Origin: Minisyncoccota bacterium
GTDB lineage: Bacteria; Patescibacteriota; Minisyncoccia; Phycocordibacterales; UBA9973
NCBI GenBank assembly: GCA_035353995.1
Contig: DAOQAL010000002.1
Coordinates: 99,762 to 163,761 of the forward strand
Length of the DNA stretch: 64,000 bases
Direction of reading: 5' to 3'
Shown here one piece after another: positions 1-64,000 of this stretch. Positions within the stretch are counted from its first letter, which is position 1, and every line of letters starts with the position of its first letter. Made by a program: the position numbers and the translations under genes. Under the pieces are notes generated by a model. That model had not been told where the DNA came from. It was given only the letters and a program-made list of their open reading frames with translations, and searched no databases.

Positions 1-189
1 TAAAATCATGGAAATTTCCAAATACAGAAACTAGTTCAGTTTATTTAGGTGGAATTGTAAATAACATTTTTTCTTTATTAGTAATAAAAAATTGGTCTTT
101 TCCTATTTATTCTTTTAGCATATATTTAATTGTAATAAATATTGTTATAATTTTTTCCATTTATCATAAAAAAATGGTATATTTAAAAA

Positions 190-1053
190 ATGAAAAATAA
201 ATTTGTAACAGTAGCTGGGGTACAAAGTGTTGTATCCGATGATTTAAAAGAAAACTTAATAAATACTTTTCAAATGGTAGAAGATGCTGCAAGAAATGGG
301 GCACAAATTATTTGCTTGCAAGAACTTTATAAAACTCCTTATTTTCCGCAATATAAAAATGTAAAAAAGGAAAAGTTTTATGAAACAATACCAGGTGAAT
401 CAACAGATGTATTTTCTAGAATTGCAAGAAAATATAAAGTTGTAATAATAGTGCCTATTTTTGAAAAAGATAAAAATGGTAGATATCATAATTCAGCAGC
501 TGTTATAAATATAGATGGAAAACTTTTGCCAACCTATAGAAAAATTCATATTCCTCAAGATCCATTATTTTATGAAAAAGATTATTTTACTGAAAGCAAA
601 GAAGGGTATAAAATTTACAAAACAAAATATGCAACATTTGCAGTTTTGATTTGTTACGACCAGTGGTTTCCAGAGGCAGCTAGATCTGTTAAAATTGCAG
701 GAGCTGATATTATTTTTTATCCAACAGCTATAGGAACTATTAAGGGTGTAAAAGAAAAAGAGGGTGACTGGCATGATGCATGGGAAACTATTATGCGTGG
801 TCATGCTATTGCAAATAGTCTTCATATTGTTGCAGTAAATCGTATTGGTATAGAAAATAAATTAAAATTTTGGGGGCAATCATTTATTTGTGATTCTTTT
901 GGAAAAATAATAAAAAAAGCTGGAGACAACAATGATGAAACAATTATTGCTAAAATTGATTTAGCAAGTAATAAAATTATTGGGTCAGAATGGGGTTTTA
1001 TGAAGAATCGTAGAACAGATACATATAGTTCTATTACAAAAAAAAATAAATGA
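190..1053 (+). CDS. aguB: N-carbamoylputrescine amidase (carbon-nitrogen hydrolase family)
   Basis: Translation carries the CN-hydrolase signatures QELYKTPYF, ICYDQWFPE and YPTAIG and is collinear with known AguB. It overlaps the downstream agmatine deiminase gene by 4 nt. Confidence 0.8.
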   Translation: MKNKFVTVAGVQSVVSDDLKENLINTFQMVEDAARNGAQIICLQELYKTPYFPQYKNVKKEKFYETIPGESTDVFSRIARKYKVVIIVPIFEKDKNGRYHNSAAVINIDGKLLPTYRKIHIPQDPLFYEKDYFTESKEGYKIYKTKYATFAVLICYDQWFPEAARSVKIAGADIIFYPTAIGTIKGVKEKEGDWHDAWETIMRGHAIANSLHIVAVNRIGIENKLKFWGQSFICDSFGKIIKKAGDNNDETIIAKIDLASNKIIGSEWGFMKNRRTDTYSSITKKNK

Positions 1054-2099
1054 ATACTGCAATTACAAAAGAAAATTGTTTAATGCCTGGGGAATGGGAG
1101 AAACATTCTGCTACTTGGCTTGCTTGGCCAAATGATGATGATTATTTTGGAGATAAAATAAAAAATATTGAAAAAATATATTTGCAAATAATTTTTCATT
1201 TGCACAAAGATGAGCCAGTAAAACTTTTGGTTTTAAATAAAGAAAAAGAAGAAAAAGTTAAAGTAATGATGCAAGAGTTTGGAATTGATTTATCAAAAAT
1301 TATTTTTTTTCATGTAGAATATTTTGATGTTTGGATGCGCGACTATGGTCCTACTTTTGTAAAAAAAGAAAATAAAAAAGCTTGGGTAAAATGGAATTAT
1401 GATGGATATGGAATGAAATTTCCAGAACTTTTGCCTGATAATAAAGTATTTTTAACCTTAAAAGATCCCATTAATTTAGAAATGATTGAAGCTGGCATTG
1501 CTCTTGAGGGTGGTGCAATAGAATCAAATGGAAATGGCGTATTAATGACTACTGAAGAATGTTTGCTATTAAATAGAAATATTGGAAAAAATAAAGAAGA
1601 AAATGAACTAATTTTCAAAAAATTACTTGGTATAGAAAAAGTAATTTGGTTGAAACGTGGACTTGTAAATGATCATACTGATGGTCATATTGATGAAATT
1701 GCAAGATTTGTTAGTCCTTTAAAAATTCTTTGTGGATATGAAGAAAATAAAGAAGATGAAAACTACGAAAGATTAAATGAAAATTATAAAATTTTAGAAA
1801 ATTCTACAGATCAAAATGGGAATAAATTTGAAATAATAAAATTACCAATGCCACATATGGAATATAAAAAATGTGAAAAAGAATTTTGTGGTAAAAAAGC
1901 TCCAGTGTCTTATGCCAATTTTTATATTGGAAATAGTACTGTTTTAGTTTCAATTTTTGATGATGAAAATGATAAAAAAGCTATAGAAATAATAAAGTCT
2001 TGTTTTCCAAATAGGGAAGTTATTGGCATAGATTGTCGAGATTTAATATATGGTGGTGGTGCGATACATTGTATTACACAACAAGAACCTGAATTATAA
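1050..2099 (+). CDS. aguA: agmatine deiminase
   Basis: C-terminal GGGAIHCITQQEP is the catalytic Cys motif of the agmatine deiminase/PAD family. Length is 349 aa and it is adjacent to aguB. Confidence 0.8.
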   Translation: MNTAITKENCLMPGEWEKHSATWLAWPNDDDYFGDKIKNIEKIYLQIIFHLHKDEPVKLLVLNKEKEEKVKVMMQEFGIDLSKIIFFHVEYFDVWMRDYGPTFVKKENKKAWVKWNYDGYGMKFPELLPDNKVFLTLKDPINLEMIEAGIALEGGAIESNGNGVLMTTEECLLLNRNIGKNKEENELIFKKLLGIEKVIWLKRGLVNDHTDGHIDEIARFVSPLKILCGYEENKEDENYERLNENYKILENSTDQNGNKFEIIKLPMPHMEYKKCEKEFCGKKAPVSYANFYIGNSTVLVSIFDDENDKKAIEIIKSCFPNREVIGIDCRDLIYGGGAIHCITQQEPEL

Positions 2100-2113
2100 T
2101 TTATAAAATATTT

Positions 2114-3058
2114 ATGAGTATAAAAACAGCAGAGTTTGTAAGCCCAGGACATCCAGATAAAATTTGTGATTTTATTGCTGATTCTATTTTGGACGCATAT
2201 TTAGAAAAAGATAAAGAAAGTCGTGTAGCAATTGAAGTTATGGGAGGACATAATTTAATTGTAATAAATGGAGAAGTTACAAGTAATGCAAGTCCAGATT
2301 TAGAATCTTTGGTAAAAAATATTATTGGCATGGATTTTAAAGTTATAATAAATTTGTCAAAACAGAGTTCAGATATAGCTCGTGGTGTTGATATTGGTGG
2401 AGCTGGAGATCAAGGAATAATGAAAGGATATGCAACTACTGAAACAGTATCTATGATGCCACGTGAGTATGAACTTGCTAGAAATTTATGTCAGAAAGTT
2501 TATGAAAAGTATCCACATGATGGCAAAGTGCAGGTAACCTTAAATGGAGATGTTGTTGAAACGGTAATTGTAAGTTTTCAAAATTCAAAAAATGAAGATC
2601 TTCTACCACTTGTACAAAATATTATAAAAGCAAATGAATATTTAATTAATCCAGCTGGTGAATGGACAATAGGAAGCTTTGATTCAGATACTGGTTTGTC
2701 AGGTAGGAAACTTGTTATAGATAATTATGGTCCAGAATTGCCAATCGGTGGTGGATCATTCTCTGGGAAAGATTATACAAAAGTAGACAGAAGTGGAGCT
2801 TACATGGCAAGAAAAATTGCAGTTGATTTTATAAAAAAAGGAATTGCTAAAGAAGTATTTGTTAAACTTGCATATGCAATAGGAAAACCAGAGCCAGTTA
2901 TGGCTGTTGCTGTATTAGATGGTAAAGAAATAAAAATTGAAGGATATGACTTAACGCCAAAAGGAATAAAAGAAACTTTAAATTTAGAAAATACAAAATT
3001 TGCTGATACTGCTCGTTGGGGCCATTTTGGACGATCTGATTTTTCTTGGGAAAAATAA
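2114..3058 (+). CDS. metK: S-adenosylmethionine synthetase (short form, 314 aa)
   Basis: N-terminal SPGHPDKICDFIADSILDA and C-terminal GGGSFSGKDYTKVDRSGAYMAR match MetK signature regions. It is about 70 aa shorter than E. coli MetK. Confidence 0.75.
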   Translation: MSIKTAEFVSPGHPDKICDFIADSILDAYLEKDKESRVAIEVMGGHNLIVINGEVTSNASPDLESLVKNIIGMDFKVIINLSKQSSDIARGVDIGGAGDQGIMKGYATTETVSMMPREYELARNLCQKVYEKYPHDGKVQVTLNGDVVETVIVSFQNSKNEDLLPLVQNIIKANEYLINPAGEWTIGSFDSDTGLSGRKLVIDNYGPELPIGGGSFSGKDYTKVDRSGAYMARKIAVDFIKKGIAKEVFVKLAYAIGKPEPVMAVAVLDGKEIKIEGYDLTPKGIKETLNLENTKFADTARWGHFGRSDFSWEK

Positions 3059-3062
3059 AATA

Positions 3063-4427
3063 CTATATATTTTTTATTTTATAACCTTCAGGCAAGTCTT
3101 TTATTTCATAACCTAAAGAATTTATTTTTGCTCGCAATTCGTCTGATTTTTTATAGTCTTTCTCTTTTCGTGCTTTTTCTCTTTCTTCTGCAATTTTTTT
3201 AATTTCTTCAGGAATTTCGGTAGCAATTTCTTCTTTTAAATTTTCAAAACCTAAACCCAAAATTTTATCAAAGTCCAAAATAGTTGCTTTCTTGTCTTGA
3301 TTAGAAATTTTTTCGTCTTTTATTAAATCCCATAGAAGTGGTATTGCTCGTGGTGTATCCAAATCATCTTCAATATATTCTTTAAATTTTTTCTTATAAT
3401 TTTCATCTACTATACCAATTTGTTCTCCAAGATCTAAATAAAGTCTGTAAAGTCTTTTTAGAGCAACTTCTGATGCTTTTAATGCTTCCCAAATGAAATT
3501 TACTCTTGTTCTGTAATTTGCCATTAAAAGCCAAAACCTATAAGCTATTGGGTTTATTCCTTTTTCTGTAATATCTTTTAAGATGAAAAAATTCTTTTCA
3601 GACTTTGACATCTTTTTTTGATCAACTAATACCCATTCATTGTGCATCCAGTATTTTACAAATTGTTTTCCTGTACTTGCTTCAGATTGAGCTTTTTCAT
3701 TTTCATGATGTGGAAAAATATTATCAACTCCGCCAGTGTGAATATCTATTTCTTCTCCAAGATTTTTCATTGACATAGCTGAACATTCTATATGCCAACC
3801 CGGTCGTCCTTTTCCAATACTTGTATCCCAAAAAATATTTCCATCTTTTTCATCATAAGCTTTCCATAATGCAAAATCCTGCACATTTTCCTTTTCATAT
3901 TCATCAGAAGCAACTCTGCCAGATGCATTTTCTTTTAAATCTGATAAATTCATATGTGATAACTCTCCATACTTTCCATATTTTTTTATATCAAAATAAA
4001 TACTACCGTCTGAACTTTTGTAAGCAATTCCTTTTTCTAATAGCTTTTCTATTATCTCTACCATGTCTTTTATATAATCGGTAGCTTTTGTGAATTTAGT
4101 CGGGCTGATTATGTTTAAAGACTTTATATCTTTTAAAAATTCTTCAGTAAAAAATTCTGTAAATTCTTTTAAAGATTTTTTTTCTTTCTGAGAATCACGA
4201 ATGGTTTTATCGTCAACATCTGTGATATTCATTATATGTTTTACATTAAAACCCTCATACAAAAGAGTTCTTTTTAAAACATCAGCAAAAATATATGCTC
4301 TATAGTTTCCAATGTGTGGGTAATTATATACTGTTGGTCCACAACTATACATTTTTACCTCGTCTTTATTTATTGGATAAAAATTTTCTTTTTCTCTAGT
4401 TATTGTATTGTAGAATTTTAATGCCAT
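3063..4427 (-). CDS. cysS: cysteinyl-tRNA synthetase
   Basis: Class I aaRS HIGN (PHIGNYRAY) and KMSKS motifs with the CysRS-like N-terminus (YSCGPTVYNYPHIGN). Length 454 aa. Confidence 0.85.
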   Translation of the reverse strand: MALKFYNTITREKENFYPINKDEVKMYSCGPTVYNYPHIGNYRAYIFADVLKRTLLYEGFNVKHIMNITDVDDKTIRDSQKEKKSLKEFTEFFTEEFLKDIKSLNIISPTKFTKATDYIKDMVEIIEKLLEKGIAYKSSDGSIYFDIKKYGKYGELSHMNLSDLKENASGRVASDEYEKENVQDFALWKAYDEKDGNIFWDTSIGKGRPGWHIECSAMSMKNLGEEIDIHTGGVDNIFPHHENEKAQSEASTGKQFVKYWMHNEWVLVDQKKMSKSEKNFFILKDITEKGINPIAYRFWLLMANYRTRVNFIWEALKASEVALKRLYRLYLDLGEQIGIVDENYKKKFKEYIEDDLDTPRAIPLLWDLIKDEKISNQDKKATILDFDKILGLGFENLKEEIATEIPEEIKKIAEEREKARKEKDYKKSDELRAKINSLGYEIKDLPEGYKIKNI

Positions 4428-4432
4428 TTTAT

Positions 4433-5461
4433 CTAAAATGTATTATCTTTAAAATCGTCTTGATATATTGAAATTAAAGTATAAAGCAAACTTACTACTA
4501 AAGGTCCAATTAAAATACCAACAGGACCGAGAAGTGCAATTCCACCCAATACTGAAAATAGAATAATAAATTCTGGAATTTTTATATTTTTTCCTATAAC
4601 AAAAGGACTTAATAAATTATCAATTAATCCAACAAGCACAACAGCCCATACAAGCATTCCAATTGCTTCTATTGTATGTCCTGTAGCATAAAGAAAAATT
4701 ACTGCTGGTACTGACACTAATGCTGTACCCACAGTAGGTATAAAAGAAGCAATAGCTGCAATTACTCCCCAAAGTGCAGGATTTGGTACTCCAAAGAAAG
4801 CCAATCCTATGCCCATTAAAAGTCCTTGGCATAGAGCGATAAAAAGATATCCTTTAATAACACCATTTACTGTTTTTTTTAATCTTGTAATTATTTTTTG
4901 ATCATTTCTATCAGACATTGGACTTAATGCAATCAAAGAATCTTTCCATTTATGTCCATCTTTTAAGAAATAGAAAATAGACAAAAGTAAAAGCAAAAAA
5001 GAAAATGCTGTTGAAAGCGTGGTGCTGAATATTTTTGCTACATTACTTGATATTAAAGAAATAAAATTAGAAATTTTTTCATTTAGATTAAAAGAAATTC
5101 CATTTGGTAGATAGTTGTTTATAGTGTCGTTTATATTTTCAAGAAATGGACCAATTTTTTCTCCATTTCCAACAATCTGATAAACATTCTGAGATTGATT
5201 AAAAACAATTACACCAATACCAAAGAGGGGACCACAAATTAATACTATAAATATAATTACAGAAAGAAGTGATGAAAGCCAGTTTGAAAAATGTTGTTTT
5301 TTAAACCAGTTATTAATTGGCAATAAAACAATAGCAAAAGAAGCTCCTAGTGCAAGAACAATCCAGAAAGGGCGGAATATAAAAAAGGCAAAAATTAATG
5401 TTAAAAATAATAAACCAAAAAAGAAATACTTTTGAGTTGTGTTTATTGGCATATTGGTCAT
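4433..5461 (-). CDS. AI-2E family (PerM/YhhT-like) membrane transporter
   Basis: 342 aa with about 8 predicted TM helices. Length and topology are typical of the family. There is no diagnostic motif, so this is a fold-level call only. Confidence 0.45.
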   Translation of the reverse strand: MTNMPINTTQKYFFFGLLFLTLIFAFFIFRPFWIVLALGASFAIVLLPINNWFKKQHFSNWLSSLLSVIIFIVLICGPLFGIGVIVFNQSQNVYQIVGNGEKIGPFLENINDTINNYLPNGISFNLNEKISNFISLISSNVAKIFSTTLSTAFSFLLLLLSIFYFLKDGHKWKDSLIALSPMSDRNDQKIITRLKKTVNGVIKGYLFIALCQGLLMGIGLAFFGVPNPALWGVIAAIASFIPTVGTALVSVPAVIFLYATGHTIEAIGMLVWAVVLVGLIDNLLSPFVIGKNIKIPEFIILFSVLGGIALLGPVGILIGPLVVSLLYTLISIYQDDFKDNTF

Positions 5462-5543
5462 TATAACAAAAAGAAAGCCCAGTACAAAGCTTTTTTTATA
5501 GCCAGAGTTGCTTTTTTAAGAATTATCGTGTAATATAGGTTTC

Positions 5544-5861
5544 ATGGAATTTGCAGTAATAAAAACAGGCGGAAAACAATACAAGGTCTCAAAGGACAGT
5601 GTTCTCTCTATTGAAAAAATAAAAGGGGAATACAAGAAAGGAGATAAAATATCTTTTGATAATGTTCTTTTAGTTGATGATGGAAAAGATACAACAATTG
5701 GTACACCTTATATAGCAGGAGCAAAAGTAGATGCTGAAATTCTTGAAATTGGAAGAAGTAGGAAAGTTCTAGTTGTAAAATATAAACAAAAGTCTCGTTA
5801 TCTAAAACGCAATGGACACCGCCAGCCATTCTTTAAAATAAAAATAATTTCTATAAAATAA
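5544..5861 (+). CDS. rplU: 50S ribosomal protein L21
   Basis: MEFAVIKTGGKQYKV... matches the L21 N-terminus (YAV..GGKQ). Length 105 aa. Confidence 0.8.
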   Translation: MEFAVIKTGGKQYKVSKDSVLSIEKIKGEYKKGDKISFDNVLLVDDGKDTTIGTPYIAGAKVDAEILEIGRSRKVLVVKYKQKSRYLKRNGHRQPFFKIKIISIK

Positions 5862-5884
5862 AAAATCCGCTTTAAGTGGATTTT

Positions 5885-6499
5885 TTATTGTCTATTTTTA
5901 AGAGCATTTTTTATTGTGTCATTGTCCGAATATTCAAGTTCTGTACCAGTAGAAAGGCCACGCCCTAAGGATGATATTTTAATTCCAAATAATTCTGTGA
6001 TATTTTTAATTTCACTTCTAATATAAAGATCAGTGTGGTCTCCTTGTGGACTTAAAGAAAATGCCAATATAATTTCTTTTAATTCTTTTCCATCTTTTTT
6101 TATTTTTTGTATAAGTTCATTTACGCGTATTCTACTTTTAGTATTCTTTTCTACTATTGGTACTAATCCTCCTAAAATAAAATATTTTCCGTGATAACTT
6201 CTACTTTTTTTTATACTTTCAAAATCTGAATCTTTTTCAACTATCATCAAGATGGAATTATCGGTATGTGGACTGGAACAAATATCACAAATTTTATTTT
6301 CATTATTTTTTACAATAAAAAATCTAAAACATTCCTTGCATTGTGTTATCTCTTTCTTTAAATCTTTTATTAAAAGAAGAAAATTTTCAACGTAACTTTG
6401 ATTTTTAGACATTAAAAAATAAACAAAACGTTTTGCTTGTCTTTCTCCAATTCCTGGAAATTCTTTAAATATTTCTGTTAGTTTTTCTATCGTGTCCAT
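5885..6499 (-). CDS. recR: recombination protein RecR
   Basis: C4 zinc finger (CKECFRFF...CDICS) followed by a Toprim-like region. Length 204 aa. Confidence 0.85.
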   Translation of the reverse strand: MDTIEKLTEIFKEFPGIGERQAKRFVYFLMSKNQSYVENFLLLIKDLKKEITQCKECFRFFIVKNNENKICDICSSPHTDNSILMIVEKDSDFESIKKSRSYHGKYFILGGLVPIVEKNTKSRIRVNELIQKIKKDGKELKEIILAFSLSPQGDHTDLYIRSEIKNITELFGIKISSLGRGLSTGTELEYSDNDTIKNALKNRQ

Positions 6500-6545
6500 A
6501 AGATGATTATATCAGATTGTATAGATAAGGATTAGTCCACATTTT

Positions 6546-7937
6546 TTAGAATTCATCTAACGAGTCAGAAATTTTTGCAGCTGAGAATTCGCTTATGCTA
6601 CTTTTTTCCAAACTTAAGAACGTAGTAGTCTTTTCGTCGAAATATAATTCAATTTTACCAGTCGGTCCATTTCTATGTTTTTCAATCATAATCTCTGCTA
6701 TATTTGTTTTTTCTGATTCATCTTTTCCTTTATCTTCTCTATGAATAAACATTACAACATCTGCGTCCTGTTCGATTGATCCAGAGTCTCGAAGATCAGA
6801 AAGTCTAGGTCTTCCTCCACGAGATTCCACTGCTCTGGAAAGTTGGGAAAGAGCAAGCACTGGAACATCTAATTCTTTTGCTAAACTCTTTAATGATCTA
6901 GAGATTTCAGTAACTTGATTTACCATAGAATCGTAATTTTTAGATGTAGTCATAAGTTGCAAATAGTCAACGATAATCATATCAAGTCCTTTTTCGGCTT
7001 TTAATCTGCGTGCAGTAGCTTTCATTCTAACAATAGAATTACCTGGTTGGTCATCAATATAAATTTTTGCTTTAGATAATTTATCAAGAGAATCTCTAAG
7101 TTTAGAAAAATCATTATCACCTGATAGGCGACCTGTTCGCAAATTCCACGCATTAACTCTTGATTCAGCAGCAAGCATTCTGTCTACTAATTGTTGAGAA
7201 GACATTTCAAGAGAGAAAATTCCAATAGACTTATCGTGTTGTATTGCTGACATTCTGGCTATATCAAGAGCAAGTGTAGTTTTTCCCATAGATGGTCTTG
7301 CAGCAAGAATAATCAAATCTGACTTTTGAAAACCAGAAAGAATATTATCCAAATCATGGAATCCCGTAGGAACACCACGCAATGAATCTTTGTGCTCGTG
7401 TAATTTTTCTAAACGTTCAAATGCTTCTGGTAAAGCGTCTTTTAGACTCGTAAACTTTTGATTTTTTGGAGAAGATACAACACTAAAAACTTTTTTTTCT
7501 GCTTTGTCTAAAATATCATCCATGTGTTCATCATTTTCTTCAAATGCAAGTTCTGAAACATAATCAGCTGCATCTATCAAACTTCGCAATATAAATTTTT
7601 TCTGAACAATATTTGCGTAATGTTTTATATTTGTTGATGATGGAACACCATTTGCTACTTCAGCGAGATATTGATTACCACCAATAGAATCAAGTAATTT
7701 TTTTTCACCAAGTTTAGTAGAAAGAGAAAGCATGTCTATTGGTTCATTTTTCAAATATAAATCAAGCATTGCTTGAAAAATAATTTTATGTTTTTCAGCA
7801 TAAAAAGAATCCGGAGTAATTATGTCTTCAATTTCATGTATTGCATCCTTACGAAGCATTATTGAACCCAATACTGCTTTCTCTGAATCAATACTTTGAG
7901 GAGGAATTCGAACACCACTTTTTGTTATCTTTGGCAT
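6546..7937 (-). CDS. dnaB: replicative DNA helicase DnaB
   Basis: 463 aa. N-terminal DnaB domain, Walker A (ARPSMGKT), IIVDYLQLM and the RecA-like C-terminal domain are all present. Confidence 0.9.
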   Translation of the reverse strand: MPKITKSGVRIPPQSIDSEKAVLGSIMLRKDAIHEIEDIITPDSFYAEKHKIIFQAMLDLYLKNEPIDMLSLSTKLGEKKLLDSIGGNQYLAEVANGVPSSTNIKHYANIVQKKFILRSLIDAADYVSELAFEENDEHMDDILDKAEKKVFSVVSSPKNQKFTSLKDALPEAFERLEKLHEHKDSLRGVPTGFHDLDNILSGFQKSDLIILAARPSMGKTTLALDIARMSAIQHDKSIGIFSLEMSSQQLVDRMLAAESRVNAWNLRTGRLSGDNDFSKLRDSLDKLSKAKIYIDDQPGNSIVRMKATARRLKAEKGLDMIIVDYLQLMTTSKNYDSMVNQVTEISRSLKSLAKELDVPVLALSQLSRAVESRGGRPRLSDLRDSGSIEQDADVVMFIHREDKGKDESEKTNIAEIMIEKHRNGPTGKIELYFDEKTTTFLSLEKSSISEFSAAKISDSLDEF

Positions 7938-8028
7938 AAAAGCATTCTAGCATGACACAAAAATACTCCAAGCTCAAAAAGTGTGCAAACTGTTATTAAA
8001 ATGGGGACAAGTATGATATTATTAAAAT

Positions 8029-8979
8029 ATGGTAAAAAAGATATTATTATCTGGTGTTAAACCTACTGGAATATGTCATATAGGTAATTATTTTGGTGCG
8101 ATGAAACAGTTTGTGGATTTATCAAAGGATTATGAAAGCTATGTCTTTATCGCTGATTATCATGCTCTAAATCTTATTCAAGATAGAAAAGAAATGCAGA
8201 AGATTATAGTTGATATTTTACTTGATTATTTGGCAATCGGTTTAGATCCAGAAAAAGTTATAATTTTTAAACAATCAGATATTAGTGAACACACAGAACT
8301 TACTTGGATTTTTGATGCGATTACTACTATGCCATATTTGCAAAGATCGCATGCTTACAAAGATGCATTAGCAAAAGATAAAGAGATAAATGTTGGAACA
8401 TTTAATTATCCTATGTTAATGGCAGCAGATATTTTGCTCTATAGTGCTGATATTGTTCCAGTAGGACAAGATCAAAAACAGCATGTTGAATATGCACGAG
8501 ACACTGCTCTAAAATTTAATCGAGTTTTTGGAGAGACTTTTAAATTGCCAGAACCAATGATTATTAAAAGTGTTTCTGTAGTACCAGGATTAGATGGTAG
8601 AAAAATGTCAAAAAGCTATGGAAACGTTATTCCACTTTTTGCCGAATATGATGAAATAAAAAAATGTGTAATGAAAATTGTTACTGATTCAGGAAACAGT
8701 ATTCCGGAAAATGTTTTTGCAATACATAAACTTTTACGACCCGAAGAAGAACTTAAAAAAGTATATAAAGAAATGAATGGAAGTTACAAAAAAATGAAAG
8801 AACTTTTGATAGAAGATCTTGAAAAATTTATTTCTCCAATGCGAGAAAGAAGAAAAGAATTATCGAAAGATATTCCAAAAGTTATAGAAATTTTAAAAGA
8901 GGGAAGCGAACGAGCAAAAAAAATCGCATCGACAAAAATGGACGAAGTGCGAGATAAAATCGGAGTAAAAATATACTAA
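8029..8979 (+). CDS. trpS: tryptophanyl-tRNA synthetase
   Basis: SGVKPTGICHIGNYFGA (HIGH-type motif) and KMSKS. Length of 316 aa is typical of TrpRS. Confidence 0.85.
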   Translation: MVKKILLSGVKPTGICHIGNYFGAMKQFVDLSKDYESYVFIADYHALNLIQDRKEMQKIIVDILLDYLAIGLDPEKVIIFKQSDISEHTELTWIFDAITTMPYLQRSHAYKDALAKDKEINVGTFNYPMLMAADILLYSADIVPVGQDQKQHVEYARDTALKFNRVFGETFKLPEPMIIKSVSVVPGLDGRKMSKSYGNVIPLFAEYDEIKKCVMKIVTDSGNSIPENVFAIHKLLRPEEELKKVYKEMNGSYKKMKELLIEDLEKFISPMRERRKELSKDIPKVIEILKEGSERAKKIASTKMDEVRDKIGVKIY

Positions 8980-9092
8980 AAACGCTATTTTCAGTCTTTT
9001 TTATTGGGAATTGCATCTTTATATAAAATCGTTTATAATGCATTCAAAGCTCGTTGAGCTTTTCTTTTCTTGTTATTTAGATTGCTAATAAT

Positions 9093-9395
9093 ATGGAAGA
9101 AAAAGATAAAGATTTAAGTAAAAAAGATACTATTAAACACCAAAATGGATTTGGCTTCTGGAAGCCTATGATAGTTTTTTATGCTAAAACCACTTCTTGG
9201 ATAGTTTTACCTTTAATACTAGCTGTCTTTGGAGGAAAATTTGTTACAAAAACATTCCAAAGTCAGTCAATTTTCTTTTTATTTATTATTGTTGGTTTTT
9301 TAATAACTTGTTTTGGAATTTATCGTGAAATTAAGAAATACAAAAAAGGATTAGAAGTATCAGAAAAAAAAGAGCAGGATATTGATAGTATTTAA
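9093..9395 (+). CDS. small membrane protein at the head of the atp operon (AtpI/AtpZ-like position)
   Basis: 100 aa with two hydrophobic helices, immediately upstream of atpB. Called by position and topology only. Confidence 0.3.
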   Translation: MEEKDKDLSKKDTIKHQNGFGFWKPMIVFYAKTTSWIVLPLILAVFGGKFVTKTFQSQSIFFLFIIVGFLITCFGIYREIKKYKKGLEVSEKKEQDIDSI

Positions 9396-9406
9396 AATTT
9401 AAAATA

Positions 9407-10291
9407 ATGGAAGAAAATACAACACAACAAAACACTACAACAGAAATAAGTCACGATGTAACAATTTATGCCGAACCGATTTTTAGTATAGGAAATTTTG
9501 AAGTTACGAATTCATTGATTACTTCATGGCTTACAGTTTTAATAATAATAATTTTTTCCGTAATAATTAGATTAAAATTAAAAAAGATTCCCGGTAAATT
9601 CCAACATGTTTGTGAAGTAGTTTTAGAAGGAGCTTTATCTTTAGTAGATCAAGTTACAAATGATAGAAAAATTTCAAAAAAAGTTTTTCCATTAGCATTC
9701 TCTCTTTTTATTTTCGTTTTAATAAGTAACTGGCTTGGATTGTTTCCAATATTAGGTTCTATGGGTTTATTGGTTAAAGAAGGAGCATCTTCAACATTTG
9801 TTCCTTTTTTGCGTTCAGGAACTGCAGATATAAATACTACATTGATTCTTAGTTTCATGGTTGTAATAGGATCAAATATTTTTGGAATGTGCATTGTTGG
9901 AATTTGGAAACTTTTCAATAAATATGTTAATCTTGAAGCATTAGGATCAATATTTACAAAAGTTTGGAAAGATCCTTCTGTATTAATCGTTGCACCAATT
10001 AGTTTTTTTGTTGGTATTCTTGAACTTATTGGCGAAATAGCGAAAGTTGCCTCACTTTCTTTTCGATTGTTTGGTAATGTATTTGCTGGAGAAGTCCTTT
10101 TGGCTTCAATGTCAGCGATATGTGCTTTTATAGTTCCAGGGCCGTTTCTTTTCTTGGAAGTATTTATTGGACTTATACAGGCTTTGATTTTTGCTTTGCT
10201 TACAACAGTATACTTTACAATAGCGTCACAGGATCACGGAGAAGATGAAAGTCATGAGGAAAATAAAAATAAGGGATTAGCGAGTGTTTAA
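9407..10291 (+). CDS. atpB: F0F1 ATP synthase subunit a
   Basis: Polytopic protein with the conserved FRLFGNVFAGE segment containing the essential Arg. Confidence 0.85.
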   Translation: MEENTTQQNTTTEISHDVTIYAEPIFSIGNFEVTNSLITSWLTVLIIIIFSVIIRLKLKKIPGKFQHVCEVVLEGALSLVDQVTNDRKISKKVFPLAFSLFIFVLISNWLGLFPILGSMGLLVKEGASSTFVPFLRSGTADINTTLILSFMVVIGSNIFGMCIVGIWKLFNKYVNLEALGSIFTKVWKDPSVLIVAPISFFVGILELIGEIAKVASLSFRLFGNVFAGEVLLASMSAICAFIVPGPFLFLEVFIGLIQALIFALLTTVYFTIASQDHGEDESHEENKNKGLASV

Positions 10292-10320
10292 ATTATTATT
10301 AAAAGGTCAATTATTATTAG

Positions 10321-10599
<279 letters not shown>

Positions 10600-10613
10600 T
10601 TTATTCAAAAAGA

Positions 10614-11105
10614 ATGGAAGAATTAATTAGTACATTTCACATAGATTGGAAATTAATGATTGCTCAGTTGATAAACTTCGGCTTGGTTTTTCTAGCTCTT
10701 TATTTTATTGCTGCAAAACCACTTAGTAAGCTTATTTCAGATAGAACAAAAGAAATTACAACAGGGCTTGATAATGCAAAAAAAGCTGAATCTGATGTTG
10801 CGAATGCAAATATAAAGAAAGAAGAAATAGTTAAAGAAGCTAAAGAAAATGCAAAAAGCATTTTAGCTACTTCACAAGCTGATGGTAAAGAAATTATCAA
10901 AGAAGCAAAAGAAAAAGCTAGCATCGAAAAAGAAGAAATAATTAAGCAAGCAAAACTTGATGCAGGAAAAGAAAAAAAGAATGCTGAGGAGGAAGTAAGA
11001 AAAGAAGCAGGCGAACTTATTAAAGATGGTGTTAGAAAAATAATGGAAGGTTATGTTTCCGAAGGAAAAGGGGAAGATATTATTAAGGCAATGATTCGTA
11101 AATAA
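10614..11105 (+). CDS. atpF: F0F1 ATP synthase subunit b
   Basis: N-terminal TM helix followed by a long charged coiled coil. Position is between atpE and atpH. Confidence 0.7.
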   Translation: MEELISTFHIDWKLMIAQLINFGLVFLALYFIAAKPLSKLISDRTKEITTGLDNAKKAESDVANANIKKEEIVKEAKENAKSILATSQADGKEIIKEAKEKASIEKEEIIKQAKLDAGKEKKNAEEEVRKEAGELIKDGVRKIMEGYVSEGKGEDIIKAMIRK

Positions 11106-11109
11106 TATT

Positions 11110-11484
11110 ATGATTAAATCAAAACAACTAGCTCGTGCATTATTCGAGTTGTCTGAAAAGAAAATAGAAAATCTAGATGCTAAGTTTTTTGATTTTATAG
11201 AAAAAAGAAATTTGCAAGCACAGTTGCCTTCTGTTCTATATCATTTTGAAAAAATTATAGAGCAAGATCGTGAGAAAAAGGGTATTCAAATAGAAGTTGC
11301 ACACGAAATTAAAAATGATACGGTAAATGGAATAAAAAAATATTTGAAAGCCGAAAATCTACCAGAAGTTGTAAAAATAAAAAAAGAACTTATTGGCGGA
11401 TTCAGAGCAAAATGGAATGGAGTTATATATGATTCATCCATATTAACAGGATTAAAAAAGTTGGAAAAAAATATTACAAATTAA
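11110..11484 (+). CDS. atpH: F0F1 ATP synthase subunit delta (short, 124 aa)
   Basis: Position between b and alpha subunits and helical OSCP-like composition. It is markedly shorter than the canonical ~180 aa delta. Confidence 0.5.
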   Translation: MIKSKQLARALFELSEKKIENLDAKFFDFIEKRNLQAQLPSVLYHFEKIIEQDREKKGIQIEVAHEIKNDTVNGIKKYLKAENLPEVVKIKKELIGGFRAKWNGVIYDSSILTGLKKLEKNITN

Positions 11485-11496
11485 AAAATTCCGCTA

Positions 11497-13002
11497 TTGC
11501 GGATAAGAAAAATTATGAGCGCGAATACAACAATAGAAAATTTAAAAAAGAGAATTGCAGGTTTCCAAGGAGGAGCTGATAGTTATGAATATGGAACCGT
11601 TATGAGTATTGCAGACGGAATTGCAAAAATTTCTGGTCTTGCAAAATGTCAGTCTTCTGAAATGGTTTCATTTGAATCAGGTGCGGTTGGACTTGCGCTT
11701 AACCTTGAAGAAGATTCTATTGGTGCTATTGTGCTCGGAGATTTTTCAAAAATCAAAGAAGGTGAAACAGTAAAAAGAACTAACAAAATTCTTTCCATTC
11801 CTGTAGGTGAAAATTTTATTGGAAGAGTTGTAAATCCATTAGGTGCTCCAATAGATGAAGCTGGTGCTATAAAAGAAAATACTTTTTATCCTGTTGAAAA
11901 AATTGCTCCTGGTGTTATGACACGTGAACCAGTTAAGACTCCTGTTCAGACAGGTATTAAATCAATAGACGCTATGATACCTATTGGTCGTGGACAGCGT
12001 GAACTTATCATTGGTGACAGACAGACAGGAAAAACTGCTATTGCTATTGATACAATAATAAATCAAAAAGGACAAAATTTAATTTGTATCTATGTTGCTA
12101 TTTCACAAAAGCAATCAAAAGTTGCTCGTATCGTTTCAAAATTGCGTGAATCTGGAGCAATGGATTACACAATTGTTGTTTCTGCTGGTGCTGCAGATGG
12201 TCCAGCATTTTCTTATCTTGCTCCTTATTCTGGATGTGCATTAGCTGAATATTTTTCTGATAAAGGAAAAGATGTTTTAATAATTTATGATGATCTTTCT
12301 AAACATTCTGTAGCATACAGAGAGATTTCTCTTCTCTTGCGTCGTCCACCAGGTCGTGAAGCATATCCTGGAGATGTTTTTTATCTACATTCACGTTTGC
12401 TAGAGAGAGCTTGTCGTTTAAATAAAAATTATGGAGGAGGTTCAATAACAGCTTTGCCTATTATTGAAACTCAAGCTGGAGACTTGTCAGCATATATTCC
12501 TACAAATGTTATTTCTATTACAGATGGACAAATTTTCTTGGAGACAGGTCTTTTTTATAAAGGAATTCGTCCTGCAATTAATGCTGGTCTTTCTGTATCT
12601 CGTGTAGGTTCTTCTGCTCAAATTAAGTCAATGAAAAAAGTTGCAGGTAAAATGAAATTGGCTATGGCACAGTTTCGTGAGATGGAATCTTTTGCTCAAT
12701 TTGATTCCGACCTTGATCAAGAAACCAAAAAAGCAATTGGTAGAGGTAGGAGAGTTACAGAACTTATGAAACAAGATCAATATTCTCCAATACCTGTTGC
12801 TAAACAAATTTGTTCTATTTATGCTGTTAACGAAGGTTACTTAGATGAATTAGAAGTTACAGAAATTAAAGCATGGGAAGAAAACTTTTATGCTTTCTTA
12901 GAAAGATCAAAAAAGAATTTTCTTGTTGAATTAGTTAAAGATTGGAATGAGAAAATTGAAAAAGAATTGAAAGATACAATAAAAGAATTTATGGGAAATT
13001 AA
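11497..13002 (+). CDS. atpA: F0F1 ATP synthase subunit alpha
   Basis: Walker A GDRQTGKT and conserved alpha-subunit blocks. Length 501 aa. Confidence 0.9.
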
Positions 13003-13010
13003 TTTATTTT

Positions 13011-13952
13011 ATGCCATTAGCAACTAAAGCAATAAAACAGAAGATAAAGTCAGTTGGAAGCATTGGAAAAATCACCAAAACAATGGAGATGGTTTCTGTT
13101 TCTAAAATGCGTCGTGCTGTTGATCAGGCGCTTTCTTCACGTTCTTATTCCCATTATGCTTTAGAGCTTTTGGTTAATTTATCAAAAGATAAAAATGTTT
13201 CTAATCTTTTAATGTTAGTTTCAAAAAAGGCAGAGGTATCAAATAAAGAATTGATTATAGTTGTTGCAAGTAATAAAGGACTTTGTGGTGGTTATCATAC
13301 AAATTTATTTAAAGCCCTCTCTTCTTATGTAAATAGAAAAGAAACAAATAATAAAGAAATACAATCAGTAACTATAGGTAAACATGCCGAAAAAATTTGT
13401 AAAAAATTAGGAATACAAAATTTTGCCAGTTTCATTACTTTTTCTGAAGCTTCTTCAATTGAACAAACTAGAGAATTATCTGCTTTGCTTGCTCACGAAT
13501 TTACAGAAGGTAATTTTTCTAGTATAAAAATTTTATATACTGAATTTTTAAAATCCACAATATACAAACCAGTTTTGAGAGAAATTTTTCCAATAAGTGT
13601 TGAAACTATAAAAAATATTTTGGAAGTATCTTCAACTGAAGTACTTTCTGGAGAAGAAACAGCTGGAAAAATATCAAATTTTGATTTTACTGATTATAAA
13701 TTTGAACCAGATTTAAATACAATTTTAGGAAATATTTTACCAGGATTAGTTGATGTAGTTATTTATCAAACTCTTGCTGAAGCTTTTGCGTCAGAACACT
13801 CTGCTCGTATGTTTGCAATGAAGAATGCTGAAGACAGCGCAACTGCAATATTACATTCTTTAACATTACAATACAATCATGCAAGACAAGATGGTATAAC
13901 GAGAGAACTTTCAGAAATTGTTGGTGGAGCAGAAGCATTAGCAAATAATTAA
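13011..13952 (+). CDS. atpG: F0F1 ATP synthase subunit gamma
   Basis: 313 aa. N-terminal IKSVGSIGKITKTMEMVS and C-terminal ITRELSEIVGGAEAL helices typical of gamma. Confidence 0.85.
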   Translation: MPLATKAIKQKIKSVGSIGKITKTMEMVSVSKMRRAVDQALSSRSYSHYALELLVNLSKDKNVSNLLMLVSKKAEVSNKELIIVVASNKGLCGGYHTNLFKALSSYVNRKETNNKEIQSVTIGKHAEKICKKLGIQNFASFITFSEASSIEQTRELSALLAHEFTEGNFSSIKILYTEFLKSTIYKPVLREIFPISVETIKNILEVSSTEVLSGEETAGKISNFDFTDYKFEPDLNTILGNILPGLVDVVIYQTLAEAFASEHSARMFAMKNAEDSATAILHSLTLQYNHARQDGITRELSEIVGGAEALANN

Positions 13953-13974
13953 TTAAAAAAATAACAAGTCGTAA

Positions 13975-15387
<1,413 letters not shown>

Positions 15388-15414
15388 ATTCTTTAAATTT
15401 AATTTCCAAAAACA

Positions 15415-15675
15415 ATGCATACTTTAAAAGTAACAGTTATATCAAAAGAAAAAATAGTTTACGAGGGAGATGCTGAAGCAGTATTTGCCTCTACTCAAAC
15501 TGGAATAATAGAAATTTTGCCTGGACATATTCAGTTGGTTTCTGCATTGGCAAAAGGACAAATTATTGTAAAAACAAAAGATGGTGAACAAAATAAAATA
15601 TTTAAAGTATTAAGTGGTGTTGTTGAGGTAAGAAAAGGAAGCAGTGTCATAATTTTAGCTGATATAGAAGAATAA
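15415..15675 (+). CDS. atpC: F0F1 ATP synthase subunit epsilon
   Basis: 86 aa beta-sandwich-type sequence immediately after atpD. Confidence 0.7.
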   Translation: MHTLKVTVISKEKIVYEGDAEAVFASTQTGIIEILPGHIQLVSALAKGQIIVKTKDGEQNKIFKVLSGVVEVRKGSSVIILADIEE

Positions 15676-15823
15676 TATAATAATAGTTATCTCTTAAACT
15701 ATAACAATAAATTCATAATTAAAAGGCTTTTATAACAGCTTTATTTTAATGTTCGCAAATGTGATTATTTTGCTTGCACAAAATGAATACATTTTTTATA
15801 ATTTCAGTATGGAGCATGTAACC

Positions 15824-16264
15824 ATGAAAATAGAAAGTTTTGCTTTCTCGAATGGAAACAGTATTCCAAGTCGTTTTACTTGTGATGGAGAAAATATAAA
15901 TCCACAACTTTTGTTTAAAAATGTTCCACAGAAAGCAAAAAGTTTAGCATTGATTATGGAAGACCCTGACGCTCCAATTAGAACATGGGTTCATTGGCTA
16001 TTGTGGAATATTTCTCCTGAAATAACTGAAATAAGTCAAGATAGTACTCCAGAAGGTGCTGTTGTTGGATTAAATAGTTCTGATAAAAATGAATATGAAG
16101 GACCATGTCCACCTTCAGGTTCACATCGTTACTTCTTTAAATTATATGCTCTTGATACAATACTTTCTCTTAAAGAAAACACAATGAAGGAAGAATTATT
16201 GAGCGCAATGAAGGGTCATATTGTAGAAAAATCAGAATTTTTTGGAAGATATCAAAGAAAATAA
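15824..16264 (+). CDS. YbhB/YbcL (PEBP, Raf-kinase-inhibitor-like) family protein
   Basis: DPDAP, HW and GxHRY PEBP motifs (EDPDAPIRTWVHW ... GSHRYFFKLYALD). Start is moved to ATG 15824 (MKIESF), preceded by a GGAG. The upstream part of the tracked ORF looks like leader sequence. Confidence 0.7.
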   Translation: MKIESFAFSNGNSIPSRFTCDGENINPQLLFKNVPQKAKSLALIMEDPDAPIRTWVHWLLWNISPEITEISQDSTPEGAVVGLNSSDKNEYEGPCPPSGSHRYFFKLYALDTILSLKENTMKEELLSAMKGHIVEKSEFFGRYQRK

Positions 16265-16276
16265 TCATTTAAAATA

Positions 16277-16318
16277 AAAAACGCCTAGTCGAATTTGATA
16301 TTTGACATGGCGTTTTTT
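16277..16318. terminator. bidirectional intrinsic terminator-like hairpin
   Basis: AAAAACGCC ... GGCGTTTTT inverted repeat between the convergent PEBP gene and the 16356..16823(-) ORF. Confidence 0.45.
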
Positions 16319-16355
16319 CATTAAGACTCTACTACTGTTTTGATATATCAGTCTG

Positions 16356-16823
16356 TCAGTCTCTCCATATGACTCTGCCACATAGATAAAATTTTTCTGG
16401 TCCGGGAAGAAACTTATTTTCATTAAAAAATTTCTCGAGCAGTTCTTTGAATTTTTTTTCTTTCTCTGCATTTATCGGGTTAAAAAAATTATAGATAAAG
16501 TATTCGACAGAGCCGTCCGTGCTGAAACATATTTTAGTCCAGCAGTTTGATAGTCCTCCCCAGCGGAAACCATTTTGTTGTAGGTAGTAGCCAATTTGAT
16601 TAAGGAAATCATTCCTTTTAGGGAATACAACGGAATCGAAATAATTTTTCTGGAATACTGATTTTTTGATGTCAGAATCAGGTATTCCGTTTCGGTAGAC
16701 TTCATCAATTTTTGCAATTGAAAGATTTTTTTCTTCAAGCTCATAGATGCTCAAAGCTTTTCCTTGTGCGAAAAGGGCAATGGAAAAGAGAAAAATCGGA
16801 AAAAACAGAATAATCTTTTTCAT
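16356..16823 (-). CDS. secreted hypothetical protein
   Basis: 155 aa with a clear N-terminal signal peptide (MKKIILFFPIFLFSIALFAQG). No recognisable domain. Confidence 0.4.
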   Translation of the reverse strand: MKKIILFFPIFLFSIALFAQGKALSIYELEEKNLSIAKIDEVYRNGIPDSDIKKSVFQKNYFDSVVFPKRNDFLNQIGYYLQQNGFRWGGLSNCWTKICFSTDGSVEYFIYNFFNPINAEKEKKFKELLEKFFNENKFLPGPEKFYLCGRVIWRD

Positions 16824-16940
16824 AGGCTTCTTTTTATGTTATGGAACAATTTTTTACTTGTTTCAATTTAATCAGATTTATACCAAGTTGTCAAGAATAA
16901 AATTTTTCGTATACAGAGAAATTTTTGTTATACTCAAAAT

Positions 16941-17612
16941 ATGAGTAAATTTTATGTTGTTGCAACTCCAATTGGAAATATGGAAGATATCACACTACGT
17001 GCTATTAGGGTCTTGAAAGAGGTTGATTTAATTTTATGTGAAGACACTAGAACAACAAAAAATCTTTTAGATAAATATGAAATAAAAAATAAAACTATGA
17101 GCTATCACGCTCAAAGTAAATTATCCAAGATGGATAAAATTTTTGAATTATTGAAAGAGGGGAAAAATTTAGCTCTTGTGTCAGATGCAGGCACACCAAC
17201 AATATCTGATCCTGGTGCAATGCTTATTTCTAAAATAAAAGAAAAATTTGATGATGTACAAATAATTCCAATCCCTGGTGCATCTGCTGTTATATCTGCA
17301 TTGTCAGCGTCCGGACTTCCAACTCATGAATTTACATTTATTGGCTTTCTTCCACATAAAAAGGGGAGAGAAACTATATTTAAAGAAATAGCTGAAGCAA
17401 AAAGAACAATTGTTTTTTACGAGTCTACGCATAGAATTTTAAAAACCTTAGAATCTCTAAATAATTTTTGTCCAAATAAAAAAGTTTGTATGGCTAGAGA
17501 AATTACAAAAATTTATGAAGAATTTAAAAATGGAAGTCCAGCTGAACTTTTAGAATATCTAATTAAAAACCCAATCAAACAAAAAGGTGAATTTACTGTT
17601 TTAGTATTTTAA
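16941..17612 (+). CDS. rsmI: 16S rRNA (cytidine1402-2'-O)-methyltransferase
   Basis: N-terminus FYVVATPIGNMEDITLRAIRVLKEVDLILCEDTR is the RsmI/tetrapyrrole-methylase-like signature. Confidence 0.85.
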   Translation: MSKFYVVATPIGNMEDITLRAIRVLKEVDLILCEDTRTTKNLLDKYEIKNKTMSYHAQSKLSKMDKIFELLKEGKNLALVSDAGTPTISDPGAMLISKIKEKFDDVQIIPIPGASAVISALSASGLPTHEFTFIGFLPHKKGRETIFKEIAEAKRTIVFYESTHRILKTLESLNNFCPNKKVCMAREITKIYEEFKNGSPAELLEYLIKNPIKQKGEFTVLVF

Positions 17613-17699
17613 ATTTTGTTATTTATTTATTTTAAGAAGAAAATTGACGATTCTGTCTGCTAGTGGTAAGATATAAGAAAATAGTAATGGTAACATTTT

Positions 17700-17742
17700 G
17701 TTGACTGTCCCAAGAACCTTCTAGATTTTTGGGATAGTCAAC
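17700..17742. promoter_or_regulatory. 14-bp inverted repeat (GTTGACTGTCCCAA / TTGGGATAGTCAAC) upstream of the 17779 ORF
   Basis: Seen directly. One mismatch, 15-nt spacer, and a T-rich tract follows. Candidate operator or terminator. Confidence 0.3.
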
Positions 17743-17778
17743 GAATTTTTGTTTAACCAATTGAAAACTAAATAAAAA

Positions 17779-18168
17779 ATGGCAATTTTAGAAAAAAGAG
17801 AATTTTCATTAGAAGAGAACAAAGAAATCAAGTCAGCATTATTAGGAATTAAATCTCTCGTGATTTTTACGTTGTCTGCTATTGGAAATAATTTTGGTTT
17901 GTCCGATATAGAAAAAGCTAAAACTATTTTTAGTGGATTGAAAAAAATAGAATCAGTTGACACTGAAATGTTGGACAATTTTGATTGGGAAAAAGTTTTT
18001 TTTGGAGAGGATTGGTCTTCTATAATTTTAGTCGCAATAAATTTAAGGTTTGGTTATTATAATCAGAGCAATTTTTGCGAAAAACAATTTAGAACTCTAA
18101 AAAAATATTTTCCTAATTTACAGATTCTGAAAGCTGTGCGAATTAATGAATACGCTGAGTCTAATTAG
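17779..18168 (+). CDS. hypothetical protein
   Basis: 129 aa ORF with no recognisable motif, bounded by the upstream inverted repeat and a downstream terminator. Confidence 0.35.
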   Translation: MAILEKREFSLEENKEIKSALLGIKSLVIFTLSAIGNNFGLSDIEKAKTIFSGLKKIESVDTEMLDNFDWEKVFFGEDWSSIILVAINLRFGYYNQSNFCEKQFRTLKKYFPNLQILKAVRINEYAESN

Positions 18169-18182
18169 ACTCAGCTTTTTTT
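18154..18182. terminator. intrinsic terminator (bidirectional)
   Basis: GCTGAGTCTAATTAGACTCAGC perfect hairpin followed by a T7 run. It lies between convergent genes. Confidence 0.65.
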
Positions 18183-20115
18183 ATAATAAATCTTCAGGAT
18201 CAATATTTATATAAAATGATGGTGGTAGGGAAATTAGTTTATTTAAAAGATTCTGATCTATTGATGTTTTTGAAGAGATTTCTGGTAATGACCATTTATT
18301 TGTATCAACTTTTATTAATATATTAGTGATATATTTGTTTTTTTGTTTTGATATAAAGCCACTAAAAATTTCTGGGTTGTAATCTTTAAAAAATTCACTT
18401 AATGTTTTTTTTGTATTTATTGTATTTTCTTTATCGCCAAAATAAGTTATTTTAATAAAACGCTTATATGGAGGATATCCTAATTTTTTTCTATCTTCCA
18501 ATTCATCTCTTACGAAAGAAAGTAAATTTTCATTTATAATAGATTTTACTGCTAAATCTTTTTCATTTTTTGTTTCTATAATAAATCTTTTTTCAGTTTT
18601 AGAAATTATGGAAGTTAAAATTTGAATAATTTTTTCACTAATTTTAAAATTTGGTATACTCCAAAGCGAATCGAAAGAAGCAATTATTGAAAGTGGTATT
18701 TTATTTTTTAAATAAAATAATGCCATTTCTGTTCCTATAAGTATTGCTCCAGAAGATTCTTCAAAATCATCAACTATTTTTTCTGCTTGTTTTTTTGTTT
18801 TAGCAGATTCTTTATCTAATTTAAATATTTTATTTTCTGGGAAAAAAGTTTTTATTTCTTCGAAAACTGTTTGTGTGCCAATTCCTAAAGGCATTAAATT
18901 CCATCCTCCACAATTTGTACACCTTGTCCTTGGATCCATTTCTTCTCCACATTTATTGCAAACGAACATTCTTTTATTTCCATCTCGTGATAAGTAAAGC
19001 ACTATTGGAGCCATACATTTAGTACAATTTACAGTTTCATTGCAATCTTTGCATATTGTTGTTGTAGCTAAACCTTTTCTTAGGGTAAAAATAAATACAT
19101 TTTCCTTTTTTGCTATAGAGTTTTGTATTTCTTTTAAGGTTTCATTTGTCAAAATTTTAAATTTGCTGTCTGTTTTTGGAGGAAATTCTATTTCTCCATT
19201 AAAATTTAGCCTAAAAGACAAAGGATGTATTTCACTAAAATTATCTATTTCTCTTCTTGCTGTTGTTTCAAAACGTAATAATGAATCTGCTAGTATAAAT
19301 TTTGCATTTATTTTAGAAGCAAAAATTTCTGCAAAAATTCTAAAATCCAAATGGTTTTTACCTATAGTTTTATAAGCACTAGAATTTTCGTTTTCAATTA
19401 TTATTGTTTCTAAATCATAACGTGGAATAGATAAGTAAGGAACTGTACCGAGTATTAGCATTGGATGCTCTGATGTCAATATCTTTTCCATATTCTCAAT
19501 TTGTTTTTTGTGAGTTAGTCCTCCATGTATTGATATTGCAAAATTTTCAATACCTTTGAATAATGATTCAGAAAAAATATCTATATCATGCTCTGTAGGT
19601 AATACTATAAAAATTGATTTTTTCTTTGCAAAAGATTCACGAATTAATGTTTTATAAAAAGATATTCTTTCAGAAAAGGGTGCTTGAAAAAGTAATTTTT
19701 CTGGTTTCATTTTTAATATTTCTTTTTTTTCAAATGCATTTTCTTTTTGTGTTCCATTTATTATTTTAGATATTTTATCGTATCCCTCTTTAAAGGCTGA
19801 TGGTATTACAAAAGAAATCAAATTGCTTTTATTTGATGCAAAATATTTACTAGCTAAAATTGCTGAGTCTAGAAATTCTTTTCTAAAAATAGATATACCT
19901 TTTACGTCTATTATTTTTTTTAAATCAAAATCAAGTTCCTTTATTTTTGATTTTATATTTACAACTTCTTCTGAAGATATAGTAAGACCCAATATTTTTT
20001 TATTGCGTATTGATATGCTTACGATGCTACCATCAGGTATATCTTTTGCTGAAAAATACGTTAAATTATCATTTAAGACTCCTTTTTTAAACGGAATTAC
20101 CGATACAGCTTTCAT
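18181..20115 (-). CDS. priA: primosomal protein N' (PriA)-like, ATPase motifs degenerate
   Basis: C-terminal 4xCxxC zinc-binding region (CKDCNETVNCTKC ... CNKCGEEMDPRTRCTNCGG) and PriA C-terminal domain blocks (ILIGTEMA, LGYPPYKRF). The positions aligning to Walker A and DEEH read PFSERISF and ENEN. Confidence 0.75.
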   Translation of the reverse strand: MKAVSVIPFKKGVLNDNLTYFSAKDIPDGSIVSISIRNKKILGLTISSEEVVNIKSKIKELDFDLKKIIDVKGISIFRKEFLDSAILASKYFASNKSNLISFVIPSAFKEGYDKISKIINGTQKENAFEKKEILKMKPEKLLFQAPFSERISFYKTLIRESFAKKKSIFIVLPTEHDIDIFSESLFKGIENFAISIHGGLTHKKQIENMEKILTSEHPMLILGTVPYLSIPRYDLETIIIENENSSAYKTIGKNHLDFRIFAEIFASKINAKFILADSLLRFETTARREIDNFSEIHPLSFRLNFNGEIEFPPKTDSKFKILTNETLKEIQNSIAKKENVFIFTLRKGLATTTICKDCNETVNCTKCMAPIVLYLSRDGNKRMFVCNKCGEEMDPRTRCTNCGGWNLMPLGIGTQTVFEEIKTFFPENKIFKLDKESAKTKKQAEKIVDDFEESSGAILIGTEMALFYLKNKIPLSIIASFDSLWSIPNFKISEKIIQILTSIISKTEKRFIIETKNEKDLAVKSIINENLLSFVRDELEDRKKLGYPPYKRFIKITYFGDKENTINTKKTLSEFFKDYNPEIFSGFISKQKNKYITNILIKVDTNKWSLPEISSKTSIDQNLLNKLISLPPSFYINIDPEDLL

Positions 20116-20152
20116 GTTTTTATTCTATCATAAATTGTGATATATTTACTTT

Positions 20153-21166
20153 ATGGGAATTTTTTCAAAAAAATTAGGTATAGATTTAGGTACTGCAAAT
20201 ACTCTAGTATTTTTGCCTGGAAAAGGAGTAGTTTTAAATGAACCTTCTGTTGTGGCTGTTTCTGAACAAGATAATAAAATTTTAGCTATTGGTTTTGAGG
20301 CAAAAGATATGGTTGGAAAAACACCTGATTCTATTATCACATATCGTCCAATGAAAGATGGTGTAATAGCAGATTACAGAGTTACAGAAGCGATGTTAAG
20401 GTATTTTATAAATAAAGCATTGGGTAAATTTAATCTTTTTAAACCAGATGTTATGGTTTCTGTTCCCGCAGGAGTTACATCTACTGAAAGAAGAGCTGTT
20501 GTTGAAGCGGCAATTAGAGCGGGGGCAAAAAATGCTTATGTTGTTAAAGAACCAATTTTAGCTGCAATAGGCGCTGGTATTCCTATTCATGAATCAAAAG
20601 GTCATATGATCGTAGATATAGGTGGTGGAACAACAGATGTTGCAGTTATATCGCTTGGTGGAATTGTTGCATCTACTTCTGTTAAATGTGCTGGAAATAA
20701 AATAGATCAAGCAATTGCGGATTATATTAAAAAAACATTCAACTTAGCTATAGGTGATAGAACGGCCGAGGAAGTAAAAATAAAAATTGGTGCAGCAGTT
20801 ATTCTTGAAGAAGAATTAAGAGTAACAATTAAAGGACGTGATTTTATTCAAGGGTTACCACGTTCTGTACAAGTTGGTACAAATGAAATTGTGAAATCTA
20901 TTGATACTGAATTAAAACAAATAATAAAAGCTATAAAAACTGTCCTTCAAGAAACTCCGCCAGAGATTGCATCTGATATAATTGATAATGGTATAACTAT
21001 GACAGGAGGTTCTTCAATGTTAAGAAATCTACCTGATTTGGTTTATAGAAAAACAGGAGTAAAAGCTACATTAGCAGAAGATGCTATATTTTGTGTTGCA
21101 AAAGGAACTGGAATTGCATTGGAACATCTAGATGTTTACAAGAAAACTATTTTAAGTAAAAAATAA
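20153..21166 (+). CDS. mreB: rod shape-determining protein MreB
   Basis: GIDLGTANTLVF and actin-fold phosphate/adenosine motifs. Length 337 aa. Confidence 0.9.
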   Translation: MGIFSKKLGIDLGTANTLVFLPGKGVVLNEPSVVAVSEQDNKILAIGFEAKDMVGKTPDSIITYRPMKDGVIADYRVTEAMLRYFINKALGKFNLFKPDVMVSVPAGVTSTERRAVVEAAIRAGAKNAYVVKEPILAAIGAGIPIHESKGHMIVDIGGGTTDVAVISLGGIVASTSVKCAGNKIDQAIADYIKKTFNLAIGDRTAEEVKIKIGAAVILEEELRVTIKGRDFIQGLPRSVQVGTNEIVKSIDTELKQIIKAIKTVLQETPPEIASDIIDNGITMTGGSSMLRNLPDLVYRKTGVKATLAEDAIFCVAKGTGIALEHLDVYKKTILSKK

Positions 21167-21171
21167 TTTCT

Positions 21172-21897
21172 ATGGAAATAATAGAATATTTTGACAAGGA
21201 TAATTTGCATCATGCTTATTTAATAGAAGGAACAAAGGAGAAAATATTACCTAATATTTTATTTTTTGTTAATAGTCTAGGAATAAAAACTTCTGGAAAC
21301 CCTGATTTTTGTAATTTAGAATTAGATTCTTTTACCATTGAAGATGCAAGAAATTTGAAATCAATGGGATCACAAAATGGTTTTTCTAATAATAAAAAAA
21401 TTTTTATTATATCGGCAAATAATTTTTTAATTGAAGCGCAGAATACATTACTTAAAATTTTTGAAGAACCAATAGAAAATACTCATTTTTTCTTAATCGT
21501 ACCAGATGCAAATATTTTTTTACCTACTTTGTTTTCTAGATTTTATTTTATAAAAACAAAACCAGATCTAAATGAAGAAATTAAAATAGCTGAAGAATTT
21601 ATATCACTTTCAAAAAAAGACAGAATTGCATTTCTTAAGGATAATTTAAAAGAAGAAGAATATGATGACGATTTCGAGAAATTATCAAAAGATTCAGTGA
21701 GGTCAAAAGCAATAAGATTTTTAAATGCCCTTGAAGTTGTTTTGCACAATAAATATTTTTTAAATAAAAATTTTAAAGAAGATGCAGATATCAATTTTTT
21801 TGATCAAATTTTAAAAGTACGGGCATATTTAAATCAACCAGGTTCTTCAATGAAAAACCTTATGGATTCAATTGCATTAAATATCCCCAGTTTCTAG
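21172..21897 (+). CDS. holB: DNA polymerase III delta' subunit-like
   Basis: HAYLIEG, KKIFIISANNFLIEAQNTLLKIFEEP and TLFSRF blocks align with HolB/DnaX clamp-loader regions. There is no Walker A, as expected for delta'. Confidence 0.6.
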   Translation: MEIIEYFDKDNLHHAYLIEGTKEKILPNILFFVNSLGIKTSGNPDFCNLELDSFTIEDARNLKSMGSQNGFSNNKKIFIISANNFLIEAQNTLLKIFEEPIENTHFFLIVPDANIFLPTLFSRFYFIKTKPDLNEEIKIAEEFISLSKKDRIAFLKDNLKEEEYDDDFEKLSKDSVRSKAIRFLNALEVVLHNKYFLNKNFKEDADINFFDQILKVRAYLNQPGSSMKNLMDSIALNIPSF

Positions 21898-21925
21898 ATT
21901 TATAATTAAATGCTACAATACAAAT

Positions 21926-22477
21926 ATGCAATATAATTTTTCAAATTTAAAAAATGATTTAAAAAAAGTGGAAGAATTTTTATCAAAAGAGTACAGTCAA
22001 TTAAGTACAGGTAGGGCTTCTATAATGGTATTAGATTCTGTATCTGTAGAATCATATGGCTCTTTTCAACCTATAAAAAATGTTGCATCAATTTCAGTTG
22101 AAGATCCAAAAACATTACGTATTGCACCTTGGGATAAATCTCAAATAAAAGCAATTGAAAAAGCAATAACAGTAGCTGATTTAGGATTATCTCTCGCTAC
22201 TGATGAAATTGGTATAAGAGTAATATTTCCTCAACTAACTACAGAAACAAGACAAAGAACAGTAAAAGTTCTAAAAGATAAATTAGAAGAATCTAGAATA
22301 TCAGTTAGGAGAGAAAGGGGAGTTGTTTGGGATTCTATTCAAACAGATGAGAAAAATGGGAAAATGACAGAAGATGAAAAAATGAGAGCAAAAGATGAAT
22401 TACAGAAAATAATAGACGAGACAAATAAAAATTTAGAAACAATTTTTGAGAAAAAAGAAAAAGAAGTAATGGGTTAA
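21926..22477 (+). CDS. frr: ribosome recycling factor
   Basis: 183 aa. N-terminal and C-terminal helical regions match RRF (LSTGRASIMVLDSV ... ). Confidence 0.85.
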   Translation: MQYNFSNLKNDLKKVEEFLSKEYSQLSTGRASIMVLDSVSVESYGSFQPIKNVASISVEDPKTLRIAPWDKSQIKAIEKAITVADLGLSLATDEIGIRVIFPQLTTETRQRTVKVLKDKLEESRISVRRERGVVWDSIQTDEKNGKMTEDEKMRAKDELQKIIDETNKNLETIFEKKEKEVMG

Positions 22478-22484
22478 ATAATAA

Positions 22485-23621
22485 ATGAACATATTTATAT
22501 TTATAATAATTTTATTGGTTTTAGTTTTAGTCCATGAATTTGGGCATTTTTTTACTGCAAAAAGTTTTGGAATAAGAGTTGATGAATTTGGTTTTGGTTT
22601 TCCTCCAAAATTATTTAGTTTTAAAAAAGGGGAGACAGAATATTCTATTAATGCTTTGCCGTTTGGAGGTTTTGTAAAAATTTTTGGTGAAAATGTAGAT
22701 GATGCTGATTTAGCAGAAGTTAATGCTTTAGATAAAAAAGATACTTTAGAAAAAAAAGAAATCTCTAGAAGTTTAATAAGTAAACCAAGATATCAACAAG
22801 CATTAGTTATGTTTGCTGGTATTTTTGCAAATTTTGTTCTTGCATGGATTTTATTTTCTTTTGGTTTTATAACTGGTCTTCCAACATCCGTTAGTTCAGA
22901 ATCAAAAGGTTACGCTTTAGAAGATATAAATCTTGTTGTTGTTTCTGTGCAAGAAGGATCGCCTGCTGAAATTTCTGGTTTAATATCTGGAGATAAAATA
23001 ATTTCTGTAAATTCTGGCGAAGATGTTTTGTCTGATATAAATACAGAAAGTTTTAAATCTTTCATTCTAAATCACCCAAATCAAGAAATAGATATTGGCT
23101 ATCTTCGTGGAAAGGATAAAAATATAAACACTACTTCAGTTATACCTAAGACGGAAAATGCTGGTGAAAAGCCCATGATAGGTATTTCTATGGATCAAAT
23201 TGGAAAGGCTAAATTGCCTTTTTTAAAGGCTTTTGGGGAAGGATTAAGACTTGATTGGACTGTCACAAAAGGTACCGTTGTAGGGCTTTATACGCTTATT
23301 GCGGACGGTGTAAGGGGAAAAGGAGACATGTCTAGCGTATCTGGACCAGTTGGTATGGTTGGAATAGTTGGCGATGCCTATAAATTTGGTTTTGCTTACC
23401 TTTTGTCTTTTGCTGCTTTAATATCTGTAAATTTGGCAGTAGTAAACTTTATACCGTTTCCAGCATTAGATGGTGGAAGACTATTGTTTTTGTTAATTGA
23501 AAAAATTAAAGGTTCTCCGATGAATCCCAAAATTGCAAATACTATGAATGCAATTGGTTTTGCAATATTGATAATTCTTATGCTTTTGGTCACTTTTAGT
23601 GACATAACTAAACTATTTTAG
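22485..23621 (+). CDS. rseP: RIP metalloprotease RseP (site-2 protease)
   Basis: HEFGHFF zinc motif in TM1, a central PDZ domain and a C-terminal LDGG motif. Confidence 0.8.
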   Translation: MNIFIFIIILLVLVLVHEFGHFFTAKSFGIRVDEFGFGFPPKLFSFKKGETEYSINALPFGGFVKIFGENVDDADLAEVNALDKKDTLEKKEISRSLISKPRYQQALVMFAGIFANFVLAWILFSFGFITGLPTSVSSESKGYALEDINLVVVSVQEGSPAEISGLISGDKIISVNSGEDVLSDINTESFKSFILNHPNQEIDIGYLRGKDKNINTTSVIPKTENAGEKPMIGISMDQIGKAKLPFLKAFGEGLRLDWTVTKGTVVGLYTLIADGVRGKGDMSSVSGPVGMVGIVGDAYKFGFAYLLSFAALISVNLAVVNFIPFPALDGGRLLFLLIEKIKGSPMNPKIANTMNAIGFAILIILMLLVTFSDITKLF

Positions 23622-23662
23622 GTGAATTTCTAAGTTTTTTTAATTTCTGTTATACTCTAAAT

Positions 23663-24628
23663 ATGATTAAGAAAAAATTAAAAATCGGGATACTTTTGGG
23701 TGGCCGATCCGCAGAGCATGAAGTATCTATTATTTCTGCTAAGAACGTTATTAAAGCACTCGATAAAGATAAATATAAAATATTTCCTATAAAAATAAAT
23801 AAAGACGGAAAATTTAATTTTGAAAAATTAAAAGGTTTAGACGTTATCTTTCCAGTTCTTCATGGGCCATTTGGCGAAGATGGAAGCATGCAAGGATTTT
23901 TAAAAATTTTGAATTTGCCTTTTGTTGGTCCTAGTGTATTAGGTTCTGCAGTTGGTATGGATAAAGATGTTATGAAGAGACTTTTTAGAGATGCTGGAAT
24001 CCCTATTGGAAAATTTGTTACGGCTAGAATTCAAGATCAAATTTCTTTTAAAGATGTTTCAAAAAAATTAGGATTGCCTATGTTTATAAAGCCGGCTAAT
24101 CTTGGTTCTTCTGTTGGAATACATAAAATAAAAAATGAAAAAGAATTTATTGCAGGATTAAAAGACGCATTTTGTTATGATACAAAAATTGTTATTGAAG
24201 AAAATATTGATGGTAGGGAAATAGAATGTTCTGTTCTTGGTAATGAAAATCCTATAGCATCAACGCCAGGAGAAATAATTTCCAATGCAGATTTTTATTC
24301 TTATGATTCAAAATATATAGACAATAAATCTATTTGTAAAATTCCAGCAGATTTACCCAAAGACGTTATTAAAAGAGTTAAGGATTTAGCTATAGAAGTT
24401 TTTAAAGTTTTAAATTGTGAGGGCATGGGACGTGTTGATGTTTTTGTTAAGAAAAATGGCGAAGTTATTGTAAATGAAATAAATACTCTTCCCGGTTTTA
24501 CATCTATAAGCATGTATCCAAAAATGTGGGAGTCTGACGGGTTACCCATTACAAAACTTTTAGACAAATTGATCGATCTTGGTATGGAAAGATTTGAAAG
24601 AGAAAAAAAATTAAAATCAGTAAAATAA
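23663..24628 (+). CDS. ddl: D-alanine--D-alanine ligase
   Basis: KIGILLGGRSAEHEVS N-terminus and an ATP-grasp C-terminal half. Length 321 aa. Confidence 0.85.
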   Translation: MIKKKLKIGILLGGRSAEHEVSIISAKNVIKALDKDKYKIFPIKINKDGKFNFEKLKGLDVIFPVLHGPFGEDGSMQGFLKILNLPFVGPSVLGSAVGMDKDVMKRLFRDAGIPIGKFVTARIQDQISFKDVSKKLGLPMFIKPANLGSSVGIHKIKNEKEFIAGLKDAFCYDTKIVIEENIDGREIECSVLGNENPIASTPGEIISNADFYSYDSKYIDNKSICKIPADLPKDVIKRVKDLAIEVFKVLNCEGMGRVDVFVKKNGEVIVNEINTLPGFTSISMYPKMWESDGLPITKLLDKLIDLGMERFEREKKLKSVK

Positions 24629-24636
24629 TAAAAATT

Positions 24637-25776
24637 ATGACTAAAAAAAATGAACCTATTTCTTATATAGAGCTATCAAAAAGTAATTTAATTCATAATT
24701 TTAAAGAATTAAAAAAAATTACAAAAAAGGGTGTAGAAATTGCAGCAGTTATAAAAGGTAATGCTTATGGTCATGGGCAAAATGAAATTGCAAAAATTCT
24801 TGATCCATTTGTTGATTATTTTCAAGTAAATAGCCTATTAGAACTTGAACTTTTGCGAAAAGTTACGAAAAAGAAAATATTTTTATTGGGTTATGTTCAA
24901 AAAGAAGATTTAAAAAAAGCCATAAAACTTGGTTGTATTTTGTCTATTTTTTCTTTAGAACAATTAAAAGATGTTGAAAAAGTTTCAGGTTTATTAAAAG
25001 TTAAACAAGAAATTCATATTCCTATAGATGCTTATCTTGGAAGAGAAGGTTTTTTGGAAAGTGAATGGAAAAATTCTTTTGAAGAAGTAAAAAAATGTAA
25101 AAATGTAAAGCTTGGTGGAATTTATGCTCATTTTGCAAACATTGAAGATACCAATAATTTTACTCATGCAAGAAAACAAATAAATAAATATAAACATGCA
25201 TTAGATATTGCTGGCAATCTTGGTTTTGAAAAAATTAAAACACATATATCAGCAACTTCAGGTCTTTTGGTTTATGAAAAAGATAAAGGTCCAAATTCCG
25301 TAATTCGTTTAGGTATAGGAATTTATGGTATGTGGCCTTCAGAACATATAAAATATTTATATAAAAATAAATTTGAGCTTAAACCAGTAATGGAGTGGAA
25401 AACAAAAATAGCACAAATTAAAACTTTGCCTGCCGGACATACAGTTGGTTATGGGCTTACTTACATGACATATAATCCTACAAAAATAGCTGTCATACCT
25501 ATTGGATATTCTGATGGCTTTGATAGAGGACTTTCAAATAAAGGAGAAGTTTTAATTCATGGAACTAGATGCAAAATTCTCGGCAGAGTAGCAATGAATA
25601 TGTTTGTTGTTGATGTCACACATTTAGTAGATGTTAAAGCGGAAGATGAAGTCATTCTTATTGGAAAGCAAGGAAAAGAACAAATAACAGCAGAAGAAAT
25701 TGCTGATAAATTGGAAACTATAAATTACGAAGTAACTACACGTATTAATTCATTACTTCCAAGAGTAATCATTTAA
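24637..25776 (+). CDS. alr: alanine racemase
   Basis: PLP-binding AVIKGNAYGHG motif. Length 379 aa. Confidence 0.85.
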   Translation: MTKKNEPISYIELSKSNLIHNFKELKKITKKGVEIAAVIKGNAYGHGQNEIAKILDPFVDYFQVNSLLELELLRKVTKKKIFLLGYVQKEDLKKAIKLGCILSIFSLEQLKDVEKVSGLLKVKQEIHIPIDAYLGREGFLESEWKNSFEEVKKCKNVKLGGIYAHFANIEDTNNFTHARKQINKYKHALDIAGNLGFEKIKTHISATSGLLVYEKDKGPNSVIRLGIGIYGMWPSEHIKYLYKNKFELKPVMEWKTKIAQIKTLPAGHTVGYGLTYMTYNPTKIAVIPIGYSDGFDRGLSNKGEVLIHGTRCKILGRVAMNMFVVDVTHLVDVKAEDEVILIGKQGKEQITAEEIADKLETINYEVTTRINSLLPRVII

Positions 25777-25814
25777 AGGTTGCTTTTTAAGGTTTTTTGT
25801 ATTAATATATAAAT

Positions 25815-25973
25815 ATGTCACAAGATAGACTTATAAAACTTGCTTGCGGGACTTGTAAAAGAATTAATTATTGGTCAAGTAAAAATAAAAAGCTTGTAAC
25901 CAAGAAAATTGAACTTAAAAAGTATTGCAAATGGTGCAAAAAGCAAACTAAGCACAAGGAAATCAAAAAATAG
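25815..25973 (+). CDS. rpmG: 50S ribosomal protein L33 (52 aa; below the ORF-track length cutoff)
   Basis: Hand-translated as MSQDRLIKLACGTCKRINYWSSKNKKLVTKKIELKKYCKWCKKQTKHKEIKK. Two CxxC pairs and the overall pattern match L33. Confidence 0.8.
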   Translation: MSQDRLIKLACGTCKRINYWSSKNKKLVTKKIELKKYCKWCKKQTKHKEIKK

Positions 25974-26144
25974 TTTTTATTATTTTTTTTGATATGTTAC
26001 AATAGCTCTTGCAGTAAATGTTTACTGCTTGTTCTTTATACTTTAGGAGTTCGTCCTTAAGAACGAATTCCAAGAGATATGGAACTTTTTTAATTTTCCT
26101 TATCTCTATCCAGCTCTATCTTTTTACTAAGATAGGGTTTGGAT

Positions 26145-26215
26145 GGGCGATTAGTTAAGTGGTATAACTACGGTCTCCAAAACCGTTGTCGGGAGTTCGA
26201 TTCTCTCATCGCCCG
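26145..26215 (+). tRNA. tRNA-Trp (anticodon CCA)
   Basis: Cloverleaf folded by hand. Acceptor GGGCGAT/ATCGCCC, anticodon stem ACGGT/ACCGT with loop CTCCAAA, and T-arm GGGAG-TTCGATT-CTCTC. The 3' CCA is not encoded. Confidence 0.85.
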
Positions 26216-26251
26216 CTACAACAAGCACAGGACAGCTTAATGCTGTCCGAA
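26211..26251. repeat. direct repeat copy 1 (tRNA-Trp 3' end plus downstream GGACAG-loop-CTGTCC hairpin)
   Basis: GCCCGCTACAACAAGCACAGGACAGCTTAATGCTGTCCGA recurs at 27291-27335 with 2 mismatches. Att-like. Confidence 0.55.
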
Positions 26252-26263
26252 AGCGTACTCGCG

Positions 26264-26358
26264 TTTCTCTCATCGCCCGCCTTCGCTCGCAGTAGCGAGC
26301 TACGGCGGGTAAAACCCGTTAGTAGTTCCGCGAAGGCGAGAAGGTATCATGTATTAAC
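26264..26358. other. partial duplicate of tRNA-Trp T-arm/acceptor (TCTCTCATCGCCCGCC) followed by GC-rich nested hairpins
   Basis: Sixteen nt identical to tRNA positions 26203-26218, then CCCGCC...GGCGGG enclosing GCTCGC-AGTA-GCGAGC, then CCTTCGC...GCGAAGG. G+C is far above the local background. Confidence 0.5.
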
Positions 26359-26430
26359 GACCCCATAGGTCTTGCCTCTGGGGTACTCTGGGGTAACTCT
26401 CGACCCCATAGGTCTTGCCTCTGGGGTACA
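26359..26430. repeat. island palindrome family, copies 1-2 (tandem)
   Basis: (C)GACCCCATAGGTCTTGCCTCTGGGGTA repeated twice back to back. Copy 1 carries an internal CTCTGGGGTA duplication. Confidence 0.7.
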
Positions 26431-26566
26431 GAAGGCCCGCTACACCTTGATTTATTTTCTAACTATGTTATTATGCAGATAATGATAGTTTTTTGACATT
26501 CGGTTTTATTGGTTTCCAAACGAGATAAATAATTGTCTTTTGTGGAAACCTTTAAAACCATAAAAA

Positions 26567-27160
26567 ATGAAAAGAATATTTTCAACATTAAGTCCAAAAT
26601 ATGTTTTGGTCTCTTTCTCCAAAGACGGAAAAAGAAAAAGAATAATTCTAAAAGAATTTGGAGTCTGTAGTATTGGCACATATGAAAACATAAAAGCCAT
26701 AGAAAGTGCCCTTACGGATTCCGGTGTTTATCTGACTGACTTGGTCAAGAAAACTATTTCTAGCACAGCTTTTAAATTTACAAGACAAAAAAAAGTTCAA
26801 CTATTCATTCAGATTTCAGCCTCTGATCTTGGCTTCAAAAATGGTGGTAGGTATAAGGATATTATTAACAGCATATTAGGTGCTGTGGTGATATTACGAG
26901 GGAGAAAATACATAGTAGAGTTTTGTCTTCCCGAAGTTGCCTTGTATTTACGTCTACAGTATAAAAATCAACCAGTAGAACCAATTGAAGTTGAAGAGCG
27001 AGTTGATGTTGTTATGGAGCCGATAAAAGGAGAAAGGAATGATTATGTTTTACGCCTAGTGCACGATACAGAAGGAATAGCTTTAGCAGGACATCCTGCT
27101 CATGAAAATTGTCCAAGATATTCCGGTGATAAATTTATTTTTTCTCTGCGTGCCAAGTAA
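26567..27160 (+). CDS. hypothetical protein (sole gene in the direct-repeat-bounded 1.08 kb unit)
   Basis: 197 aa ORF with no recognised motif. G+C is higher than host genes. Confidence 0.4.
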   Translation: MKRIFSTLSPKYVLVSFSKDGKRKRIILKEFGVCSIGTYENIKAIESALTDSGVYLTDLVKKTISSTAFKFTRQKKVQLFIQISASDLGFKNGGRYKDIINSILGAVVILRGRKYIVEFCLPEVALYLRLQYKNQPVEPIEVEERVDVVMEPIKGERNDYVLRLVHDTEGIALAGHPAHENCPRYSGDKFIFSLRAK

Positions 27161-27174
27161 TGGCTAGGTTCTAA

Positions 27175-27210
27175 GGGGTTGTTATTTTTTTACGATGACA
27201 ACCCTTTTTT
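27175..27210 (+). terminator. intrinsic terminator
   Basis: GGGTTGT ... ACAACCC stem followed by a T6 run, directly after the 26567 ORF stop. Confidence 0.5.
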
Positions 27211-27290
27211 ATTTCCCCAAACCAATAAATTCCCCAATACTAACCATAACTAAAGGATAGTATTTCAAAAGTTCTGAAATTCCTATACTA

Positions 27291-27335
27291 AGCCCGCTAC
27301 AACAAGCACAGGACAGATTAATGCTGTCCGATAAG
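27291..27335. repeat. direct repeat copy 2 (att-like)
   Basis: AGCCCGCTACAACAAGCACAGGACAGATTAATGCTGTCCGATAAG. Compare with 26211-26251. Confidence 0.55.
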
Positions 27336-27364
27336 TAGTTTTTAATTATGATATAATTTAATTT

Positions 27365-27982
27365 ATGAAACTTATAATTTTTGATTGGTCTGGAGTAATA
27401 AAAGATGGATTGGAGAGCAACTTGTGGATTTGTAATAAAATATTTGAAAAATTCGGAGTACCAACTATTTCACTTGAGGAATTTAAAGAAAATTATGAAC
27501 TTCCTTACATGAATTTTTTTAAGAAATATATTCCTAGTCTAACTCTTGAAGAAGAACGAATTATATATAAAAAATATATATTTGATATAAATTGTCCAAA
27601 ATCTAAATCGTGCTTAGGTATTATTGAATTAATTAAGAAACTAAAAGAAAATAATTATCACTTAGCAGTGGTAAGCTCTGATTTTCCAGGAACAATTTTT
27701 GCAGAAATAAAAGAGTATGGGTTGGAAAATATTTTTGATGATGTAATTACAGGTATATATAATAAACTCGAAGGTGTTAATAATGTTATAAAAAAAAGAA
27801 ATTTTGATTTAAGTAATACTTTTTTTGTTGGTGATACTAATCATGAAATAGAAGTGGCAAGACAGGCAGGTATAAAAAGCATAGCAGTAACTTGGGGGTT
27901 TTGTTCTGAGCAAAAACTTAAATTAGAAAATCCAGATTATCTTGTGCATAATTCAAATGAATTAGAAAAGATTCTTTTGTAA
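27365..27982 (+). CDS. HAD-superfamily hydrolase-like protein
   Basis: N-terminal IIFDWSGVI (motif I with DWSG rather than DxDG) and GDTNHEIEVARQAG (motif IV-like). Length 205 aa. Confidence 0.45.
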   Translation: MKLIIFDWSGVIKDGLESNLWICNKIFEKFGVPTISLEEFKENYELPYMNFFKKYIPSLTLEEERIIYKKYIFDINCPKSKSCLGIIELIKKLKENNYHLAVVSSDFPGTIFAEIKEYGLENIFDDVITGIYNKLEGVNNVIKKRNFDLSNTFFVGDTNHEIEVARQAGIKSIAVTWGFCSEQKLKLENPDYLVHNSNELEKILL

Positions 27983-28053
27983 ATCTTGTGTACATTGTGC
28001 ACTTTATAGATAAATTAAATCTACAATACTTATCCCCAAAAAAACAAAAATAA

Positions 28054-28080
28054 GCCCCCGCAAAAAAATTTTGCGGAGGC
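28054..28080. terminator. bidirectional terminator hairpin
   Basis: GCCCCCGCAAAA-AAA-TTTTGCGGAGGC, a 12-bp stem with one mismatch, flanked by A/T runs. It lies between convergent genes. Confidence 0.5.
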
Positions 28081-28142
28081 TTAAGTGTTTAAGAGTTAAA
28101 ATAATCTGGGAGATTATTTTAAGGTCCTCAAGTAATCAAGTA

Positions 28143-28943
28143 TCACTTCCTAGCGACCGACAAACCGAGATCGCTACTGCGGTGACTATCCCAGTAGCCG
28201 CCGACGTTCAGACCCCCGCCGTCAAAGAAGCCGACGTTGACGTGATCGCCGCCCGAGTCGAGGCTTGATGTGCGGACATAAATTCCGCCAAACAAGTAAA
28301 CGTCTCTGACTGCTTTGTAGGTTGTGATTGCCCAGGTGAATTCAGCAGAATTCGGTACAGTTTCAACATCGGAAATCAGGGTTTGCTGTTCTTCCCAGTT
28401 TTTAGAAGTTGATTCGGGGACAGGGTTCTTGCGAATCATGTACCATTTTGTTTCAACTTTGTCTTTCTGTGAAAAATTCTGATCAGCATACCATCCACCA
28501 TCTTTTGAGTAGAAGTAACCATTTTTCATGGTACGAATCTCAAGAAGAGACATTGGACGGTTGGGACCAGCGACAAGCATGTAACTGTTGTCACGGCACC
28601 ATTCCAGAATTTCTTGTGCAGGAACTGTTTCGCCGAACTTGGCAAGCTGTTCTTCGGTGTAAGTAACTCCTTTACGTGATTTCATCACGTCTTCAGGAGA
28701 AATGAAATCCTTACCGAGAATTGTGCGAACCAGTTCATAATCTGGAGCTTTCATGGAGAAACGCTTGATACCTGTAAGCAGGTAAGCAGCGAATCCAGGA
28801 TTCTCATTCAGAACCTGTGCACTTTCTTCTGTCAGTCCAGCCTTATTGTATTGGGCACGAAACGATTCGGTAGCTCTCTGTCCTTTCGGACTGTCTGCGG
28901 TTACCAGTGCAGACGTGTTCAATGACTTTTTCATCGACATCAT
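28143..28943 (-). CDS. hypothetical protein, compositionally foreign (~50% G+C)
   Basis: 266 aa ORF. The DNA is conspicuously GC-rich (e.g. 28150-28280) against an AT-rich genome. It has a Gly-rich C-terminus and no recognised domain. Confidence 0.45.
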   Translation of the reverse strand: MMSMKKSLNTSALVTADSPKGQRATESFRAQYNKAGLTEESAQVLNENPGFAAYLLTGIKRFSMKAPDYELVRTILGKDFISPEDVMKSRKGVTYTEEQLAKFGETVPAQEILEWCRDNSYMLVAGPNRPMSLLEIRTMKNGYFYSKDGGWYADQNFSQKDKVETKWYMIRKNPVPESTSKNWEEQQTLISDVETVPNSAEFTWAITTYKAVRDVYLFGGIYVRTSSLDSGGDHVNVGFFDGGGLNVGGYWDSHRSSDLGLSVARK

Positions 28944-28990
28944 CCTTTATTGGTTTTACCGAAATCGCTCGGCAACGGCTTTTCTCGTTA

Positions 28991-29043
28991 ATGAGATGAG
29001 CTTTTTAAGTCCTATAATATAAGGCATAAAAAGCTCATCTCAT
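28991..29043. promoter_or_regulatory. perfect 17-bp inverted repeat (ATGAGATGAGCTTTTTA / TAAAAAGCTCATCTCAT) enclosing a TATAAT box
   Basis: Seen directly, immediately upstream of the 28143..28943(-) gene. Candidate operator or hairpin. Confidence 0.4.
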
Positions 29044-29116
29044 GGAAGTGATATTTTAAAAGAACTCTTTCTATTATATCATATATAATGCTTTTGTCAA
29101 TAAACTATTTTGCATT

Positions 29117-29159
29117 ACCCCATAGGTCACCCCATAGGTCTTGCCTCTGGGGTAACTCT
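29117..29159. repeat. island palindrome family, copy 3 (with a 12-nt partial duplicate in front)
   Basis: ACCCCATAGGTC + ACCCCATAGGTCTTGCCTCTGGGGTAACTCT. Confidence 0.7.
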
Positions 29160-29303
29160 TTACTTTTAATAACATTCGTGGTATTGTACCATTACAATGG
29201 TTCTTTGAAATTGAACATGATTATTACTTGTTTGGATTACCTTGCACTTCCTTTGGGAGTTTGAAGTAATCCAAATGAGTATAAACAATTAAAGACAATA
29301 GTT

Positions 29304-29633
29304 ATGGAAAAATTAAAAAAATACCGACTAGGTAATCAGCCTACTGAGTATGAACTTGTTACAGAATATTTAGGGTGGCTTCCTGAAGACGCATCAAGTT
29401 GGTGGGACGTGTTCCAAATAATGGTTTCTTCTTCTGAAATTACAGGTAAAGAAATAACCATTACTAATCCTGAAAAAAATAAAAAAATTACAATTATTAT
29501 TGACCATAGAATTGTAAAAGATGCATTTCCCATGTCTTTTTTCGTGGAGGAGAGAGCAAAAAATTGGTATGATTTTTGTATTGTATCAAGTAAGGATAAA
29601 CCATCTGAAAAATTTATTATTCCACTTCACTAA
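29304..29633 (+). CDS. hypothetical protein
   Basis: 109 aa ORF with no recognised motif. It is preceded by a 10-bp inverted repeat (TTTGGATTAC ... GTAATCCAAA, 29231-29274). Confidence 0.35.
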   Translation: MEKLKKYRLGNQPTEYELVTEYLGWLPEDASSWWDVFQIMVSSSEITGKEITITNPEKNKKITIIIDHRIVKDAFPMSFFVEERAKNWYDFCIVSSKDKPSEKFIIPLH

Positions 29634-29688
29634 GTAGGGGGTATCCGAGCTTGAAGAGCTGGCATTTTTGTGTCAGCTTTTTTTATTT

Positions 29689-29720
29689 CTACATAGGTCT
29701 TGCCTCTGGGGTAACGGAGT
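29689..29720. repeat. island palindrome family, copy 4 (5' arm degenerate)
   Basis: CTACATAGGTCTTGCCTCTGGGGTAACGGAG. Confidence 0.6.
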
Positions 29721-29808
29721 ATTTTTCCATACTTGACTTTATCAATTTAAAGATGTATTATTAAACTGATATTTTATATAGTTCTTAACATTTAAAAAGG
29801 AGGTTTAA

Positions 29809-30408
29809 GTGAAAGATTTATTTGTCTGGCTTACCGTGATCACAATGACCACGTTTATTATTATTTATGTATACCAGATTTATAAGCATAAAATTTTTCC
29901 AGCTCTGTCTACTTGGATTATATTTCTTTGTGGAGTTGGCCTAAGTTTTGTTACTTATATTATTTCAGAAAAAAATGATTTAAGTTCTGGCGTATTAAAT
30001 ACCATAGATCTCCTGAACGTAGTAGTTGTAACTATCGCAATAATTCTTTGGGGTAAAAGAAGTCTACATCTTAAGCCTTTTGAAAAATGGTATTTAGTTG
30101 CTGTTGGTTTAATTATTTTTTATGGAATAATAACTGGTGATGCATGGAGTTCAAATATCTTAACTCAAGTATTAATTAGTGTTGGATATTTTCCAACCAT
30201 ACACGGTTTATTAAAAAGTAGGGTAAACACAGAATCATTCATTGGGTGGGGAATTAACTTGCTTGTTAGCTTTTTTGCCTTATACCCAGCATCGGTTAAT
30301 GGTAACCTGCTTGCAATAATTTATGCAACCAGAGCAGCCGTCCTTATCTCTGTATTATTAATAATAATGGTTTATTGTGAATTGACTAAAAAGAAAAAAC
30401 TAGCCTAG
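29809..30408 (+). CDS. polytopic membrane protein with GTG start and strong SD
   Basis: 199 aa with about 6 TM helices. AAGGAGGT lies 7 nt upstream of GTG, which is atypical for this genome. It is homologous to the 61313..61912(-) ORF (shared YQI.K, W, and Y..T/RKK tail). Confidence 0.5.
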   Translation: MKDLFVWLTVITMTTFIIIYVYQIYKHKIFPALSTWIIFLCGVGLSFVTYIISEKNDLSSGVLNTIDLLNVVVVTIAIILWGKRSLHLKPFEKWYLVAVGLIIFYGIITGDAWSSNILTQVLISVGYFPTIHGLLKSRVNTESFIGWGINLLVSFFALYPASVNGNLLAIIYATRAAVLISVLLIIMVYCELTKKKKLA

Positions 30409-30457
30409 TACCGAAAGGGAAAGGCTTTTTTTATTTTATTCTTATGTCTTTGATACT

Positions 30458-30494
30458 GAGTTACCCCATAGGTCTTGCCTCTGGGGTAACTAGG
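30458..30494. repeat. island palindrome family, copy 5 (longest: 14-bp arms)
   Basis: GAGTTACCCCATAGGTCTTGCCTCTGGGGTAACTAGG. Confidence 0.7.
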
Positions 30495-30538
30495 TTTTAC
30501 TTGAACAATCTTTTTTCTTCCTTTTCAAAAGTTGTCAG

Positions 30539-30575
30539 AGCCAACCCCATAGGTCTTGCCTATGGGGTTCTTACC
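30539..30575. repeat. island palindrome family, copy 6 (perfect variant)
   Basis: GCCAACCCCATAGG-TCTTG-CCTATGGGGTTCTTACC. Eleven-bp perfect arms with CTCTGGGG changed to CTATGGGG. Confidence 0.7.
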
Positions 30576-30708
30576 TCCGTATAAAATACTATTGATTTTT
30601 TTGTATAGTATGTTATACTTTTAGTAATAAAAGTTTTTTTAAAAAAGTGGTTTTTGGTTTTCATAGGAGATAAATTTTGTCTTTTACGAAAACCAAAAAC
30701 CTCTAAAG

Positions 30709-31422
30709 ATGAAAAAAATCGTTTTTATTTTTGCAATGATGATGACATTCTCATCTTTGCAATTTGTGTACGCACAGGAAAATGTCGTACAGAACTGGAA
30801 TTTCCAAGAAGATTCGGACAATGACGGACAAGGAGATTATTGGACTTCACTTTGCTCTCCGTCTGTTTTTTCATGGAGCATCGTATACGGTGTTCAGTAT
30901 GTAAAGTGCGATTCAGTGTATTGTTACTCCGGGTCATTGGTGCAATATTTTCCGGATTCAATAATGCCTGGAACGTATATGCTTGAATTTGATACGTATT
31001 GTAGCAGAATTCTATGGCCATTTGTTGTACTACATGATTACAAACTGTCTTTCATCGGCACGGTTGTGCCGTCGACATGGCAACACTACGAAATTACATT
31101 TACTTCGTTAGCTTGGATAAGCGGTGTCGGTTTTTTAGCTGAGAGTGCAATTTCTCAAATAAAAATGGACAATGTAAAGTTGTATTTGCTATATGGAGTA
31201 GGATGTGAAAAACAAAAAGTAAAGCAATTAAAATTCTACCCGAATCCGGTCACTGATTACGTAAATATTTATTCATACGAAAATAAAAGAATCAGTATCT
31301 ACGATGTCTCCGGAACAAATTTTGGTCATTTTGATTTATTAAATGGTCAAAACAAGATCAATATGAGTTTTCTACCGTCTGGAATTTACATATTAGACGG
31401 ACAGAAAGTTCTGAAGAAATAG
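30709..31422 (+). CDS. secreted Cys-rich protein with Bacteroidetes-type T9SS (Por) C-terminal sorting domain
   Basis: Signal peptide ending ...VYAQ. The C-terminus KFYPNPVTDYVNIYSYENKRISIYDVSGTNF ... LPSGIYILDGQKVLKK matches the T9SS CTD consensus. G+C is elevated and there is no SD. Confidence 0.6.
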   Translation: MKKIVFIFAMMMTFSSLQFVYAQENVVQNWNFQEDSDNDGQGDYWTSLCSPSVFSWSIVYGVQYVKCDSVYCYSGSLVQYFPDSIMPGTYMLEFDTYCSRILWPFVVLHDYKLSFIGTVVPSTWQHYEITFTSLAWISGVGFLAESAISQIKMDNVKLYLLYGVGCEKQKVKQLKFYPNPVTDYVNIYSYENKRISIYDVSGTNFGHFDLLNGQNKINMSFLPSGIYILDGQKVLKK

Positions 31423-31439
31423 GGGGAAGTGGGAAAAAG

Positions 31440-31472
31440 GGAGGTCTCAATCAAAATGAACCTCCTTTTTTT
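31440..31472. terminator. intrinsic terminator (bidirectional)
   Basis: GGAGGT ... ACCTCC hairpin plus T7 run, between convergent genes. Confidence 0.6.
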
Positions 31473-32592
31473 AATTTGTACTATCTACTAAATATTTTTG
31501 TATATTTTTTTGATGCTCTTCATAAGTTGCCGAGCAGTGTGTTACACGATTTTTATCATGCAAATAGTATAAGCAATCTGTTTCTGTTGGATTTAATACT
31601 GCTTCAATTGCTGGTATACCTGGATTTGATATAGGATGTGGTGGTAATCCTTTATATTTATATGTATTAAAAGGGGAGTCACTTTCTTTTTCAGAAATAG
31701 TAATTGGAGCCCACCAACCATTTCCGATATCTCCTCGTGCGTATTGTAACGTTGCGTCTACACCTAAAAACATATTTTGGTTTAGTCTGTTCCATAAAAT
31801 TCCAGCAATTAATGGTATATCAGCATTATTTGATGCTTCTCTTTGAACTATTGATGCTAAAGTCAATGCTCTTGCCCATTTTATATTTTTTTCTGTAAAT
31901 TTAGGTAAATAAGAAACAAATTTTTCATTAAATTTTGATATTAAACGTTTTGCCATTAAAGATGGCTCTTCTGTAACAGGTATTAAATATGTATCAGGAT
32001 AATAAACACCTTCTATATATTCTTTACTTACGGCTGTGTCTTTTGTTATCCAATCATTTTTTTGTTTTGAAGACCAATTAAAAGTATCTGCAAGAATTGT
32101 TGCTATTTCTTCTTTTCTCAATCCTTCTTTTATTACTACCCATTTCATATAAGGATTCCCATGTAATACTTTATTAATTTGAGATTCTGTCATTTCTTTT
32201 GATAATTTATATGCTCCACTGGAAACTTGATTTTTTTCTTTATTTAATATTTCTGTAAAACTTTTTGAATCTTTTATAAAACCAGCTTGTAATAAACTAT
32301 CTGCAATTTCTTCATTTGTTATATTTTTTTGTACTATAAAACGATCTGTGCCTTCAGGTAATACTTCTTCAGGTATTGTTTCAGTTTTTGTTGTAGGAGT
32401 AAGTACAACAGGTTCCTCTATTGTTTTTTCATTTTTTGATTGTGAGTTTTCTACATTTATATCTACATTGTTTTCATTTTCAGATTTATTTTTTTTAAAA
32501 AATACAAAATAGACAGCAATTAAAATAATTATTGCTATTAAAAGTATTAATAAAATTTTTTTCGTTTTAGTCATTTTTTTGGTGTAATCCAT
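31471..32592 (-). CDS. mltG: endolytic murein transglycosylase MltG (YceG family)
   Basis: N-terminal TM anchor. The C-terminal block NTYKYKGLPPHPISNPGIPAIEAV matches the YceG/MltG signature (NTY...GLPP.PI.NPG). Confidence 0.7.
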   Translation of the reverse strand: MDYTKKMTKTKKILLILLIAIIILIAVYFVFFKKNKSENENNVDINVENSQSKNEKTIEEPVVLTPTTKTETIPEEVLPEGTDRFIVQKNITNEEIADSLLQAGFIKDSKSFTEILNKEKNQVSSGAYKLSKEMTESQINKVLHGNPYMKWVVIKEGLRKEEIATILADTFNWSSKQKNDWITKDTAVSKEYIEGVYYPDTYLIPVTEEPSLMAKRLISKFNEKFVSYLPKFTEKNIKWARALTLASIVQREASNNADIPLIAGILWNRLNQNMFLGVDATLQYARGDIGNGWWAPITISEKESDSPFNTYKYKGLPPHPISNPGIPAIEAVLNPTETDCLYYLHDKNRVTHCSATYEEHQKNIQKYLVDSTN

Positions 32593-33431
32593 ATTACATC
32601 TTTATCTTTTTTAAACCAAGTCATTTGTCTTTTTGCGTATTTATATATTTCAGAATTTAGTTTTTCTATCATTTCTTTTTTTGTAATTTTACCTTGTAAA
32701 TAAAGGGATAAATAACGATATTCTAGACCAAGTTCGTTCATTCTTTTAAAGGATAAACCATTTTTATGTAAATTTTCTCCTTCTTTTATCATGCCGGATG
32801 ATATTCTCTTTGAAAGTCTTTTATTTATTCTTTCTTTTAAAATATCATAAGGTATAGATATTCCAATTTTTACAAACTCATATTCTTGTTTTTTACTAGA
32901 TTTAGAAAGTTTGGGGACTTTTCCTAAAGTTTTTGCTATCTCAATAGCTCTGATTAATCTAACTTTGTTATTTTTATCAATATTTTTTGCACGACTATTG
33001 TCTAATTTTTTTAGCATTTGAAAAAGTTCTGTAATATTTTTCTTTTCCAAAACTTTTCTAAGTTTTTTATTTGGTGGAACTTCTGGAAAATTTATATTTT
33101 TTACAACTGCATCAATATAGAAACCAGTTCCTCCACAGATTATTGGAGTTTTGCCATGCGAAATTATCTTTTTTATATTTTCATCAGCAAGTTTTTTATA
33201 TTGTGCAACTGTAAAAACTTTTTTAGGATTAGCTACATCAAGTAAATAGTGTGGTATGCCACACATTTCTTTTTTTGTAATTTTGCCAGTTCCCAAATTG
33301 AGTCCTTTATAAACTTGCCTAGAATCCGCAGAAATAATTTCTCCATTTATTTTTTTTGCAATTTCTACAGCTAAATCGCTTTTGCCTGTAGATGTTTGTC
33401 CCAAGATTATAATTACCGTTGGCTTTTCCAT
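32571..33431 (-). CDS. miaA: tRNA dimethylallyltransferase
   Basis: P-loop GQTSTGKSDLAVEIAK and ISADSRQVYKGLNLGT. Length 286 aa. Confidence 0.85.
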   Translation of the reverse strand: MEKPTVIIILGQTSTGKSDLAVEIAKKINGEIISADSRQVYKGLNLGTGKITKKEMCGIPHYLLDVANPKKVFTVAQYKKLADENIKKIISHGKTPIICGGTGFYIDAVVKNINFPEVPPNKKLRKVLEKKNITELFQMLKKLDNSRAKNIDKNNKVRLIRAIEIAKTLGKVPKLSKSSKKQEYEFVKIGISIPYDILKERINKRLSKRISSGMIKEGENLHKNGLSFKRMNELGLEYRYLSLYLQGKITKKEMIEKLNSEIYKYAKRQMTWFKKDKDVIWITPKK

Positions 33432-34753
33432 TACTTCAAAGTTTTAATATCAGCACCAATAGAGTTTAGACGTTTTACTATTTCTTCATAACCGCGATTA
33501 ATCATATACACATTGCGAAGAATTGATGTTCCAGGTGCCGCTAGCATTGTGATTAAAATTATCATAGATGGACGAAGTGCAGGTGGACAAACAACTTGAG
33601 CTGATTTTAAACATGTTCCTCCTTTTATATATACACGGTGTGGATCAGCTAACGTAATATTTGCACCAAGTCTATTTAATTCAACAAAATATATTGCTCT
33701 ATTTTCAAAAATCCAATCATGAATCATTGTTTCTCCTTTAGCTTTTAAAGCGATAGGAACAAAGAATGGTAAATTATCAGCATTAATTCCAGGATATGGA
33801 TTTGCGTGAATTTTATCATCCAGAGCTTTTAGTTTACTTGGAAAAATATGAATATCAACCAATCGTGTACGTTCATTATAAGAATAATATGGTTTAGAAA
33901 GTGTATATTTTAAACCCATTCTTTTTAATTTTTCTATTTCTAGTGCAAGAAAATCTATCGGACAGCGCGTTATTGTAAGTTCTGAATCAGTTACAATTGC
34001 TGCAGAAATAAAAGTCATAGATTCAATTGGATCTTCACTATTCCAGTATTCTACTTTTTGATTTATTTCTTTCACACCATGAATTACGAAAGTGGAAGCA
34101 GAAATTCCTTCTATTTTTACTCCCAATTTTTCTAAGAAAAATCCTACTTCTTGTACCATGTAATTTGCGCTAGCAAAACGAACAGTAGTTTCGCCTGGAA
34201 TAAGTGCAGCAGCCATTAAAATATTTTCACAAGCTGTATTTCCGGCTTCATACATTACTATATCTGCTGGCTTTAATTTTTTTACAGAAATTTCATAATT
34301 TTCTGATGTAGTTTTGATTTTTACTCCTAAGTCTTCAAGAGCATAAGTATGAGCGGATACAGTTCTTTTCCCTAATTTACATCCTTGAGCATGGGGAATA
34401 GAAAATTTAGGCAGAAAGTGAATTAATGGACCCAAGAGCATTATTATAGATCTTGTTTTAATTGCTGACTCTTGATTTATTTTTTCTAGATTAAATTTTT
34501 TAGGAGGATTTATGACTATTGTATTTTTTCCTTTCCACTCTACTTTTACTCCTATACTTTCAATAATTTCTATTACTCTATAAACTTCCTCAATTCGTGC
34601 AATTCCATGCAATGTTGTTGTTCCTTTATTTAAAAGGGAAGCACATAAAAGACCAACAGAACCATTTTTTGAAAAATTTGTTTTTATTGTTCCACTTAGT
34701 TTTTTTCCACCATTAACTTGAAAATCTATAGTATTGTATTCTTTTTTTGTCAT
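33431..34753 (-). CDS. murA: UDP-N-acetylglucosamine 1-carboxyvinyltransferase
   Basis: 440 aa with an EPSP-synthase-like fold. The N-terminal ...VNGGKKLSGTI... KNGSVGLL region is typical of MurA. Confidence 0.85.
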   Translation of the reverse strand: MTKKEYNTIDFQVNGGKKLSGTIKTNFSKNGSVGLLCASLLNKGTTTLHGIARIEEVYRVIEIIESIGVKVEWKGKNTIVINPPKKFNLEKINQESAIKTRSIIMLLGPLIHFLPKFSIPHAQGCKLGKRTVSAHTYALEDLGVKIKTTSENYEISVKKLKPADIVMYEAGNTACENILMAAALIPGETTVRFASANYMVQEVGFFLEKLGVKIEGISASTFVIHGVKEINQKVEYWNSEDPIESMTFISAAIVTDSELTITRCPIDFLALEIEKLKRMGLKYTLSKPYYSYNERTRLVDIHIFPSKLKALDDKIHANPYPGINADNLPFFVPIALKAKGETMIHDWIFENRAIYFVELNRLGANITLADPHRVYIKGGTCLKSAQVVCPPALRPSMIILITMLAAPGTSILRNVYMINRGYEEIVKRLNSIGADIKTLK

Positions 34754-34760
34754 AATTTTG

Positions 34761-34844
34761 TGCCGCGGGAGAGAATTGAACTCTCATGAGGTTGCCCTCG
34801 AACGATTTTGAGTCGTTTGCGTCTACCAATTCCGCCACCGCGGC
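34761..34844 (-). tRNA. tRNA-Leu (anticodon CAA), long variable arm
   Basis: Hand-folded from the reverse complement: GCCGCGG-T-GGCGGAATTGGTAGACGC-A-AACGA-CTCAAAA-TCGTT-[variable arm]-GAGAG-TTCAATT-CTCTC-CCGCGGC-A. Confidence 0.8.
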
Positions 34845-34928
34845 AATCTACTGCAATAAACATATTCTACACAAAATTATTCCCAAAATCAATTTTTAAA
34901 AAATATTCTAATATGTTAGAATAGCTTA

Positions 34929-35966
34929 ATGTCAAACTTATATTCCAATTCAATTTTCTGGATAGATACAGATAAAATCAAACCAAACCCTTATCAACCA
35001 AGGCGAGATTTTGATGAAACACGATTAAAAAATTTAGCTGATTCAATAAAGCAATATGGAGTTTTACAACCTTTAACTGTTTCAAGAACAGAAATTGAAA
35101 AAGAAGAAGGTGGTCTTTTTACAGAATACGAACTTATTGCAGGAGAACGAAGACTTCGTGCAGCAAAGATGGCTGGAGTTTCTCAAGTGCCAGTTATTAT
35201 CAGAGAAGGAGATACTTCTATGATGAAATTGGAACTTGCTATTATTGAGAATTTACAAAGAGAAGATTTAAATGCTGTTGATAGAGCAAGAGCATTTTTG
35301 CAATTATCAAATGAATTTAAATTTACTCATGCAGAAATTGCAAAAAAAATGGGCAGAAGTAGGGAATATGTTTCAAACACTTTGCGTATCCTTACATTGC
35401 CTGAAGAAATTTTAAATGCATTAGCAGAGGGTAGAATATCAGAAGGACATACAAGACCACTTTTAATGCTTATTGATCATCCTCAAGAGCAGATGGTTTT
35501 ATTTAAAGAAATAATATATAAAAAAATAACAGTTAGAGAAGCTGAAGCTTTGGCTCGCAAAATAGCTTATGACAGAGTTAGGAAAAAAGAATTTATGCCT
35601 GATCCTGAAATCGTAGAATTAGAAGAAGAATTTCAGGAAAAATTAGGTACAAGAGTTCATATAGAGAGAAAAGAAAATGGTGGACAAATTAAAATAGATT
35701 TTTTCTCAAATGAAGATCTACGAACGATTCTTGATTTAATGAAAAAAACAAATATTTCTAAAAATCCAGAAGAAATGTTGAATAACTATATAGATAAAAA
35801 AGATACTAAAAATGAATCAACTGAAGTATCTTTAGGAAAGACAGAAAACATAGAAAATATTCCAAGTCCAGTTTCTGATGAAGGATCACCAATTGATGAT
35901 AGAGCTCCTGAAGAAATAAAAGAAGACGATTCAAATCTTTACGATATTTCTAATTTTAGTCTCTAG
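34929..35966 (+). CDS. parB: chromosome partitioning protein ParB/Spo0J
   Basis: ParB box I/II (KPNPYQPRRDF, GVLQPLTV, LIAGERRLRAA) plus a helix-turn-helix. It has an acidic C-terminal extension. Confidence 0.8.
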   Translation: MSNLYSNSIFWIDTDKIKPNPYQPRRDFDETRLKNLADSIKQYGVLQPLTVSRTEIEKEEGGLFTEYELIAGERRLRAAKMAGVSQVPVIIREGDTSMMKLELAIIENLQREDLNAVDRARAFLQLSNEFKFTHAEIAKKMGRSREYVSNTLRILTLPEEILNALAEGRISEGHTRPLLMLIDHPQEQMVLFKEIIYKKITVREAEALARKIAYDRVRKKEFMPDPEIVELEEEFQEKLGTRVHIERKENGGQIKIDFFSNEDLRTILDLMKKTNISKNPEEMLNNYIDKKDTKNESTEVSLGKTENIENIPSPVSDEGSPIDDRAPEEIKEDDSNLYDISNFSL

Positions 35967-37435
35967 CGTTTACCAAAAGATTTTAGTTTTGCAAGTAAAC
36001 TATTTTTTTCCAAATAGACTTTTATTTGTTTTTTTGCACTTGAAGTCTTTACATAATCAAGCCATTTTCCAGATGGGTTAGATTCTTTTCTCGTAATGAC
36101 TTCAACAATATCTCCATTTTTAAGTTTTGTGCTTATTGGAGCTATTTTTGAATTAACTTTTATTTGGGAAACGTGTTTTCCTATATCTGAATGAATTGCA
36201 TATGCAAAATCTATAGGACTTGAATCTTTTGGCAAATCTATAACGTCTCCTTTAGGAGTAAAAATAAAAATTCTATCACTAAAAAAATCTGTTTTTAAAT
36301 GTTCAATAAATTTTTCTGGTTTTTTAGGATTATTTTTTAAATTTTTTAATTCTTCAATCCAATCAAACTTTGTTTTTTGTGTTGTAGTATTATTTTTCTT
36401 TTCATTCTCTTTATATATAAAATGAGCAGCTACACCAAATTCAGCTTCATTATGCATTTCTTGTGTTCTAATTTGTATTTCAGCAATTCCACCTGATCCA
36501 GTAAAAATAGTAGTATGTAATGATCTATATCCATTTGTTTTTGGTAAGGCAATATAATCTTTAATTCTATTTGGTAAAGGATGCCATATTGAATGAACAA
36601 TTCCTAGAACTCTATAACATTCTTCAACTGTATTTACAATTACACGAAGAGCAACTATGTCATATATCTTATCTAAATCCATATTATAATGTAACAATTT
36701 TTTATATAAACTATATTTATGTTTTATTCTATAATCTATATTTATATATTTTATTTTATTTTTCTTTAATTCTTTTTCTAATGTATCTTTAATTTCATCT
36801 AAATATTTTTTATATAAAAATTTCTTTTCTTCTAATATTTTTTCTATTTCTGAATATTCTTTAGGATATGCGAAGGGGAATGCTGCATCTTCAATTTCAC
36901 CTTTAAGTTTTCCCATTCCTAACCTATTTGCAAGTGGTGCGTAAACTTCTATTGATTCTAATGCAATTCTTTTTCTTTTATCTTCACGAATAAATTCTAA
37001 AGTTTTTAAGTTGTGTAATCTATCAGCAAATTTAATTGCAACAACACGCAAATCATTTGCCATTGCAATAAAAAATTTACGTAAACTTTCTACGTGTCTT
37101 GCTTGTCCGTGATATTTTAATGTTCCTAGTTTTGTAACTCCTTTAACTAGAAATAATACATCGCTACCAAATTCTTTTTCTAAATCTTCTTCTTTTATTT
37201 TTGTATCTTCAAGAACATCATGAAGTAAACCAGCAACAACTGTTTTAATATCTAATCCAAATTTTGCTATTGTTTTTGCTGTTTCAAATACGTGAACAAA
37301 GTAAGGATCTCCATTTTCTCTTTTTTGTCCCTCGTGCGCTTTTTGTGAAAAAGCATAAGCTTTTCTAATTAGTTCTTCATCTTTTTTATTTATTTCTCCC
37401 GAAATTAAATTTAGAAGTTCTTCTACTTCAGTCAT
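35963..37435 (-). CDS. rel: (p)ppGpp synthetase/hydrolase Rel (RelA/SpoT family), short form
   Basis: HD domain (HDVLEDT), synthetase domain (RSLHTT, YRS) and TGS-like region. At 490 aa it lacks the C-terminal regulatory ACT/RRM region. Confidence 0.8.
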   Translation of the reverse strand: MTEVEELLNLISGEINKKDEELIRKAYAFSQKAHEGQKRENGDPYFVHVFETAKTIAKFGLDIKTVVAGLLHDVLEDTKIKEEDLEKEFGSDVLFLVKGVTKLGTLKYHGQARHVESLRKFFIAMANDLRVVAIKFADRLHNLKTLEFIREDKRKRIALESIEVYAPLANRLGMGKLKGEIEDAAFPFAYPKEYSEIEKILEEKKFLYKKYLDEIKDTLEKELKKNKIKYINIDYRIKHKYSLYKKLLHYNMDLDKIYDIVALRVIVNTVEECYRVLGIVHSIWHPLPNRIKDYIALPKTNGYRSLHTTIFTGSGGIAEIQIRTQEMHNEAEFGVAAHFIYKENEKKNNTTTQKTKFDWIEELKNLKNNPKKPEKFIEHLKTDFFSDRIFIFTPKGDVIDLPKDSSPIDFAYAIHSDIGKHVSQIKVNSKIAPISTKLKNGDIVEVITRKESNPSGKWLDYVKTSSAKKQIKVYLEKNSLLAKLKSFGKR

Positions 37436-37444
37436 AATTAATGA

Positions 37445-39676
37445 TTATAACTTAATTTTAGAAATTTTGTGTGGATTGTGATTGATGCAAGCTTTATTCG
37501 AGCATCTTTCTGGTATTGTTTTTGTTCCTTCCATCATTAAGCTACCGCATTTTTTACAAATTTTTCCAGTTGGTTTTGCTTTCATTGCAAATTTACAATC
37601 AGGATAATTTAAACAAGAATAAAAAACTCCAAATCTGCCACGCCTTTCACTTATTTCTCCATTTTTACATTCTGGACACATAACACCAGTTTTTTTCTTT
37701 GCTTCTTCTGCTTCATCTTTTTTTATAAATTTACATTTTGGGTATCTTGAACATGAAATAAAAGATCCAAATCTTCCTTGGCGTATTACTAATTTTCCGC
37801 CACCTTTAGGTGGTTTTTTATCTCCACATAAAGGACAAATTTCTCCAGTTTCTTTTGGTCCTTCCATTTTTTCACCATTAATCATCAATGCACCATCGCA
37901 GTCTGGATATTTAGAACACGAATAAAATTTTCCACTTCTTGAAAGTTTTATTATCATTGAGCTACCACATTTAGGACATTTTATTTCTTTTGGAGCTTCT
38001 CCTAAATTTGTTGCTTTCTCTAATTTTTCTTTTGATTTTACTTCTTTTGTAAACGGACCATAAAAATCTTTTAATGTTTTTTCGTATTCTCTTTCTCCTC
38101 TAGAGATTTCATCCAATTCATCTTCCATTTCAGCAGTAAATGTATCAGAAATATATTTTGAAAAATTATTTTCTAAGAAATCTGATACAACTTCGCCAAC
38201 ATCAGTAGGGAACAATGTTCTACCTTCTTTTCTTACATAACCTCTATCTTCTAATGTTTTCATTATTGAAGCGTATGTTGAAGGTCGTCCTATGTCTCTT
38301 GATTCAAGTTCTTTAACTAATCCAGCTTCAGAATATCTATTTGGTGGTTCTGTAAATTTTTCTTCATTTGTTAGTTTTATTAATTTTAAATTATCTCCTT
38401 CTTTCATTTTTGGAAGTTCTACATCTTCTCCTTTTCCATCACGATCTACTTCTAACCATCCTGCGAAAAGAGTACGTGAACCATTAGCTACAAATTCTGG
38501 TAATCCTGTTCCATCTTTTTCTTTATCTTTATTTTCTTCAATTTTTACTGAAATTTTTGTTTTTAATAATTTTGCATCTGTCATCTGTGAAGAAACTGTC
38601 CTTTCCCAAATTAGTTTATATAATTTTTCTTGTTCTTCATTTCCAGCATTTATATTTTCTATATGTGTTGGTCTTATTGCTTCATGAGCTTCTTGAGCGT
38701 TTTTTGATTTTGTTTTATAAATTCTTATTTGTGCATATTCTTTTCCATATTTTTTTTCAACAAGTGAGACGATTTGCATTTGCGCAACTTTAGATAAATT
38801 TGTGCTATCTGTTCTCATATATGTAATATGTCCAGCTTCGTAAAGTTTTTGTGCAATTTGCATTGTACGAGAAGGGGAATATCCTAAACGTGAACTTGCT
38901 GTTTGTTGCAAAGTAGAAGTCGTAAAAGGAGCACGAGGTGATCTTTTTTGTTCTGTTTCCTTAACTTCAGAAACAATCCATTTACCTTTTTCTCCTATTG
39001 AAATAATTTTTTCTACAAGTTTTTCATCGCGTGGTTCTTCTTTACACTCTAAAATTATTTTTTCTTTTTTTTCTGTTTCAAATAAACCAAAAACTCTCCA
39101 ATATTTTTCTGGTACGAATGCTCTAATTTCTCTTTCTCTTTCCATTATTATACGAAGAGCTGGAGATTGAACACGTCCAGCAGAAAGCCCATAGCGAACC
39201 TTTTTCCAAATTAATCCAGAAAGATCATATCCTACTAGTCTATCTAAAACACGTCTTGCTTCTTGAGCTTTAACTAATTTCATATCAATTTCCCCAGGAT
39301 TTTTTATTGCTTCTTCTACGGCTTCTTTAGTTATTTCAAAAAACGATACTCTTTTTATTGGAGCTTTTACTTTTTTATCTTTATTTAATAATTCTTCTAT
39401 ATGCCAAGCTATTGCTTCACCTTCGCGGTCTGGGTCTGTTGCTAGCATAATTTCATTTGCTTTTTCTGCTAGAGTTTGTAATTCATGCACTACTTTTTCT
39501 TTTCCTTTTGAAATTTCATAATTAGGAATAAAACCATTTTCTATATCAATTGCTTTTTTATTTGATTTAGGCAAATCTCTAATATGTCCTACTGAAGCAC
39601 GCACAGTAAAAGCCCCCTCTAAATATTTCTCAATAGTCTTCGCTTTTGATGGTGATTCTACAATTAAAAGCCTCAT
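37445..39676 (-). CDS. topA: DNA topoisomerase I
   Basis: Toprim N-terminus (LLIVESPSKAKTIEKYLG), an active-site Tyr region and multiple C-terminal C4 zinc ribbons. Confidence 0.9.
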   Translation of the reverse strand: MRLLIVESPSKAKTIEKYLEGAFTVRASVGHIRDLPKSNKKAIDIENGFIPNYEISKGKEKVVHELQTLAEKANEIMLATDPDREGEAIAWHIEELLNKDKKVKAPIKRVSFFEITKEAVEEAIKNPGEIDMKLVKAQEARRVLDRLVGYDLSGLIWKKVRYGLSAGRVQSPALRIIMEREREIRAFVPEKYWRVFGLFETEKKEKIILECKEEPRDEKLVEKIISIGEKGKWIVSEVKETEQKRSPRAPFTTSTLQQTASSRLGYSPSRTMQIAQKLYEAGHITYMRTDSTNLSKVAQMQIVSLVEKKYGKEYAQIRIYKTKSKNAQEAHEAIRPTHIENINAGNEEQEKLYKLIWERTVSSQMTDAKLLKTKISVKIEENKDKEKDGTGLPEFVANGSRTLFAGWLEVDRDGKGEDVELPKMKEGDNLKLIKLTNEEKFTEPPNRYSEAGLVKELESRDIGRPSTYASIMKTLEDRGYVRKEGRTLFPTDVGEVVSDFLENNFSKYISDTFTAEMEDELDEISRGEREYEKTLKDFYGPFTKEVKSKEKLEKATNLGEAPKEIKCPKCGSSMIIKLSRSGKFYSCSKYPDCDGALMINGEKMEGPKETGEICPLCGDKKPPKGGGKLVIRQGRFGSFISCSRYPKCKFIKKDEAEEAKKKTGVMCPECKNGEISERRGRFGVFYSCLNYPDCKFAMKAKPTGKICKKCGSLMMEGTKTIPERCSNKACINHNPHKISKIKL

Positions 39677-39715
39677 TAAACTTAAGTATTACACGAAATA
39701 TAATTTTTTAGCAAA

Positions 39716-40591
39716 TCATATCAATTTTATTTCTCCTAATTCTTCTTTTATTATCTCTTTTATTTCCATTATAGAAAGTAAAGAATTTGCTGTTGCTATA
39801 GGCATTTTCATTGCTCTTATAAGTTCATCTCTTGGCATAGGTTCACGTAAAATTTTTACAACCATTTTTTCTTCAGGAGAAATATCTTCAAAAAGTTTTG
39901 CTTGTCTATCTTCGTCTTTTTCTTTTTCAAAACCAAGAGCTTCTAGAACATCTTCTGCAGAAGTTACTGGTGTTGCACCTTGTTTGATTAATTTATTAGT
40001 TCCTTTTGAATTTAAACAAAAAATTGATCCTGGAACTGCAAGTAAATCTCTATTATATTCAGTTGCTAATCTCGCTGTAATTAAAGTTCCAGATTTTTCT
40101 TCTGCTTCAATTACAAGTATTGCTTTTGAAATGCCTGCCATTAATCTATTACGCATTGGGAAAGACCATTGAGTTGCTTTAAAATCTGGTTCAAATTCTG
40201 AAATTAAACATCCACCACTTTCTACAATATCTTTTACTAAACGAACATTTGTTTTTGGATACATAGCTTCGTCTGAAAGTCCTGAGCCTGGAAAAACTAT
40301 AGTTTTTAAACCTACCTGCATTGCTTTTTTATGTGCTATCGTGTCTATGCCCATAGCAAAGCCAGAGACTATAACTATTGGATAACCCTTAAGACCATTT
40401 ATTATTTTTTCACAAGCTTCTTTTCCGTAAGATGTAAATTTTCTTGAACCAACAACACATAAATAAATTAAATCTTTATTTTGTTTTGGCAGATCGCCAA
40501 TAATCCAAAGATTTTCTGGTGGTTGTGGTATTTCCATTAAAGCATTGGGAAATTGTTTTTTTGGTAATTTTTGAATTTTCATATATTGCAA
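39716..40591 (-). CDS. dprA: DNA processing protein DprA (Smf)
   Basis: Rossmann-like region with GSRKFTSYG and IVSGFAMGIDTIAH. Length 291 aa. Confidence 0.8.
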   Translation of the reverse strand: MQYMKIQKLPKKQFPNALMEIPQPPENLWIIGDLPKQNKDLIYLCVVGSRKFTSYGKEACEKIINGLKGYPIVIVSGFAMGIDTIAHKKAMQVGLKTIVFPGSGLSDEAMYPKTNVRLVKDIVESGGCLISEFEPDFKATQWSFPMRNRLMAGISKAILVIEAEEKSGTLITARLATEYNRDLLAVPGSIFCLNSKGTNKLIKQGATPVTSAEDVLEALGFEKEKDEDRQAKLFEDISPEEKMVVKILREPMPRDELIRAMKMPIATANSLLSIMEIKEIIKEELGEIKLI

Positions 40592-40636
40592 TATTTACCT
40601 TTTGTAATTATACCAATTTTCGTATATAATGAATAC

Positions 40637-41902
40637 ATGCTAGATATTAAATTTATTCGCGAAAACAAAGAGATTGTAAAAAATGGCGCGAAAAAGAAAA
40701 AAATTGATATTGATATAGACAAACTCGTAACTCTTGACGATGAAAGGTTAAAAGTTCTTAAAGAGGTTGAAGATCTAAGAAGCGAAGTAAACAGAGTATC
40801 AAATGAAATAGTTCGTAATCAAAATGAAGCGCATAAGGTTCAGCTAATTGAAGAGATGCGTACAGTAAAAGAAGAAATAAAAAATAAAGAAGAAAAATTA
40901 AAAAGTATAGTAGAAGAATGGCAAAAATTAATGGTACAAGTTCCTAATGTTCCAGATGTGTCTGTACCAGAAGGAGATAGTGACGAACAAAATCAAGAAT
41001 TAAGAGTTTGGGGTGAAAAAATTAGATTTGATTTTGTTCCTAAAGATCATGTTGCTATTTTAGAAAATTTAGATTTGGCTGATTTTGGACGAGGCACAAA
41101 AGTTTCAGGCTTTAGAGGTTATTTTATGAAAAATGACGGAGCTCTTTTATTTTTTGCTCTATGGCAATATTTTTTAGATTACTTTGTAAGTCAAGGATAT
41201 ACTCCTATAATAGCTCCTTCTCTTGTAAGAAAAGAAACATTATTCGGAACAGGATATTTACCACAAGGAGAAGACGATCTTTATAAGACACAAGACGGGG
41301 ATTATCTTGCTGGTACTGCTGAAGTTTCTGTTATGTCATATTATTCAGGAGAAGTTTTACAAAAAGAATCATTACCAAAAAAGTTTATTGCTTTTTCACC
41401 TTGTTTTAGAAGAGAAGCTGGAGCTCATGGAAAAGATGTAAAAGGCATAATCAGAGTTCATGAATTTTTCAAATTAGAACAAATTTTATTATGTGAAGCT
41501 GATCATGAAATTTCTGTTAAGCTCCATGAGGAAATAACAAGACATGTTGAACATTTGATGCAAGAATTAAAATTACCATATAGACTTGTTGTTAATTGTG
41601 GTGGAGATCTTGGTCTAGGACAGGTCAAAAAATATGACATAGAAGCTTGGATGCCATCTCAAAATAAATACAGAGAAACGCATTCATCATCTTATTTCCA
41701 TGATTTTCAAAGTAGAAGATTAAATATTAAATATAAAGATGAAAATGGTAAATTAAAATATGTTCATTCTTTAAATAATACAGCTTGTGCTACATCAAGA
41801 TTACCAGCAGCTATTCTTGAAAATTACCAGCAAGCAGATGGTTCTGTAAGAATTCCAGAAGTTTTAAAAAAATATATGGGAGGAAAAGACTATATTAAAT
41901 AA
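40637..41902 (+). CDS. serS: seryl-tRNA synthetase
   Basis: N-terminal MLDIKFIREN coiled-coil arm and class II motifs. Start is moved to ATG 40637 (MLDIK), directly after a TATAAT; the tracked upstream extension looks spurious. Confidence 0.85.
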   Translation: MLDIKFIRENKEIVKNGAKKKKIDIDIDKLVTLDDERLKVLKEVEDLRSEVNRVSNEIVRNQNEAHKVQLIEEMRTVKEEIKNKEEKLKSIVEEWQKLMVQVPNVPDVSVPEGDSDEQNQELRVWGEKIRFDFVPKDHVAILENLDLADFGRGTKVSGFRGYFMKNDGALLFFALWQYFLDYFVSQGYTPIIAPSLVRKETLFGTGYLPQGEDDLYKTQDGDYLAGTAEVSVMSYYSGEVLQKESLPKKFIAFSPCFRREAGAHGKDVKGIIRVHEFFKLEQILLCEADHEISVKLHEEITRHVEHLMQELKLPYRLVVNCGGDLGLGQVKKYDIEAWMPSQNKYRETHSSSYFHDFQSRRLNIKYKDENGKLKYVHSLNNTACATSRLPAAILENYQQADGSVRIPEVLKKYMGGKDYIK

Positions 41903-41919
41903 GTTTATTTGGAACTTGA

Positions 41920-42777
41920 ATGAAAAATAGAAGTGTTTTAAATTCTCCGCGTCTTGTTGAATTAAGACGTAAAAAACGTAAAGCTGAAAAGAGAAAATTT
42001 TTTCTTTGTTTTATTTTGTTTCTAGTTTTATTTTTTGGTCTTGCTTTTCTTTCTAGAATTCCTGCTATTAATATAAAAGAAGTAAATATTTATGGGAATA
42101 AGATTATAGAAAGTGACGATATAAAAAATTTAGTAATGGAAGAAATCTCGTCAAAATATATTGGACTTTTTTCAAAATCAAATTTTTTAATTTTTCCTAG
42201 ATATCAAATAAAAAAAGATTTAGCTGAAAAATTTAAAAGATTAAAAACTATTTCTCTCGAATTAAAAAATATTAATACTTTAGAAATTTCAGTTTCTGAA
42301 TATGAAGAGAAATATCTTTATTGCGGTGAAAATTCTTTTCCAGCAGAAGGTGTAGAGGAAAAATGCTATTTTCTAGATGATAATGGTTATATTTTTGATG
42401 AAGCACCATTTTTTTCTGGTGAAGTTTATTTCAAATTTTTTGGCAAAACAAATGATGGTGGAATTTTAGGTTCTTCTTTTTCACCTGATAATTTTAAAAA
42501 CTTAATTTTATTAAAAGAAAATTTAGAACAAATGAATTTTAAGCCAGTAGCTTTTTATGTAGATGAAAATGGTGATGGAAATATTTCTTTATCATCTGGA
42601 ACAGAACATAATCCAAAAGTTATTTTTGAATTAGATTCTGATTATCAAAAAATTTCAGAAAATTTGAAATCAGCACTAGATACTGATCCATTAGTTTATA
42701 AAATTAAAGAAAAGTTTTCTTCATTGCTTTATATTGATTTGAGATTTACAAATAAGGTGTATTATAAATTCCAATGA
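41920..42777 (+). CDS. FtsQ/DivIB-like cell division protein (TM anchor plus POTRA-like region)
   Basis: N-terminal basic segment plus a single TM helix, then a POTRA-like VNIYGNKIIESDDIKNLV pattern. Confidence 0.4.
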   Translation: MKNRSVLNSPRLVELRRKKRKAEKRKFFLCFILFLVLFFGLAFLSRIPAINIKEVNIYGNKIIESDDIKNLVMEEISSKYIGLFSKSNFLIFPRYQIKKDLAEKFKRLKTISLELKNINTLEISVSEYEEKYLYCGENSFPAEGVEEKCYFLDDNGYIFDEAPFFSGEVYFKFFGKTNDGGILGSSFSPDNFKNLILLKENLEQMNFKPVAFYVDENGDGNISLSSGTEHNPKVIFELDSDYQKISENLKSALDTDPLVYKIKEKFSSLLYIDLRFTNKVYYKFQ

Positions 42778-43733
42778 TATTAGGATTTTGGAAAAAACTT
42801 AAAAAGCCCTTTTTCTGCTTGGCCCCTATGGCAGATGTTACTGATTCAGCATTTAGAGAAATAATTTCAAAATGTGGTAAACCTGATGTTTTTTGGACGG
42901 AATTTGTTTCTGCCGATGGCCTGTCACATGAAAAAGGACAAAAAAAACTTTTAAAAAATTTAAAATTTTCATCACGAGAACATCCTATTGTAGTACAGAT
43001 TTTTGGTTCTAATATAGAAAATATTAAAAAAGCTTCTCGATTGTGTGCAAAACTTGGTTTTGATGGTATCGATATAAATATGGGTTGTCCAGATAGAACC
43101 ATTGAAAAACAAAATAGTGGATCTGCTATGATAAAAAATAAAGAATTAGCAAAAGAAATAATACAGTCTGCGAAAGAAGGAGCTCCTAAATTGCCTGTAT
43201 CTGTAAAAACTCGTATTGGATATAATAAAGTTGATGAAAGTTGGATTAAATTTCTTTTAGAGCAAAATTTATCAACTTTAACAGTTCATTTACGAACTCG
43301 TAAAGAAATGTCTAAAGTTGGAGCACATTGGGAATATGCAAAAGATATAGTTGAATTACGTAATGAAATAAATAAAGAAACAAAAATAATTTTTAATGGA
43401 GATGTTATAAATCTTGAAGATGCGAAAAAGAAAGCAAAAGAAACTAATTGCGATGGTGTAATGATTGGCAGAGGAATTTTTGGAAATCCATGGCTATTCT
43501 CAAAAAAAACAAATAATAAATTAGAAGAAAAATTAAAAATTTTGATAAAGCATACGAAACTCTTTGAAAAGCATTTTGGTAAAGAAAAAAATTTTTCCAT
43601 AATGAAAAAACATTTCAAAGCGTATGTAAATGGTTTTCTTGGTGCGAAAGAATTGCGAACAGCATTAATGGAAGCAAAAAGTGCTAAAGAAGTAGAAAAA
43701 ATAGTTAATAAATTTCTAAAAAATAAATTTTGA
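42774..43733 (+). CDS. dus: tRNA-dihydrouridine synthase
   Basis: FCLAPMADVTD N-terminus, VQIFG and DINMGCP motifs of the Dus TIM-barrel family. Confidence 0.8.
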   Translation: MILGFWKKLKKPFFCLAPMADVTDSAFREIISKCGKPDVFWTEFVSADGLSHEKGQKKLLKNLKFSSREHPIVVQIFGSNIENIKKASRLCAKLGFDGIDINMGCPDRTIEKQNSGSAMIKNKELAKEIIQSAKEGAPKLPVSVKTRIGYNKVDESWIKFLLEQNLSTLTVHLRTRKEMSKVGAHWEYAKDIVELRNEINKETKIIFNGDVINLEDAKKKAKETNCDGVMIGRGIFGNPWLFSKKTNNKLEEKLKILIKHTKLFEKHFGKEKNFSIMKKHFKAYVNGFLGAKELRTALMEAKSAKEVEKIVNKFLKNKF

Positions 43734-43766
43734 TAAAAAATTTTTATAGAGTATAATTTTCAAATA

Positions 43767-44849
43767 ATGAGTAAAACAAAAAACGAAAATTTAGCCTTAT
43801 ATCGTAAGTATCGCCCACAAACCTTTAACGAAGTCCTTGGCCAAGATCAGGTAGTAAAAGTGCTAGAAAGCTCTATAAAAGGCGATAAAGTGTCTCATGC
43901 GTACCTTTTTATTGGTTCTAGAGGCACTGGTAAGACTTCTGTTGCAAGAATTTTTGCGAAAGAAATAGGTGTTTCTCAGAATGATATTTATGAAATAGAT
44001 GCAGCCTCAAATCGTAAAATTGATGATATAAAAGAATTGCGTGATGGAGTTAATGTTTTACCATTTGATTCCAAATATAAAATATACATTATTGATGAAG
44101 TTCATATGCTTTCGCATGATGCATGGGGAGCATTACTAAAAACTTTAGAAGAGCCACCAAGGCATGTAATTTTTATTTTAGCTACTACTGAGCTTCATAA
44201 AGTTCCAGATACAATAGTTTCTCGATGCCAAGTTTTTACTTTTAGAAAAGCTTCTGATATTGTTTCAAAAAATATGATTTTGGATATTGTACAAAAAGAA
44301 GGTTATGAAATGGAAGTTGGTGCAGCTGAACTTTTAGCAATATTAGGAGATGGTTCTTATCGAGATGCAATTGGCTATTTGCAAAAAGTTTTGAACTTTA
44401 CTAAAGGTAAAAAAATAAAATTAGAAGAAGTTGAAAAAATTGTTGGCGCACCAAGTACAGTTTTAGTGAATGATTTTATTTCTGCTATTGCTTCTGATTG
44501 TTTAGAAAAGGGGATTGAAGCAGTGAGAAAAGCTTCTATTGAAAATTTAGATATGAAATTATATTTAAAGCGTATTATTCAAAAAATGCGTATGGCAATT
44601 ATTTTGCGTTATGCTCCTAAGCTTGAAAAACAAATGCAAAATGATTTGAGAGAATCAGATTTGGACTTTTTGAAAAATATTTTGCAAGGAGATTCTGTTA
44701 AAAACAGAGTATTTAATTCTGAAACATTATCAATATTACTTGAAGCATATGAAAATATTGATCGATCTTTCGTTTCTGAATTGCCACTGGAAATGGCTTT
44801 AGTAAAGATTTTAAAATCTGAAAAAAATCCAAAGACTAGTAAAGCTTAA
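43767..44849 (+). CDS. dnaX: DNA polymerase III subunit gamma/tau, short (gamma-like, 360 aa)
   Basis: YRPQTFNEVLGQ, HAYLFIGSRGTGKTS (Walker A) and SRCQ motifs. The tau-specific C-terminal domains are absent. Confidence 0.8.
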   Translation: MSKTKNENLALYRKYRPQTFNEVLGQDQVVKVLESSIKGDKVSHAYLFIGSRGTGKTSVARIFAKEIGVSQNDIYEIDAASNRKIDDIKELRDGVNVLPFDSKYKIYIIDEVHMLSHDAWGALLKTLEEPPRHVIFILATTELHKVPDTIVSRCQVFTFRKASDIVSKNMILDIVQKEGYEMEVGAAELLAILGDGSYRDAIGYLQKVLNFTKGKKIKLEEVEKIVGAPSTVLVNDFISAIASDCLEKGIEAVRKASIENLDMKLYLKRIIQKMRMAIILRYAPKLEKQMQNDLRESDLDFLKNILQGDSVKNRVFNSETLSILLEAYENIDRSFVSELPLEMALVKILKSEKNPKTSKA

Positions 44850-45729
44850 AACTTTTAACCATATTTTCTAACAAAGAAGTAATTTTTGTTTTATCAAATT
44901 CTTGTATACCTTGATCAGGTGAGTAGTTGTTTATATTAGTTGAATGAATTGTATATTCTACAGCGTAACATTGATCATTTAAAATTGTTCTATAACTTGT
45001 TGTATCATAATAATTTCCTGCTCCAACATTTTCAAAAGTTATTTTTGTGAATTTTCTATTATTAATTGTGTTTTCTTCCTTGCTACCAATTATCACATTT
45101 TGTGGAGATAAACAATTTTTAATTACTTCTGGATCACTACTTGCTCCAATAGAGAATTTTGCTTCACCAAAATTTGTTTTTGTGAAAAAAGATTGTGGTA
45201 TAGAAACTACAGCAAAAACCATTCCAGAGCCTACATATTCAGCACTCCATTCAGGTGTAAATCCTATATCACCACCATAAAAATTAAATTGTTTTGGAAA
45301 AGAAAAAGAAAAAGTTTTAGAAGAGTCTGTATATGTGTTAAGATCTTTTTCTGCAGTCATAGTTCCTGTAACACATTTGGAATAAATTTGATTATCATTT
45401 TTCATTAAAAAGGCATTTTCTCCTTTGCTCCAAAAAACCAAATTATCCAATTCATATCTAGTTCCATCTGCTGAAATAGAATGTGGTAATATTTTTGTTT
45501 CATTATTAAAGGTTATTGTTACATTTTCTGTTCCATAGATTGCTTCTATTTTTCCTTCTTGGCAATAATATGTAATAGAGTTTGGATTTGAATTAGTTAT
45601 TTCTGGCTGATTACTACTTTCTTGTTTATTTTTAAAGCTCAAAAAATATACTACAGCTAGCAATAAGATTATAAAAAGAGAAGCTATTAAAATAATTTTT
45701 TTCTTTTTCATAGTAGTCAATTGTAACAT
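44836..45729 (-). CDS. membrane-anchored or secreted hypothetical protein
   Basis: N-terminal hydrophobic anchor (KKKKIILIASLFIILLLAVVYF). No recognisable domain. Confidence 0.35.
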   Translation of the reverse strand: MLQLTTMKKKKIILIASLFIILLLAVVYFLSFKNKQESSNQPEITNSNPNSITYYCQEGKIEAIYGTENVTITFNNETKILPHSISADGTRYELDNLVFWSKGENAFLMKNDNQIYSKCVTGTMTAEKDLNTYTDSSKTFSFSFPKQFNFYGGDIGFTPEWSAEYVGSGMVFAVVSIPQSFFTKTNFGEAKFSIGASSDPEVIKNCLSPQNVIIGSKEENTINNRKFTKITFENVGAGNYYDTTSYRTILNDQCYAVEYTIHSTNINNYSPDQGIQEFDKTKITSLLENMVKSFKLY

Positions 45730-45747
45730 GTTTTTAATGACATATTA

Positions 45748-46197
45748 TTATTTTTTCTCAAGAATTTTTTTAAGCTCTACGATAACTGCTTTTTCCCAGT
45801 ATTTCATTGAATACCAACGTATTAGTGGAACAGCGATTATGCGTAACCATTTTTTATGAATGGTGACTTGGTACGTGTAGTCAATTAAAGTCCCTTCTGG
45901 GTGTTCGGAAAGTAATAATTCTTCGTGTCCAGAGGTTCCAAATTGATAACTGTCATTATCTGAAATGTAGCCTTTTCCGGGAAGAATTTGAGTTTTCATC
46001 TTCACTTTAAATTTCTTACCAAATGATCGCACTGTTGCTTCCATCTCTAAAAAATTTCCTTCCCATTTATTAATTTGTATTGATTCGGCGACTTTTGGAA
46101 AATACTCCGGAAGTTTTTCGAAGTCTGTCATTATTCTAGATACATCTTCTATGGGAGCTTTAATGACCCATTGTTTGTGAAGTGTTATTTCGTTCAT
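45748..46197 (-). CDS. SRPBCC (START/Bet v1-like, polyketide cyclase/dehydrase-type) domain protein
   Basis: 149 aa. Composition and the N-terminal WVIKAPIEDV...F.KLPEYFP pattern are typical of the family. Confidence 0.5.
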   Translation of the reverse strand: MNEITLHKQWVIKAPIEDVSRIMTDFEKLPEYFPKVAESIQINKWEGNFLEMEATVRSFGKKFKVKMKTQILPGKGYISDNDSYQFGTSGHEELLLSEHPEGTLIDYTYQVTIHKKWLRIIAVPLIRWYSMKYWEKAVIVELKKILEKK

Positions 46198-46199
46198 AT

Positions 46200-46649
46200 T
46201 TAGGTTTGTTTTTTAGAGAATAAATTTAAATAACTATTAGTAATAAATAAAAAGATTATAGCGACAGGAATATATATTATTAATTTTATAGAAACAAGAG
46301 TTATAGCTTCGTAAATAAAAGTGAAAAGATTCTCAGGGACACTTTCAACTGTCGTTATAAAAATAATAGGTAAAAAAGAAATTATTTCAATCAATAATGA
46401 CCAATTAATAATTTTAAAAATTAGTTCATTAATTTTAGAATTATACATTTTTATAACCTCTAAAATAACATAAATAATAACAAACAATCCAAAAACCAAA
46501 CCCCAATTTAATCCAACTTTATAAAAATCCAATGTCTTTCCAGTATAAGAAAATAGGTATTCTAAAAATGTAGGGAAGAACAATACTACTATAATAGTAA
46601 ACTGTAATCTGTTTTGTAGTTCTTTAGCTTTTTCTTTAATAGATTCCAT
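46200..46649 (-). CDS. hypothetical membrane protein
   Basis: 149 aa with about 4 TM helices. Confidence 0.35.
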   Translation of the reverse strand: MESIKEKAKELQNRLQFTIIVVLFFPTFLEYLFSYTGKTLDFYKVGLNWGLVFGLFVIIYVILEVIKMYNSKINELIFKIINWSLLIEIISFLPIIFITTVESVPENLFTFIYEAITLVSIKLIIYIPVAIIFLFITNSYLNLFSKKQT

Positions 46650-46775
46650 AGTTTTTATTATACCAAAACTATGAGTCTTATTCGAATTAAATAATATTAT
46701 TTTTTCTAATATAATTTTCTACTGCTAGTATATCAATCATTTGATATTGGTGATTTTCATCAGCTAATTCTTTTT

Positions 46776-46803
46776 TAGCTAGCAAGGACGGTCCTTGCTA
46801 GTC
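46776..46803. repeat. second palindrome family, copy A (AGCTAGCAAGGAC-G-GTCCTTGCTAG)
   Basis: Seen directly. Eleven-bp perfect arms. It overlaps the stop codon of the 46798 ORF. Confidence 0.7.
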
Positions 46804-47334
46804 AAAATATTCAGGATTCTCTAAATGTATAAGAGCCATAGCAACAGCAGTTTTATTAAAATCTGTTCTATTCATTCTTCCTTTTGTTAATATTTCAATT
46901 ATACCTCCATGTTCTCCTAATTTTTCATGTTCAGTAAGACCAGCTAATTTCGTGGCCTGGCTACCATCTAATCCTTTATTCAATATTCCATCAATAACTT
47001 TTTTTGGCCATTCACATGCAGAAGAAAGTCCTATGTGAATCTTTTTACCATCAAAAATAGCACAAGCAGCAACTTCCATATAGCCTGATTTTGTATATGG
47101 AACTTCCATCAATCCACCTTCAATACCGAAGCCAAAATCATTATCTTTATAAGATTGTTTAGCTCTATCAACAGCCCCCGAAACTGTTTCTTTTATATTT
47201 TTAGGGTGACCAAATTCTTCAATATTTACAGTTACACCAAAAACTTCTGCATCCTTAAACATTGGATAATTTTTTAATAAATCAGAAACAGCATTTATTT
47301 TAGTTTTATTTTTTGAGCCAACACCAATTTTCAT
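46798..47334 (-). CDS. inosine/xanthosine triphosphatase-like (YjjX/DUF84 family) protein
   Basis: 178 aa. Pattern V.IEEFGHP ... GAVDRA ... IEGGL ... GGIIEILTKG ... TAVAMAL is collinear with YjjX-family non-canonical purine NTP phosphatases. Confidence 0.55.
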   Translation of the reverse strand: MKIGVGSKNKTKINAVSDLLKNYPMFKDAEVFGVTVNIEEFGHPKNIKETVSGAVDRAKQSYKDNDFGFGIEGGLMEVPYTKSGYMEVAACAIFDGKKIHIGLSSACEWPKKVIDGILNKGLDGSQATKLAGLTEHEKLGEHGGIIEILTKGRMNRTDFNKTAVAMALIHLENPEYFD

Positions 47335-47450
47335 AAAGTAAGTATATCAGAAATATAAATTAAACTTAATATTCTACAAAAAGATGTATCTAGGATACTA
47401 TATAACTAGAGCTAGAACTTTTTGATTCCTTACCCTGCAATATTATTTTT

Positions 47451-47496
47451 AGCTAGCAAGGACGGTCCTTAGCTAGCAAGGACGGTCCTTGCTAGT
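47451..47496. repeat. second palindrome family, tandem copies (20-nt unit AGCTAGCAAGGACGGTCCTT x2.3) in the divergent promoter region
   Basis: Seen directly, between 46798(-) and 47545(+). Confidence 0.7.
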
Positions 47497-47544
47497 TGCA
47501 TCGTAAGTCTATTATTTTATATTGCTTAGCGATATAATATAAAT

Positions 47545-48606
47545 ATGAAAGAAAATTATGGTGAAAATAAAGATGTTTCGATTGAAAAATTTAAAGACCT
47601 AAGAAAATTGGACTTATCTAATAAGGACTTAAAAAATATCCCTGTTGTTGTTCTAATGACCACAGATTTTGATACTGAAACGAAATGGCCAAGTAAAGAA
47701 AAATTACCATTAAATTTTAATCCTGAAGTTGTTTTAGAAAATGGTAAAAACTCAGGATTAGGCATTAAAGAATTACACGAACAAGGTATCACTGGAAAAG
47801 GGATAAATGTTGCGATTATAGACCAAAAATTAGATTTAAATCATAAAGAATATTCTGACAATGTAATTAACTATAAAGAATTTGGTAAATCAGGAAAAGA
47901 AGATATAAGTATGCACGGTCCAGCAGTAGCGAGTTTGTTTATCGGTAAAAATTGTGGAATAGCCCCAGAAGCAAAACTTTATTACGAAGCCAATCCATCT
48001 GCTGGTAATTCCAATTGGGATTGTTCCTCTGAGGGTTTGAATAAAATTATTGATTTCAATAATACAGTAGAAGAAAAAGATAAAATAAAAGTGGTTAGTT
48101 TTAGTAATGGACATCCAAATCCAGCTTTTAAGGGTAATTTAAAAAACTGGAAAGAAACAGTTAAAAAAGCAAAAAATAGTGGAATAATTTTTATTGATGC
48201 AAATACTTTTTTTGATTCAAATTTTATTGCTGGTGGCAGTAGTGGTGATAAAGAAAATATAGATGAATATAAAATTTGGTTAGCTATAGATAATAAAATT
48301 CCTATGTTTGATAAGATTAATTCGTCTTGGAATAAAAAAGATAGAATAGTTGTGCCTGCTGATTACAGAACAGTAGCTTCTTCTATAAATAAAAGTGGCG
48401 AGTATTGTTTTTACGGAAGAGGTGGAATTAGTTGGGCAATTCCATATTTAGCTGGAGTATGTTCTTTAATGTTGCAAATTAATGCTAACTTAAAAATGGA
48501 AGAAATAGTTAAAATTATTCAAACTACAGCTCTTGTAAATAAAGATGGTTTAAAGATTATTAACCCTAAAGGAGCGATAGAATCAGTAAGAACTCTAGCG
48601 GTCTAA
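47545..48606 (+). CDS. subtilisin-like (S8) peptidase-like protein with non-canonical motifs, no signal peptide
   Basis: GKGINVAIIDQ (Asp block), SMHGPAVAS (His block), GGISWAIPYLAGV (Ser block). These are D-H-S arranged as in subtilases but diverged from DTG/HGT/GTSMA. Confidence 0.45.
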   Translation: MKENYGENKDVSIEKFKDLRKLDLSNKDLKNIPVVVLMTTDFDTETKWPSKEKLPLNFNPEVVLENGKNSGLGIKELHEQGITGKGINVAIIDQKLDLNHKEYSDNVINYKEFGKSGKEDISMHGPAVASLFIGKNCGIAPEAKLYYEANPSAGNSNWDCSSEGLNKIIDFNNTVEEKDKIKVVSFSNGHPNPAFKGNLKNWKETVKKAKNSGIIFIDANTFFDSNFIAGGSSGDKENIDEYKIWLAIDNKIPMFDKINSSWNKKDRIVVPADYRTVASSINKSGEYCFYGRGGISWAIPYLAGVCSLMLQINANLKMEEIVKIIQTTALVNKDGLKIINPKGAIESVRTLAV

Positions 48607-48705
48607 ATTATATAAATGGGTTCTAACGTAGACCCAGACACCCAGCACTTCTTCACCTTCGCCGGACTCAGGCTCATCAGTGCCTACGGCCGGCAATACA
48701 ATATG

Positions 48706-48733
48706 TAGCTAGCAAGGACCGTCCTTGCTAGTC
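48706..48733. repeat. second palindrome family, copy C (TAGCTAGCAAGGAC-C-GTCCTTGCTAG)
   Basis: Seen directly, downstream of the S8-like gene after a short GC-rich patch (48607-48700). Confidence 0.7.
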
Positions 48734-48744
48734 GATAAATAATT

Positions 48745-48778
48745 AAAAAAAACCGTAGATCGCCTCTACGGTTTTTTA
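48745..48778. terminator. bidirectional intrinsic terminator
   Basis: A-run, ACCGTAG-ATCGCCT-CTACGGT hairpin, then a T6 run. Confidence 0.6.
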
Positions 48779-48796
48779 AGATACATAGCGTGCACA

Positions 48797-49027
48797 TTAC
48801 GTATTACTTACGTAACTCAATTTCAGTGGCCATTCATTTAAGCGTGAATTTCCTGGAAGACTAAACAGCTTCCTGGTAGCCCACCATGCATACTTTGGCC
48901 ATTTATCTGTAATTAGTGCTTGACACAGTGCAGGTATTAATTCTGCCAATTCGGCTACAGCAACAATTACTACGAATGCAATGTAAAATGCGTGCGCGAT
49001 ACAATTCAAAAATTTTTTTCTAAACAT
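48797..49027 (-). CDS. small membrane protein (hypothetical)
   Basis: 76 aa with one TM helix. Higher G+C than background. Weak call. Confidence 0.25.
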   Translation of the reverse strand: MFRKKFLNCIAHAFYIAFVVIVAVAELAELIPALCQALITDKWPKYAWWATRKLFSLPGNSRLNEWPLKLSYVSNT

Positions 49028-49226
49028 TTTTTATCCTCCAAGTTTAGTTAAACAATTATTTTTGTACCCTAAAATTCAAAAATCTATTACTGCTGTTGAT
49101 AATAGCATATTATAAATCATATGTCAATTGAGGTAGAACCTTTTAGTTCTTTGCTCAGTAATGTCATTTTACTACTTTTATAATATCAAAACGACGTATC
49201 AAGAGCGACTATTTTTTCTAAATTAA

Positions 49227-49925
49227 TTATTTAAATGAAATTTTAGAGCCAAGAAAATTTTTGTATATATCATTTAAAATAATCTCTGTAGAAGTTTGAC
49301 ATGATACACAAAATGAAAAAACTTCTTCTCCATTTTCTTTTAATTCATAAGCAGTAGCTTTTACTAAAGCTTTAATATTGCCTTCAATAATTTGTTCATT
49401 TATTGTAAAACCATTTTGCATTACAGGTATTACAACTTGCATTTCTTCTAAATCTGCGACAATTTGTTCTTGTCCTTGATTGTTGATTTCTAAAATATCA
49501 GAATGTTTTTTATTATTAACCAATATTCTGATCTCTCTGGGTAAAGAAGAGGATATACAAGTATTTGCTATATTTATATTATTATCTGCATTAAAAGCAA
49601 GTTTTGCTAAATAATCATATAGTAATTTATTAGTTGAAACTAGTTGATTAAAAGGCAATAAGTTTAATTGATTAATAAAAAAAGGAAATCCTTTTTCTCT
49701 TTCTTTTTTATTTAATTTTTGGGAAGTTGGTAAAATTAATAATTCAATTATATCTTGAGCACAATAGTCAAAACATTCTGTAGAAGTTTGTAATATATCT
49801 GCAACTAAGTGTGAAATATCATCACGCTTATTATTTTTTATCATGCTATCAAAAAGTATATTTCCAAGCTCTTGTTTTTTTGTAGATATATATTCTAATT
49901 TACTTTTTATGCTTAAATCTCTCAT
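49227..49925 (-). CDS. hypothetical protein (downstream partner of the HEPN-like ORF)
   Basis: 232 aa ORF with no recognised motif, 129 bp downstream of 50055..50675 on the same strand. Confidence 0.35.
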   Translation of the reverse strand: MRDLSIKSKLEYISTKKQELGNILFDSMIKNNKRDDISHLVADILQTSTECFDYCAQDIIELLILPTSQKLNKKEREKGFPFFINQLNLLPFNQLVSTNKLLYDYLAKLAFNADNNINIANTCISSSLPREIRILVNNKKHSDILEINNQGQEQIVADLEEMQVVIPVMQNGFTINEQIIEGNIKALVKATAYELKENGEEVFSFCVSCQTSTEIILNDIYKNFLGSKISFK

Positions 49926-50054
49926 ATTTATTGATTTAAATATCTATATTTTTTAATTATATTGCTAAACAATATAATTTAATAGATTTAGATTTATTTT
50001 GAACATGCGAACATTGCTCTAATTAACTATATTAATCTAATCAATTATTATATA

Positions 50055-50675
50055 TTATTTAATATAATTATTATTAAAAATAAGAAATTCTTTAATTTGT
50101 TCTGGTTTTAATTTTTTATCTATATCCCATTTAAAATGGGGCTGTTCTATTGTACGACCAATGTAAAAATCATATATAACATTTCTATACTGTAAATGTT
50201 CTATCTTTTTTATCATTGAAGAAACAAACTCATCTAAAAAAATTAATAATTGTGATGGAGAAAAAGATCTTGATTGAAATTTATTCTGAGGATATCTTGA
50301 TATTTCTTCTAAATGAGATAATAATGGCAATTTTTCAATTAAATTTTTTTCTTCAAAAAATTTATCTTTTCTTGCACATATATTAGCCCAGTATTCTAAT
50401 TTGTGTCCATTTTTTAAAAAGTCATCACATTTATTTTTTTTACCCGGATTAATCTCAATATTATTATCTAAGACAAAAGCTTTCATATATTTTTCCATGC
50501 ATTGTTGCAGGTGATAAAGACCCTGATCTGTTAAGTCCATGTTGAGCAATATACGGCAAGAAATATAATCTTCTTCAGCCTTTTGCAAGAAAATACCTCT
50601 AAAATAATCAATAGCCCATTCTTTATTGTCGTCTTCCTTAAATTTTTCTAATGATAAGCTAGCTTTGTTCTCCAC
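50055..50675 (-). CDS. HEPN-like domain protein
   Basis: YHLQQCMEKYMKAFVL ... NGHKLEYW resembles the HEPN helix pair (YH.QQ..EK.LKA.L ... H.L). Confidence 0.45.
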   Translation of the reverse strand: MENKASLSLEKFKEDDNKEWAIDYFRGIFLQKAEEDYISCRILLNMDLTDQGLYHLQQCMEKYMKAFVLDNNIEINPGKKNKCDDFLKNGHKLEYWANICARKDKFFEEKNLIEKLPLLSHLEEISRYPQNKFQSRSFSPSQLLIFLDEFVSSMIKKIEHLQYRNVIYDFYIGRTIEQPHFKWDIDKKLKPEQIKEFLIFNNNYIK

Positions 50676-50777
50676 TGCTATAATTGTATCACTATTAAAA
50701 TAAAATGCTTAAAATAACATATCTCGAGCGAAATAACCTCGCTCTTGCTGATTAGGAGACTAGGACCGCGGGTACGC

Positions 50778-51047
50778 TTATCTCCCTCGACTAAATTTTA
50801 AATAATTTGCCAATTGTTTTTTAAGAAACTTATACCCAGAACCGCTTTTCAAAAATTTTTCTCTGCCTATAGCATCTCTTTTGTCTACATAAGCTTCATA
50901 GTAGATTAATCTCCAATCTGTTTTTCTGCTCGTTGTTTGACCTCCATTTCCAGATAAATGGTTTTGCAATCTTTTCTTTAGGTTGCTTGAATATCCTATA
51001 TACCAACTCTTATCATTTTTTGATTCTAAAAGATATATATAATACAT
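50778..51047 (-). CDS. GIY-YIG nuclease family protein
   Basis: YIYLLESKNDKSWYIGYSSNLKKRLQNH is the GIY-(x10)-YIG motif plus a conserved R and N. Start is moved to the internal Met (MYYIY), because the tracked N-terminus is a translation of the tandem repeat. Confidence 0.65.
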   Translation of the reverse strand: MYYIYLLESKNDKSWYIGYSSNLKKRLQNHLSGNGGQTTSRKTDWRLIYYEAYVDKRDAIGREKFLKSGSGYKFLKKQLANYLKFSRGR

Positions 51048-51053
51048 AAATCT

Positions 51054-51134
51054 GGTCGCGTAAAAGCTAAAGCTCACGCGACTCACGATACATTAATATT
51101 GGTCGCGTAAAAGCTAAAGCTCACGCGACTCACG
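51054..51134. repeat. two identical 34-nt direct repeats (GGTCGCGTAAAAGCTAAAGCTCACGCGACTCACG), each a hairpin
   Basis: Copies at 51054-51087 and 51101-51134, upstream of the GIY-YIG gene. Confidence 0.75.
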
Positions 51135-51210
51135 TAAAATGCTTCGCATCCACCTGGCATTCCCTTACAGGGCCTGACACGTGGAAAATTGTAAAGCAAT
51201 TTTCTTTACG

Positions 51211-51284
51211 TGGCTGGGAGACTAGGAATCGAACCTAGATTAAAGGCTTCAAAGGCCTCTGTCCTACCGTTAGACGATCTCCCA
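51211..51284 (-). tRNA. tRNA-Gln (anticodon TTG), CCA encoded
   Basis: Hand-folded from the reverse complement: TGGGAGA-TC-GTCT-AACGGTA-GGAC-A-GAGGC-CTTTGAA-GCCTT-TAAT-CTAGG-TTCGATT-CCTAG-TCTCCCA-G-CCA. Confidence 0.8.
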
Positions 51285-51420
51285 ATATTAATATTTTTAT
51301 AGAAGATATACTGAATTATATACAAAAGACGATCTCCCAATAAATACTAAATAAATATAACATATTTGACTTTAAATCGGAATATTAAATTTTAGAGTGA
51401 ATTTTTTTTAAAAAAATAAG

Positions 51421-51450
51421 AAAAAAGTAAAACCCTGCGGGTGCAGGGTT
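51421..51450 (-). terminator. intrinsic terminator for the 51471..51884(-) gene
   Basis: AACCCTGC-GGGT-GCAGGGTT perfect hairpin, with a T-run on the minus strand. Confidence 0.6.
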
Positions 51451-51470
51451 TCGGGGAAGAGAAATTCTTT

Positions 51471-51884
51471 TTACGGAAAAGCCAAAGGAGGAATGGCTCG
51501 AAGTTCTTTTTGCATCTCTTCGTATTTTTCAAAGAGTGCTCTTGCTAGGCAAGTAACGGCGGTAAAATCTTTCAACTTATATTTTGGATATGTATCACCC
51601 TTGCGCCATTCCACAATATAGAAAAAAGCTTTAGAGCAGAATTCCCACGGATTTTTTATGCCAAGTAATCCGTAGATGGTCTGCGAAGTACTGTCTTCGC
51701 ACTTATGCAAATGATCTTCCTTGACCTCTAAGGTCATGTCGCCAATCTTAATATGATCATTAATTCTCAATGTGTGACCATTGAGCTCCTCTAAGTTTTG
51801 ATACAATGCCATAGCTGTTGGGGTTTTAAATGGTTTGTACTTTATTTTTCGTTTAAATCTTAACATGTTTTTGCTCTCGGTCAA
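51471..51884 (-). CDS. hypothetical protein
   Basis: 137 aa ORF. G+C is moderately elevated. No recognised motif. Confidence 0.35.
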   Translation of the reverse strand: MTESKNMLRFKRKIKYKPFKTPTAMALYQNLEELNGHTLRINDHIKIGDMTLEVKEDHLHKCEDSTSQTIYGLLGIKNPWEFCSKAFFYIVEWRKGDTYPKYKLKDFTAVTCLARALFEKYEEMQKELRAIPPLAFP

Positions 51885-51895
51885 AATAAATCTAT

Positions 51896-51934
51896 AAATA
51901 AAAAAGCTTGGTCGTAATTAGCCAAGCTTTTTTG
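51896..51934. terminator. terminator hairpin, copy A of a 40-nt direct repeat (AAATAAAAAAGCTTGGTCGTAATT[A/G]GCCAAGCTTTTTT)
   Basis: Hairpin AAAGCTTGG-loop-CCAAGCTTT flanked by A and T runs, downstream of the purB stop. Confidence 0.65.
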
Positions 51935-51953
51935 TTAGTATACTCCACAATTC

Positions 51954-53444
51954 TTACTGCTCGATAATTTCTTTGAACAGAATCGCTTCGTTTTTGAGAA
52001 GAAAAGACGGCTTGAAAATTTCATGCCATTTCTTTTCTATTTCCGGATCTTGGAAAAGATCCTTGAGAATCTTGTTGTACTCATCCACATTATTTTGATT
52101 TGCTTGTTGCAGTTGAGAATTTGGTCTCAATTTACCGGTCAAAATAATTTCCTCAATCGAAATGGGCGACTTTGGAGGATTCTTTCTTTTTTCGCACAGA
52201 AGAGACTCAGCTTCCTGGAAACTTTTTGGTGCCTCATCTTCAGGATCGAAAGTATTCACTTCGTCAAAAGCATTAAAGCAGGCGAGCTGTACCAGACGAT
52301 AACACCCTTCATAATCCAGATTGGCTTTTTCAGAAAGATGTTTCTTCAGGAATTCTTTTACTTCACTTGAAGCATAAACTCCACGCGAATCAATAATTTC
52401 CTGAAGCATGTTTCCTCGGTAAACCGTCAAATTGGTGAAGACTTTATTGATCACGTCGAGAGCTCTTGCTACAACATGAAATAAGTCCGGCCAAGCCACT
52501 CTTTCTACCGAAGATTGTTCAATGGAACGCTCTTCCCAGGTTTTAATATTCTCCGTAATGGCAAGGGTGTATCCTTTTGCCAAGCGGGCAAGGCCTTCAA
52601 TCTGTTCGAGTTGGATCGGGTTTTTCTTGTGTGGCATAGCGGAAGATCCTGTTTGCTTTTTCTTGAATGGCTCCTGCAAAAGGGGACGACCACTTCGTGC
52701 ATTCAATCGCACATCGTTGGCGATTTTGTCTAACACCAAGATCATGTTCAGCAGTGCCTGTGCCACAGGTGCGTGCAGTACTCTCGGCAGTATCTGGGTT
52801 GAACCATAAAATGGATTAAACCCAAGGATTTCCAGAGCTCTTTTTTCTACCTCCGGAGAAATACTGCCATAATTACCTACAGCACCGGATACTTTTGACA
52901 AGAATAGTTTTCCGACGACAGCATCAGAAAATGACTTGCGTGCTACTCTTAAATCAGCTTGCCAGGAGAGGGCTCGAGCGCCAAGACTTTTCAACTCGGC
53001 TTCTTGCCCGTGCGTTCTTCCTATCATTACAGTGTAACGATTTTTTCTGGCAAAATTGATGAGGGTTTTCTGGTAAATAGTTAATTTTCCATCAATGATT
53101 TCACAAGCTTGATAAAGCATCTGCAAGAAAGGTGTTTCCTCCGTGTCATAGGAGGTAATCTTGTTGTGTACGTACTTCTGCAGTTTCAAAGGCAAGTGTC
53201 TTACTCGCTCAAGGATAAAGGCGTTGAGATCATGATGAATCTCTTCATCTTTATTTTTCCACCACTCGAGATCAGTGGTTTTTTCGTGCCAGACTCTCGA
53301 AATTTTCTCGTGGGTTCCGGCGGGGATGTACCCGAGCTCCTCTTCTGCCTTTATCACAGCAAGCTCCATTTCTTGCCAGAAAAATGTCTTGTTTGTGTCG
53401 GCAAAAATTTGCTTAATTTCTTTATTAGCATAACGTTCAATCAT
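51954..53444 (-). CDS. purB: adenylosuccinate lyase
   Basis: MIERYANKEI N-terminus and the fumarate-lyase signature GSSAMPHKKNP. Length 496 aa. G+C is visibly higher than in neighbouring host genes. Confidence 0.8.
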   Translation of the reverse strand: MIERYANKEIKQIFADTNKTFFWQEMELAVIKAEEELGYIPAGTHEKISRVWHEKTTDLEWWKNKDEEIHHDLNAFILERVRHLPLKLQKYVHNKITSYDTEETPFLQMLYQACEIIDGKLTIYQKTLINFARKNRYTVMIGRTHGQEAELKSLGARALSWQADLRVARKSFSDAVVGKLFLSKVSGAVGNYGSISPEVEKRALEILGFNPFYGSTQILPRVLHAPVAQALLNMILVLDKIANDVRLNARSGRPLLQEPFKKKQTGSSAMPHKKNPIQLEQIEGLARLAKGYTLAITENIKTWEERSIEQSSVERVAWPDLFHVVARALDVINKVFTNLTVYRGNMLQEIIDSRGVYASSEVKEFLKKHLSEKANLDYEGCYRLVQLACFNAFDEVNTFDPEDEAPKSFQEAESLLCEKRKNPPKSPISIEEIILTGKLRPNSQLQQANQNNVDEYNKILKDLFQDPEIEKKWHEIFKPSFLLKNEAILFKEIIEQ

Positions 53445-53547
53445 GTTTTTGGTTTTTAGGTGAATGAATGATTTTATGGGAATATATATGGTTGTTTAAG
53501 AACTAAATGTGATTTTACATTAACATTTAATTAAGTAGGTTGTCAAA

Positions 53548-53585
53548 TAAAAAAGCTTGGTCGTAATTGGCCAAGCTTTTTTAGT
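53548..53585. terminator. terminator hairpin, copy B of the 40-nt direct repeat
   Basis: AAATAAAAAAGCTTGGTCGTAATTGGCCAAGCTTTTTT, upstream of the purB promoter region. Confidence 0.6.
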
Positions 53586-53944
53586 AAATTTTTTTTAAAA
53601 AAAAGGAGAGGATTTGATCCCTCTCCAATAAGAATGCCATGTCTCATAAATTATGTAACGACAATTCTTGGTTTTACGATCAGCACTACTAGTCTAGCTG
53701 GGTCGTACAATAACACTTCAGTAGCCTGAGACCACATTTCGTATGCGCAATCTGAAAGCTCGCGCTTCCAGCCTGTTTTTACAAGCTGAATTCTTGAAAT
53801 TCTTTGTTGTGCCATATATCTAGCTTTTTTAAAAAATTGAAATATGTACTAATTTAACTATATACATTATACCAGATAATATAAAAAAAGCAAGTATTTC
53901 TTATAAATTGGAAAAAATAATTATATAAATGTTATAATCAAAAA

Positions 53945-55036
53945 ATGTCTTTTTTAGAAAAAACTCGTAATTGGTATGGCAGGTTTGAACATCCAATATC
54001 ATCTTTCTCTCTTGTAGCTGGATTCGTATTTGATGCATTGACACTAAAACGAGTAGATATGTTTTGGGAAAATATTTGGATTCTTGTTCATTTAGTTATA
54101 GTTGGTTTATTTATATTACTTATTAATTTACAAGATAGTGAAAAAGGGGATGAATATAATCCCGAGAAAAAACATTTTTGGTACGTTAATATTTTACAGT
54201 TTTTCTTTGGAGGGCTTCTTTCTACTTATCTTGTGTTTTATTTTCGAAGTGCAGATATTTTTGTAACATGGCATTTCATTCTTGTTCTTTTGCTTGCATT
54301 TATTCTTAATCAATTTTTTAAAAGTCAGTATGTGCGATTCAATTTTCAAATAAGTTTATTCTTTCTTTCAATTTATTCATTTGCTATTTTTCTTATTCCT
54401 GTAATCTTACACAAAATCGGTACAAAAATATTTCTTCTATCTGGATTGATTAGTATAATTTTTATTGCAATATTTCTTTTAATTTTATTTTTTACAAAAA
54501 AGAAGAATTTTATTAAAAATAAAAAAACAATTTTGATTTCAATAGTTGGAATTTCATTTTTAATTAATTTTTTGTATTTTACAAACTTAATTCCTCCAAT
54601 TCCACTTTCTCTAAAAGACGGTGGCATATATAATTTTGTTCAAAAAAATCATGAAGGGAATTATGATGTTTATGGTGAAGATTATAGTTGGAAAGAGTAT
54701 TTTAAATTATATAAAGATTTTAAAAGGGTGCCAGGGTCTCCAATATATGCTTATAGTGCAATCTTTTCTCCAAGGAATCTTAATTTAAAGATTGTTCACG
54801 AATGGCAATATTATGATGATGGAAAAAAAGAATGGTTAACAAAATCAGTTGTAAATTTGCCAGTAGTTGGTGGTAGAGACGGAGGTTTTAGAACATATTC
54901 TATGCGTTCAAATTTAGAGTATGGCAAATGGAGAGTTGATGTTAAAACTGAACTTGGACAAACAATAGGACGTTTACGATTTAATATTGTTTATGCTGAT
55001 GCTGAACCAACAATAATAAAAGAAATAAAAAAATAA
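53945..55036 (+). CDS. membrane protein: N-terminal polytopic domain plus C-terminal soluble beta-rich domain (possibly DUF2914-like)
   Basis: 363 aa. Multiple TM helices in the first ~230 aa, then a W/Y/G-rich C-terminal domain. The DUF assignment is tentative. Confidence 0.4.
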   Translation: MSFLEKTRNWYGRFEHPISSFSLVAGFVFDALTLKRVDMFWENIWILVHLVIVGLFILLINLQDSEKGDEYNPEKKHFWYVNILQFFFGGLLSTYLVFYFRSADIFVTWHFILVLLLAFILNQFFKSQYVRFNFQISLFFLSIYSFAIFLIPVILHKIGTKIFLLSGLISIIFIAIFLLILFFTKKKNFIKNKKTILISIVGISFLINFLYFTNLIPPIPLSLKDGGIYNFVQKNHEGNYDVYGEDYSWKEYFKLYKDFKRVPGSPIYAYSAIFSPRNLNLKIVHEWQYYDDGKKEWLTKSVVNLPVVGGRDGGFRTYSMRSNLEYGKWRVDVKTELGQTIGRLRFNIVYADAEPTIIKEIKK

Positions 55037-55080
55037 ATTTCAAAACAATTTAATTTTTATGATATAATCATTAAAATTTT

Positions 55081-55890
55081 ATGGAAAAAGAAAATAGAAA
55101 AAAAATAGGTTTAGCACTTGGATCTGGTGGAGTAAGGGGTTTAGCTCACATAGGAGTAATTAAAGTTTTACAAAAAAATAAAATCCCAATTGATTTTATT
55201 TCAGGATCTTCAGTCGGATCTTTAATAGGATCTTATTTATCTGTTTTTGGAGAAGTGGAATCATTAGAAAAATCTATTTTAGAAAATAGTAAAGAACTTT
55301 TACCACTTTTATTTGATTTCAGTTTAAAAGGTGGACTTGTAAAGGGAAGAAAAATTGACGATTCATTTAAAAGAATTTTTAAAGATGCGGATTTTTCAAA
55401 AACAAAAATTCCTTTCTTTGTTATTGCAACCGATTTAATAAGTGGACAGCCTGTTGTTTATTCTTCTGGAAAATTATCTCCAGCAGTTCATGGTAGTATG
55501 GCTGTTCCTCTTGTTTTTAAACCTTTTCATTATAAAGAAAAACTTTTAGTTGATGGTGGTCTTAGTGATCCTGTGCCAGTTGAAACACTTAAAAAAGCAG
55601 GAGCAGATAGTGTAATTGCTGTTAACTTATATCATAAAAATGAATTTAGAAATAAAAAATTTACTTTTTCAGGTGTTGCATTGCGTAGCGTAAGAATCGC
55701 TTTGCATAATCTTTCAAAAATATCTGTTCGTAATGCAGATATAATATTAAATCCTGATACTTCAAATTTTTTAAATAAACTCAAAATGAAAGATTATCTT
55801 AATAAGGAAAAAATAAAAGAAATCATTTCTATTGGAGAAGAAGAAGCTCGCCGAAATTTGCCTGAAATAAAAAAGATAACCATGGTATAA
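55081..55890 (+). CDS. patatin-like phospholipase
   Basis: Oxyanion GSGGVRG, nucleophile GSSVGS (GxSxG) and the DGG catalytic Asp motif. Confidence 0.75.
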   Translation: MEKENRKKIGLALGSGGVRGLAHIGVIKVLQKNKIPIDFISGSSVGSLIGSYLSVFGEVESLEKSILENSKELLPLLFDFSLKGGLVKGRKIDDSFKRIFKDADFSKTKIPFFVIATDLISGQPVVYSSGKLSPAVHGSMAVPLVFKPFHYKEKLLVDGGLSDPVPVETLKKAGADSVIAVNLYHKNEFRNKKFTFSGVALRSVRIALHNLSKISVRNADIILNPDTSNFLNKLKMKDYLNKEKIKEIISIGEEEARRNLPEIKKITMV

Positions 55891-55897
55891 TAAAAAC

Positions 55898-56737
55898 ATG
55901 TCTTTTAAAAAAATTATTGTTTTTTTATTCTTAATATTCTCTTTATTTCCTTTACAAAAAGTATTTGCAGAAACAGAAAATATTGGAATTATTCCTGCAA
56001 ATATTTGGTATTCGGAAGATCCATTTGAAGAAGGTCAAAAAGTTAAAATTTATACTGTAGTATATAATCCAAGCGATAAGCAGTTATCTGGTACTGTTGT
56101 ATTTTTTGATGATGATGTTTTTCTTGGAAAGAAAGATTTTTCAGTAGCCTCAAAATCTATAAAAGACGTTTCAATAGACTGGACTGTTACAGTTGGTGAT
56201 CATATTATTTTTGCGAAAATAGAAAATGCAAAATTTTTAATTTCAGAAGGGAAATATGAAGAAGTTTATATAGCAGAAAACAAAACAGAAGAAAGCAAGA
56301 GGACTGTTTCAAAAAAAATAGATGTTAAAAAATCAACTAGCGATACTTCAGATTCAAGTATTGTTTCAACAGTAAAAAACACAATTGAAGAAAATACTCC
56401 AGCCGTTGTTACAGAAACGGCTAACAATGTTATTGAAAAATTAGAAGACACAAGAGAAAAAGCTGCAACTTATTCTGATGAAAAAAAACAGGAAGTAAAA
56501 AAAGAAATAGAAGTTTTGAAAGAAAAAGAAGCTAATAGTCAAAATGTTTCAACTGATACAAAAAAAGATAGCGAAAAAGTAGACAGTTCTAATAAGTTAT
56601 TAAAACCATTAAAATACCTAGAACTTTTCTTTTTAAATCTATTTTCGTTGATTTTCAATACTAAAATATTATTTTATATTGTTCTTATAGCAGTAGTATT
56701 TCTAATTCTTCGCTTTATTTGGAACTTATTTTTTTAG
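55898..56737 (+). CDS. hypothetical protein with signal peptide and C-terminal TM anchor
   Basis: 279 aa. N-terminal signal peptide (...VFAETEN), a Ser/Thr/Lys-rich middle and a C-terminal hydrophobic helix. Confidence 0.3.
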   Translation: MSFKKIIVFLFLIFSLFPLQKVFAETENIGIIPANIWYSEDPFEEGQKVKIYTVVYNPSDKQLSGTVVFFDDDVFLGKKDFSVASKSIKDVSIDWTVTVGDHIIFAKIENAKFLISEGKYEEVYIAENKTEESKRTVSKKIDVKKSTSDTSDSSIVSTVKNTIEENTPAVVTETANNVIEKLEDTREKAATYSDEKKQEVKKEIEVLKEKEANSQNVSTDTKKDSEKVDSSNKLLKPLKYLELFFLNLFSLIFNTKILFYIVLIAVVFLILRFIWNLFF

Positions 56738-56773
56738 ATTGAAATTTTGCTTTATTTCAGCTAATATAAAGCA

Positions 56774-57043
56774 ATGATAAAGAGAATTTGCTTTTCTTCG
56801 CTTTTATTAATTTCATTGTTCTTTTTTCCGATTTATATATCGGTAATTTTAGCTCTATTAGGAGCATTTCTTTTTTCATTTTATTGGGAAATGGTTGTTT
56901 TATTTTTTATATCAGATTTACTTTTGGGTGTAAAAGAAACAAGATTTTTAAATCTTTTATTGGTATCAACGGTAGTTTCATTTGCAGTTTTGCTTTTGAT
57001 TGAATTTACAAAAAAGAAACTTAAGTTTTACAATAAGGAATAA
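56774..57043 (+). CDS. small membrane protein (in the MreD position upstream of mrdA)
   Basis: 89 aa with 2-3 TM helices, ending 3 nt before the PBP2 gene. Confidence 0.3.
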   Translation: MIKRICFSSLLLISLFFFPIYISVILALLGAFLFSFYWEMVVLFFISDLLLGVKETRFLNLLLVSTVVSFAVLLLIEFTKKKLKFYNKE

Positions 57044-57045
57044 TT

Positions 57046-58773
57046 ATGAATTGGAAATTTTTTAGAAAAAATAGATTAAAAAGTAGAAATACTTTTGTTG
57101 AGCCAGATGAAATATTTTTAGATTCTGAAAATCTTGAAAATTTTGACTCTCAACAGTTTGAAGGCCGAATAGAAAAACAAATTTCAAAAAAAACGATAAT
57201 GTTTTTGGGTATTTTTTTTGTTATTGCTGTAGGAATATTTTGTTTTCGTTTGGGATTTTTACAAATACAAAAAGGGGAAGCTTACTTAACGAGAAGTCAA
57301 AACAATACTCTAGAGAAACAAGTTCTTTTTGCAGATAGGGGAATTATTTATGATAGAAATAAAGAAGAATTAGCTTGGAACAAAAAAGATGGCATTACAA
57401 ATAATACCGATAATCAATTAATAGATGAATTGAATTTTGCAATTAGAACTTATAAAAGTCCTGGTTTTTCCCATTTACTTGGTTATGTAAATTATCCTGC
57501 AAAAGATAGTTCTGGAAATTTTTGGCAAACTGAATTTATTGGTAAAGATGGTTTAGAAAAAATGTATAGCGATACAATAAAAGGAGAAAATGGTTCAAAA
57601 ATAGTAGAAACAGATGTAAATAAGAAAATTTATTCTGAAAATATTATAAATGCACCAAAACATGGGGCAGATTTAATAACAACAATTGATTCTCGGATAC
57701 AAAGCCAAATGTTTTCTTATATAAAAAATTTAGCTGAAAGTAATTCTTTTTCTGGTGGAGCTGGAATTTTAATAAATGTAGAAAATGGAGAAATTTTAGT
57801 TTCTACAAGTTTCCCTGAATATAATTCAGAAATACTTTCACAAGGAAAAGACGCTATGACAATAAAAAATTATTTTTCTGATAAGAGAAAAGTTTTTATG
57901 GATAGAGCAATATCTGGTTTGTATACACCTGGATCAATAGTAAAACCCTTTTTTGCGCTAGGAGCATTAAATGAAGGTATCATTAATCCTGAAAAAAAAA
58001 TATTATCTACGGGGTCAATATCAATTCCCAATCCTTATTTTCCTGATCAAAAAACAGTGTTTAAGGACTGGAAAGCTCACGGTTGGACTAATATGAAAGA
58101 AGCAATTGCTGTTTCTTCAGACGTTTATTTTTACACTATAGGTGGTGGATTTGATGGACAAAAAGGTTTAGGTATAGCAAATTTGGAAAAATATTCAAAA
58201 CTTTTTGGCATAGGAGAAAAAACAGGAGTAGATTTGCCTGATGAAAAAGGTGGGACGATACCAAGCATTGAATGGAAAGCAAAAAATTTCAAAGGAGATC
58301 CTTGGCGTATTGGAGATACATATCACACAGCTATAGGTCAATATGGATTTCAGGTTACACCAATAGAAATGGCTCGTGCTGTTTCTGCAATTGCAAATAA
58401 TGGAAAACTAATTTCTCCACATTTTATTTTAGGTGACATTGAAAAAGAAAATCAAAAAACAGATCTTGGAATAAAAAAAGAATATTTCCAAACAGTACAA
58501 GAAGGAATGAGAATGGCAGTCAATTCAGGAACAGCATCAGCATTGAATGTACCTTATGTTAAAGTAGCTGCAAAAACTGGTACTGCTCAATTGGGTGTTT
58601 ATAAGAATAAAGTGAATTCTTGGGTAATAGGCTTTTTCCCTTATGAAAATCCTAAATATGCTTTTGTCGTTATGATGGAAGCTGGTCCTTCTACAAATAG
58701 TACTGGTGCATCTTATATAATACGCCAAACATTAGATTGGATGTCTATAAATACTCCTGAGTATTTTCAATAA
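57046..58773 (+). CDS. mrdA: penicillin-binding protein 2 (peptidoglycan D,D-transpeptidase)
   Basis: N-terminal TM plus dimerisation domain. Transpeptidase motifs SIVK (SxxK), SSD (SxN) and KTGTAQ (KTG). Confidence 0.8.
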   Translation: MNWKFFRKNRLKSRNTFVEPDEIFLDSENLENFDSQQFEGRIEKQISKKTIMFLGIFFVIAVGIFCFRLGFLQIQKGEAYLTRSQNNTLEKQVLFADRGIIYDRNKEELAWNKKDGITNNTDNQLIDELNFAIRTYKSPGFSHLLGYVNYPAKDSSGNFWQTEFIGKDGLEKMYSDTIKGENGSKIVETDVNKKIYSENIINAPKHGADLITTIDSRIQSQMFSYIKNLAESNSFSGGAGILINVENGEILVSTSFPEYNSEILSQGKDAMTIKNYFSDKRKVFMDRAISGLYTPGSIVKPFFALGALNEGIINPEKKILSTGSISIPNPYFPDQKTVFKDWKAHGWTNMKEAIAVSSDVYFYTIGGGFDGQKGLGIANLEKYSKLFGIGEKTGVDLPDEKGGTIPSIEWKAKNFKGDPWRIGDTYHTAIGQYGFQVTPIEMARAVSAIANNGKLISPHFILGDIEKENQKTDLGIKKEYFQTVQEGMRMAVNSGTASALNVPYVKVAAKTGTAQLGVYKNKVNSWVIGFFPYENPKYAFVVMMEAGPSTNSTGASYIIRQTLDWMSINTPEYFQ

Positions 58774-58795
58774 AAAAATACTTATTAAAAACTTT

Positions 58796-59098
58796 TTGTC
58801 AAATATTTTTTGTTTGCTTTTTAATTTAGGTAAGAGTTATAATACAGACATGAGTAAAGCAAAAATACTTTTAACAATTGGAGTATGGGTGGCAGTATTG
58901 CCATATTTAGGTTTTCCTTTTGGACTTAGAAATTTATTATTTACTTTGACAGGTTTTTTGATAATGATGTTTAGTTATGGCTTATATAAAAACAGTAAAA
59001 AGGTAGAAAAAAAGAAAACATCAAACTTTGATAATTTTTCAGAAAATCATAATTTTATAAAGTCTGAACAAGAGGAAGAAATAAAACAAGAACTTTAA
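58796..59098 (+). CDS. small membrane protein (hypothetical)
   Basis: 100 aa with two TM helices and a charged tail. Confidence 0.3.
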   Translation: MSNIFCLLFNLGKSYNTDMSKAKILLTIGVWVAVLPYLGFPFGLRNLLFTLTGFLIMMFSYGLYKNSKKVEKKKTSNFDNFSENHNFIKSEQEEEIKQEL

Positions 59099-59107
59099 TT
59101 TCAAATA

Positions 59108-60328
59108 ATGTTTAAAAATTTTAAAACAAAGACAACAGCTTCTAATATTTTAATTATTTCGGCTTTTTTCCTTTTAGGAATTCTAATTGGATTTCATAAC
59201 CAGCCAGCAATAGGAAAAATAATAGGAGTTTCCAATAAAGAAAATCCTATAAATGTAGAAACAGATTTTTCTCCATTTTGGAAAGCATGGAATCTTATAG
59301 ATGAAAAATACCCTGGTGCAAGTAAGATAACTAATGAAGAAAGGCTCTATGGGGCAATTTCAGGGCTTGTAGGTTCTTTAAAAGACCCTTACAGCGTATT
59401 CTTTAATCCAGAAGATGCTAAGTCTTTTCAGGATGATATTGCAGGATCTTTTAGTGGAATTGGAGCTGAAGTAGGCATGAAAGATGGTATATTAACGGTA
59501 ATTGCTCCTCTTAAAGATTCTCCTGCATATAAAGCTGGATTAAAAGCTGGAGATAGAATTTTGAATATTGATAAAACTTCAACATCAGATCTTTCTACAG
59601 AAGAAGCTGTGCGATTGATGAGAGGAGAAAAAGGCACAACAGTAACATTAACAGTATTTCGTGAAGGAGATGAAGAAGCAAGAGAAGTAAAAATTGTTCG
59701 CGACATTATTGATGTTCCTGTTATTAATACAGAGTTAAGAAAAGATGGAGTTTTTGTAATTTCTTTATATAGTTTTTCTGAAAATTCTGCTAAACTTTTC
59801 CGCAATGCAATAAAAGAATTTTCTGAATCAAATACTGATAAATTAGTTCTTGACTTAAGAGGTAATCCTGGAGGATATTTAGATGCAGCAGTTGATATGG
59901 CTAGTTGGTTTTTACCTGCAGGAAAAACTGTTGTGATTGAAGATTATAGTAGTGACAAAAAACAAAGAATATATAGAAGTGAAGGCTACAATATTTTTAA
60001 TAAAGATTTGAAGTTTGCAATATTAATAGATGAAGGATCAGCTTCAGCTTCTGAAATACTAGCTGGTGCAATGCAAGATTACGGAATTGCAAAACTTGTT
60101 GGTGCACAAAGTTTCGGTAAAGGTTCTGTACAAGAAGTTGTAGGTGTTACAGATGATACAATTATGAAAATAACTATTGCAAAATGGCTTACACCAAACG
60201 GACAATCTATTTCAGAAAAAGGATTAACTCCAGATTACAAAGTTAAAATAACAAAGAAAGATGCAGAGAAAAAAATAGATTCTCAATTAGAAAAAGCAGT
60301 TGAAGTATTAAATAATTGGTCTAAATAA
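59108..60328 (+). CDS. ctpA: C-terminal processing peptidase (S41 family)
   Basis: PDZ domain followed by the S41 catalytic region (RGNPGGYLDAAVDMAS ... DEGSASASEILAGAMQD). Length 406 aa. Confidence 0.8.
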   Translation: MFKNFKTKTTASNILIISAFFLLGILIGFHNQPAIGKIIGVSNKENPINVETDFSPFWKAWNLIDEKYPGASKITNEERLYGAISGLVGSLKDPYSVFFNPEDAKSFQDDIAGSFSGIGAEVGMKDGILTVIAPLKDSPAYKAGLKAGDRILNIDKTSTSDLSTEEAVRLMRGEKGTTVTLTVFREGDEEAREVKIVRDIIDVPVINTELRKDGVFVISLYSFSENSAKLFRNAIKEFSESNTDKLVLDLRGNPGGYLDAAVDMASWFLPAGKTVVIEDYSSDKKQRIYRSEGYNIFNKDLKFAILIDEGSASASEILAGAMQDYGIAKLVGAQSFGKGSVQEVVGVTDDTIMKITIAKWLTPNGQSISEKGLTPDYKVKITKKDAEKKIDSQLEKAVEVLNNWSK

Positions 60329-60331
60329 TAA

Positions 60332-60775
60332 ATGAAAGTTATATTCTTAAAAGATGTTCCAAGGGTAGGGAAGAGGAATGAGGTGAAAGAAGTAAATGAT
60401 GGTTATGCTGTAAATTTCCTATTTCCAAGAAAGCTTGCGGAGTCAGCAACGCCAAGTGCTATTTCTGAGTTAGAAAAAAGAAAAAAAGAAATTATAATTG
60501 AAAAAGAAGTTCAAGAAACTTTGCTAGAAAAACATTTGTCTGAAATTAAGGGAAAAGTTATTACATTGAAAGCAAAAGCTGACGAAAAAGGACATTTATT
60601 CTCTGCTATTCACAAAAAAGAAATTTCTGAAGAGCTAAAAAAAGAACACAAAGCTGAAATAGGTGAAGAATTTATGATTCTTGAAAAGCCAGTAAAAGAA
60701 TTAGGTGAATTTGAAATTCCAATAATTATTAAATCCAAAAAATCTTCTTTTAAATTAAAAGTAGAAAGAAAATAA
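60332..60775 (+). CDS. rplI: 50S ribosomal protein L9
   Basis: [32 protein letters not shown] matches the L9 N-domain. Length 147 aa. Confidence 0.8.
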
Positions 60776-60793
60776 AACTCAAATCAATAATAA

Positions 60794-60823
60794 AACCAAC
60801 ATAATTAGTTGGTTGAATTTTTT
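60794..60823 (+). terminator. intrinsic terminator after rplI
   Basis: AACCAAC-ATAATTA-GTTGGTT hairpin plus a T-run. Confidence 0.55.
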
Positions 60824-60871
60824 GATTAAAAATGATTTAATATAATAAACAGAAACTTAAAAACCTACATT

Positions 60872-61282
60872 ATGGCTAGAGAAAAGACTGCTGTTGCTGT
60901 TATGACCGAGGAACACCATCGCAGGCCTCGTTCTCTTGGAGGAAAATCTTCTCCCTCCAATGTATCCTATGTGCCCAAAAAAGAACATCGGGCATATCAC
61001 ATTATCTGGGGAAATAAAAATATTTACCAAATTAGAGACGACATTAATTTGTCGCCTTTAAATTTAATTGGCCGACCAGATGATGAAATGGTTATATGTC
61101 GTTTTATAAATGGAGAAAGGGTAGAAAATAAAGGAGAAAACAATTCCAAAAAACAAAAGCGAGTTAATCGTGCTTATGAAATTTTGTTTAAAGGAATGAC
61201 TTTTCAGGAAAAGATTAGCTACCTTAACAATGTTTTTCTCGATCCAAGTTATCACTTTTACATCAGAAAAAAGAAAAAGTGA
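60872..61282 (+). CDS. HNH endonuclease family protein
   Basis: EEHHRRPRSLGGKSSPSNVSYVPKKEHRAYHIIWGN matches the HNH core (HH..P.S.GG...PSN ... K.H..H). The 5' part of the gene is GC-richer than its surroundings. Confidence 0.55.
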   Translation: MAREKTAVAVMTEEHHRRPRSLGGKSSPSNVSYVPKKEHRAYHIIWGNKNIYQIRDDINLSPLNLIGRPDDEMVICRFINGERVENKGENNSKKQKRVNRAYEILFKGMTFQEKISYLNNVFLDPSYHFYIRKKKK

Positions 61283-61298
61283 TCTCGGAGAACTAAAG

Positions 61299-61335
61299 TA
61301 AAAAGCCGGATGTCATAGATATTCGGCTTTTTTTG
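61299..61335. terminator. bidirectional terminator hairpin
   Basis: AAGCCG-loop-CGGCTT plus a T8 run, between convergent genes. Confidence 0.5.
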
Positions 61336-61912
61336 TTCTGTACGAGTATATCAGTATTACAATTAAACCATTCCCTATAATATTAACGATAGGGTAGACA
61401 AGAGATATTTTTTCTCCGGTATAATTGCATATTACTGTTAACGTAGCAAATACTCCACTTATAATTCCAAGAATCCAGGCAGCCTGATGTTCCTTTTCAC
61501 CATGTAAAATTTGATAAGCTATAGGTAAAAAAGAAATAAAATAAACAATTTGCAATAAAGCATTTGAAACTTGATCGTTTCCGTCAATTACCCAAAATAT
61601 TCCGATAAAAACCACTAAGAATATACAAATAACTTCAGTGACTTTTATCTTTGAAAATTTCTTACAAAGAAGTGCGATGAAAAAAATTCCAACAACTAAA
61701 CACAAATTAGTGATTGTAATTAGTGTTTGCCAAAAATCTTTCACTGCTTCAAAGTAGGTAATAACATTAATGATTGCTTCAAATACCCATAAAGCTACTG
61801 TAACAGGATTAGGACTAGATAATGTTTTATGTATTTGATACGAGTAACGTGTGTACTCGGCAACAGCAAACAATGATGCCAAAATGGCAAAGAACTGACT
61901 TAAAAAAAGCAT
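61313..61912 (-). CDS. polytopic membrane protein, paralogue of the island ORF 29809..30408
   Basis: 199 aa, the same length and TM layout as 29809..30408. Shared blocks are YQIHK..S.P vs YQIYKHKIFP, a central W, and a ..YRTKK tail vs ..ELTKKKK. Confidence 0.45.
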   Translation of the reverse strand: MLFLSQFFAILASLFAVAEYTRYSYQIHKTLSSPNPVTVALWVFEAIINVITYFEAVKDFWQTLITITNLCLVVGIFFIALLCKKFSKIKVTEVICIFLVVFIGIFWVIDGNDQVSNALLQIVYFISFLPIAYQILHGEKEHQAAWILGIISGVFATLTVICNYTGEKISLVYPIVNIIGNGLIVILIYSYRTKKAEYL

Positions 61913-61975
61913 AAAGCCTCCTTTTTATTCATTTTTAATTTAGAACGGAAAGCTCAAAAAGTCAATTCAAAAAAC

Positions 61976-62242
61976 TTATTTTTTGATGATATTTACCAAA
62001 CCCTTAAGTATGTATCCTAAGATGTAACCTAATACAAAAGTTACAACTATAAGAACTATAGCGTTTGCTAGAACAAATGGTGTAGCTATAACAAAGAATG
62101 GAACGCTAATATGGTGAATTTGCAATATCCAATTCATAAAATTTTCAACAACTACTGGTGCAATAGCTACAGCAATTGACCATACTAAATGTATGAGAGC
62201 AAAGAAAGAACCAACAACTAGACCCGTTTTATTTTTAGACAT
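61976..62242 (-). CDS. small membrane protein (hypothetical)
   Basis: 88 aa with two TM helices. Confidence 0.3.
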   Translation of the reverse strand: MSKNKTGLVVGSFFALIHLVWSIAVAIAPVVVENFMNWILQIHHISVPFFVIATPFVLANAIVLIVVTFVLGYILGYILKGLVNIIKK

Positions 62243-62352
62243 AAAATTATTTTTATTTAAATAATAACAAAAGTCGACTAATGAATTATAACAAACAAAG
62301 TCAATAAAATATATACCATAGCAAGTAGAATTTTATTTGGTATAATACTTTT

Positions 62353-63285
62353 ATGATTGAAGGAACAAAAGTAGGACACAAAGAAAAAGAAAAAAGTATT
62401 TTTGATGATACAGAAAGTTTAATAAAACTTTCTAAGAAACTTAGTGCCGTTTATGAAAATAGGCCAGAAATTATGTCTTTTGAAGGTTGTATGAAGGGTA
62501 CTAAATTCGAATCAGAATATAATATTGAAGAACTTAAAAGGGATGAAAATTATATAAAAGAAACGAGAGGAAGAATTGAAAAAGATGAACAAAATTCATT
62601 TGATGGAGAAGATTTAGAATGGAAAGAAAAAGGTTTTCAATTGTCAGAAATTATGCAAGTTATGGTAATTGATTTGATGAACAAAAACTGGTTTAAAAAT
62701 ACTAAAACAATAATGACCTCAGATTATGATGATTTAAAGGTTGGTATTGATGCTGTTTTAAAAGACAAGAGAGGCGGATTTATTGGAACATCTTTTGATT
62801 TTACTATTTCTAACCAAGAAAAAATAATAAATAAAAAATTAAATAAAAATTGGGATGAAAATATTAAAGATGGAAGAATTCCAAGAGTAAAATACTTTCA
62901 AGACCCAGACACAAAAGAAAAAGGGAAGTTGCTTGTTCCAAAATTTATCATTGGAGCTTTAAAAAAAGATGTTGAAGAATTTGTTAATGCTTATTTAAGT
63001 GGAAATGAAAAAGATTTAGAACAGCACCCATTTAAATATTTATTATTGCTACAAATAGAAGAGCAATTACAGACTGTTCTTGATTTATATGAAACAAGCG
63101 ATGATCCAAAATTAAACTTTGCTAAAAACAAATATAGAGAAATTCAAACAATGCTTCGTTTTATGAAAAAAGAAATTCACCTTGATGAAAAAGCACGTGA
63201 TCTTGATTTATATGAATACTCAAAAGGCAGTATAGCATTAAACACAATGAGACAGTTTAGAATGAAAAGAGGAAGAGAAATGTAA
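62353..63285 (+). CDS. hypothetical protein
   Basis: 310 aa ORF, charged and helical, with no recognised motif. Confidence 0.35.
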   Translation: MIEGTKVGHKEKEKSIFDDTESLIKLSKKLSAVYENRPEIMSFEGCMKGTKFESEYNIEELKRDENYIKETRGRIEKDEQNSFDGEDLEWKEKGFQLSEIMQVMVIDLMNKNWFKNTKTIMTSDYDDLKVGIDAVLKDKRGGFIGTSFDFTISNQEKIINKKLNKNWDENIKDGRIPRVKYFQDPDTKEKGKLLVPKFIIGALKKDVEEFVNAYLSGNEKDLEQHPFKYLLLLQIEEQLQTVLDLYETSDDPKLNFAKNKYREIQTMLRFMKKEIHLDEKARDLDLYEYSKGSIALNTMRQFRMKRGREM

Positions 63286-63315
63286 CAAAAAAATCCCCAT
63301 TAGGGGATTTTTTAT
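63286..63315. terminator. bidirectional intrinsic terminator
   Basis: A-run, AAATCCCC-ATTA-GGGGATTT perfect hairpin, T-run. Lies between convergent genes. Confidence 0.65.
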
Positions 63316-63316
63316 T

Positions 63317-63589
63317 TTAGACTACGCTAACTGTTTTTTTTACAGATGTTTTTCCATTAAAAGAAGTTTTGCGTTTAGTTCCAAATTTTACAGTACCAGG
63401 TTTCAAAGCGAATAGGGTATGATCTTTTCCAACAGAAACATTAACCCCTGCCATAATTTTAGTACCTCGTTGGCGAACAATAATTGAACCAGATTGTGCT
63501 TTCTGTCCATTTGCAAGTTTTGTACCAAGATATTTTGGATTTGAGTCTCTTAAGTTTTTGGCTGTTCCGCCGGCTTTTCTATGTGCCAT
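63317..63589 (-). CDS. rpmA: 50S ribosomal protein L27
   Basis: [29 protein letters not shown] matches the L27 N-terminus (MAHKKGGGS..N.RDS..K.LG.K). Length 90 aa. Confidence 0.85.
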
Positions 63590-63661
63590 ATTGTTTTAAT
63601 ATACTAATTAATGTTAAAATTTCTTTATAAATAAAGTAACTTTTTGAGTATAAACAATTTT

Positions 63662-64000
63662 ATGCAAAAAATCAAGCATTTTATAGAAAGTGACAAGGGG
63701 AAAGATATTTTAGTTGTTATTATAGTCATTTTAGTGGGTGTAATATCATTTTTTCTGGGTAGATTATCATACACAAACCCTCAAAAAGGCCTTAAAATCG
63801 AATATACGGACCAAGAAGCAAGCGTTGTCAGCTCTTTCGAGAATCCTGAGTCTAATCTGAAATTAACCCCTAGTATCGAAAATAGGGCTAATAATGAAGG
63901 TTCGGGGAAGTATTTTGCATCAAAAATGGGTCATAAGTATTATCCTACTGGCTGTTCTGCTGGAAAAACTATTAAGCAAGAAAATAGAATTTATTTTTCT
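63662..64000 (+). CDS. hypothetical protein with N-terminal TM anchor (3' end runs off the window)
   Basis: ORF open to the window end with an N-terminal hydrophobic helix. Partial. Confidence 0.3.
   Translation, partial: MQKIKHFIESDKGKDILVVIIVILVGVISFFLGRLSYTNPQKGLKIEYTDQEASVVSSFENPESNLKLTPSIENRANNEGSGKYFASKMGHKYYPTGCSAGKTIKQENRIYFS

Follow-up and report, generated by a model that had tools for sequence, protein, structure and literature searches.

The window analysed here, a 64-kb stretch of a patescibacterial genome, contains an island of single-gene cassettes downstream of a tRNA-Trp gene, and the spacers of this island are punctuated by a short palindrome that recurs six times. The question raised by this locus is whether the palindromes brought the cassettes in or came to rest among them. 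A preliminary description of the DNA had offered three readings of the palindromes: recombination sites of a gene-capture system, terminators shared by the cassettes, and a MITE- or REP-like element proliferating locally.

The six palindromes of the preliminary description were all found. They are copies of CCCCATAGGTCTTGCC[T][C/A]TGGGG, all on the (+) strand within 26.36-30.57 kb, and 100 shuffles gave 0.00 chance matches to the hairpin pattern. The first copy (26357..26400, core 26361-26383) is a T/C-mismatch variant with a TAACTC extension, and its 10-nt 3' arm CTCTGGGGTA is tandemly doubled at 26377-26396. Copy 2 (26401..26430, core 26404-26426) has the same orientation as copy 1, lies 43 nt further on and is adjoined by an att-core remnant, ACAGAAGGCCCGCTACA (26428-26445). 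The third copy (29117..29159, core 29130-29152) lies between the divergent promoters of a 266-aa (-) and a 109-aa (+) gene, carries the right extension TAACTC and has its 12-nt 5' arm ACCCCATAGGTC doubled in tandem at 29118-29141, so that both partial duplications described earlier are real. Immediately 3' of the terminator-like hairpin of the 109-aa gene is copy 4 (29685..29720, core 29689-29711), which has two mismatches, a degenerate 5' arm (CTACATAGG) and the right extension TAACGG, with a TTGACT -35 box 13 nt further on. Copy 5 (30458..30494, core 30464-30486) represents the full-length local form GAGTTACCCCATAGGTCTTGCCTCTGGGGTAACT with 14-bp arms. The last copy (30539..30575, core 30545-30567) has the perfect arm CCTATGGGG, as had been noted; it equals the pan-lineage perfect form AACCCCATAGGTCTTGCCTATGGGGTT, its flanks differ from those of copies 1-5, and the -35 box of a 237-aa gene starts 23 nt downstream.

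All six copies are intergenic, as the preliminary description had it, and they occupy four of the six island spacers. The spacings between consecutive copies (43, 2726, 559, 775 and 81 nt) are irregular, and a CRISPR array was rejected on these grounds, in agreement with the earlier view. No seventh copy was detected in the 64-kb window with up to four substitutions allowed, nor any copy in 13 kb of extra flank, so the observation that the window holds none outside 26.3-30.6 kb stands. Five of the six copies have lineage-specific traits in common (the T/C mismatch and a GTTA...TAAC extension), which points to intragenomic amplification. A second palindrome of the window, AGCAAGGACNGTCCTTGCT, had no match in the fetched loci.

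The hairpin is 25-27 nt long, (T)A-CCCCATAGG-TCTTG-CCT[A/C]TGGGG-T(A), and is extended locally to 35 nt. Folded as single-stranded DNA, the 35-nt consensus forms a stem of 11+3 bp that contains a single T/C mismatch and carries a loop of 5 nt (-12.7 kcal/mol, z = -6.3). A flank logo of 60 copies displays N-Y-T-A 5' of the core and T-A/T 3' of it, with no GTAG or CGTC tag at the hairpin ends; a CTAC start occurs only in the hairpin variant of locus L040. An Rfam RNA was rejected for want of a match. An intrinsic terminator was likewise rejected: no T-tract follows the hairpins and the terminator scan called none of their stems, the sole call within a copy (29704-29719) being a stem between the 3' arm in copy 4 and the adjoining flank.

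Outside this genome, the exact 23-mer gave 54 matches at 48 loci in 27 other species-level genomes, all of them Patescibacteria (Paceibacteria/Nomurabacteria), where chance alone would give approximately 0.3 (for 21 fixed bases in 596 Gb; our own arithmetic). Restriction to the island, as first proposed, therefore holds for the 64-kb window and its 13 kb of flank but not for the family. The 23-mer had zero matches in viral contigs and so gives no sign of phage origin. Scanning metagenomes for the T/C variant of the window plus TA returned three loci, none from the window's species. Exact copies per genome are few (2-11): the exact-match scan found 7 on four contigs of JANLHG, 11 on eight contigs of JBAPNK and only 2, both gene-flanking, on a 598-kb scaffold. 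Several of the relatives' copies are orthologous, so these counts are not of independent events.

In the relatives, the copies are spread over many contigs, near ordinary gene ends and in frame within housekeeping genes; most are solitary, at the ends of core genes or inside them, and many are found at a distance of 0-40 nt from the 3' end of a gene. Positions at ordinary gene ends were what the preliminary description had named as the finding against an island-specific element, and in related genomes such positions are observed. Many copies also sit at contig ends. About one third (~20 of 60) are intragenic and in frame within ORFs, with polA, purL, uvrC and a DGR-type reverse transcriptase among the host genes, and the insertions in housekeeping genes amount to nine codons. 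At one site in a reverse-transcriptase gene the relatives carry the insert in either orientation, and a 9-residue gap falls at this site in the closest homologue of solved structure. Of 41 copies, 34 have TCTTG on the C-rich strand, a bias that would be expected for single-strand-dependent transposition; all six window copies are in the minority orientation. IS200/IS605 insertion favours the lagging-strand template.

A candidate partner for the hairpin is found in these relatives. In at least five species, two hairpin copies approximately 700 bp apart bracket a gene for an HUH/Y1 protein of 216-222 aa (about 217 aa). The 5' copy stops 23 nt short of the ATG and the inverted 3' copy is at the stop codon; the copies are inverted around the gene in L048, L009, L012, L043 and L066-70 and direct in L015. 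The gene product matches Pfam Y1_Tnp (E 1e-8 and 2e-9), and its best NCBIfam match is REP_Tyr_transpos (NF047646) at 43.9 bits, below the equivalog cut-off of 80. It features an invariant PNHFH (HUH) motif, a Y-x-H-L-N-P motif (Y..Y-I-H-L-N-P) and a conserved C-terminal extension. A single-sequence search of the PDB gave no match and a profile search reached only ISDra2 at E ~0.5, so a fold search was needed. The top match of the AlphaFold model (pLDDT 85) was 4ER8, the E. coli TnpA-REP on a REP hairpin (E 2.3e-5, TM 0.63), followed by the TnpA proteins of ISDra2 and IS608.

The RAYT-like protein family comprises 6180 sequence clusters, and the place of the gene between dnaE and pth is conserved, a synteny that implies vertical inheritance. 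Distant paralogues (L040, L071) are bracketed by hairpin variants of their own. The hairpin of a 61%-identical paralogue, AATGCACTAGG-tcttg-CCTAGTGCATT, keeps the loop unchanged and is altered in the outer stem on both arms, and that of a 54%-identical paralogue is CTACGGAGGAGTTTCCTCCGTA. Judged by sequence and by the structural model, the hairpin is the predicted cognate repeat of the RAYT-like gene in the relatives, with an anatomy like that of REP/RAYT systems and with paralogues whose hairpins covary. For the window's own genome, tblastn found no RAYT gene in the 64-kb window and its 13-kb flanks, and neither dnaE nor pth is in the window; two candidate RAYTs obtained by exact-sequence look-up belong to other species, from Hainich groundwater.

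It is quite probable, from the sequence comparisons, the model and the analogy to characterised enzymes, that the palindromes are REP-type elements whose hairpin serves as the substrate of the RAYT-like HUH/Y1 protein, that they multiplied locally in the island and that the cassettes arrived separately. Of the three original readings, it is the locally proliferating MITE- or REP-like element that gains support, through the cognate RAYT-like gene in relatives and the lineage-specific traits of five of the six copies. By this account, a single-strand DNA transposase conserved in Paceibacteria-type Patescibacteria would use the hairpin DNA as its substrate, recognising the folded form where the DNA is single-stranded, probably at replication forks, and would cut beside the hairpin and rejoin it elsewhere to give new copies, as TnpA-REP and IS200/IS605 TnpA suggest. 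One sub-lineage, with the T/C mismatch and the GTTA...TAAC extension, may have multiplied in the spacers of the tRNA-Trp island, which are presumably the longest dispensable stretches of DNA in this genome. The copies lie between the terminator of one gene and the promoter of the next, and the cassettes would have come by a separate process that leaves direct repeats resembling the tRNA 3' end. On this reading the palindromes are selfish repeats of a known kind, previously undescribed in this lineage, and not cassette recombination sites.

The island itself is a variable hot spot that lies 3' of tRNA-Trp. The tRNA-Trp (CCA) gene (26145..26216, +) is its anchor and belongs to the context, not to the REP elements. 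The last 6 nt of the tRNA and the 34 nt downstream form the first copy of an att-like 40-nt direct repeat (26211..26250, +), which contains the hairpin GGACAGC-TTAAT-GCTGTCC. A cassette junction at 27240..27331 (+) is composed of a conserved left arm, a decayed tRNA 3' half (AAAAGTTCTGAAATTCC...AAGCCCGCTACA) and the second copy of the 40-nt repeat (27292-27331). This junction is homologous to the one repeated five times in locus L054 of a relative, where a cassette array of more than 10 kb sits at the same tRNA-Trp and carries no palindromes. These data point to tRNA-3'-end-like direct repeats, where they are preserved, as the true cassette boundaries in place of the palindromes. A decayed att junction beside each of copies 3-6 was considered and found no support in a multiple alignment; the similarity downstream of these copies is due to -35/-10 promoter boxes, and the true att-core remnant adjoins copy 2 only. 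The cassettes have their own promoters as well as their own terminators, with separate terminator-like hairpins following cassette genes at 27173-27207, 28051-28083 and 29653-29682, and the palindromes lie 10-23 nt upstream of -35 boxes.

The clustering of the hairpins is partly explained by the scarcity of other room, since the genome is 91% coding and the island holds 27% of the non-coding DNA of the window. Non-coding space by itself does not predict so dense a cluster (0.27^4 to 0.27^6), and as no other fetched locus has six copies but no RAYT, the cluster is only partly accounted for.

This density is one of several observations that would suit gene capture, in which a RAYT acting in trans moves segments bounded by same-strand hairpins by an IS200/IS605-like peel-and-paste route, or recombination across 25-35-nt identical hairpins swaps them between species. 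The six copies are direct, like the left and right ends of IS200/IS605 elements, and depart from the strand bias of the family; the 109-aa and 199-aa cassettes are each flanked by two copies; and a core identical in 27 species would give portable homology. The cassettes themselves tell against it. Homologues of the 199-aa cassette (75%, 71% and 57% identity, in three other genomes) have no hairpin copy nearby within five mismatches, and nucleotide homology, which breaks off at 29790 and 30445, reaches neither of the flanking hairpins. None of the 48 hairpin-bearing loci encodes a homologue of the island proteins, the L054 array at the same tRNA-Trp does without the hairpin, and copies elsewhere are mostly solitary and at or inside core genes. 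Gene capture is for these reasons considered unlikely, and the capture sites of the preliminary description were not borne out. It is a similarly long shot that the hairpins could be portable ends or homology patches by which cassettes are moved or swapped between the genomes of episymbiotic CPR bacteria, through RecA or a RAYT supplied in trans, a REP-based gene capture on top of the tRNA-linked hot spot. Service in trans would also be required if a site-specific tyrosine recombinase used the palindromes as att or attC-like sites, whether in the manner of integrons or of tandem islands served by an integrase, since the tRNA-linked array of single-gene cassettes has no recombinase in cis: no integrase was found among the ORFs at 20-36 kb, nor in a Pfam scan of the six island proteins. 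The attC site has R''-L''...L'-R' cores (RYYYAAC...GTTRRRY) over 57-141 nt and lies in arrays adjacent to intI/attI. The arms here read GTTAC...GTAAC, of opposite polarity, and span a far shorter 27-35 nt, and integron attC was rejected, in line with the absence of attC cores remarked on previously. With a different sequence at the tRNA-bearing junction repeats, and copies inside housekeeping genes that are incompatible with an att role, such sites are very improbable indeed.

A host function would leave the hairpins merely REP-like: terminators, mRNA stabilisers or gyrase or nucleoid-protein sites, selected at gene boundaries. Roles of this kind have been assigned to classical REPs (PMC3733652), and a stable hairpin near the 3' ends of many genes in relatives, or just upstream of -35 boxes in the window, is what it would predict. 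The lack of a T-tract, of a terminator call and of an Rfam match, the separate hairpins that end the cassette genes, the one third of copies in frame within ORFs and the site filled in both orientations all count against it, and the shared terminators proposed at the outset find no support. Purely host-level selection would also leave unexplained the bracketing of a Y1 gene and the covarying variants, and this explanation is held to be quite unlikely.

The interpretation as REP-type elements removes the suggestion of a new palindrome-based gene-capture system in the window, for which tRNA-3'-like junction repeats are indicated instead. No paper describing REP/RAYT systems in the Candidate Phyla Radiation was found in the literature searched. 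What emerges is a RAYT-like family of very large size linked to one defined hairpin that is base-identical across many species, tolerated in translation inside essential genes and strand-biased, offering a tractable model for the way in which a domesticated single-strand transposase may persist with its repeat under strong genome streamlining. The hairpins break metagenome assemblies and add 9-residue inserts to housekeeping proteins, so recognising them should improve the finishing and annotation of CPR genomes.

Compared with known systems, the island resembles tRNA-linked tandem islands (Prochlorococcus islands/tycheposons, from general knowledge) and integron arrays in its single-gene cassettes beside a tRNA, its repeated tRNA-3'-end-like junctions and its lack of a recombinase in cis; the likeness is that of the island and not of the palindromes, which are not junction repeats, and no integrase or attC was found. 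Rickettsia palindromic elements (RPEs) lie in frame in functional protein genes of a reduced genome (PMC3733652), as the inserts do here, but RPE-1 is longer (~100-150 bp) and has no bracketed transposase gene, whereas the present insert is nine codons long and has an identifiable cognate Y1 gene. With IS200/IS605 elements (IS608, ISDra2) the system has in common the HUH/Y1 fold, as the second-best structural matches, a predicted recognition of ssDNA hairpins, a strand-biased distribution and, in the direct window copies, a likeness to left-end/right-end geometry. In contrast to a multi-copy IS, however, the gene here is a single syntenic copy; there is no TnpB, and the flanking hairpins are inverted in four of five species, not direct.

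The closest resemblance in fold (4ER8) is to REP/REPIN-RAYT systems (E. coli TnpA-REP/YafM and Pseudomonas RAYT groups 2 and 3), which likewise use a short GC-containing hairpin repeat; each paralogue has its own hairpin variant, some copies are intragenic, and a single HUH/Y1 gene between two inverted copies in conserved synteny recalls the REPtron. To our knowledge, REP/RAYT systems have been studied almost exclusively in Proteobacteria. In 2013, Di Nocera reportedly described REP superfamilies with a GTAG or CGTC tetranucleotide at one hairpin end, a tag that the present hairpin lacks. Copies here are mostly single hairpins, and the window pairs (43 and 81 nt spacing) are direct, not inverted as in a REPIN; copy number is far lower than in classical REP populations. 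Other REPs are also intragenic, including in polA and uvr genes (PMC3733652). REPs are largely species-specific (PMC6006769), whereas the 23-25-nt core described here is identical in at least 28 species. The protein of ~217 aa stands apart from known RAYTs by its C-terminal extension and its sub-threshold NCBIfam score, and its host, unlike the proteobacterial hosts of REPs, is an ultra-small CPR genome that is 91% coding.

The palindrome pattern CCCCATAGGTCTTGCCYMTGGGG matches the window at six positions when up to three mismatches are allowed, all on the + strand (copies 1–6 at 26361, 26404, 29130, 29689 with 2 mismatches, 30464 and 30545), and shuffled sequence yields 0 matches. A further search of the window at 4 substitutions adds no copy, in agreement with the preliminary description, which had seen none outside 26.3–30.6 kb. 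Its reading of individual copies also holds: the internal 10-nt duplication of copy 1 is a tandem duplication of the 3' arm, the partial 12-nt duplicate of copy 3 is a tandem duplication of the 5' arm, the 5' arm of copy 4 is degenerate and copy 6 has a perfect stem. The 35-nt local consensus, folded as DNA, reaches -12.7 kcal/mol (z = -6.3). A T/C mismatch is common to copies 1–5, and a TAAC right extension, found elsewhere in only one other locus, is common to copies 1, 3, 4 and 5; the copies sharing these features therefore appear to descend from a single local master, and copy 6 is the pan-lineage form. Within their spacers the copies lie past the terminator-like hairpin of the upstream gene and 10–23 nt ahead of the next -35 box.

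One genome per bacterial and archaeal species was scanned for the 23-mer of this hairpin as an exact match with two free positions. It is found at 48 loci in 27 other assemblies, all labelled Patescibacteria (Nomurabacteria, Paceibacterota, Minisyncoccia and some MAGs labelled Saccharibacteria), where our own arithmetic gives a chance expectation of ~0.3 for 21 fixed bases in 596 Gb; a scan of viral contigs gave zero matches. The palindrome had been described as restricted to the island, the variable region downstream of tRNA-Trp, which is true within the 64-kb window but not for the family. The flanks are unrelated from locus to locus and the conserved unit is (T)A-core-T(A), with A preceding the core (-1) in 58 of 60 copies and T following it (+1) in 56 of 60. 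Longer complementary extensions of differing sequence occur in a minority of copies and exceed the level obtained by partner shuffling. Within genomes the copies are dispersed: one MAG carries 7 spread over 4 contigs, another 11 over 8. Among the 60 copies, ~20 lie within long ORFs and ~10 overlap gene 3' ends; the remainder are mostly no more than ~40 nt from a neighbouring gene end. Many copies are also <100 nt from contig ends (at position 23 of the fetched locus L004, 83 of L020, 7 of L032 and 45 of L043), and most RAYT homologues are carried on contigs <5 kb. These repeats evidently fragment CPR metagenome assemblies.

In four of the fetched loci (L048, L009, L012 and L043), an ORF of 216–222 aa lies between two copies of the hairpin ~700 bp apart. 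The upstream copy ends 23 nt short of the ATG and the downstream copy is inverted and located at the stop codon. The two copies of L015 are in direct orientation, and the bracketing arrangement recurs in further assemblies (L066–L070). Pfam gives a Y1_Tnp match for the encoded protein, and among NCBIfam models the protein fits the REP-associated tyrosine transposase (RAYT) best, with a score below the equivalog cut-off. The motifs PNHFH and Y-I-H-L-N-P are invariant in 19 homologues, and 6180 clusters at E <= 1e-10 make up the family. Searching the PDB by sequence with this protein gave nothing significant. The top structural match of its AlphaFold model (pLDDT 85) is 4ER8, the E. coli RAYT with a REP hairpin, followed by the ISDra2 and IS608 transposases. 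In several species the gene is located between dnaE and pth. The RAYT unit is flanked by 30–45-nt direct duplications of the host target, which by direct reading is the dnaE 3' end encoding EAVKEI-stop (L009 4040–4880, L043, L048 4340–4420); in L015 (2250–3060) the flanking repeat is 40 nt, caccaagtttacttgtggaaaaggtta.... Such duplications are unusually long for an HUH element and are reminiscent of the 40-nt tRNA-downstream repeat of the window.

Diverged RAYT paralogues are associated with diverged hairpins. In L071 a paralogue with 61% identity lies between AATGCACTAGG-tcttg-CCTAGTGCATT and the inverse of this hairpin, which keeps the loop and inner stem of the main hairpin and has an outer stem altered on both arms. 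The L040 paralogue (54% identity) is bracketed by CTACGGAGGAGTTTCCTCCGTA in a genome that also carries the main pair, and in L035 TTTCGCAAGAACCGTTCTTGCGAAA, with partial tandem copies, stands in front of a partial RAYT gene. REP-RAYT pairs are characterised by a hairpin specific to each enzyme lineage. The L035 hairpin resembles a second palindrome family of the window, TAGCTAGCAAGGAC(G/C)GTCCTTGCTAG (46776–46801, 47450–47495 and 48706–48731), which shows partial tandem duplication as in the first family and sits in three spacers of an accessory region near tRNA-Gln encoding a DUF84 NTPase, a subtilase, HEPN and GIY-YIG. This second palindrome had no match in the fetched loci and probably serves another RAYT as its cognate REP. 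Other repeats were noted as well. A two-copy palindrome, AAAAAAGCTTGGTCGTAATT(A/G)GCCAAGCTTTTTT (51896–51933 and 53545–53582), is terminator-like and flanks a 43%-GC Lyase_1 gene, and an exact 35-nt tandem pair (51053–51087 and 51100–51134) lies beside tRNA-Gln, overlapping the start of a GIY-YIG gene. On unrelated CPR contigs, a hairpin AGTCCCGA-loop-TCGGGA(C/T)T is found between small cassettes (L065 2410–2429 and 4563–4584; L071 1980–1999 and 8022–8046) and may represent a further REP-like family.

Copies within genes and a strand bias give evidence of mobility. Six species carry the hairpin in frame within a DGR-type reverse-transcriptase gene (YADD, GLPLGNLTSQ), at one site just before GLPLGNLTSQ (L036 1482, L003 2522, L007 5398, L016 735, L030 3707 and L001 1757). 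The best solved homologue of this protein is 8UB7, and the alignment to it has a 9-residue gap exactly at the insert. The insert encodes NPIGKTYGV, or NPIGLACGV in L001, whose copy occupies this site with the entire element in reverse orientation. In these copies the 23-mer is constant (0–1 mismatch, at the stem mismatch position) and the flanks differ by locus; L016 and L030 have extra insertions at the site. Other host genes encode PolA, PurL, a MurD-like ligase, UvrC, an alkylation-repair enzyme, DHODH, RNase H, a class-V aminotransferase and TsaE, and the reading PIGKTYGV is found in 13 of 20 intragenic copies. In 34 of 41 copies TCTTG is on the C-rich strand, and in 33 of 44 it reads opposite to the majority coding strand, counts that are not independent since some copies are orthologous. 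Judging from IS200/IS605 biology, this bias is what single-strand-dependent HUH transposition would predict.

The window is 25–33% G+C over most of its length, ~91% coding, and contains the core genes mreB, frr, ddl, alr, murA, miaA, parB and relA. Public records assign proteins identical to its own to Candidatus Paceibacterota. The gene L27 runs off the right end of the window and is followed by a prophage-like block (AAA_24, Phage_rep_O, ParB-methylase, DNA methylase, portal/Mu F) that starts ~1 kb past this end and lies ~1–10 kb beyond it (L061 11999–20933). The palindromes fall in a 5.2-kb stretch between tRNA-Trp (26145–26216) and mltG (31471–32592) with six small genes, encoding a 197-aa protein, a HAD hydrolase, proteins of 266 and 109 aa, a 199-aa membrane protein and a 237-aa protein with a T9SS sorting tail. 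The order ddl-alr-L33-tRNA-Trp is kept in relatives with 73–76% identical Alr and the content downstream differs: one Vut_1 gene and then miaA-murA-tRNA-Leu-parB in L055, purine genes in L056 and >10 kb of unrelated small genes in L054. The island, which 11 assemblies of this population carry, is thus a real plasticity hot spot. Within it, the 266-aa gene (28143–28943, - strand) has no family match and lies in a kilobase of ~44% G+C in a genome of ~30%, with a perfect promoter, TTGACA-16-TGnTATAAT, at 29100–29073. The assembly GCA_964524305.1 breaks within this gene, its contig ends sharing a 54-nt overlap at 28515–28568, and the Gly-rich C-terminus of the protein (…GGGLNVGGYWDSH…) might be a variable domain. 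The C-terminus of the 237-aa protein (30709–31422, + strand) carries a Por/T9SS sorting domain (PF18962, E 6e-10), which makes the protein an odd cargo for Patescibacteria that suggests transfer from Bacteroidota-like donors.

The preliminary description took the palindromes for the boundary repeats of these cassettes, possibly recombination sites, which was not borne out. The junction repeats instead resemble the tRNA 3' end: the last 6 nt of the tRNA and the next 34 nt recur at 27292–27331 (98% identity), preceded by a decayed tRNA 3' half, AAAAGTTCTGAAATTCC...AAGCCCGCTACA. A unit homologous to window 27224–27301 (77–85% identity) occurs 5 times between cassettes in L054, an arrangement characteristic of recurrent site-specific insertion into the 3' end of the tRNA. 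The palindrome was not found within 5 mismatches in L054, L055 or L056, so palindromes and island boundary repeats are two different things. The island resembles a tandem cassette array whose junction consists of the decayed tRNA 3' half, a GCCCGCTACA core and the tRNA-downstream hairpin (window 26211–26250, 27240–27331, 26262–26280 and 26436–26445; L054 12403–17664); the window contains a single full junction and L054 five. No integrase was found near this array, which may represent a CPR accretion system of the satellite type or one served by an integrase in trans.

Co-mobilisation of the palindromes with cassettes, also proposed, fails for the 199-aa cassette. Its homologues in three other genomes (75%, 71% and 57% identity) have different neighbours and no hairpin, and nucleotide homology to the window stops at 29790 and 30445, before either flanking hairpin; the hairpins were thus added to the spacers, not brought with this cassette. 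Their clustering is explained in part, not wholly, by the availability of spacers. The island holds 27% of the 5.7 kb of non-coding DNA in the window and copies occupy 4 of its 6 spacers, and the probability that random non-coding placement would put all of them there is ~0.005 (four spacers) to 0.0004 (six copies) by our own arithmetic. All six copies are in the orientation that is the minority among relatives, neither the window nor 13 kb of flank yielded a RAYT, and no equally dense cluster lacking a RAYT gene was found in any other fetched locus. On these three grounds a cassette-mobilising role for the hairpins retains a small probability.

The REP-RAYT reading can be compared with described systems. 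Intragenic REP copies, notably in polA and uvr genes, REP families common to several species, clustering of one family at a small number of loci and single-copy, vertically inherited RAYTs have all been described (PMC3733652; PMC5581495). No description of a REP/RAYT system in Patescibacteria was found in the literature; a K07491 hit noted in one preprint concerns only an archaeon. By published account most REPs are specific to a species and have a GTAG/GTGG guide (PMC6006769), whereas the Patescibacteria hairpin is neither species-specific nor GTAG/GTGG-guided. The system is of a known kind; its lineage is new, as are several of its properties, namely a core invariant across species, the lack of a tag, a low copy number, a longer protein and the 9-codon coding insert.

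Follow-up and report, generated by a model that had tools for sequence, protein, structure and literature searches.

A probable orphan target of Patescibacteria-type DGRs in a laterally mobile, G+C-rich cassette

Diversity-generating retroelements (DGRs) are bacterial systems that rewrite the tip of one protein through error-prone reverse transcription. An RNA containing the template repeat (TR) is copied by the DGR reverse transcriptase (RT) together with Avd, adenines of the template are miscopied, and the resulting cDNA overwrites the variable region (VR), which lies at the 3' end of a target gene; TR, VR and adenine-specific mutagenesis together are the defining signature of such a system. 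The described DGRs closest to the locus analysed here are those of CPR 'clade 2', which are restricted to Patescibacteria and in whose targets no membrane or other domains can be recognised (Roux et al. 2021, PMC8144416; Paul et al. 2017, cited therein). Here we describe an ORF located in a 64-kb stretch of DNA that was analysed as a whole (the window). We consider it very probable that this ORF is a Patescibacteria-type DGR target residing in a laterally mobile promoter-to-terminator cassette, and that the copy in the window is orphan or static. The kind is already known, and the window gene is a further case of a DGR variable protein with CLec fold from Patescibacteria; an anonymous compositional outlier, entered in GenBank as a 'hypothetical protein', can in this way be assigned to the DGR clade restricted to Patescibacteria, as the gene of a variable protein.

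The ORF, its protein family and its predicted fold

The gene and the parts of it that are discussed below are as follows:

28143-28943, minus strand: predicted DGR variable-protein (target) gene, 266 aa from the first ATG; probable and annotated start at 28934 (263 aa)
28146-28541, minus strand: predicted C-terminal domain of C-type-lectin/FGE-like fold, about residues 135-266
28149-28266, minus strand: predicted VR encoding SLDSGGDHVNVGFFDGGGLNVGGYWDSHRSSDLGLSVAR, with 14 hypervariable codons (TR mismatches, entropy peaks)

The minus-strand ORF is real as the earlier note had described it, its length being 266 aa if the first ATG is used; public annotation and the spacing of the RBS speak for the third ATG (28934), which yields 263 aa. 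The exact 263-aa protein is present in GenBank under HNW71862.1 and HPT18117.1. The ORF has a G+C of 46.7% compared to 30.3% for the window, is the G+C maximum among the window's 801-nt stretches, 0.04% of which equal it, and reaches 61% in its last (3') 100 nt. Furthermore, its GC3 is 0.468 compared to a mean of 0.168 for the 51 other long ORFs of the window (z = 4.8). Third positions of the host are A 0.445, C 0.054, G 0.083 and T 0.418, and those of the non-VR part of the ORF are A 0.27, C 0.22, G 0.19 and T 0.31. Thus, the description of an ORF of about 50% G+C within a genome of about 30% agrees with measurement, and the check on G+C and codon usage that had been proposed identifies the ORF as a strong outlier. 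The wording 'far more GC-rich than anything else' fits its place as the top 801-nt stretch but is a slight overstatement, as a second G+C-rich gene, Lyase_1 at 51954-53444 on the minus strand, has 42% G+C and a GC3 of 0.425. Neither a TM or hydrophobic segment nor a signal peptide was found in the protein. The N-terminal peptide of the DGR target protein is strongly conserved.

A search of 5.8 billion proteins yielded 283 word-indexed homologues of ~265 aa with 56-91% identity, nearly all of them from Patescibacteria metagenomes and the few named ones merely labelled 'hypothetical protein'. An exhaustive profile search gave 2,325 family representatives at 50% identity, with a shared core at about residues 65-265; this core of ~200 aa has no Pfam model. 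The window protein itself had no match in Pfam (E up to 1), PHROGs, NCBIfam or the sequences of the PDB, whether these were searched with the protein alone or with a profile, and no significant HMM match to PF03781 (FGE-sulfatase), DUF1566 or Lectin_C; Pfam models run across 80 family members gave nothing above noise. No relative was found among the 2.9 million viral contigs of IMG/VR, and a phage origin of the gene was rejected on this ground. The homology search that the earlier note had called for was therefore empty as far as sequence libraries are concerned, and the family was instead identified as DGR targets through genomic context, in which TR, bAvd and RT lie beside homologues.

We modelled residues 66-266 with 129 diverse family representatives, which gave a model with a pLDDT of 98 and a pTM of 0.94. 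In the fold table, the values were 9.2 for the C-terminal domain of Bd2740, 8.6 for the C-terminal domain of Lcl, 8.4 for pFGE, 8.2 for SenA and 8.1 for PvdO; the DGR variable proteins TvpA (20% identity), Mtd and TaqVP had values of 7.6, 6.8 and 5.8, respectively, and dozens of animal C-type lectins had values of 5-6. Foldseek returned the same fold class with weak E-values of at least 0.03. On this model, the VR is predicted to be displayed on a C-type-lectin fold. A large Pfam-less family is now delimited and provided with a high-confidence C-type-lectin model.

DGR linkage, variable region and anatomy of the cassette

We surveyed 79 related loci, 76 of which are on one-genome-per-species contigs. 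At one of them (L001), the homologue is followed by bAvd on the opposite strand and by an RVT_1 reverse transcriptase, and the last 118 nt of the target gene are repeated 471 nt downstream with 86% identity; 16 of the 17 mismatches between the two copies are at adenines of the downstream copy, the TR. RT and Avd were present no more than 10 kb away, together with a TR of ~118 nt, in about 35 of the 79 loci, where typically ~14-18 of 16-19 mismatches were located at TR adenines. The locus of a protein with 88% identity to the window protein (P0004) has the order target, Avd, RT; the close relative P0003 has the target and an IS-interrupted Avd fragment, and another close relative, P0007 (L004), has two targets, a TR and an RT fragment in addition to a full Avd/RT. 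A serine recombinase is often found near the loci of relatives.

A TR comparable to the window VR was retrieved with a pattern of the window VR in which N was placed at presumed adenine-templated positions, and this led to the metagenome contig L084, where the TR adjoins Avd and RT. The window VR and the L084 TR are mismatched at 17 of 118 positions; the 34 TR adenines account for 16 of these and the 84 non-adenine positions for one (Fisher p = 1.3e-9), the comparison being with a heterologous TR, of a possibly unrelated source organism, and not with a window TR. Twelve of the 16 adenine-site changes are A to G, and the single non-adenine difference is a C to T within the 3' homology block. 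The L084 TR encodes the Asn-rich NLDSDGNHVNVGNFDDKGLNVNNNWDSNRNSNLGLSVAR and the window VR encodes SLDSGGDHVNVGFFDGGGLNVGGYWDSHRSSDLGLSVAR; a TR for the window VR would match CCTCGACTCGGNCGGCNNTCACGTCNNCGTCGGCNNCTTTGACGNCNNGGGTCTGNNCGTCNNCNNCNNCTGGGATAGTNNCCGCNNTAGCNNTCTCGGTTTGTCGGTCGC. At the level of these alignments, the ORF bears the signature of a DGR target, with VR/TR mismatches almost only at TR adenines. The family alignment is highly conserved except for ~14 codons within the last 40 residues, where entropy peaks, and relatives that share ~94% of the window protein's residues outside the VR have 21-36% identity at the hypervariable positions. The Gly-rich C-terminal third, which had already been pointed out, is real and is the product of AAC-to-GGC and similar changes in the VR. 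The Gly-rich tail and the G+C-rich 3' end are thus largely due to A-to-G changes at AAC codons together with an adenine-avoiding TR scaffold. Accounts of the protein as one with no motif and unknown function have to be given up, as its Gly-rich C-terminus is the predicted variable region of a DGR target on a C-type-lectin fold.

DNA homology to relatives (~85%) extends from 29101 down to 28124 or 28041 and corresponds to a promoter-to-terminator unit with unrelated flanks. This cassette of ~1,060 bp has the order promoter, structured leader, ORF, VR, post-VR hairpin and terminator, and its elements outside the ORF are:

29073-29100, minus strand: sigma-70 promoter TTGACA-16 nt-(TG)TATAAT with extended -10, 12/12 match, at the upstream limit of DNA homology
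28992-29043, minus strand: long 5'-leader hairpin of 22 bp, the 'palindrome' of the earlier note, conserved in 25 loci with compensatory changes
28957-28974, minus strand: second, small leader hairpin CCGAG...YUCGG, directly upstream of the RBS
about 28944-28950, minus strand: RBS AAAGGA
28090-28128, minus strand: position of the post-VR hairpin, family consensus GAGGR-CTTGT-YCCTC
28051-28083, minus strand: intrinsic terminator with 15-bp stem and T-run, homologous to the terminators of related cassettes; cassette end at ~28041

Transcription is predicted to start at ~29066, and the leader is ~120 nt long. Over 25 loci, 95.4% of cells in the leader structure were paired, with compensatory changes in 12 of 27 pairs; 0 of 500 shuffles reached the observed values, and slid controls paired at no more than 52%. 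The conservation of G.U pairs points to a sense-strand RNA structure for the leader hairpin. What had been read as a palindromic promoter element is therefore a real palindrome, but it is a leader RNA hairpin downstream of the sigma-70 promoter, and a role as DNA operator or promoter element was rejected because of the conserved G.U pairs and this downstream position. Rfam searches of the leader and of the 3' region gave no family, just sub-threshold miRNA-like hairpin matches; the conserved leader RNA hairpin may be new. The gene's own terminator, previously placed at 28054-28080, was confirmed with slightly wider limits and is conserved family-wide, as is the post-VR hairpin GAGGR-N5-YCCTC, which is located ~25 nt past the stop and covaries. 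In the window, the 5' arm GAGGA of the post-VR hairpin is kept and its 3' arm is degraded, and its loop holds a ~28-nt AT-rich insertion with a 12-bp stem of its own (28096-28122).

G+C excess, lateral movement and status of the window copy

The G+C of the target outside the VR was above that of the flanks in 55 of 56 loci, by a mean of 13.4 points; the excess is thus a property of the family and not of the window genome. Target G+C regressed on host G+C with a slope of 0.36, and GC3 was 0.62 even in hosts with 33% G+C. The step in G+C coincides with the ORF borders, and GC3 climbs from 0.60 to 0.84 toward the VR. Over 24 DGR loci, mean G+C was 0.567 in the target (non-VR), 0.649 in the VR, 0.395 in RT, 0.413 in Avd and 0.43 in the flanks. 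Furthermore, cassettes that are 93-97% identical in DNA share 0 nt of flank, and the G+C of their flanks is up to 18.5 points apart (L009 vs L012). Nucleotide identities of targets and of their adjacent RTs showed a rho of 0.00 (91 pairs); between L014 and L017, for instance, the targets are 95.2% identical and the RTs 66.1%. These findings are explained most simply by a lateral exchange of the target cassette among Patescibacteria that does not depend on the RT and in which the cassette keeps its own ~57% G+C, a movement that would make it G+C-rich compared to almost every host; we infer the transfer from the identity of cassettes set against their contexts. The window, L003-L005 and L083-L086 form a sub-lineage of 47-50% G+C in hosts of 31-34% G+C, with ~85% nt identity among members, and the window gene has a non-VR GC3 of 0.42 compared to a family norm of 0.62-0.82. 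Given the G+C of this sub-lineage and of its hosts, it has probably been resident in low-GC hosts for some time.

The cassette lies within a ~4.4-kb region directly after Alr-L33-tRNA-Trp, and the window genes around it have housekeeping functions that are ordinary for Patescibacteria (MreB, RseP, Ddl, Alr, RRF, HolB, MltG, MiaA, MurA, ParB). The Alr of the window has 100% identity to a protein annotated in a MAG of 'Candidatus Paceibacterota bacterium'. One border of this region is marked by a tRNA gene:

26145-26216, plus strand: tRNA-Trp, border of the variable genomic region holding the cassette

The 3' 15-mer of tRNA-Trp is duplicated at 26266-26280, 50 nt downstream, and a 25-nt hairpin repeat, absent from the rest of the window, occurs six times on one strand of the ~4.4-kb region; no integrase domain was found in the ORFs of the tRNA-Trp-adjacent region. 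In the nearest available relative (76% identical Alr, same G+C), Alr-L33-tRNA-Trp is kept and the genes downstream are entirely different. The earlier note had named close homologues at syntenic sites in sister genomes as evidence against its own reading; the region is absent from this relative.

According to that reading, a high-G+C organism had recently passed on a gene of unknown function by ordinary horizontal transfer, and the gene still shows the composition of its donor. Its foreign composition and lateral origin stand, given codon usage and unrelated flanks, and the strength of the compositional outlier, the non-syntenic, tRNA-adjacent location and the ~57% G+C typical of family cassettes would all fit such a donor. 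However, relatives at 85% nt identity, themselves of 47-50% G+C, are in hosts of 31-34% G+C, the identified hosts are all Patescibacteria and mostly have 32-50% G+C, the excess is specific to the target ORF and not shared by neighbouring RT and Avd, and no high-GC donor genome was found; in addition, a function can be assigned, that of a DGR variable protein. We regard a recent high-G+C donor as highly improbable. The G+C excess might instead be kept by selection or by a gene-specific mutation process, such as high expression with C/G-ending codons or GC-biased repair at cDNA integration. A perfect consensus promoter and a structured leader are consistent with this, as are the step exactly at the ORF borders, the rise of GC3 toward the VR, the constant positive offset with which target G+C follows host G+C, and RTs of similar protein divergence that are host-like in GC3. 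We nevertheless think that maintenance by such a process is unlikely, since near-identical cassettes with unrelated flanks and RTs of 64-70% identity are hard to explain without transfer, no adenine-specific depletion is seen (A3 ~ T3) and the window copy has itself moved a long way toward the composition of its host. Selection or biased repair may nevertheless contribute to the excess. That adenine depletion raised the G+C of the whole gene was likewise rejected, as A3 is close to T3 and such depletion applies to the VR/TR scaffold alone. Extreme selective constraint on synonymous sites, in place of lateral transfer, could conceivably lie behind the identity of the cassettes.

For the window copy, the question is whether a DGR still acts on it. 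No RT or Avd was found in the 64 kb (tblastn with the RT and Avd of relatives; best E = 0.2), nor a TR-like repeat of the VR (blastn-short, word size 7). P0509, an RT with the same source pattern as the Alr of the window, was rejected as cognate DGR RT, as its loci (L090-L094) share no window DNA and have a different target. The exact 263-aa protein is present on 13 contigs from at least four datasets, and the four of these that were compared, one per dataset, match the window at 100% over the gene, apart from a single mismatch in one contig; this VR identity is between consensus sequences, in which minority alleles are invisible, and some datasets are possibly related samples. Two VR alleles are seen on a sister backbone that falls into one 90% cluster with the window protein; they have 5 hypervariable differences and one backbone difference. 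From 14637 to 28568 the window is identical to a public contig (GCA_964524305.1 CAZGCM010000002.1), which ends inside the gene. Short contigs with the window allele end at the leader and terminator hairpins, and the many contigs of ~1 kb were for this reason not relied on as a sign of a multi-copy cassette. As there is no RT, Avd or TR in the 64 kb and the VR allele is invariant in available assemblies, the window copy is most likely orphan, currently static, or at most a rarely used remote target.

Alternatively, a DGR elsewhere in the genome, with TR, Avd and RT, could diversify the window VR in trans, and the gene would then be fully functional and hypervariable. Its cis elements are all kept, namely an intact ORF, the VR scaffold, the block of 3' homology and, in the place of the post-VR hairpin, a hairpin; some relatives have one TR for two targets (L004), remote DGR targets are documented (PMC8144416), and the public assembly that breaks inside the gene could reflect a second copy. 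Against this, the breaks of contigs coincide with hairpins and are explained without a second copy, the post-VR hairpin is remodelled by an insertion, the C-to-T difference from the best TR is in the very block of 3' homology, the same VR recurs unchanged on 13 contigs of several datasets, and the diversification machinery and TR are absent from the 64 kb. An active remote DGR is thus a possibility that we rate as somewhat unlikely. If the copy is orphan or static, the product of the window gene would be a soluble binder whose specificity is fixed. Since this protein has no signal peptide or TM segment, the usual 'surface ligand-binding' role is no more than a candidate one for it.

Put together, the proposed course of events would begin with a TR-bearing RNA that is copied by the DGR reverse transcriptase and Avd, as shown here for relatives. 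Miscopying of TR adenines, followed by exchange of the target gene's 3' VR for the cDNA, would randomise ~14 codons whose residues are on the face with which a C-type-lectin fold binds its ligand. The ~1,060-bp target unit would move among Patescibacteria independently of the RT, and the window copy would be such a unit that came to lie next to tRNA-Trp and was left without TR, Avd or RT within 64 kb and with its VR fixed. A compositional scan found this DGR target without a nearby RT; a copy of this kind escapes standard DGR finders, which start from the RT.

Across the family, targets exceed their surroundings by 13 G+C points while RT and Avd are host-like, near-identical cassettes are found in unrelated contexts, and the identities of targets and RTs are not correlated. 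This suggests that in these ultra-small bacteria the target modules have evolved apart from the machinery that diversifies them. The passages on 'GC content' in two DGR surveys, PMC8144416 among them, make no mention of a family-wide G+C excess of the target ORF or of its decoupling from the RT, and the combination of the two may be new. We propose, tentatively, that the target gene of Patescibacteria DGRs forms a separately mobile promoter-to-terminator module of ~57% G+C, which carries a covarying 5'-leader RNA hairpin not described before and passes between very different hosts without the RT/Avd resident there. If true, DGR 'receptor' modules would be swapped like cassettes, with orphan copies such as that of the window as by-products, and the target-specific G+C excess would be a general signature for DGR targets, remote and orphan ones included, in low-GC genomes.

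Comparison with known systems

Among variable proteins of known structure, TvpA (Treponema denticola variable protein 1, PDB 2Y3C) resembles the window protein in having a C-type-lectin fold of the FGE type with the VR as the C-terminal face, and by inspection the C-terminal ending '...G-hydrophobic-x-V/L-A-R' is common to both. TvpA is a lipoprotein with a signal sequence. The window protein, in contrast, has no signal sequence, the N-terminal helical regions of the two proteins differ, and HMMER finds no sequence homology between them. Mtd of Bordetella phage BPP-1 (PDB 1YU0) and TaqVP (PDB 5VF4) are further known DGR variable proteins with which the window protein was compared; Mtd is a phage tail-fibre trimer, whereas no relative of the window protein was found among the viral contigs searched. 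The enzymes FGE-sulfatase, EgtB, SenA and PvdO belong to the PF03781 fold class, but the window protein has no PF03781 match and no evidence of catalytic residues, and in contrast to these enzymes its modelled fold is predicted to serve as a variable scaffold.

The CPR 'clade 2' DGRs (PMC8144416) differ from the window copy in that the latter has no RT, Avd or TR nearby and a VR allele that is fixed. They agree in several respects: the host group is the same, clade 2 targets and the window protein alike are without Pfam, TM or signal domains, and relatives of the window gene have the same cassette, with target, TR, bAvd on the opposite strand and RT, and with adenine-specific mismatches between TR and VR.

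Leader and N-terminal segment of the target gene

The DGR variable-protein gene of the window (the target gene, 28143-28943, minus strand) is preceded by a structured 5' leader, and its product begins with a distinct N-terminal segment:

28957-29066, minus strand: structured 5' leader of the target gene, with homologous leaders in 24 loci
28844-28943, minus strand: residues 1-34 of the target protein, N-terminal segment MKKSLNTSALVTADSPKGQRATESFRAQYNKAGL

The leader consists of a 22-bp hairpin and a small hairpin ahead of the RBS, an arrangement that is conserved across loci. Ten pairs of the 22-bp hairpin covary, and G.U pairs are conserved as well. In the minimum-free-energy fold, the 5' end of the leader, GUUCUUU, is able to pair with the RBS region. 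Rfam returned no family for this leader. At the protein level, the N-terminal ~35 residues showed at least 90% conservation in the 80 closest family members and are missing from more distant ones; model confidence was low for the first 20 residues (pLDDT 31-56). Docking or export is a possible role for this conserved peptide.

Repeats and tRNA ends in the variable region

The target cassette lies in a variable region following tRNA-Trp (26145-26216, plus strand), where we found two kinds of repeated sequence:

26361, 26404, 29130, 29689, 30464 and 30545, plus strand: intergenic copies of the 25-nt repeat CCCCATAGGTCTTGCCTCTGGGGTA
26202-26216 and 26266-26280: the 3' 15 nt of tRNA-Trp, TCTCTCATCGCCCGC, the second copy 50 nt past the tRNA

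The 25-nt repeat forms a hairpin, and all six of its copies (26361-30569) are confined to the ~4.2 kb after tRNA-Trp. The sequences flanking them show no conservation, and beyond the genome of the window none of the other fetched loci has the repeat. The second copy of the tRNA-Trp 3' end resembles an att-site remnant; no integrase was present among the ORFs adjoining this duplication.

A tRNA gene also features in a read-through variant, the homologous protein P0516, which falls in the same 90% cluster as the window protein. It has lost its stop codon, and its ORF is extended by ~85 residues. The end of the extension is a tRNA gene translated in antisense (…GIEPPTAVLETEVIPLN; compare window ORF 26151-26273), and thus the P0516 copy also abuts a tRNA gene.

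Other unusual genes of the window

The 237-aa ORF at 30709-31422 (plus strand), on the margin of the variable region, has a raised GC3 (0.37) and a C-terminal sorting domain of the T9SS type (Por_Secre_tail, E = 6e-10), which is unexpected for a Patescibacteria genome. At 51954-53444 (minus strand), a gene for a 496-aa Lyase_1 (PF00206) protein is the window's second outlier in composition, with 42% G+C and a GC3 of 0.425. Close by are tRNA-Gln (51211-51284) and an ORF with a HEPN domain (50055-50675). This lyase gene, too, may have been acquired.

Related DGR loci

In many related DGR loci (L011, L015, L016, L017, L019, L024 and L032), the match to the reverse transcriptase (RT) is split at about residue 182 and the ORF containing it is only about 200-230 aa long; the reading frame appears to be interrupted near this residue by a frameshift, stop or insertion.

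The close relative L004 holds two target genes in tandem, with one template repeat common to both:

L004 8984-9742 and 10001-10807: tandem target genes
L004 11872-12309: a further interval of this locus

Both have the same leader hairpin and the same type of variable region. An RT fragment adjoins them, full Avd/RT lies 9 kb off, and L004 contains a serine recombinase and ParB-methyltransferase genes, which recur in L001, another locus with a target-gene relative. Together, this gene content suggests a larger mobile element.

What the first reader, a model, noticed from the sequence alone, without database searches (positions are those of the whole stretch)
30709..31422. Bacteroidetes-type T9SS C-terminal sorting domain protein in a genome context that shows no T9SS
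Three features point to a Bacteroidetes origin. The C-terminal ~70 aa (KFYPNPVTDYVNIYSYENKRISIYDVSGTNF...LPSGIYILDGQKVLKK) match the Por/T9SS CTD consensus. The signal peptide ends in ...VYAQ, a typical Bacteroidetes form. The gene has no SD. The central domain is Cys/Trp/Tyr-rich and unknown. Without a T9SS the CTD cannot function as a sorting signal. This is either a freshly transferred, non-functional cargo gene or evidence of an ecological association with Bacteroidetes donors.
Basis: partly seen in the sequence, partly recalled or inferred. Interest (0 to 1): 0.6.

Follow-up and report, generated by a model that had tools for sequence, protein, structure and literature searches.

The report
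Bacteroidota-type secretion-tagged lectin gene in CPR bacterium
A tiny, outer-membrane-less CPR bacterium (Candidatus Paceibacterota) carries one intact, apparently horizontally acquired gene for a small sugar-binding-type protein that ends in the export tag of the Bacteroidota type IX secretion system, a tag with no known use in such a cell; it is an isolated orphan in a variable island, a curiosity more than a new system.

The parts
30709..31422 (+). Complete CDS, 237 aa: signal peptide, CBM-like jelly-roll domain and T9SS type-A C-terminal domain. NCBI HNW71865.1 / HPT18114.1.
30709..30774 (+). Sec/SPI signal peptide (residues 1-22, MKK + hydrophobic core + VYA|Q). Q at +1 fits the Bacteroidetes Q-rule.
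   Evidence: Sequence inspection and hydrophobicity scan; Q-rule from PMC5837995. No SignalP run.
30775..31203 (+). N-terminal domain (residues 23-165), predicted beta-jelly-roll of the carbohydrate-binding-module type. The first ~50 mature residues are modelled with low confidence.
31219..31419 (+). T9SS type-A C-terminal sorting domain (residues 171-237): seven-strand Ig-like sandwich with the YPNP motif, a conserved Gly (…VSG…), GIY, and a short final hairpin ending QKVLKK.
30646..30704 (+). Stable two-tier hairpin in the 5' leader, ending 4 nt before the ATG. A homologous leader precedes island ORF 26567.
   Evidence: I2; dG -31.1 kcal/mol, z -6.9; alignment A4, pair-preserving changes
30592..30619 (+). 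Promoter-like site TTGATT-16-(TG)TATACT about 90 nt upstream of the start. It is a consensus match only, and such sites are no more frequent here than in shuffles.
31433..31472 (.). Hairpin flanked by an A-run and a T-run between the convergent CTD gene and mltG. It looks like a bidirectional terminator but is only weakly better than shuffles (z -2.4).
30464..30567 (+). Two of the six copies of the 23-nt G+C-rich hairpin repeat CCCCATAGGTCTTGCCTCTGGGG (30464-30486 and 30545-30567), in the spacer upstream of the gene.
26217..31470 (.). Variable island between tRNA-Trp and mltG. It holds six ORFs, four of which rank among the seven most atypical in codon usage, all six hairpin-repeat copies, and two partial duplicates of the tRNA-Trp 3' end. 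No integrase was found.

Best explanation
The gene is a typical Bacteroidota-style T9SS cargo gene: Sec signal peptide with Q at +1, a small CBM-like glycan-binding jelly-roll, and a type-A CTD. It was acquired horizontally as one unit and now sits at the distal end of a small variable island next to tRNA-Trp in a Candidatus Paceibacterota (CPR) genome. Shown: the domain architecture, the predicted folds, the foreign composition, the island context, the CPR host and the Bacteroidota affinity of the CTD. Inferred: this cell is expected to have no outer membrane and no T9SS, so the Sec pathway would export the protein and signal peptidase I would cut after VYA, releasing it directly at the cell surface or into the medium. 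The CTD then has no translocon or PorU sortase to act on it. It would remain as an uncleaved Ig-like appendage, and any activity would come from the lectin-like domain, for example binding a polysaccharide of a partner cell or of the environment. Whether the gene is used or is a neutral passenger is open; I put the two at roughly equal odds.
Against: No donor sequence closer than about 36-48% identity in the CTD was found, so the donor phylum is inferred from family distribution. The gene's immediate flanks are CPR/island-type: the 23-nt hairpins also occur in Nomurabacteria and Minisyncoccia MAGs, and the leader hairpin is shared with ORF 26567. No Bacteroidota promoter box is present. The last transfer step may therefore have been CPR to CPR or via a mobile element. 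A GC3 of 0.37 would also be normal for a higher-GC CPR genome. The contig carrying the closest CTD (P0006, L010) could not be assigned to a phylum. Absence of a T9SS and of an outer membrane in this genome was not tested beyond the 64-kb window.
Confidence: 0.78

Rival explanations
1. CTD-like domains form a resident CPR family with a T9SS-independent role, for example as a generic Ig-like surface module. On this view the gene is native to CPR or circulates among CPR genomes and is not a Bacteroidota import.
For: The flanking repeats and the leader are CPR/island-type. The closest single CTD (P0006) shares the short tail and lies on a contig with a PilB-like ATPase and no SD sequences, which is compatible with CPR. 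The gene is intact and all motifs are conserved.
Against: No other CTD was found in 415 kb of related CPR DNA. The protein is a singleton. Its codon usage is atypical for the host. All organism-named neighbours are Bacteroidota. The 643-aa neighbour of P0006 has a …LSA|QQ signal peptide that fits the Q-rule, so L010 may itself be Bacteroidota. No paper was found reporting CTDs in CPR.
Confidence: 0.1
2. Assembly or binning artefact: a Bacteroidota fragment was chimerically joined into a CPR contig.
For: The gene has foreign composition and lies in a region where some assemblies break (the 8.6-kb Logan contig).
Against: The same gene with the same CPR neighbours on both sides appears in two NCBI MAGs and in JGI, ENA and Logan assemblies, on contigs up to 250 kb. 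Hairpin repeats known from other CPR genomes lie within 150-250 nt of it. Housekeeping CPR genes (mltG, miaA, murA) follow directly.
Confidence: 0.02
3. The host does have a T9SS-like apparatus elsewhere in its genome, and the protein is an ordinary cargo.
For: Only 64 kb of the genome was available, so nothing excludes this directly.
Against: The host phylum, Minisyncoccota, is placed in the kingdom Bacillati. T9SS is described as confined to Bacteroidota/FCB (PMC5445135, PMC10515386). The window holds only housekeeping genes. There is a single CTD, whereas T9SS-bearing species typically carry many (my own knowledge of the TIGR04183 description).
Confidence: 0.02
4. Decaying pseudogene-to-be: the gene is a neutral passenger that is no longer expressed or folded. 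This concerns the gene's present status and is compatible with the horizontal-acquisition account.
For: The CTD has no cognate machinery here. The gene is an orphan in a variable island. The very stable hairpin directly before the ATG could block translation initiation.
Against: The reading frame is intact and all conserved CTD positions are kept. The AF2 model of both domains is confident. Identical sequence is found in several samples. A related leader precedes another intact island ORF, which suggests the leader is a used signal.
Confidence: 0.35

Closest known systems
T9SS type-A CTD cargo proteins of Bacteroidota (PF18962 / TIGR04183), e.g. Tannerella forsythia mirolase and the other KLIKK peptidases, and Flavobacterium johnsoniae FspA and NucA
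   Same: It has an N-terminal Sec signal peptide with Q at +1. The C-terminal seven-strand Ig-like sandwich has YPNP, a conserved Gly before β4, GxY and a Lys-rich final strand (QKVLKK against KLIKK). The predicted structure superposes at 1.3-2.0 Å rmsd.
   Different: It is encoded in a CPR (Minisyncoccota) genome, where no T9SS or outer membrane is expected. It is the single copy in the sequence available. The final hairpin is about 7 residues shorter than in most CTDs; that variant was seen in about 6 other proteins among the 150 best hits.
Small CBM + CTD proteins of marine Bacteroidota, e.g. the porphyran-binding CBM of a 'T9SS C-terminal target domain-containing protein' (PDB 8xmz); CBM4, CBM22 and CBM29 modules
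   Different: It belongs by sequence to no CAZy/Pfam CBM family. Identity to the structural neighbours is only 9-19%. The ligand is unknown, and the Cys-rich N-terminal 50 residues are not confidently modelled.
tRNA-linked genomic islands
   Same: The island adjoins tRNA-Trp, carries partial direct repeats of the tRNA 3' end, has atypical composition and consists of orphan genes.
   Different: No integrase or other mobility gene was detected. The island is punctuated by a dispersed 23-nt hairpin that occurs in other CPR genomes.

Membership tests
T9SS type-A C-terminal sorting domain (PF18962 / TIGR04183) | Profile-HMM score above the curated threshold | tested here: met
   PF18962 39.7 bits against GA 27; TIGR04183 29.1 bits against 23.
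T9SS type-A C-terminal sorting domain (PF18962 / TIGR04183) | The domain lies at the extreme C-terminus of a protein that has an N-terminal Sec signal peptide | tested here: met
   The CTD spans residues 171-237 and ends at the stop codon. The signal peptide MKK…VYA|Q was found by inspection and hydrophobicity scan; no dedicated predictor was available.
T9SS type-A C-terminal sorting domain (PF18962 / TIGR04183) | Compact 3+4 Ig-like beta-sandwich (β1-β7) superposable on solved CTDs | tested here: met
T9SS type-A C-terminal sorting domain (PF18962 / TIGR04183) | Functional motifs: conserved Gly at the start of β4 (motif Lβ3β4) and conserved Lys in the C-terminal strand (motif C-t), as defined in PMC11285876 | tested here: met
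   'IYDVSGTNF' has the Gly that is invariant in alignment A1. The tail 'GQKVLKK' has Lys in the last strand. The last hairpin is about 7 residues shorter than usual but recurs in other CTDs.
T9SS cargo (functional sense) | T9SS machinery (PorK/L/M/N, SprA/Sov, PorU, PorV) and an outer membrane in the same organism | tested here: inconclusive
   None was found among the scanned ORFs of the 64-kb window. The host is Minisyncoccota/CPR, a lineage not known to have either. The remainder of the genome could not be searched with these tools.
T9SS cargo (functional sense) | CTD-dependent export, with cleavage or anchoring by PorU | not testable with these tools
   This requires an experiment.
Carbohydrate-binding module (CBM4/9/22/29-like jelly-roll) | Beta-jelly-roll fold of about 110-150 residues | tested here: met
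Carbohydrate-binding module (CBM4/9/22/29-like jelly-roll) | Sequence membership in a defined CBM family | tested here: not met
   The query has no Pfam or NCBIfam CBM hit. Its homologues give only sub-threshold hits: CBM_4_9 (E 0.007) on P0092 and DUF642 (E 0.02) on P0094. The family profile finds no PDB sequence.
Carbohydrate-binding module (CBM4/9/22/29-like jelly-roll) | Demonstrated glycan binding | not testable with these tools
   This requires recombinant protein and glycan arrays.
tRNA-associated genomic island | Next to a tRNA gene, with direct repeats derived from the tRNA 3' end | tested here: met
   tRNA-Trp lies at 26145-26216. The repeat pairs are 26198-26216 with 26262-26280, and 26211-26250 with 27292-27331.
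tRNA-associated genomic island | Composition distinct from the core genome | tested here: met
   Four of the six island ORFs rank among the seven most atypical in codon usage.
tRNA-associated genomic island | Integrase or other mobility gene | tested here: not met
   The island ORFs have no Pfam, PHROG or NCBIfam hit except a HAD hydrolase.

The most novel reading that the evidence does not exclude
The CTD is retained because it is used. Either a CPR episymbiont releases a T9SS-addressed lectin that a Bacteroidota partner's T9SS/PorU machinery recognises and displays (effector mimicry of host cargo), or the CTD has been repurposed as a T9SS-independent surface module in a bacterium without an outer membrane. 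The complete conservation of the translocon-recognition motifs, in a genome that should have no translocon, is what keeps this reading open.
Probability: 0.06. Interest if true: 0.75.

Novelty: new member of a known kind. Interest (0 to 1): 0.3.

Why it matters
If the inference holds, this is a clean example of inter-phylum gene flow into a CPR genome. It leaves a secretion signal stranded without its machinery, and it hints that this Paceibacterota population shares a habitat with Bacteroidota, and possibly a physical association. It also warns against automated annotation: a "T9SS sorting domain-containing protein" label does not mean the organism has a T9SS. It does not reveal a new system, it is a single orphan gene, and PGAP already recognises the domain.

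Tried and rejected
(1) An indexed homology search with the CTD alone found no candidates and cost one search; an earlier attempt failed on the E-value limit. (2) Single-sequence AF2 was unusable (pLDDT 42); the 29-sequence alignment fixed this. (3) Synteny through MltG relatives gave 35 loci, but gene order is not conserved even at 64-69% MltG identity, so the insertion cannot be dated that way. (4) The hairpin repeat does not mark a donor: it occurs in other Patescibacteria MAGs and in no viral contig. (5) I looked for the Bacteroidota -7 box TAnnTTTG upstream of the target and the other atypical ORFs and found none. (6) The N-terminal-domain family profile found nothing significant among PDB sequences. 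(7) PHROGs and NCBIfam scans of the island ORFs found nothing. (8) A permissive Rfam scan of the island gave only sub-threshold noise apart from tRNA-Trp. (9) I could not assign the phylum of contig L010, which carries the closest CTD; tblastn against all held loci found no hits. (10) The afdb50 fold library was unavailable. (11) Literature searches found no report of T9SS CTDs in CPR. (12) I considered whether the short CTD tail is a truncation and rejected it, because the same ending recurs in other full-length CTD proteins.

Full report

Yes. ORF 30709..31422 (+) encodes 237 aa. Its C-terminal ~60 residues match the type-IX secretion sorting domain above curated thresholds in two independent libraries. 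Pfam PF18962 scores 39.7 bits against a gathering score of 27, E = 6e-10, over residues 177-230. NCBIfam TIGR04183 scores 29.1 bits against 23.

The N-terminus, MKKIVFIFAMMMTFSSLQFVYA|QENV, looks like a Sec/SPI signal peptide with Gln at +1. I judged this by inspection and a hydrophobicity scan; no dedicated predictor was available.

**2. Who is the host?**

The identical protein is deposited as HNW71865.1 and HPT18114.1, [quoted passage not shown]. It occurs on contigs up to 250 kb in NCBI, JGI, ENA and Logan assemblies.
- NCBI taxonomy treats Candidatus Paceibacterota as the phylum Minisyncoccota, kingdom Bacillati. This is a CPR/Patescibacteria lineage.
- The window is 30% G+C.
- The 41 ORFs scanned against Pfam, plus the precomputed Pfam calls for others, gave housekeeping families or no hit. 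Examples are ATP synthase subunit a, DnaB, RecR, TopA, DprA, RelA/SpoT, ParB, MurA, MiaA, MltG, PBP2, CtpB and several aminoacyl-tRNA synthetases.
- Nothing related to a T9SS or an outer membrane appeared. About 15 ORFs were not scanned.
- The whole genome could not be searched. "No T9SS" therefore rests on the window plus established knowledge that T9SS is confined to Bacteroidota/FCB (PMC5445135, PMC10515386) and that CPR bacteria are not known to have an outer membrane (my own knowledge).

**3. What is the protein?**

Sequence searches show it is an orphan. Among 5.8 billion proteins only its own 90% cluster is found. An exhaustive HMMER scan of 1.84 billion representatives gave 263 hits at E ≤ 1e-3.
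- Nearly all hits match the CTD only.
- Three ~200-aa secreted proteins (P0007, P0092, P0094; 26-30% identity) match the N-terminal domain. They share its opening, a signal peptide ending …AQ followed by N-L-I-x-N-G-x-F-x-D-x-N-N-D-G-x-x-x-Y-W.

Weak CBM_4_9 and DUF642 hits on the homologues agree with the jelly-roll assignment. The functional CTD determinants defined experimentally in PMC11285876 are all present:
- the seven-strand sandwich;
- the Gly at the start of β4 ("YDVSGTNF", invariant in alignment A1);
- the Lys in the last strand ("QKVLKK", compare "KLIKK" in Tannerella cargo).

The final hairpin is about 7 residues shorter than in most CTDs. The same ending recurs in about six other full-length proteins among the best hits, e.g. 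P0030 "GIYFLDGQKIVKK". It is therefore a natural sub-variant and not a truncation.

**4. Is it foreign?**

Yes, by composition.
- GC3 is 0.366 against a window median of 0.160 (robust z +5.3).
- Synonymous-codon likelihood ranks it fourth most atypical of 64 ORFs (z -3.95).
- The signal-peptide, N-terminal-domain and CTD segments are equally atypical, so the gene came in as one unit.

It lies at the distal end of a ~5.2-kb island (26217-31470) that starts at tRNA-Trp (26145-26216). The island has these features:
- Two partial direct repeats of the tRNA 3' end, one of which brackets ORF 26567.
- Six ORFs, four of which rank among the seven most atypical in codon usage. Apart from one HAD hydrolase and the target's own CTD, the island ORFs have no Pfam, PHROG or NCBIfam hit.
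- All six copies in the window of a 23-nt G+C-rich hairpin, CCCCATAGGTCTTGCCTCTGGGG, where none is expected by chance.
- No integrase.

All the atypical ORFs that could be looked up are singletons known only from these MAGs. A CTD profile HMM run over 415 kb of this CPR lineage (the window plus 41 related loci) finds only the target.

**5. Where did it come from?**

Evidence for a Bacteroidota origin of the coding sequence:
- T9SS CTDs are a Bacteroidota/FCB feature.
- Every CTD neighbour that carries an organism name is Bacteroidota: Flavobacterium (two species), Flavobacteriales, Dysgonomonas (two), Saprospirales, "Bacteroidetes", Chryseobacterium and Petrimonas.
- Another close CTD lies on a contig with OmpA and AsmA.
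- Gln at +1 of the mature protein fits the Bacteroidetes Q-rule, which PMC5837995 reports as specific to that phylum.
- The N-terminal-domain relatives also have …AQ signal peptides. One of them lies on a contig with a TAnnTTTG box directly before glyS.

Evidence that qualifies this:
Only 2 of 64 ORFs here have a full AGGAGG core, and many start a few bases after a TATAAT box.
- No TAnnTTTG box precedes the gene.
- Its 5' leader is a very stable two-tier hairpin (dG -31 kcal/mol, z -6.9). A homologue of it, with pair-preserving substitutions, precedes ORF 26567 at the other end of the island.
- The 23-nt hairpins are found verbatim in Nomurabacteria, Minisyncoccia and other Patescibacteria MAGs, and in no viral contig.

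The coding sequence therefore looks Bacteroidota-derived, but the non-coding context is CPR/island-type. The last transfer step could have been between CPR genomes or by an unidentified element. No near-identical donor exists in the databases, so "fresh" is relative.

**6. How it most likely works**

The architecture is shown; the behaviour is inferred. I expect Sec export and SPI cleavage after VYA. In a cell without an outer membrane the mature ~24-kDa protein would reach the surface or the medium directly. The CTD would have no translocon or PorU, so it would stay attached as an Ig-like appendage. Any function would be glycan binding by the jelly-roll. Whether the gene is used or is a passenger cannot be decided here.
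- In favour of use: the intact frame, intact motifs, a promoter-like site, the shared leader and a terminator-like hairpin.
- Against use: orphan status, island location, and a hairpin that abuts the start codon.

**7. Rivals**

- An assembly chimera is very unlikely, because the same arrangement is recovered in several independent assemblies with CPR genes on both sides.
- A resident CPR CTD family is not excluded. The closest single CTD (P0006) sits on a contig I could not assign to a phylum. Rarity in the lineage, atypical codon usage and Bacteroidota-only named neighbours argue against it.
- A hidden T9SS in the host is very unlikely on lineage grounds, but untested.

**8. Novelty and verdict**

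PGAP already recognises the domain in this very protein. The architecture, a CBM-like module plus a type-A CTD, is commonplace in Bacteroidota. What is unusual is the host. I found no paper that reports T9SS-type CTDs in CPR, but a single orphan HGT gene is not a new kind of system. I rate it a new member of a known kind, with interest about 0.3. The most novel reading not excluded is that the CTD is retained because it is used, either to exploit a Bacteroidota partner's T9SS or as a T9SS-independent module. I give that about 6% probability.

Noticed in passing
window 26361-26383, 26404-26426, 29130-29152, 29689-29711, 30464-30486, 30545-30567 (all + strand); also L002-L007: A 23-nt G+C-rich hairpin, CCCCATAGGTCTTGCCTCTGGGG (13-bp stem with one conserved mismatch, z about -4), occurs six times, only inside the tRNA-Trp island, between ORFs. 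The identical core occurs in different flanks in Nomurabacteria, Minisyncoccia and other Patescibacteria MAGs of 33-42% GC. It has no Rfam family and no viral match. It may be a dispersed CPR element of the REP, terminator or recombination-site type; its function is unknown.
   Followed up: partly
window 30646-30704 and 26503-26562: A two-tier, ~59-nt hairpin leader (dG -31 kcal/mol, z -6.9) ends 4-7 nt before the ATG of the first and last + strand ORFs of the island (26567 and 30709). The two copies are about 75% identical with pair-preserving substitutions. It may be a shared cis-regulatory or recombination element. There are only two copies, so covariation cannot be assessed statistically.
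   Followed up: partly
window 26198-26216 / 26262-26280 and 26211-26250 / 27292-27331: The 3' end of tRNA-Trp(cca) is partly duplicated twice downstream. The 40-nt repeat (98% identical) brackets orphan ORF 26567-27160. These look like att-type scars of site-specific integration, but no integrase is nearby.
   Followed up: partly
whole window, e.g. starts at 20153, 23663, 27365, 34929, 47545, 55081, 55898, 62353: Almost no gene has a Shine-Dalgarno sequence: only 2 of 64 have an AGGAGG core. Many start codons lie 5-10 nt after a TATAAT-like box, which suggests widespread leaderless or very short-leader mRNAs in this Paceibacterota genome.
   Followed up: partly
window 16356-16823 (-): This is a second compositionally atypical orphan (GC3 0.35, codon z -3.8) with a Bacteroidota-style signal peptide, MKKIILFFPIFLFSIALFA|QGK (Q-rule). 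The one clearly native secreted protein (55898, …KVFA|ETEN) has no Q. It may be a second import from the same kind of donor. It has no Pfam, PHROG, NCBIfam or PDB match.
   Followed up: partly
window 50778-53444 (-), next to tRNA-Gln 51211-51284: This is a second atypical patch. It holds a Lyase_1-family gene (51954-53444; GC 0.42, codon z -6.3), an orphan ORF (51471-51884; GC3 0.41) and a GIY-YIG nuclease gene (50778-51086) flanking tRNA-Gln. Several public assemblies break here. It is probably another tRNA-linked variable region.
   Followed up: no
window 28143-28943 (-): This is the most atypical ORF of the window (GC 0.467 against 0.30, codon z -7.0). It is 266 aa with no hit in any library, and its exact sequence is absent from the protein collection. 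A 26-nt perfect-type palindrome (28991-29043) lies just upstream.
   Followed up: no
window 29809-30408 (+) and 61313-61912 (-): These are two paralogous 199-aa polytopic membrane proteins (25% identity, E 3e-6). They are the only two genes in the window with a strong AGGAGG Shine-Dalgarno sequence, and both have mildly atypical codon usage.
   Followed up: partly
P0007, P0092, P0094 (metagenomic proteins; L011 for P0007): The only relatives of the N-terminal domain are ~200-aa secreted proteins that end in a ~35-residue 'mini-CTD'-like tail (e.g. …VDFYDMGGNKLTEEPSKGYYIKVENNTSKTILK) in place of a full PF18962 domain. They may form an undescribed small family of CBM-like proteins with an abbreviated sorting tail in presumed Bacteroidota.
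   Followed up: no
window 190-2099 (+): The CN_hydrolase and 'Porphyromonas-type peptidyl-arginine deiminase' (PF04371) pair is most likely the ordinary agmatine deiminase / N-carbamoylputrescine amidase polyamine route, with host-typical codon usage. The Pfam name should not be read as another Bacteroidota link.
   Followed up: no
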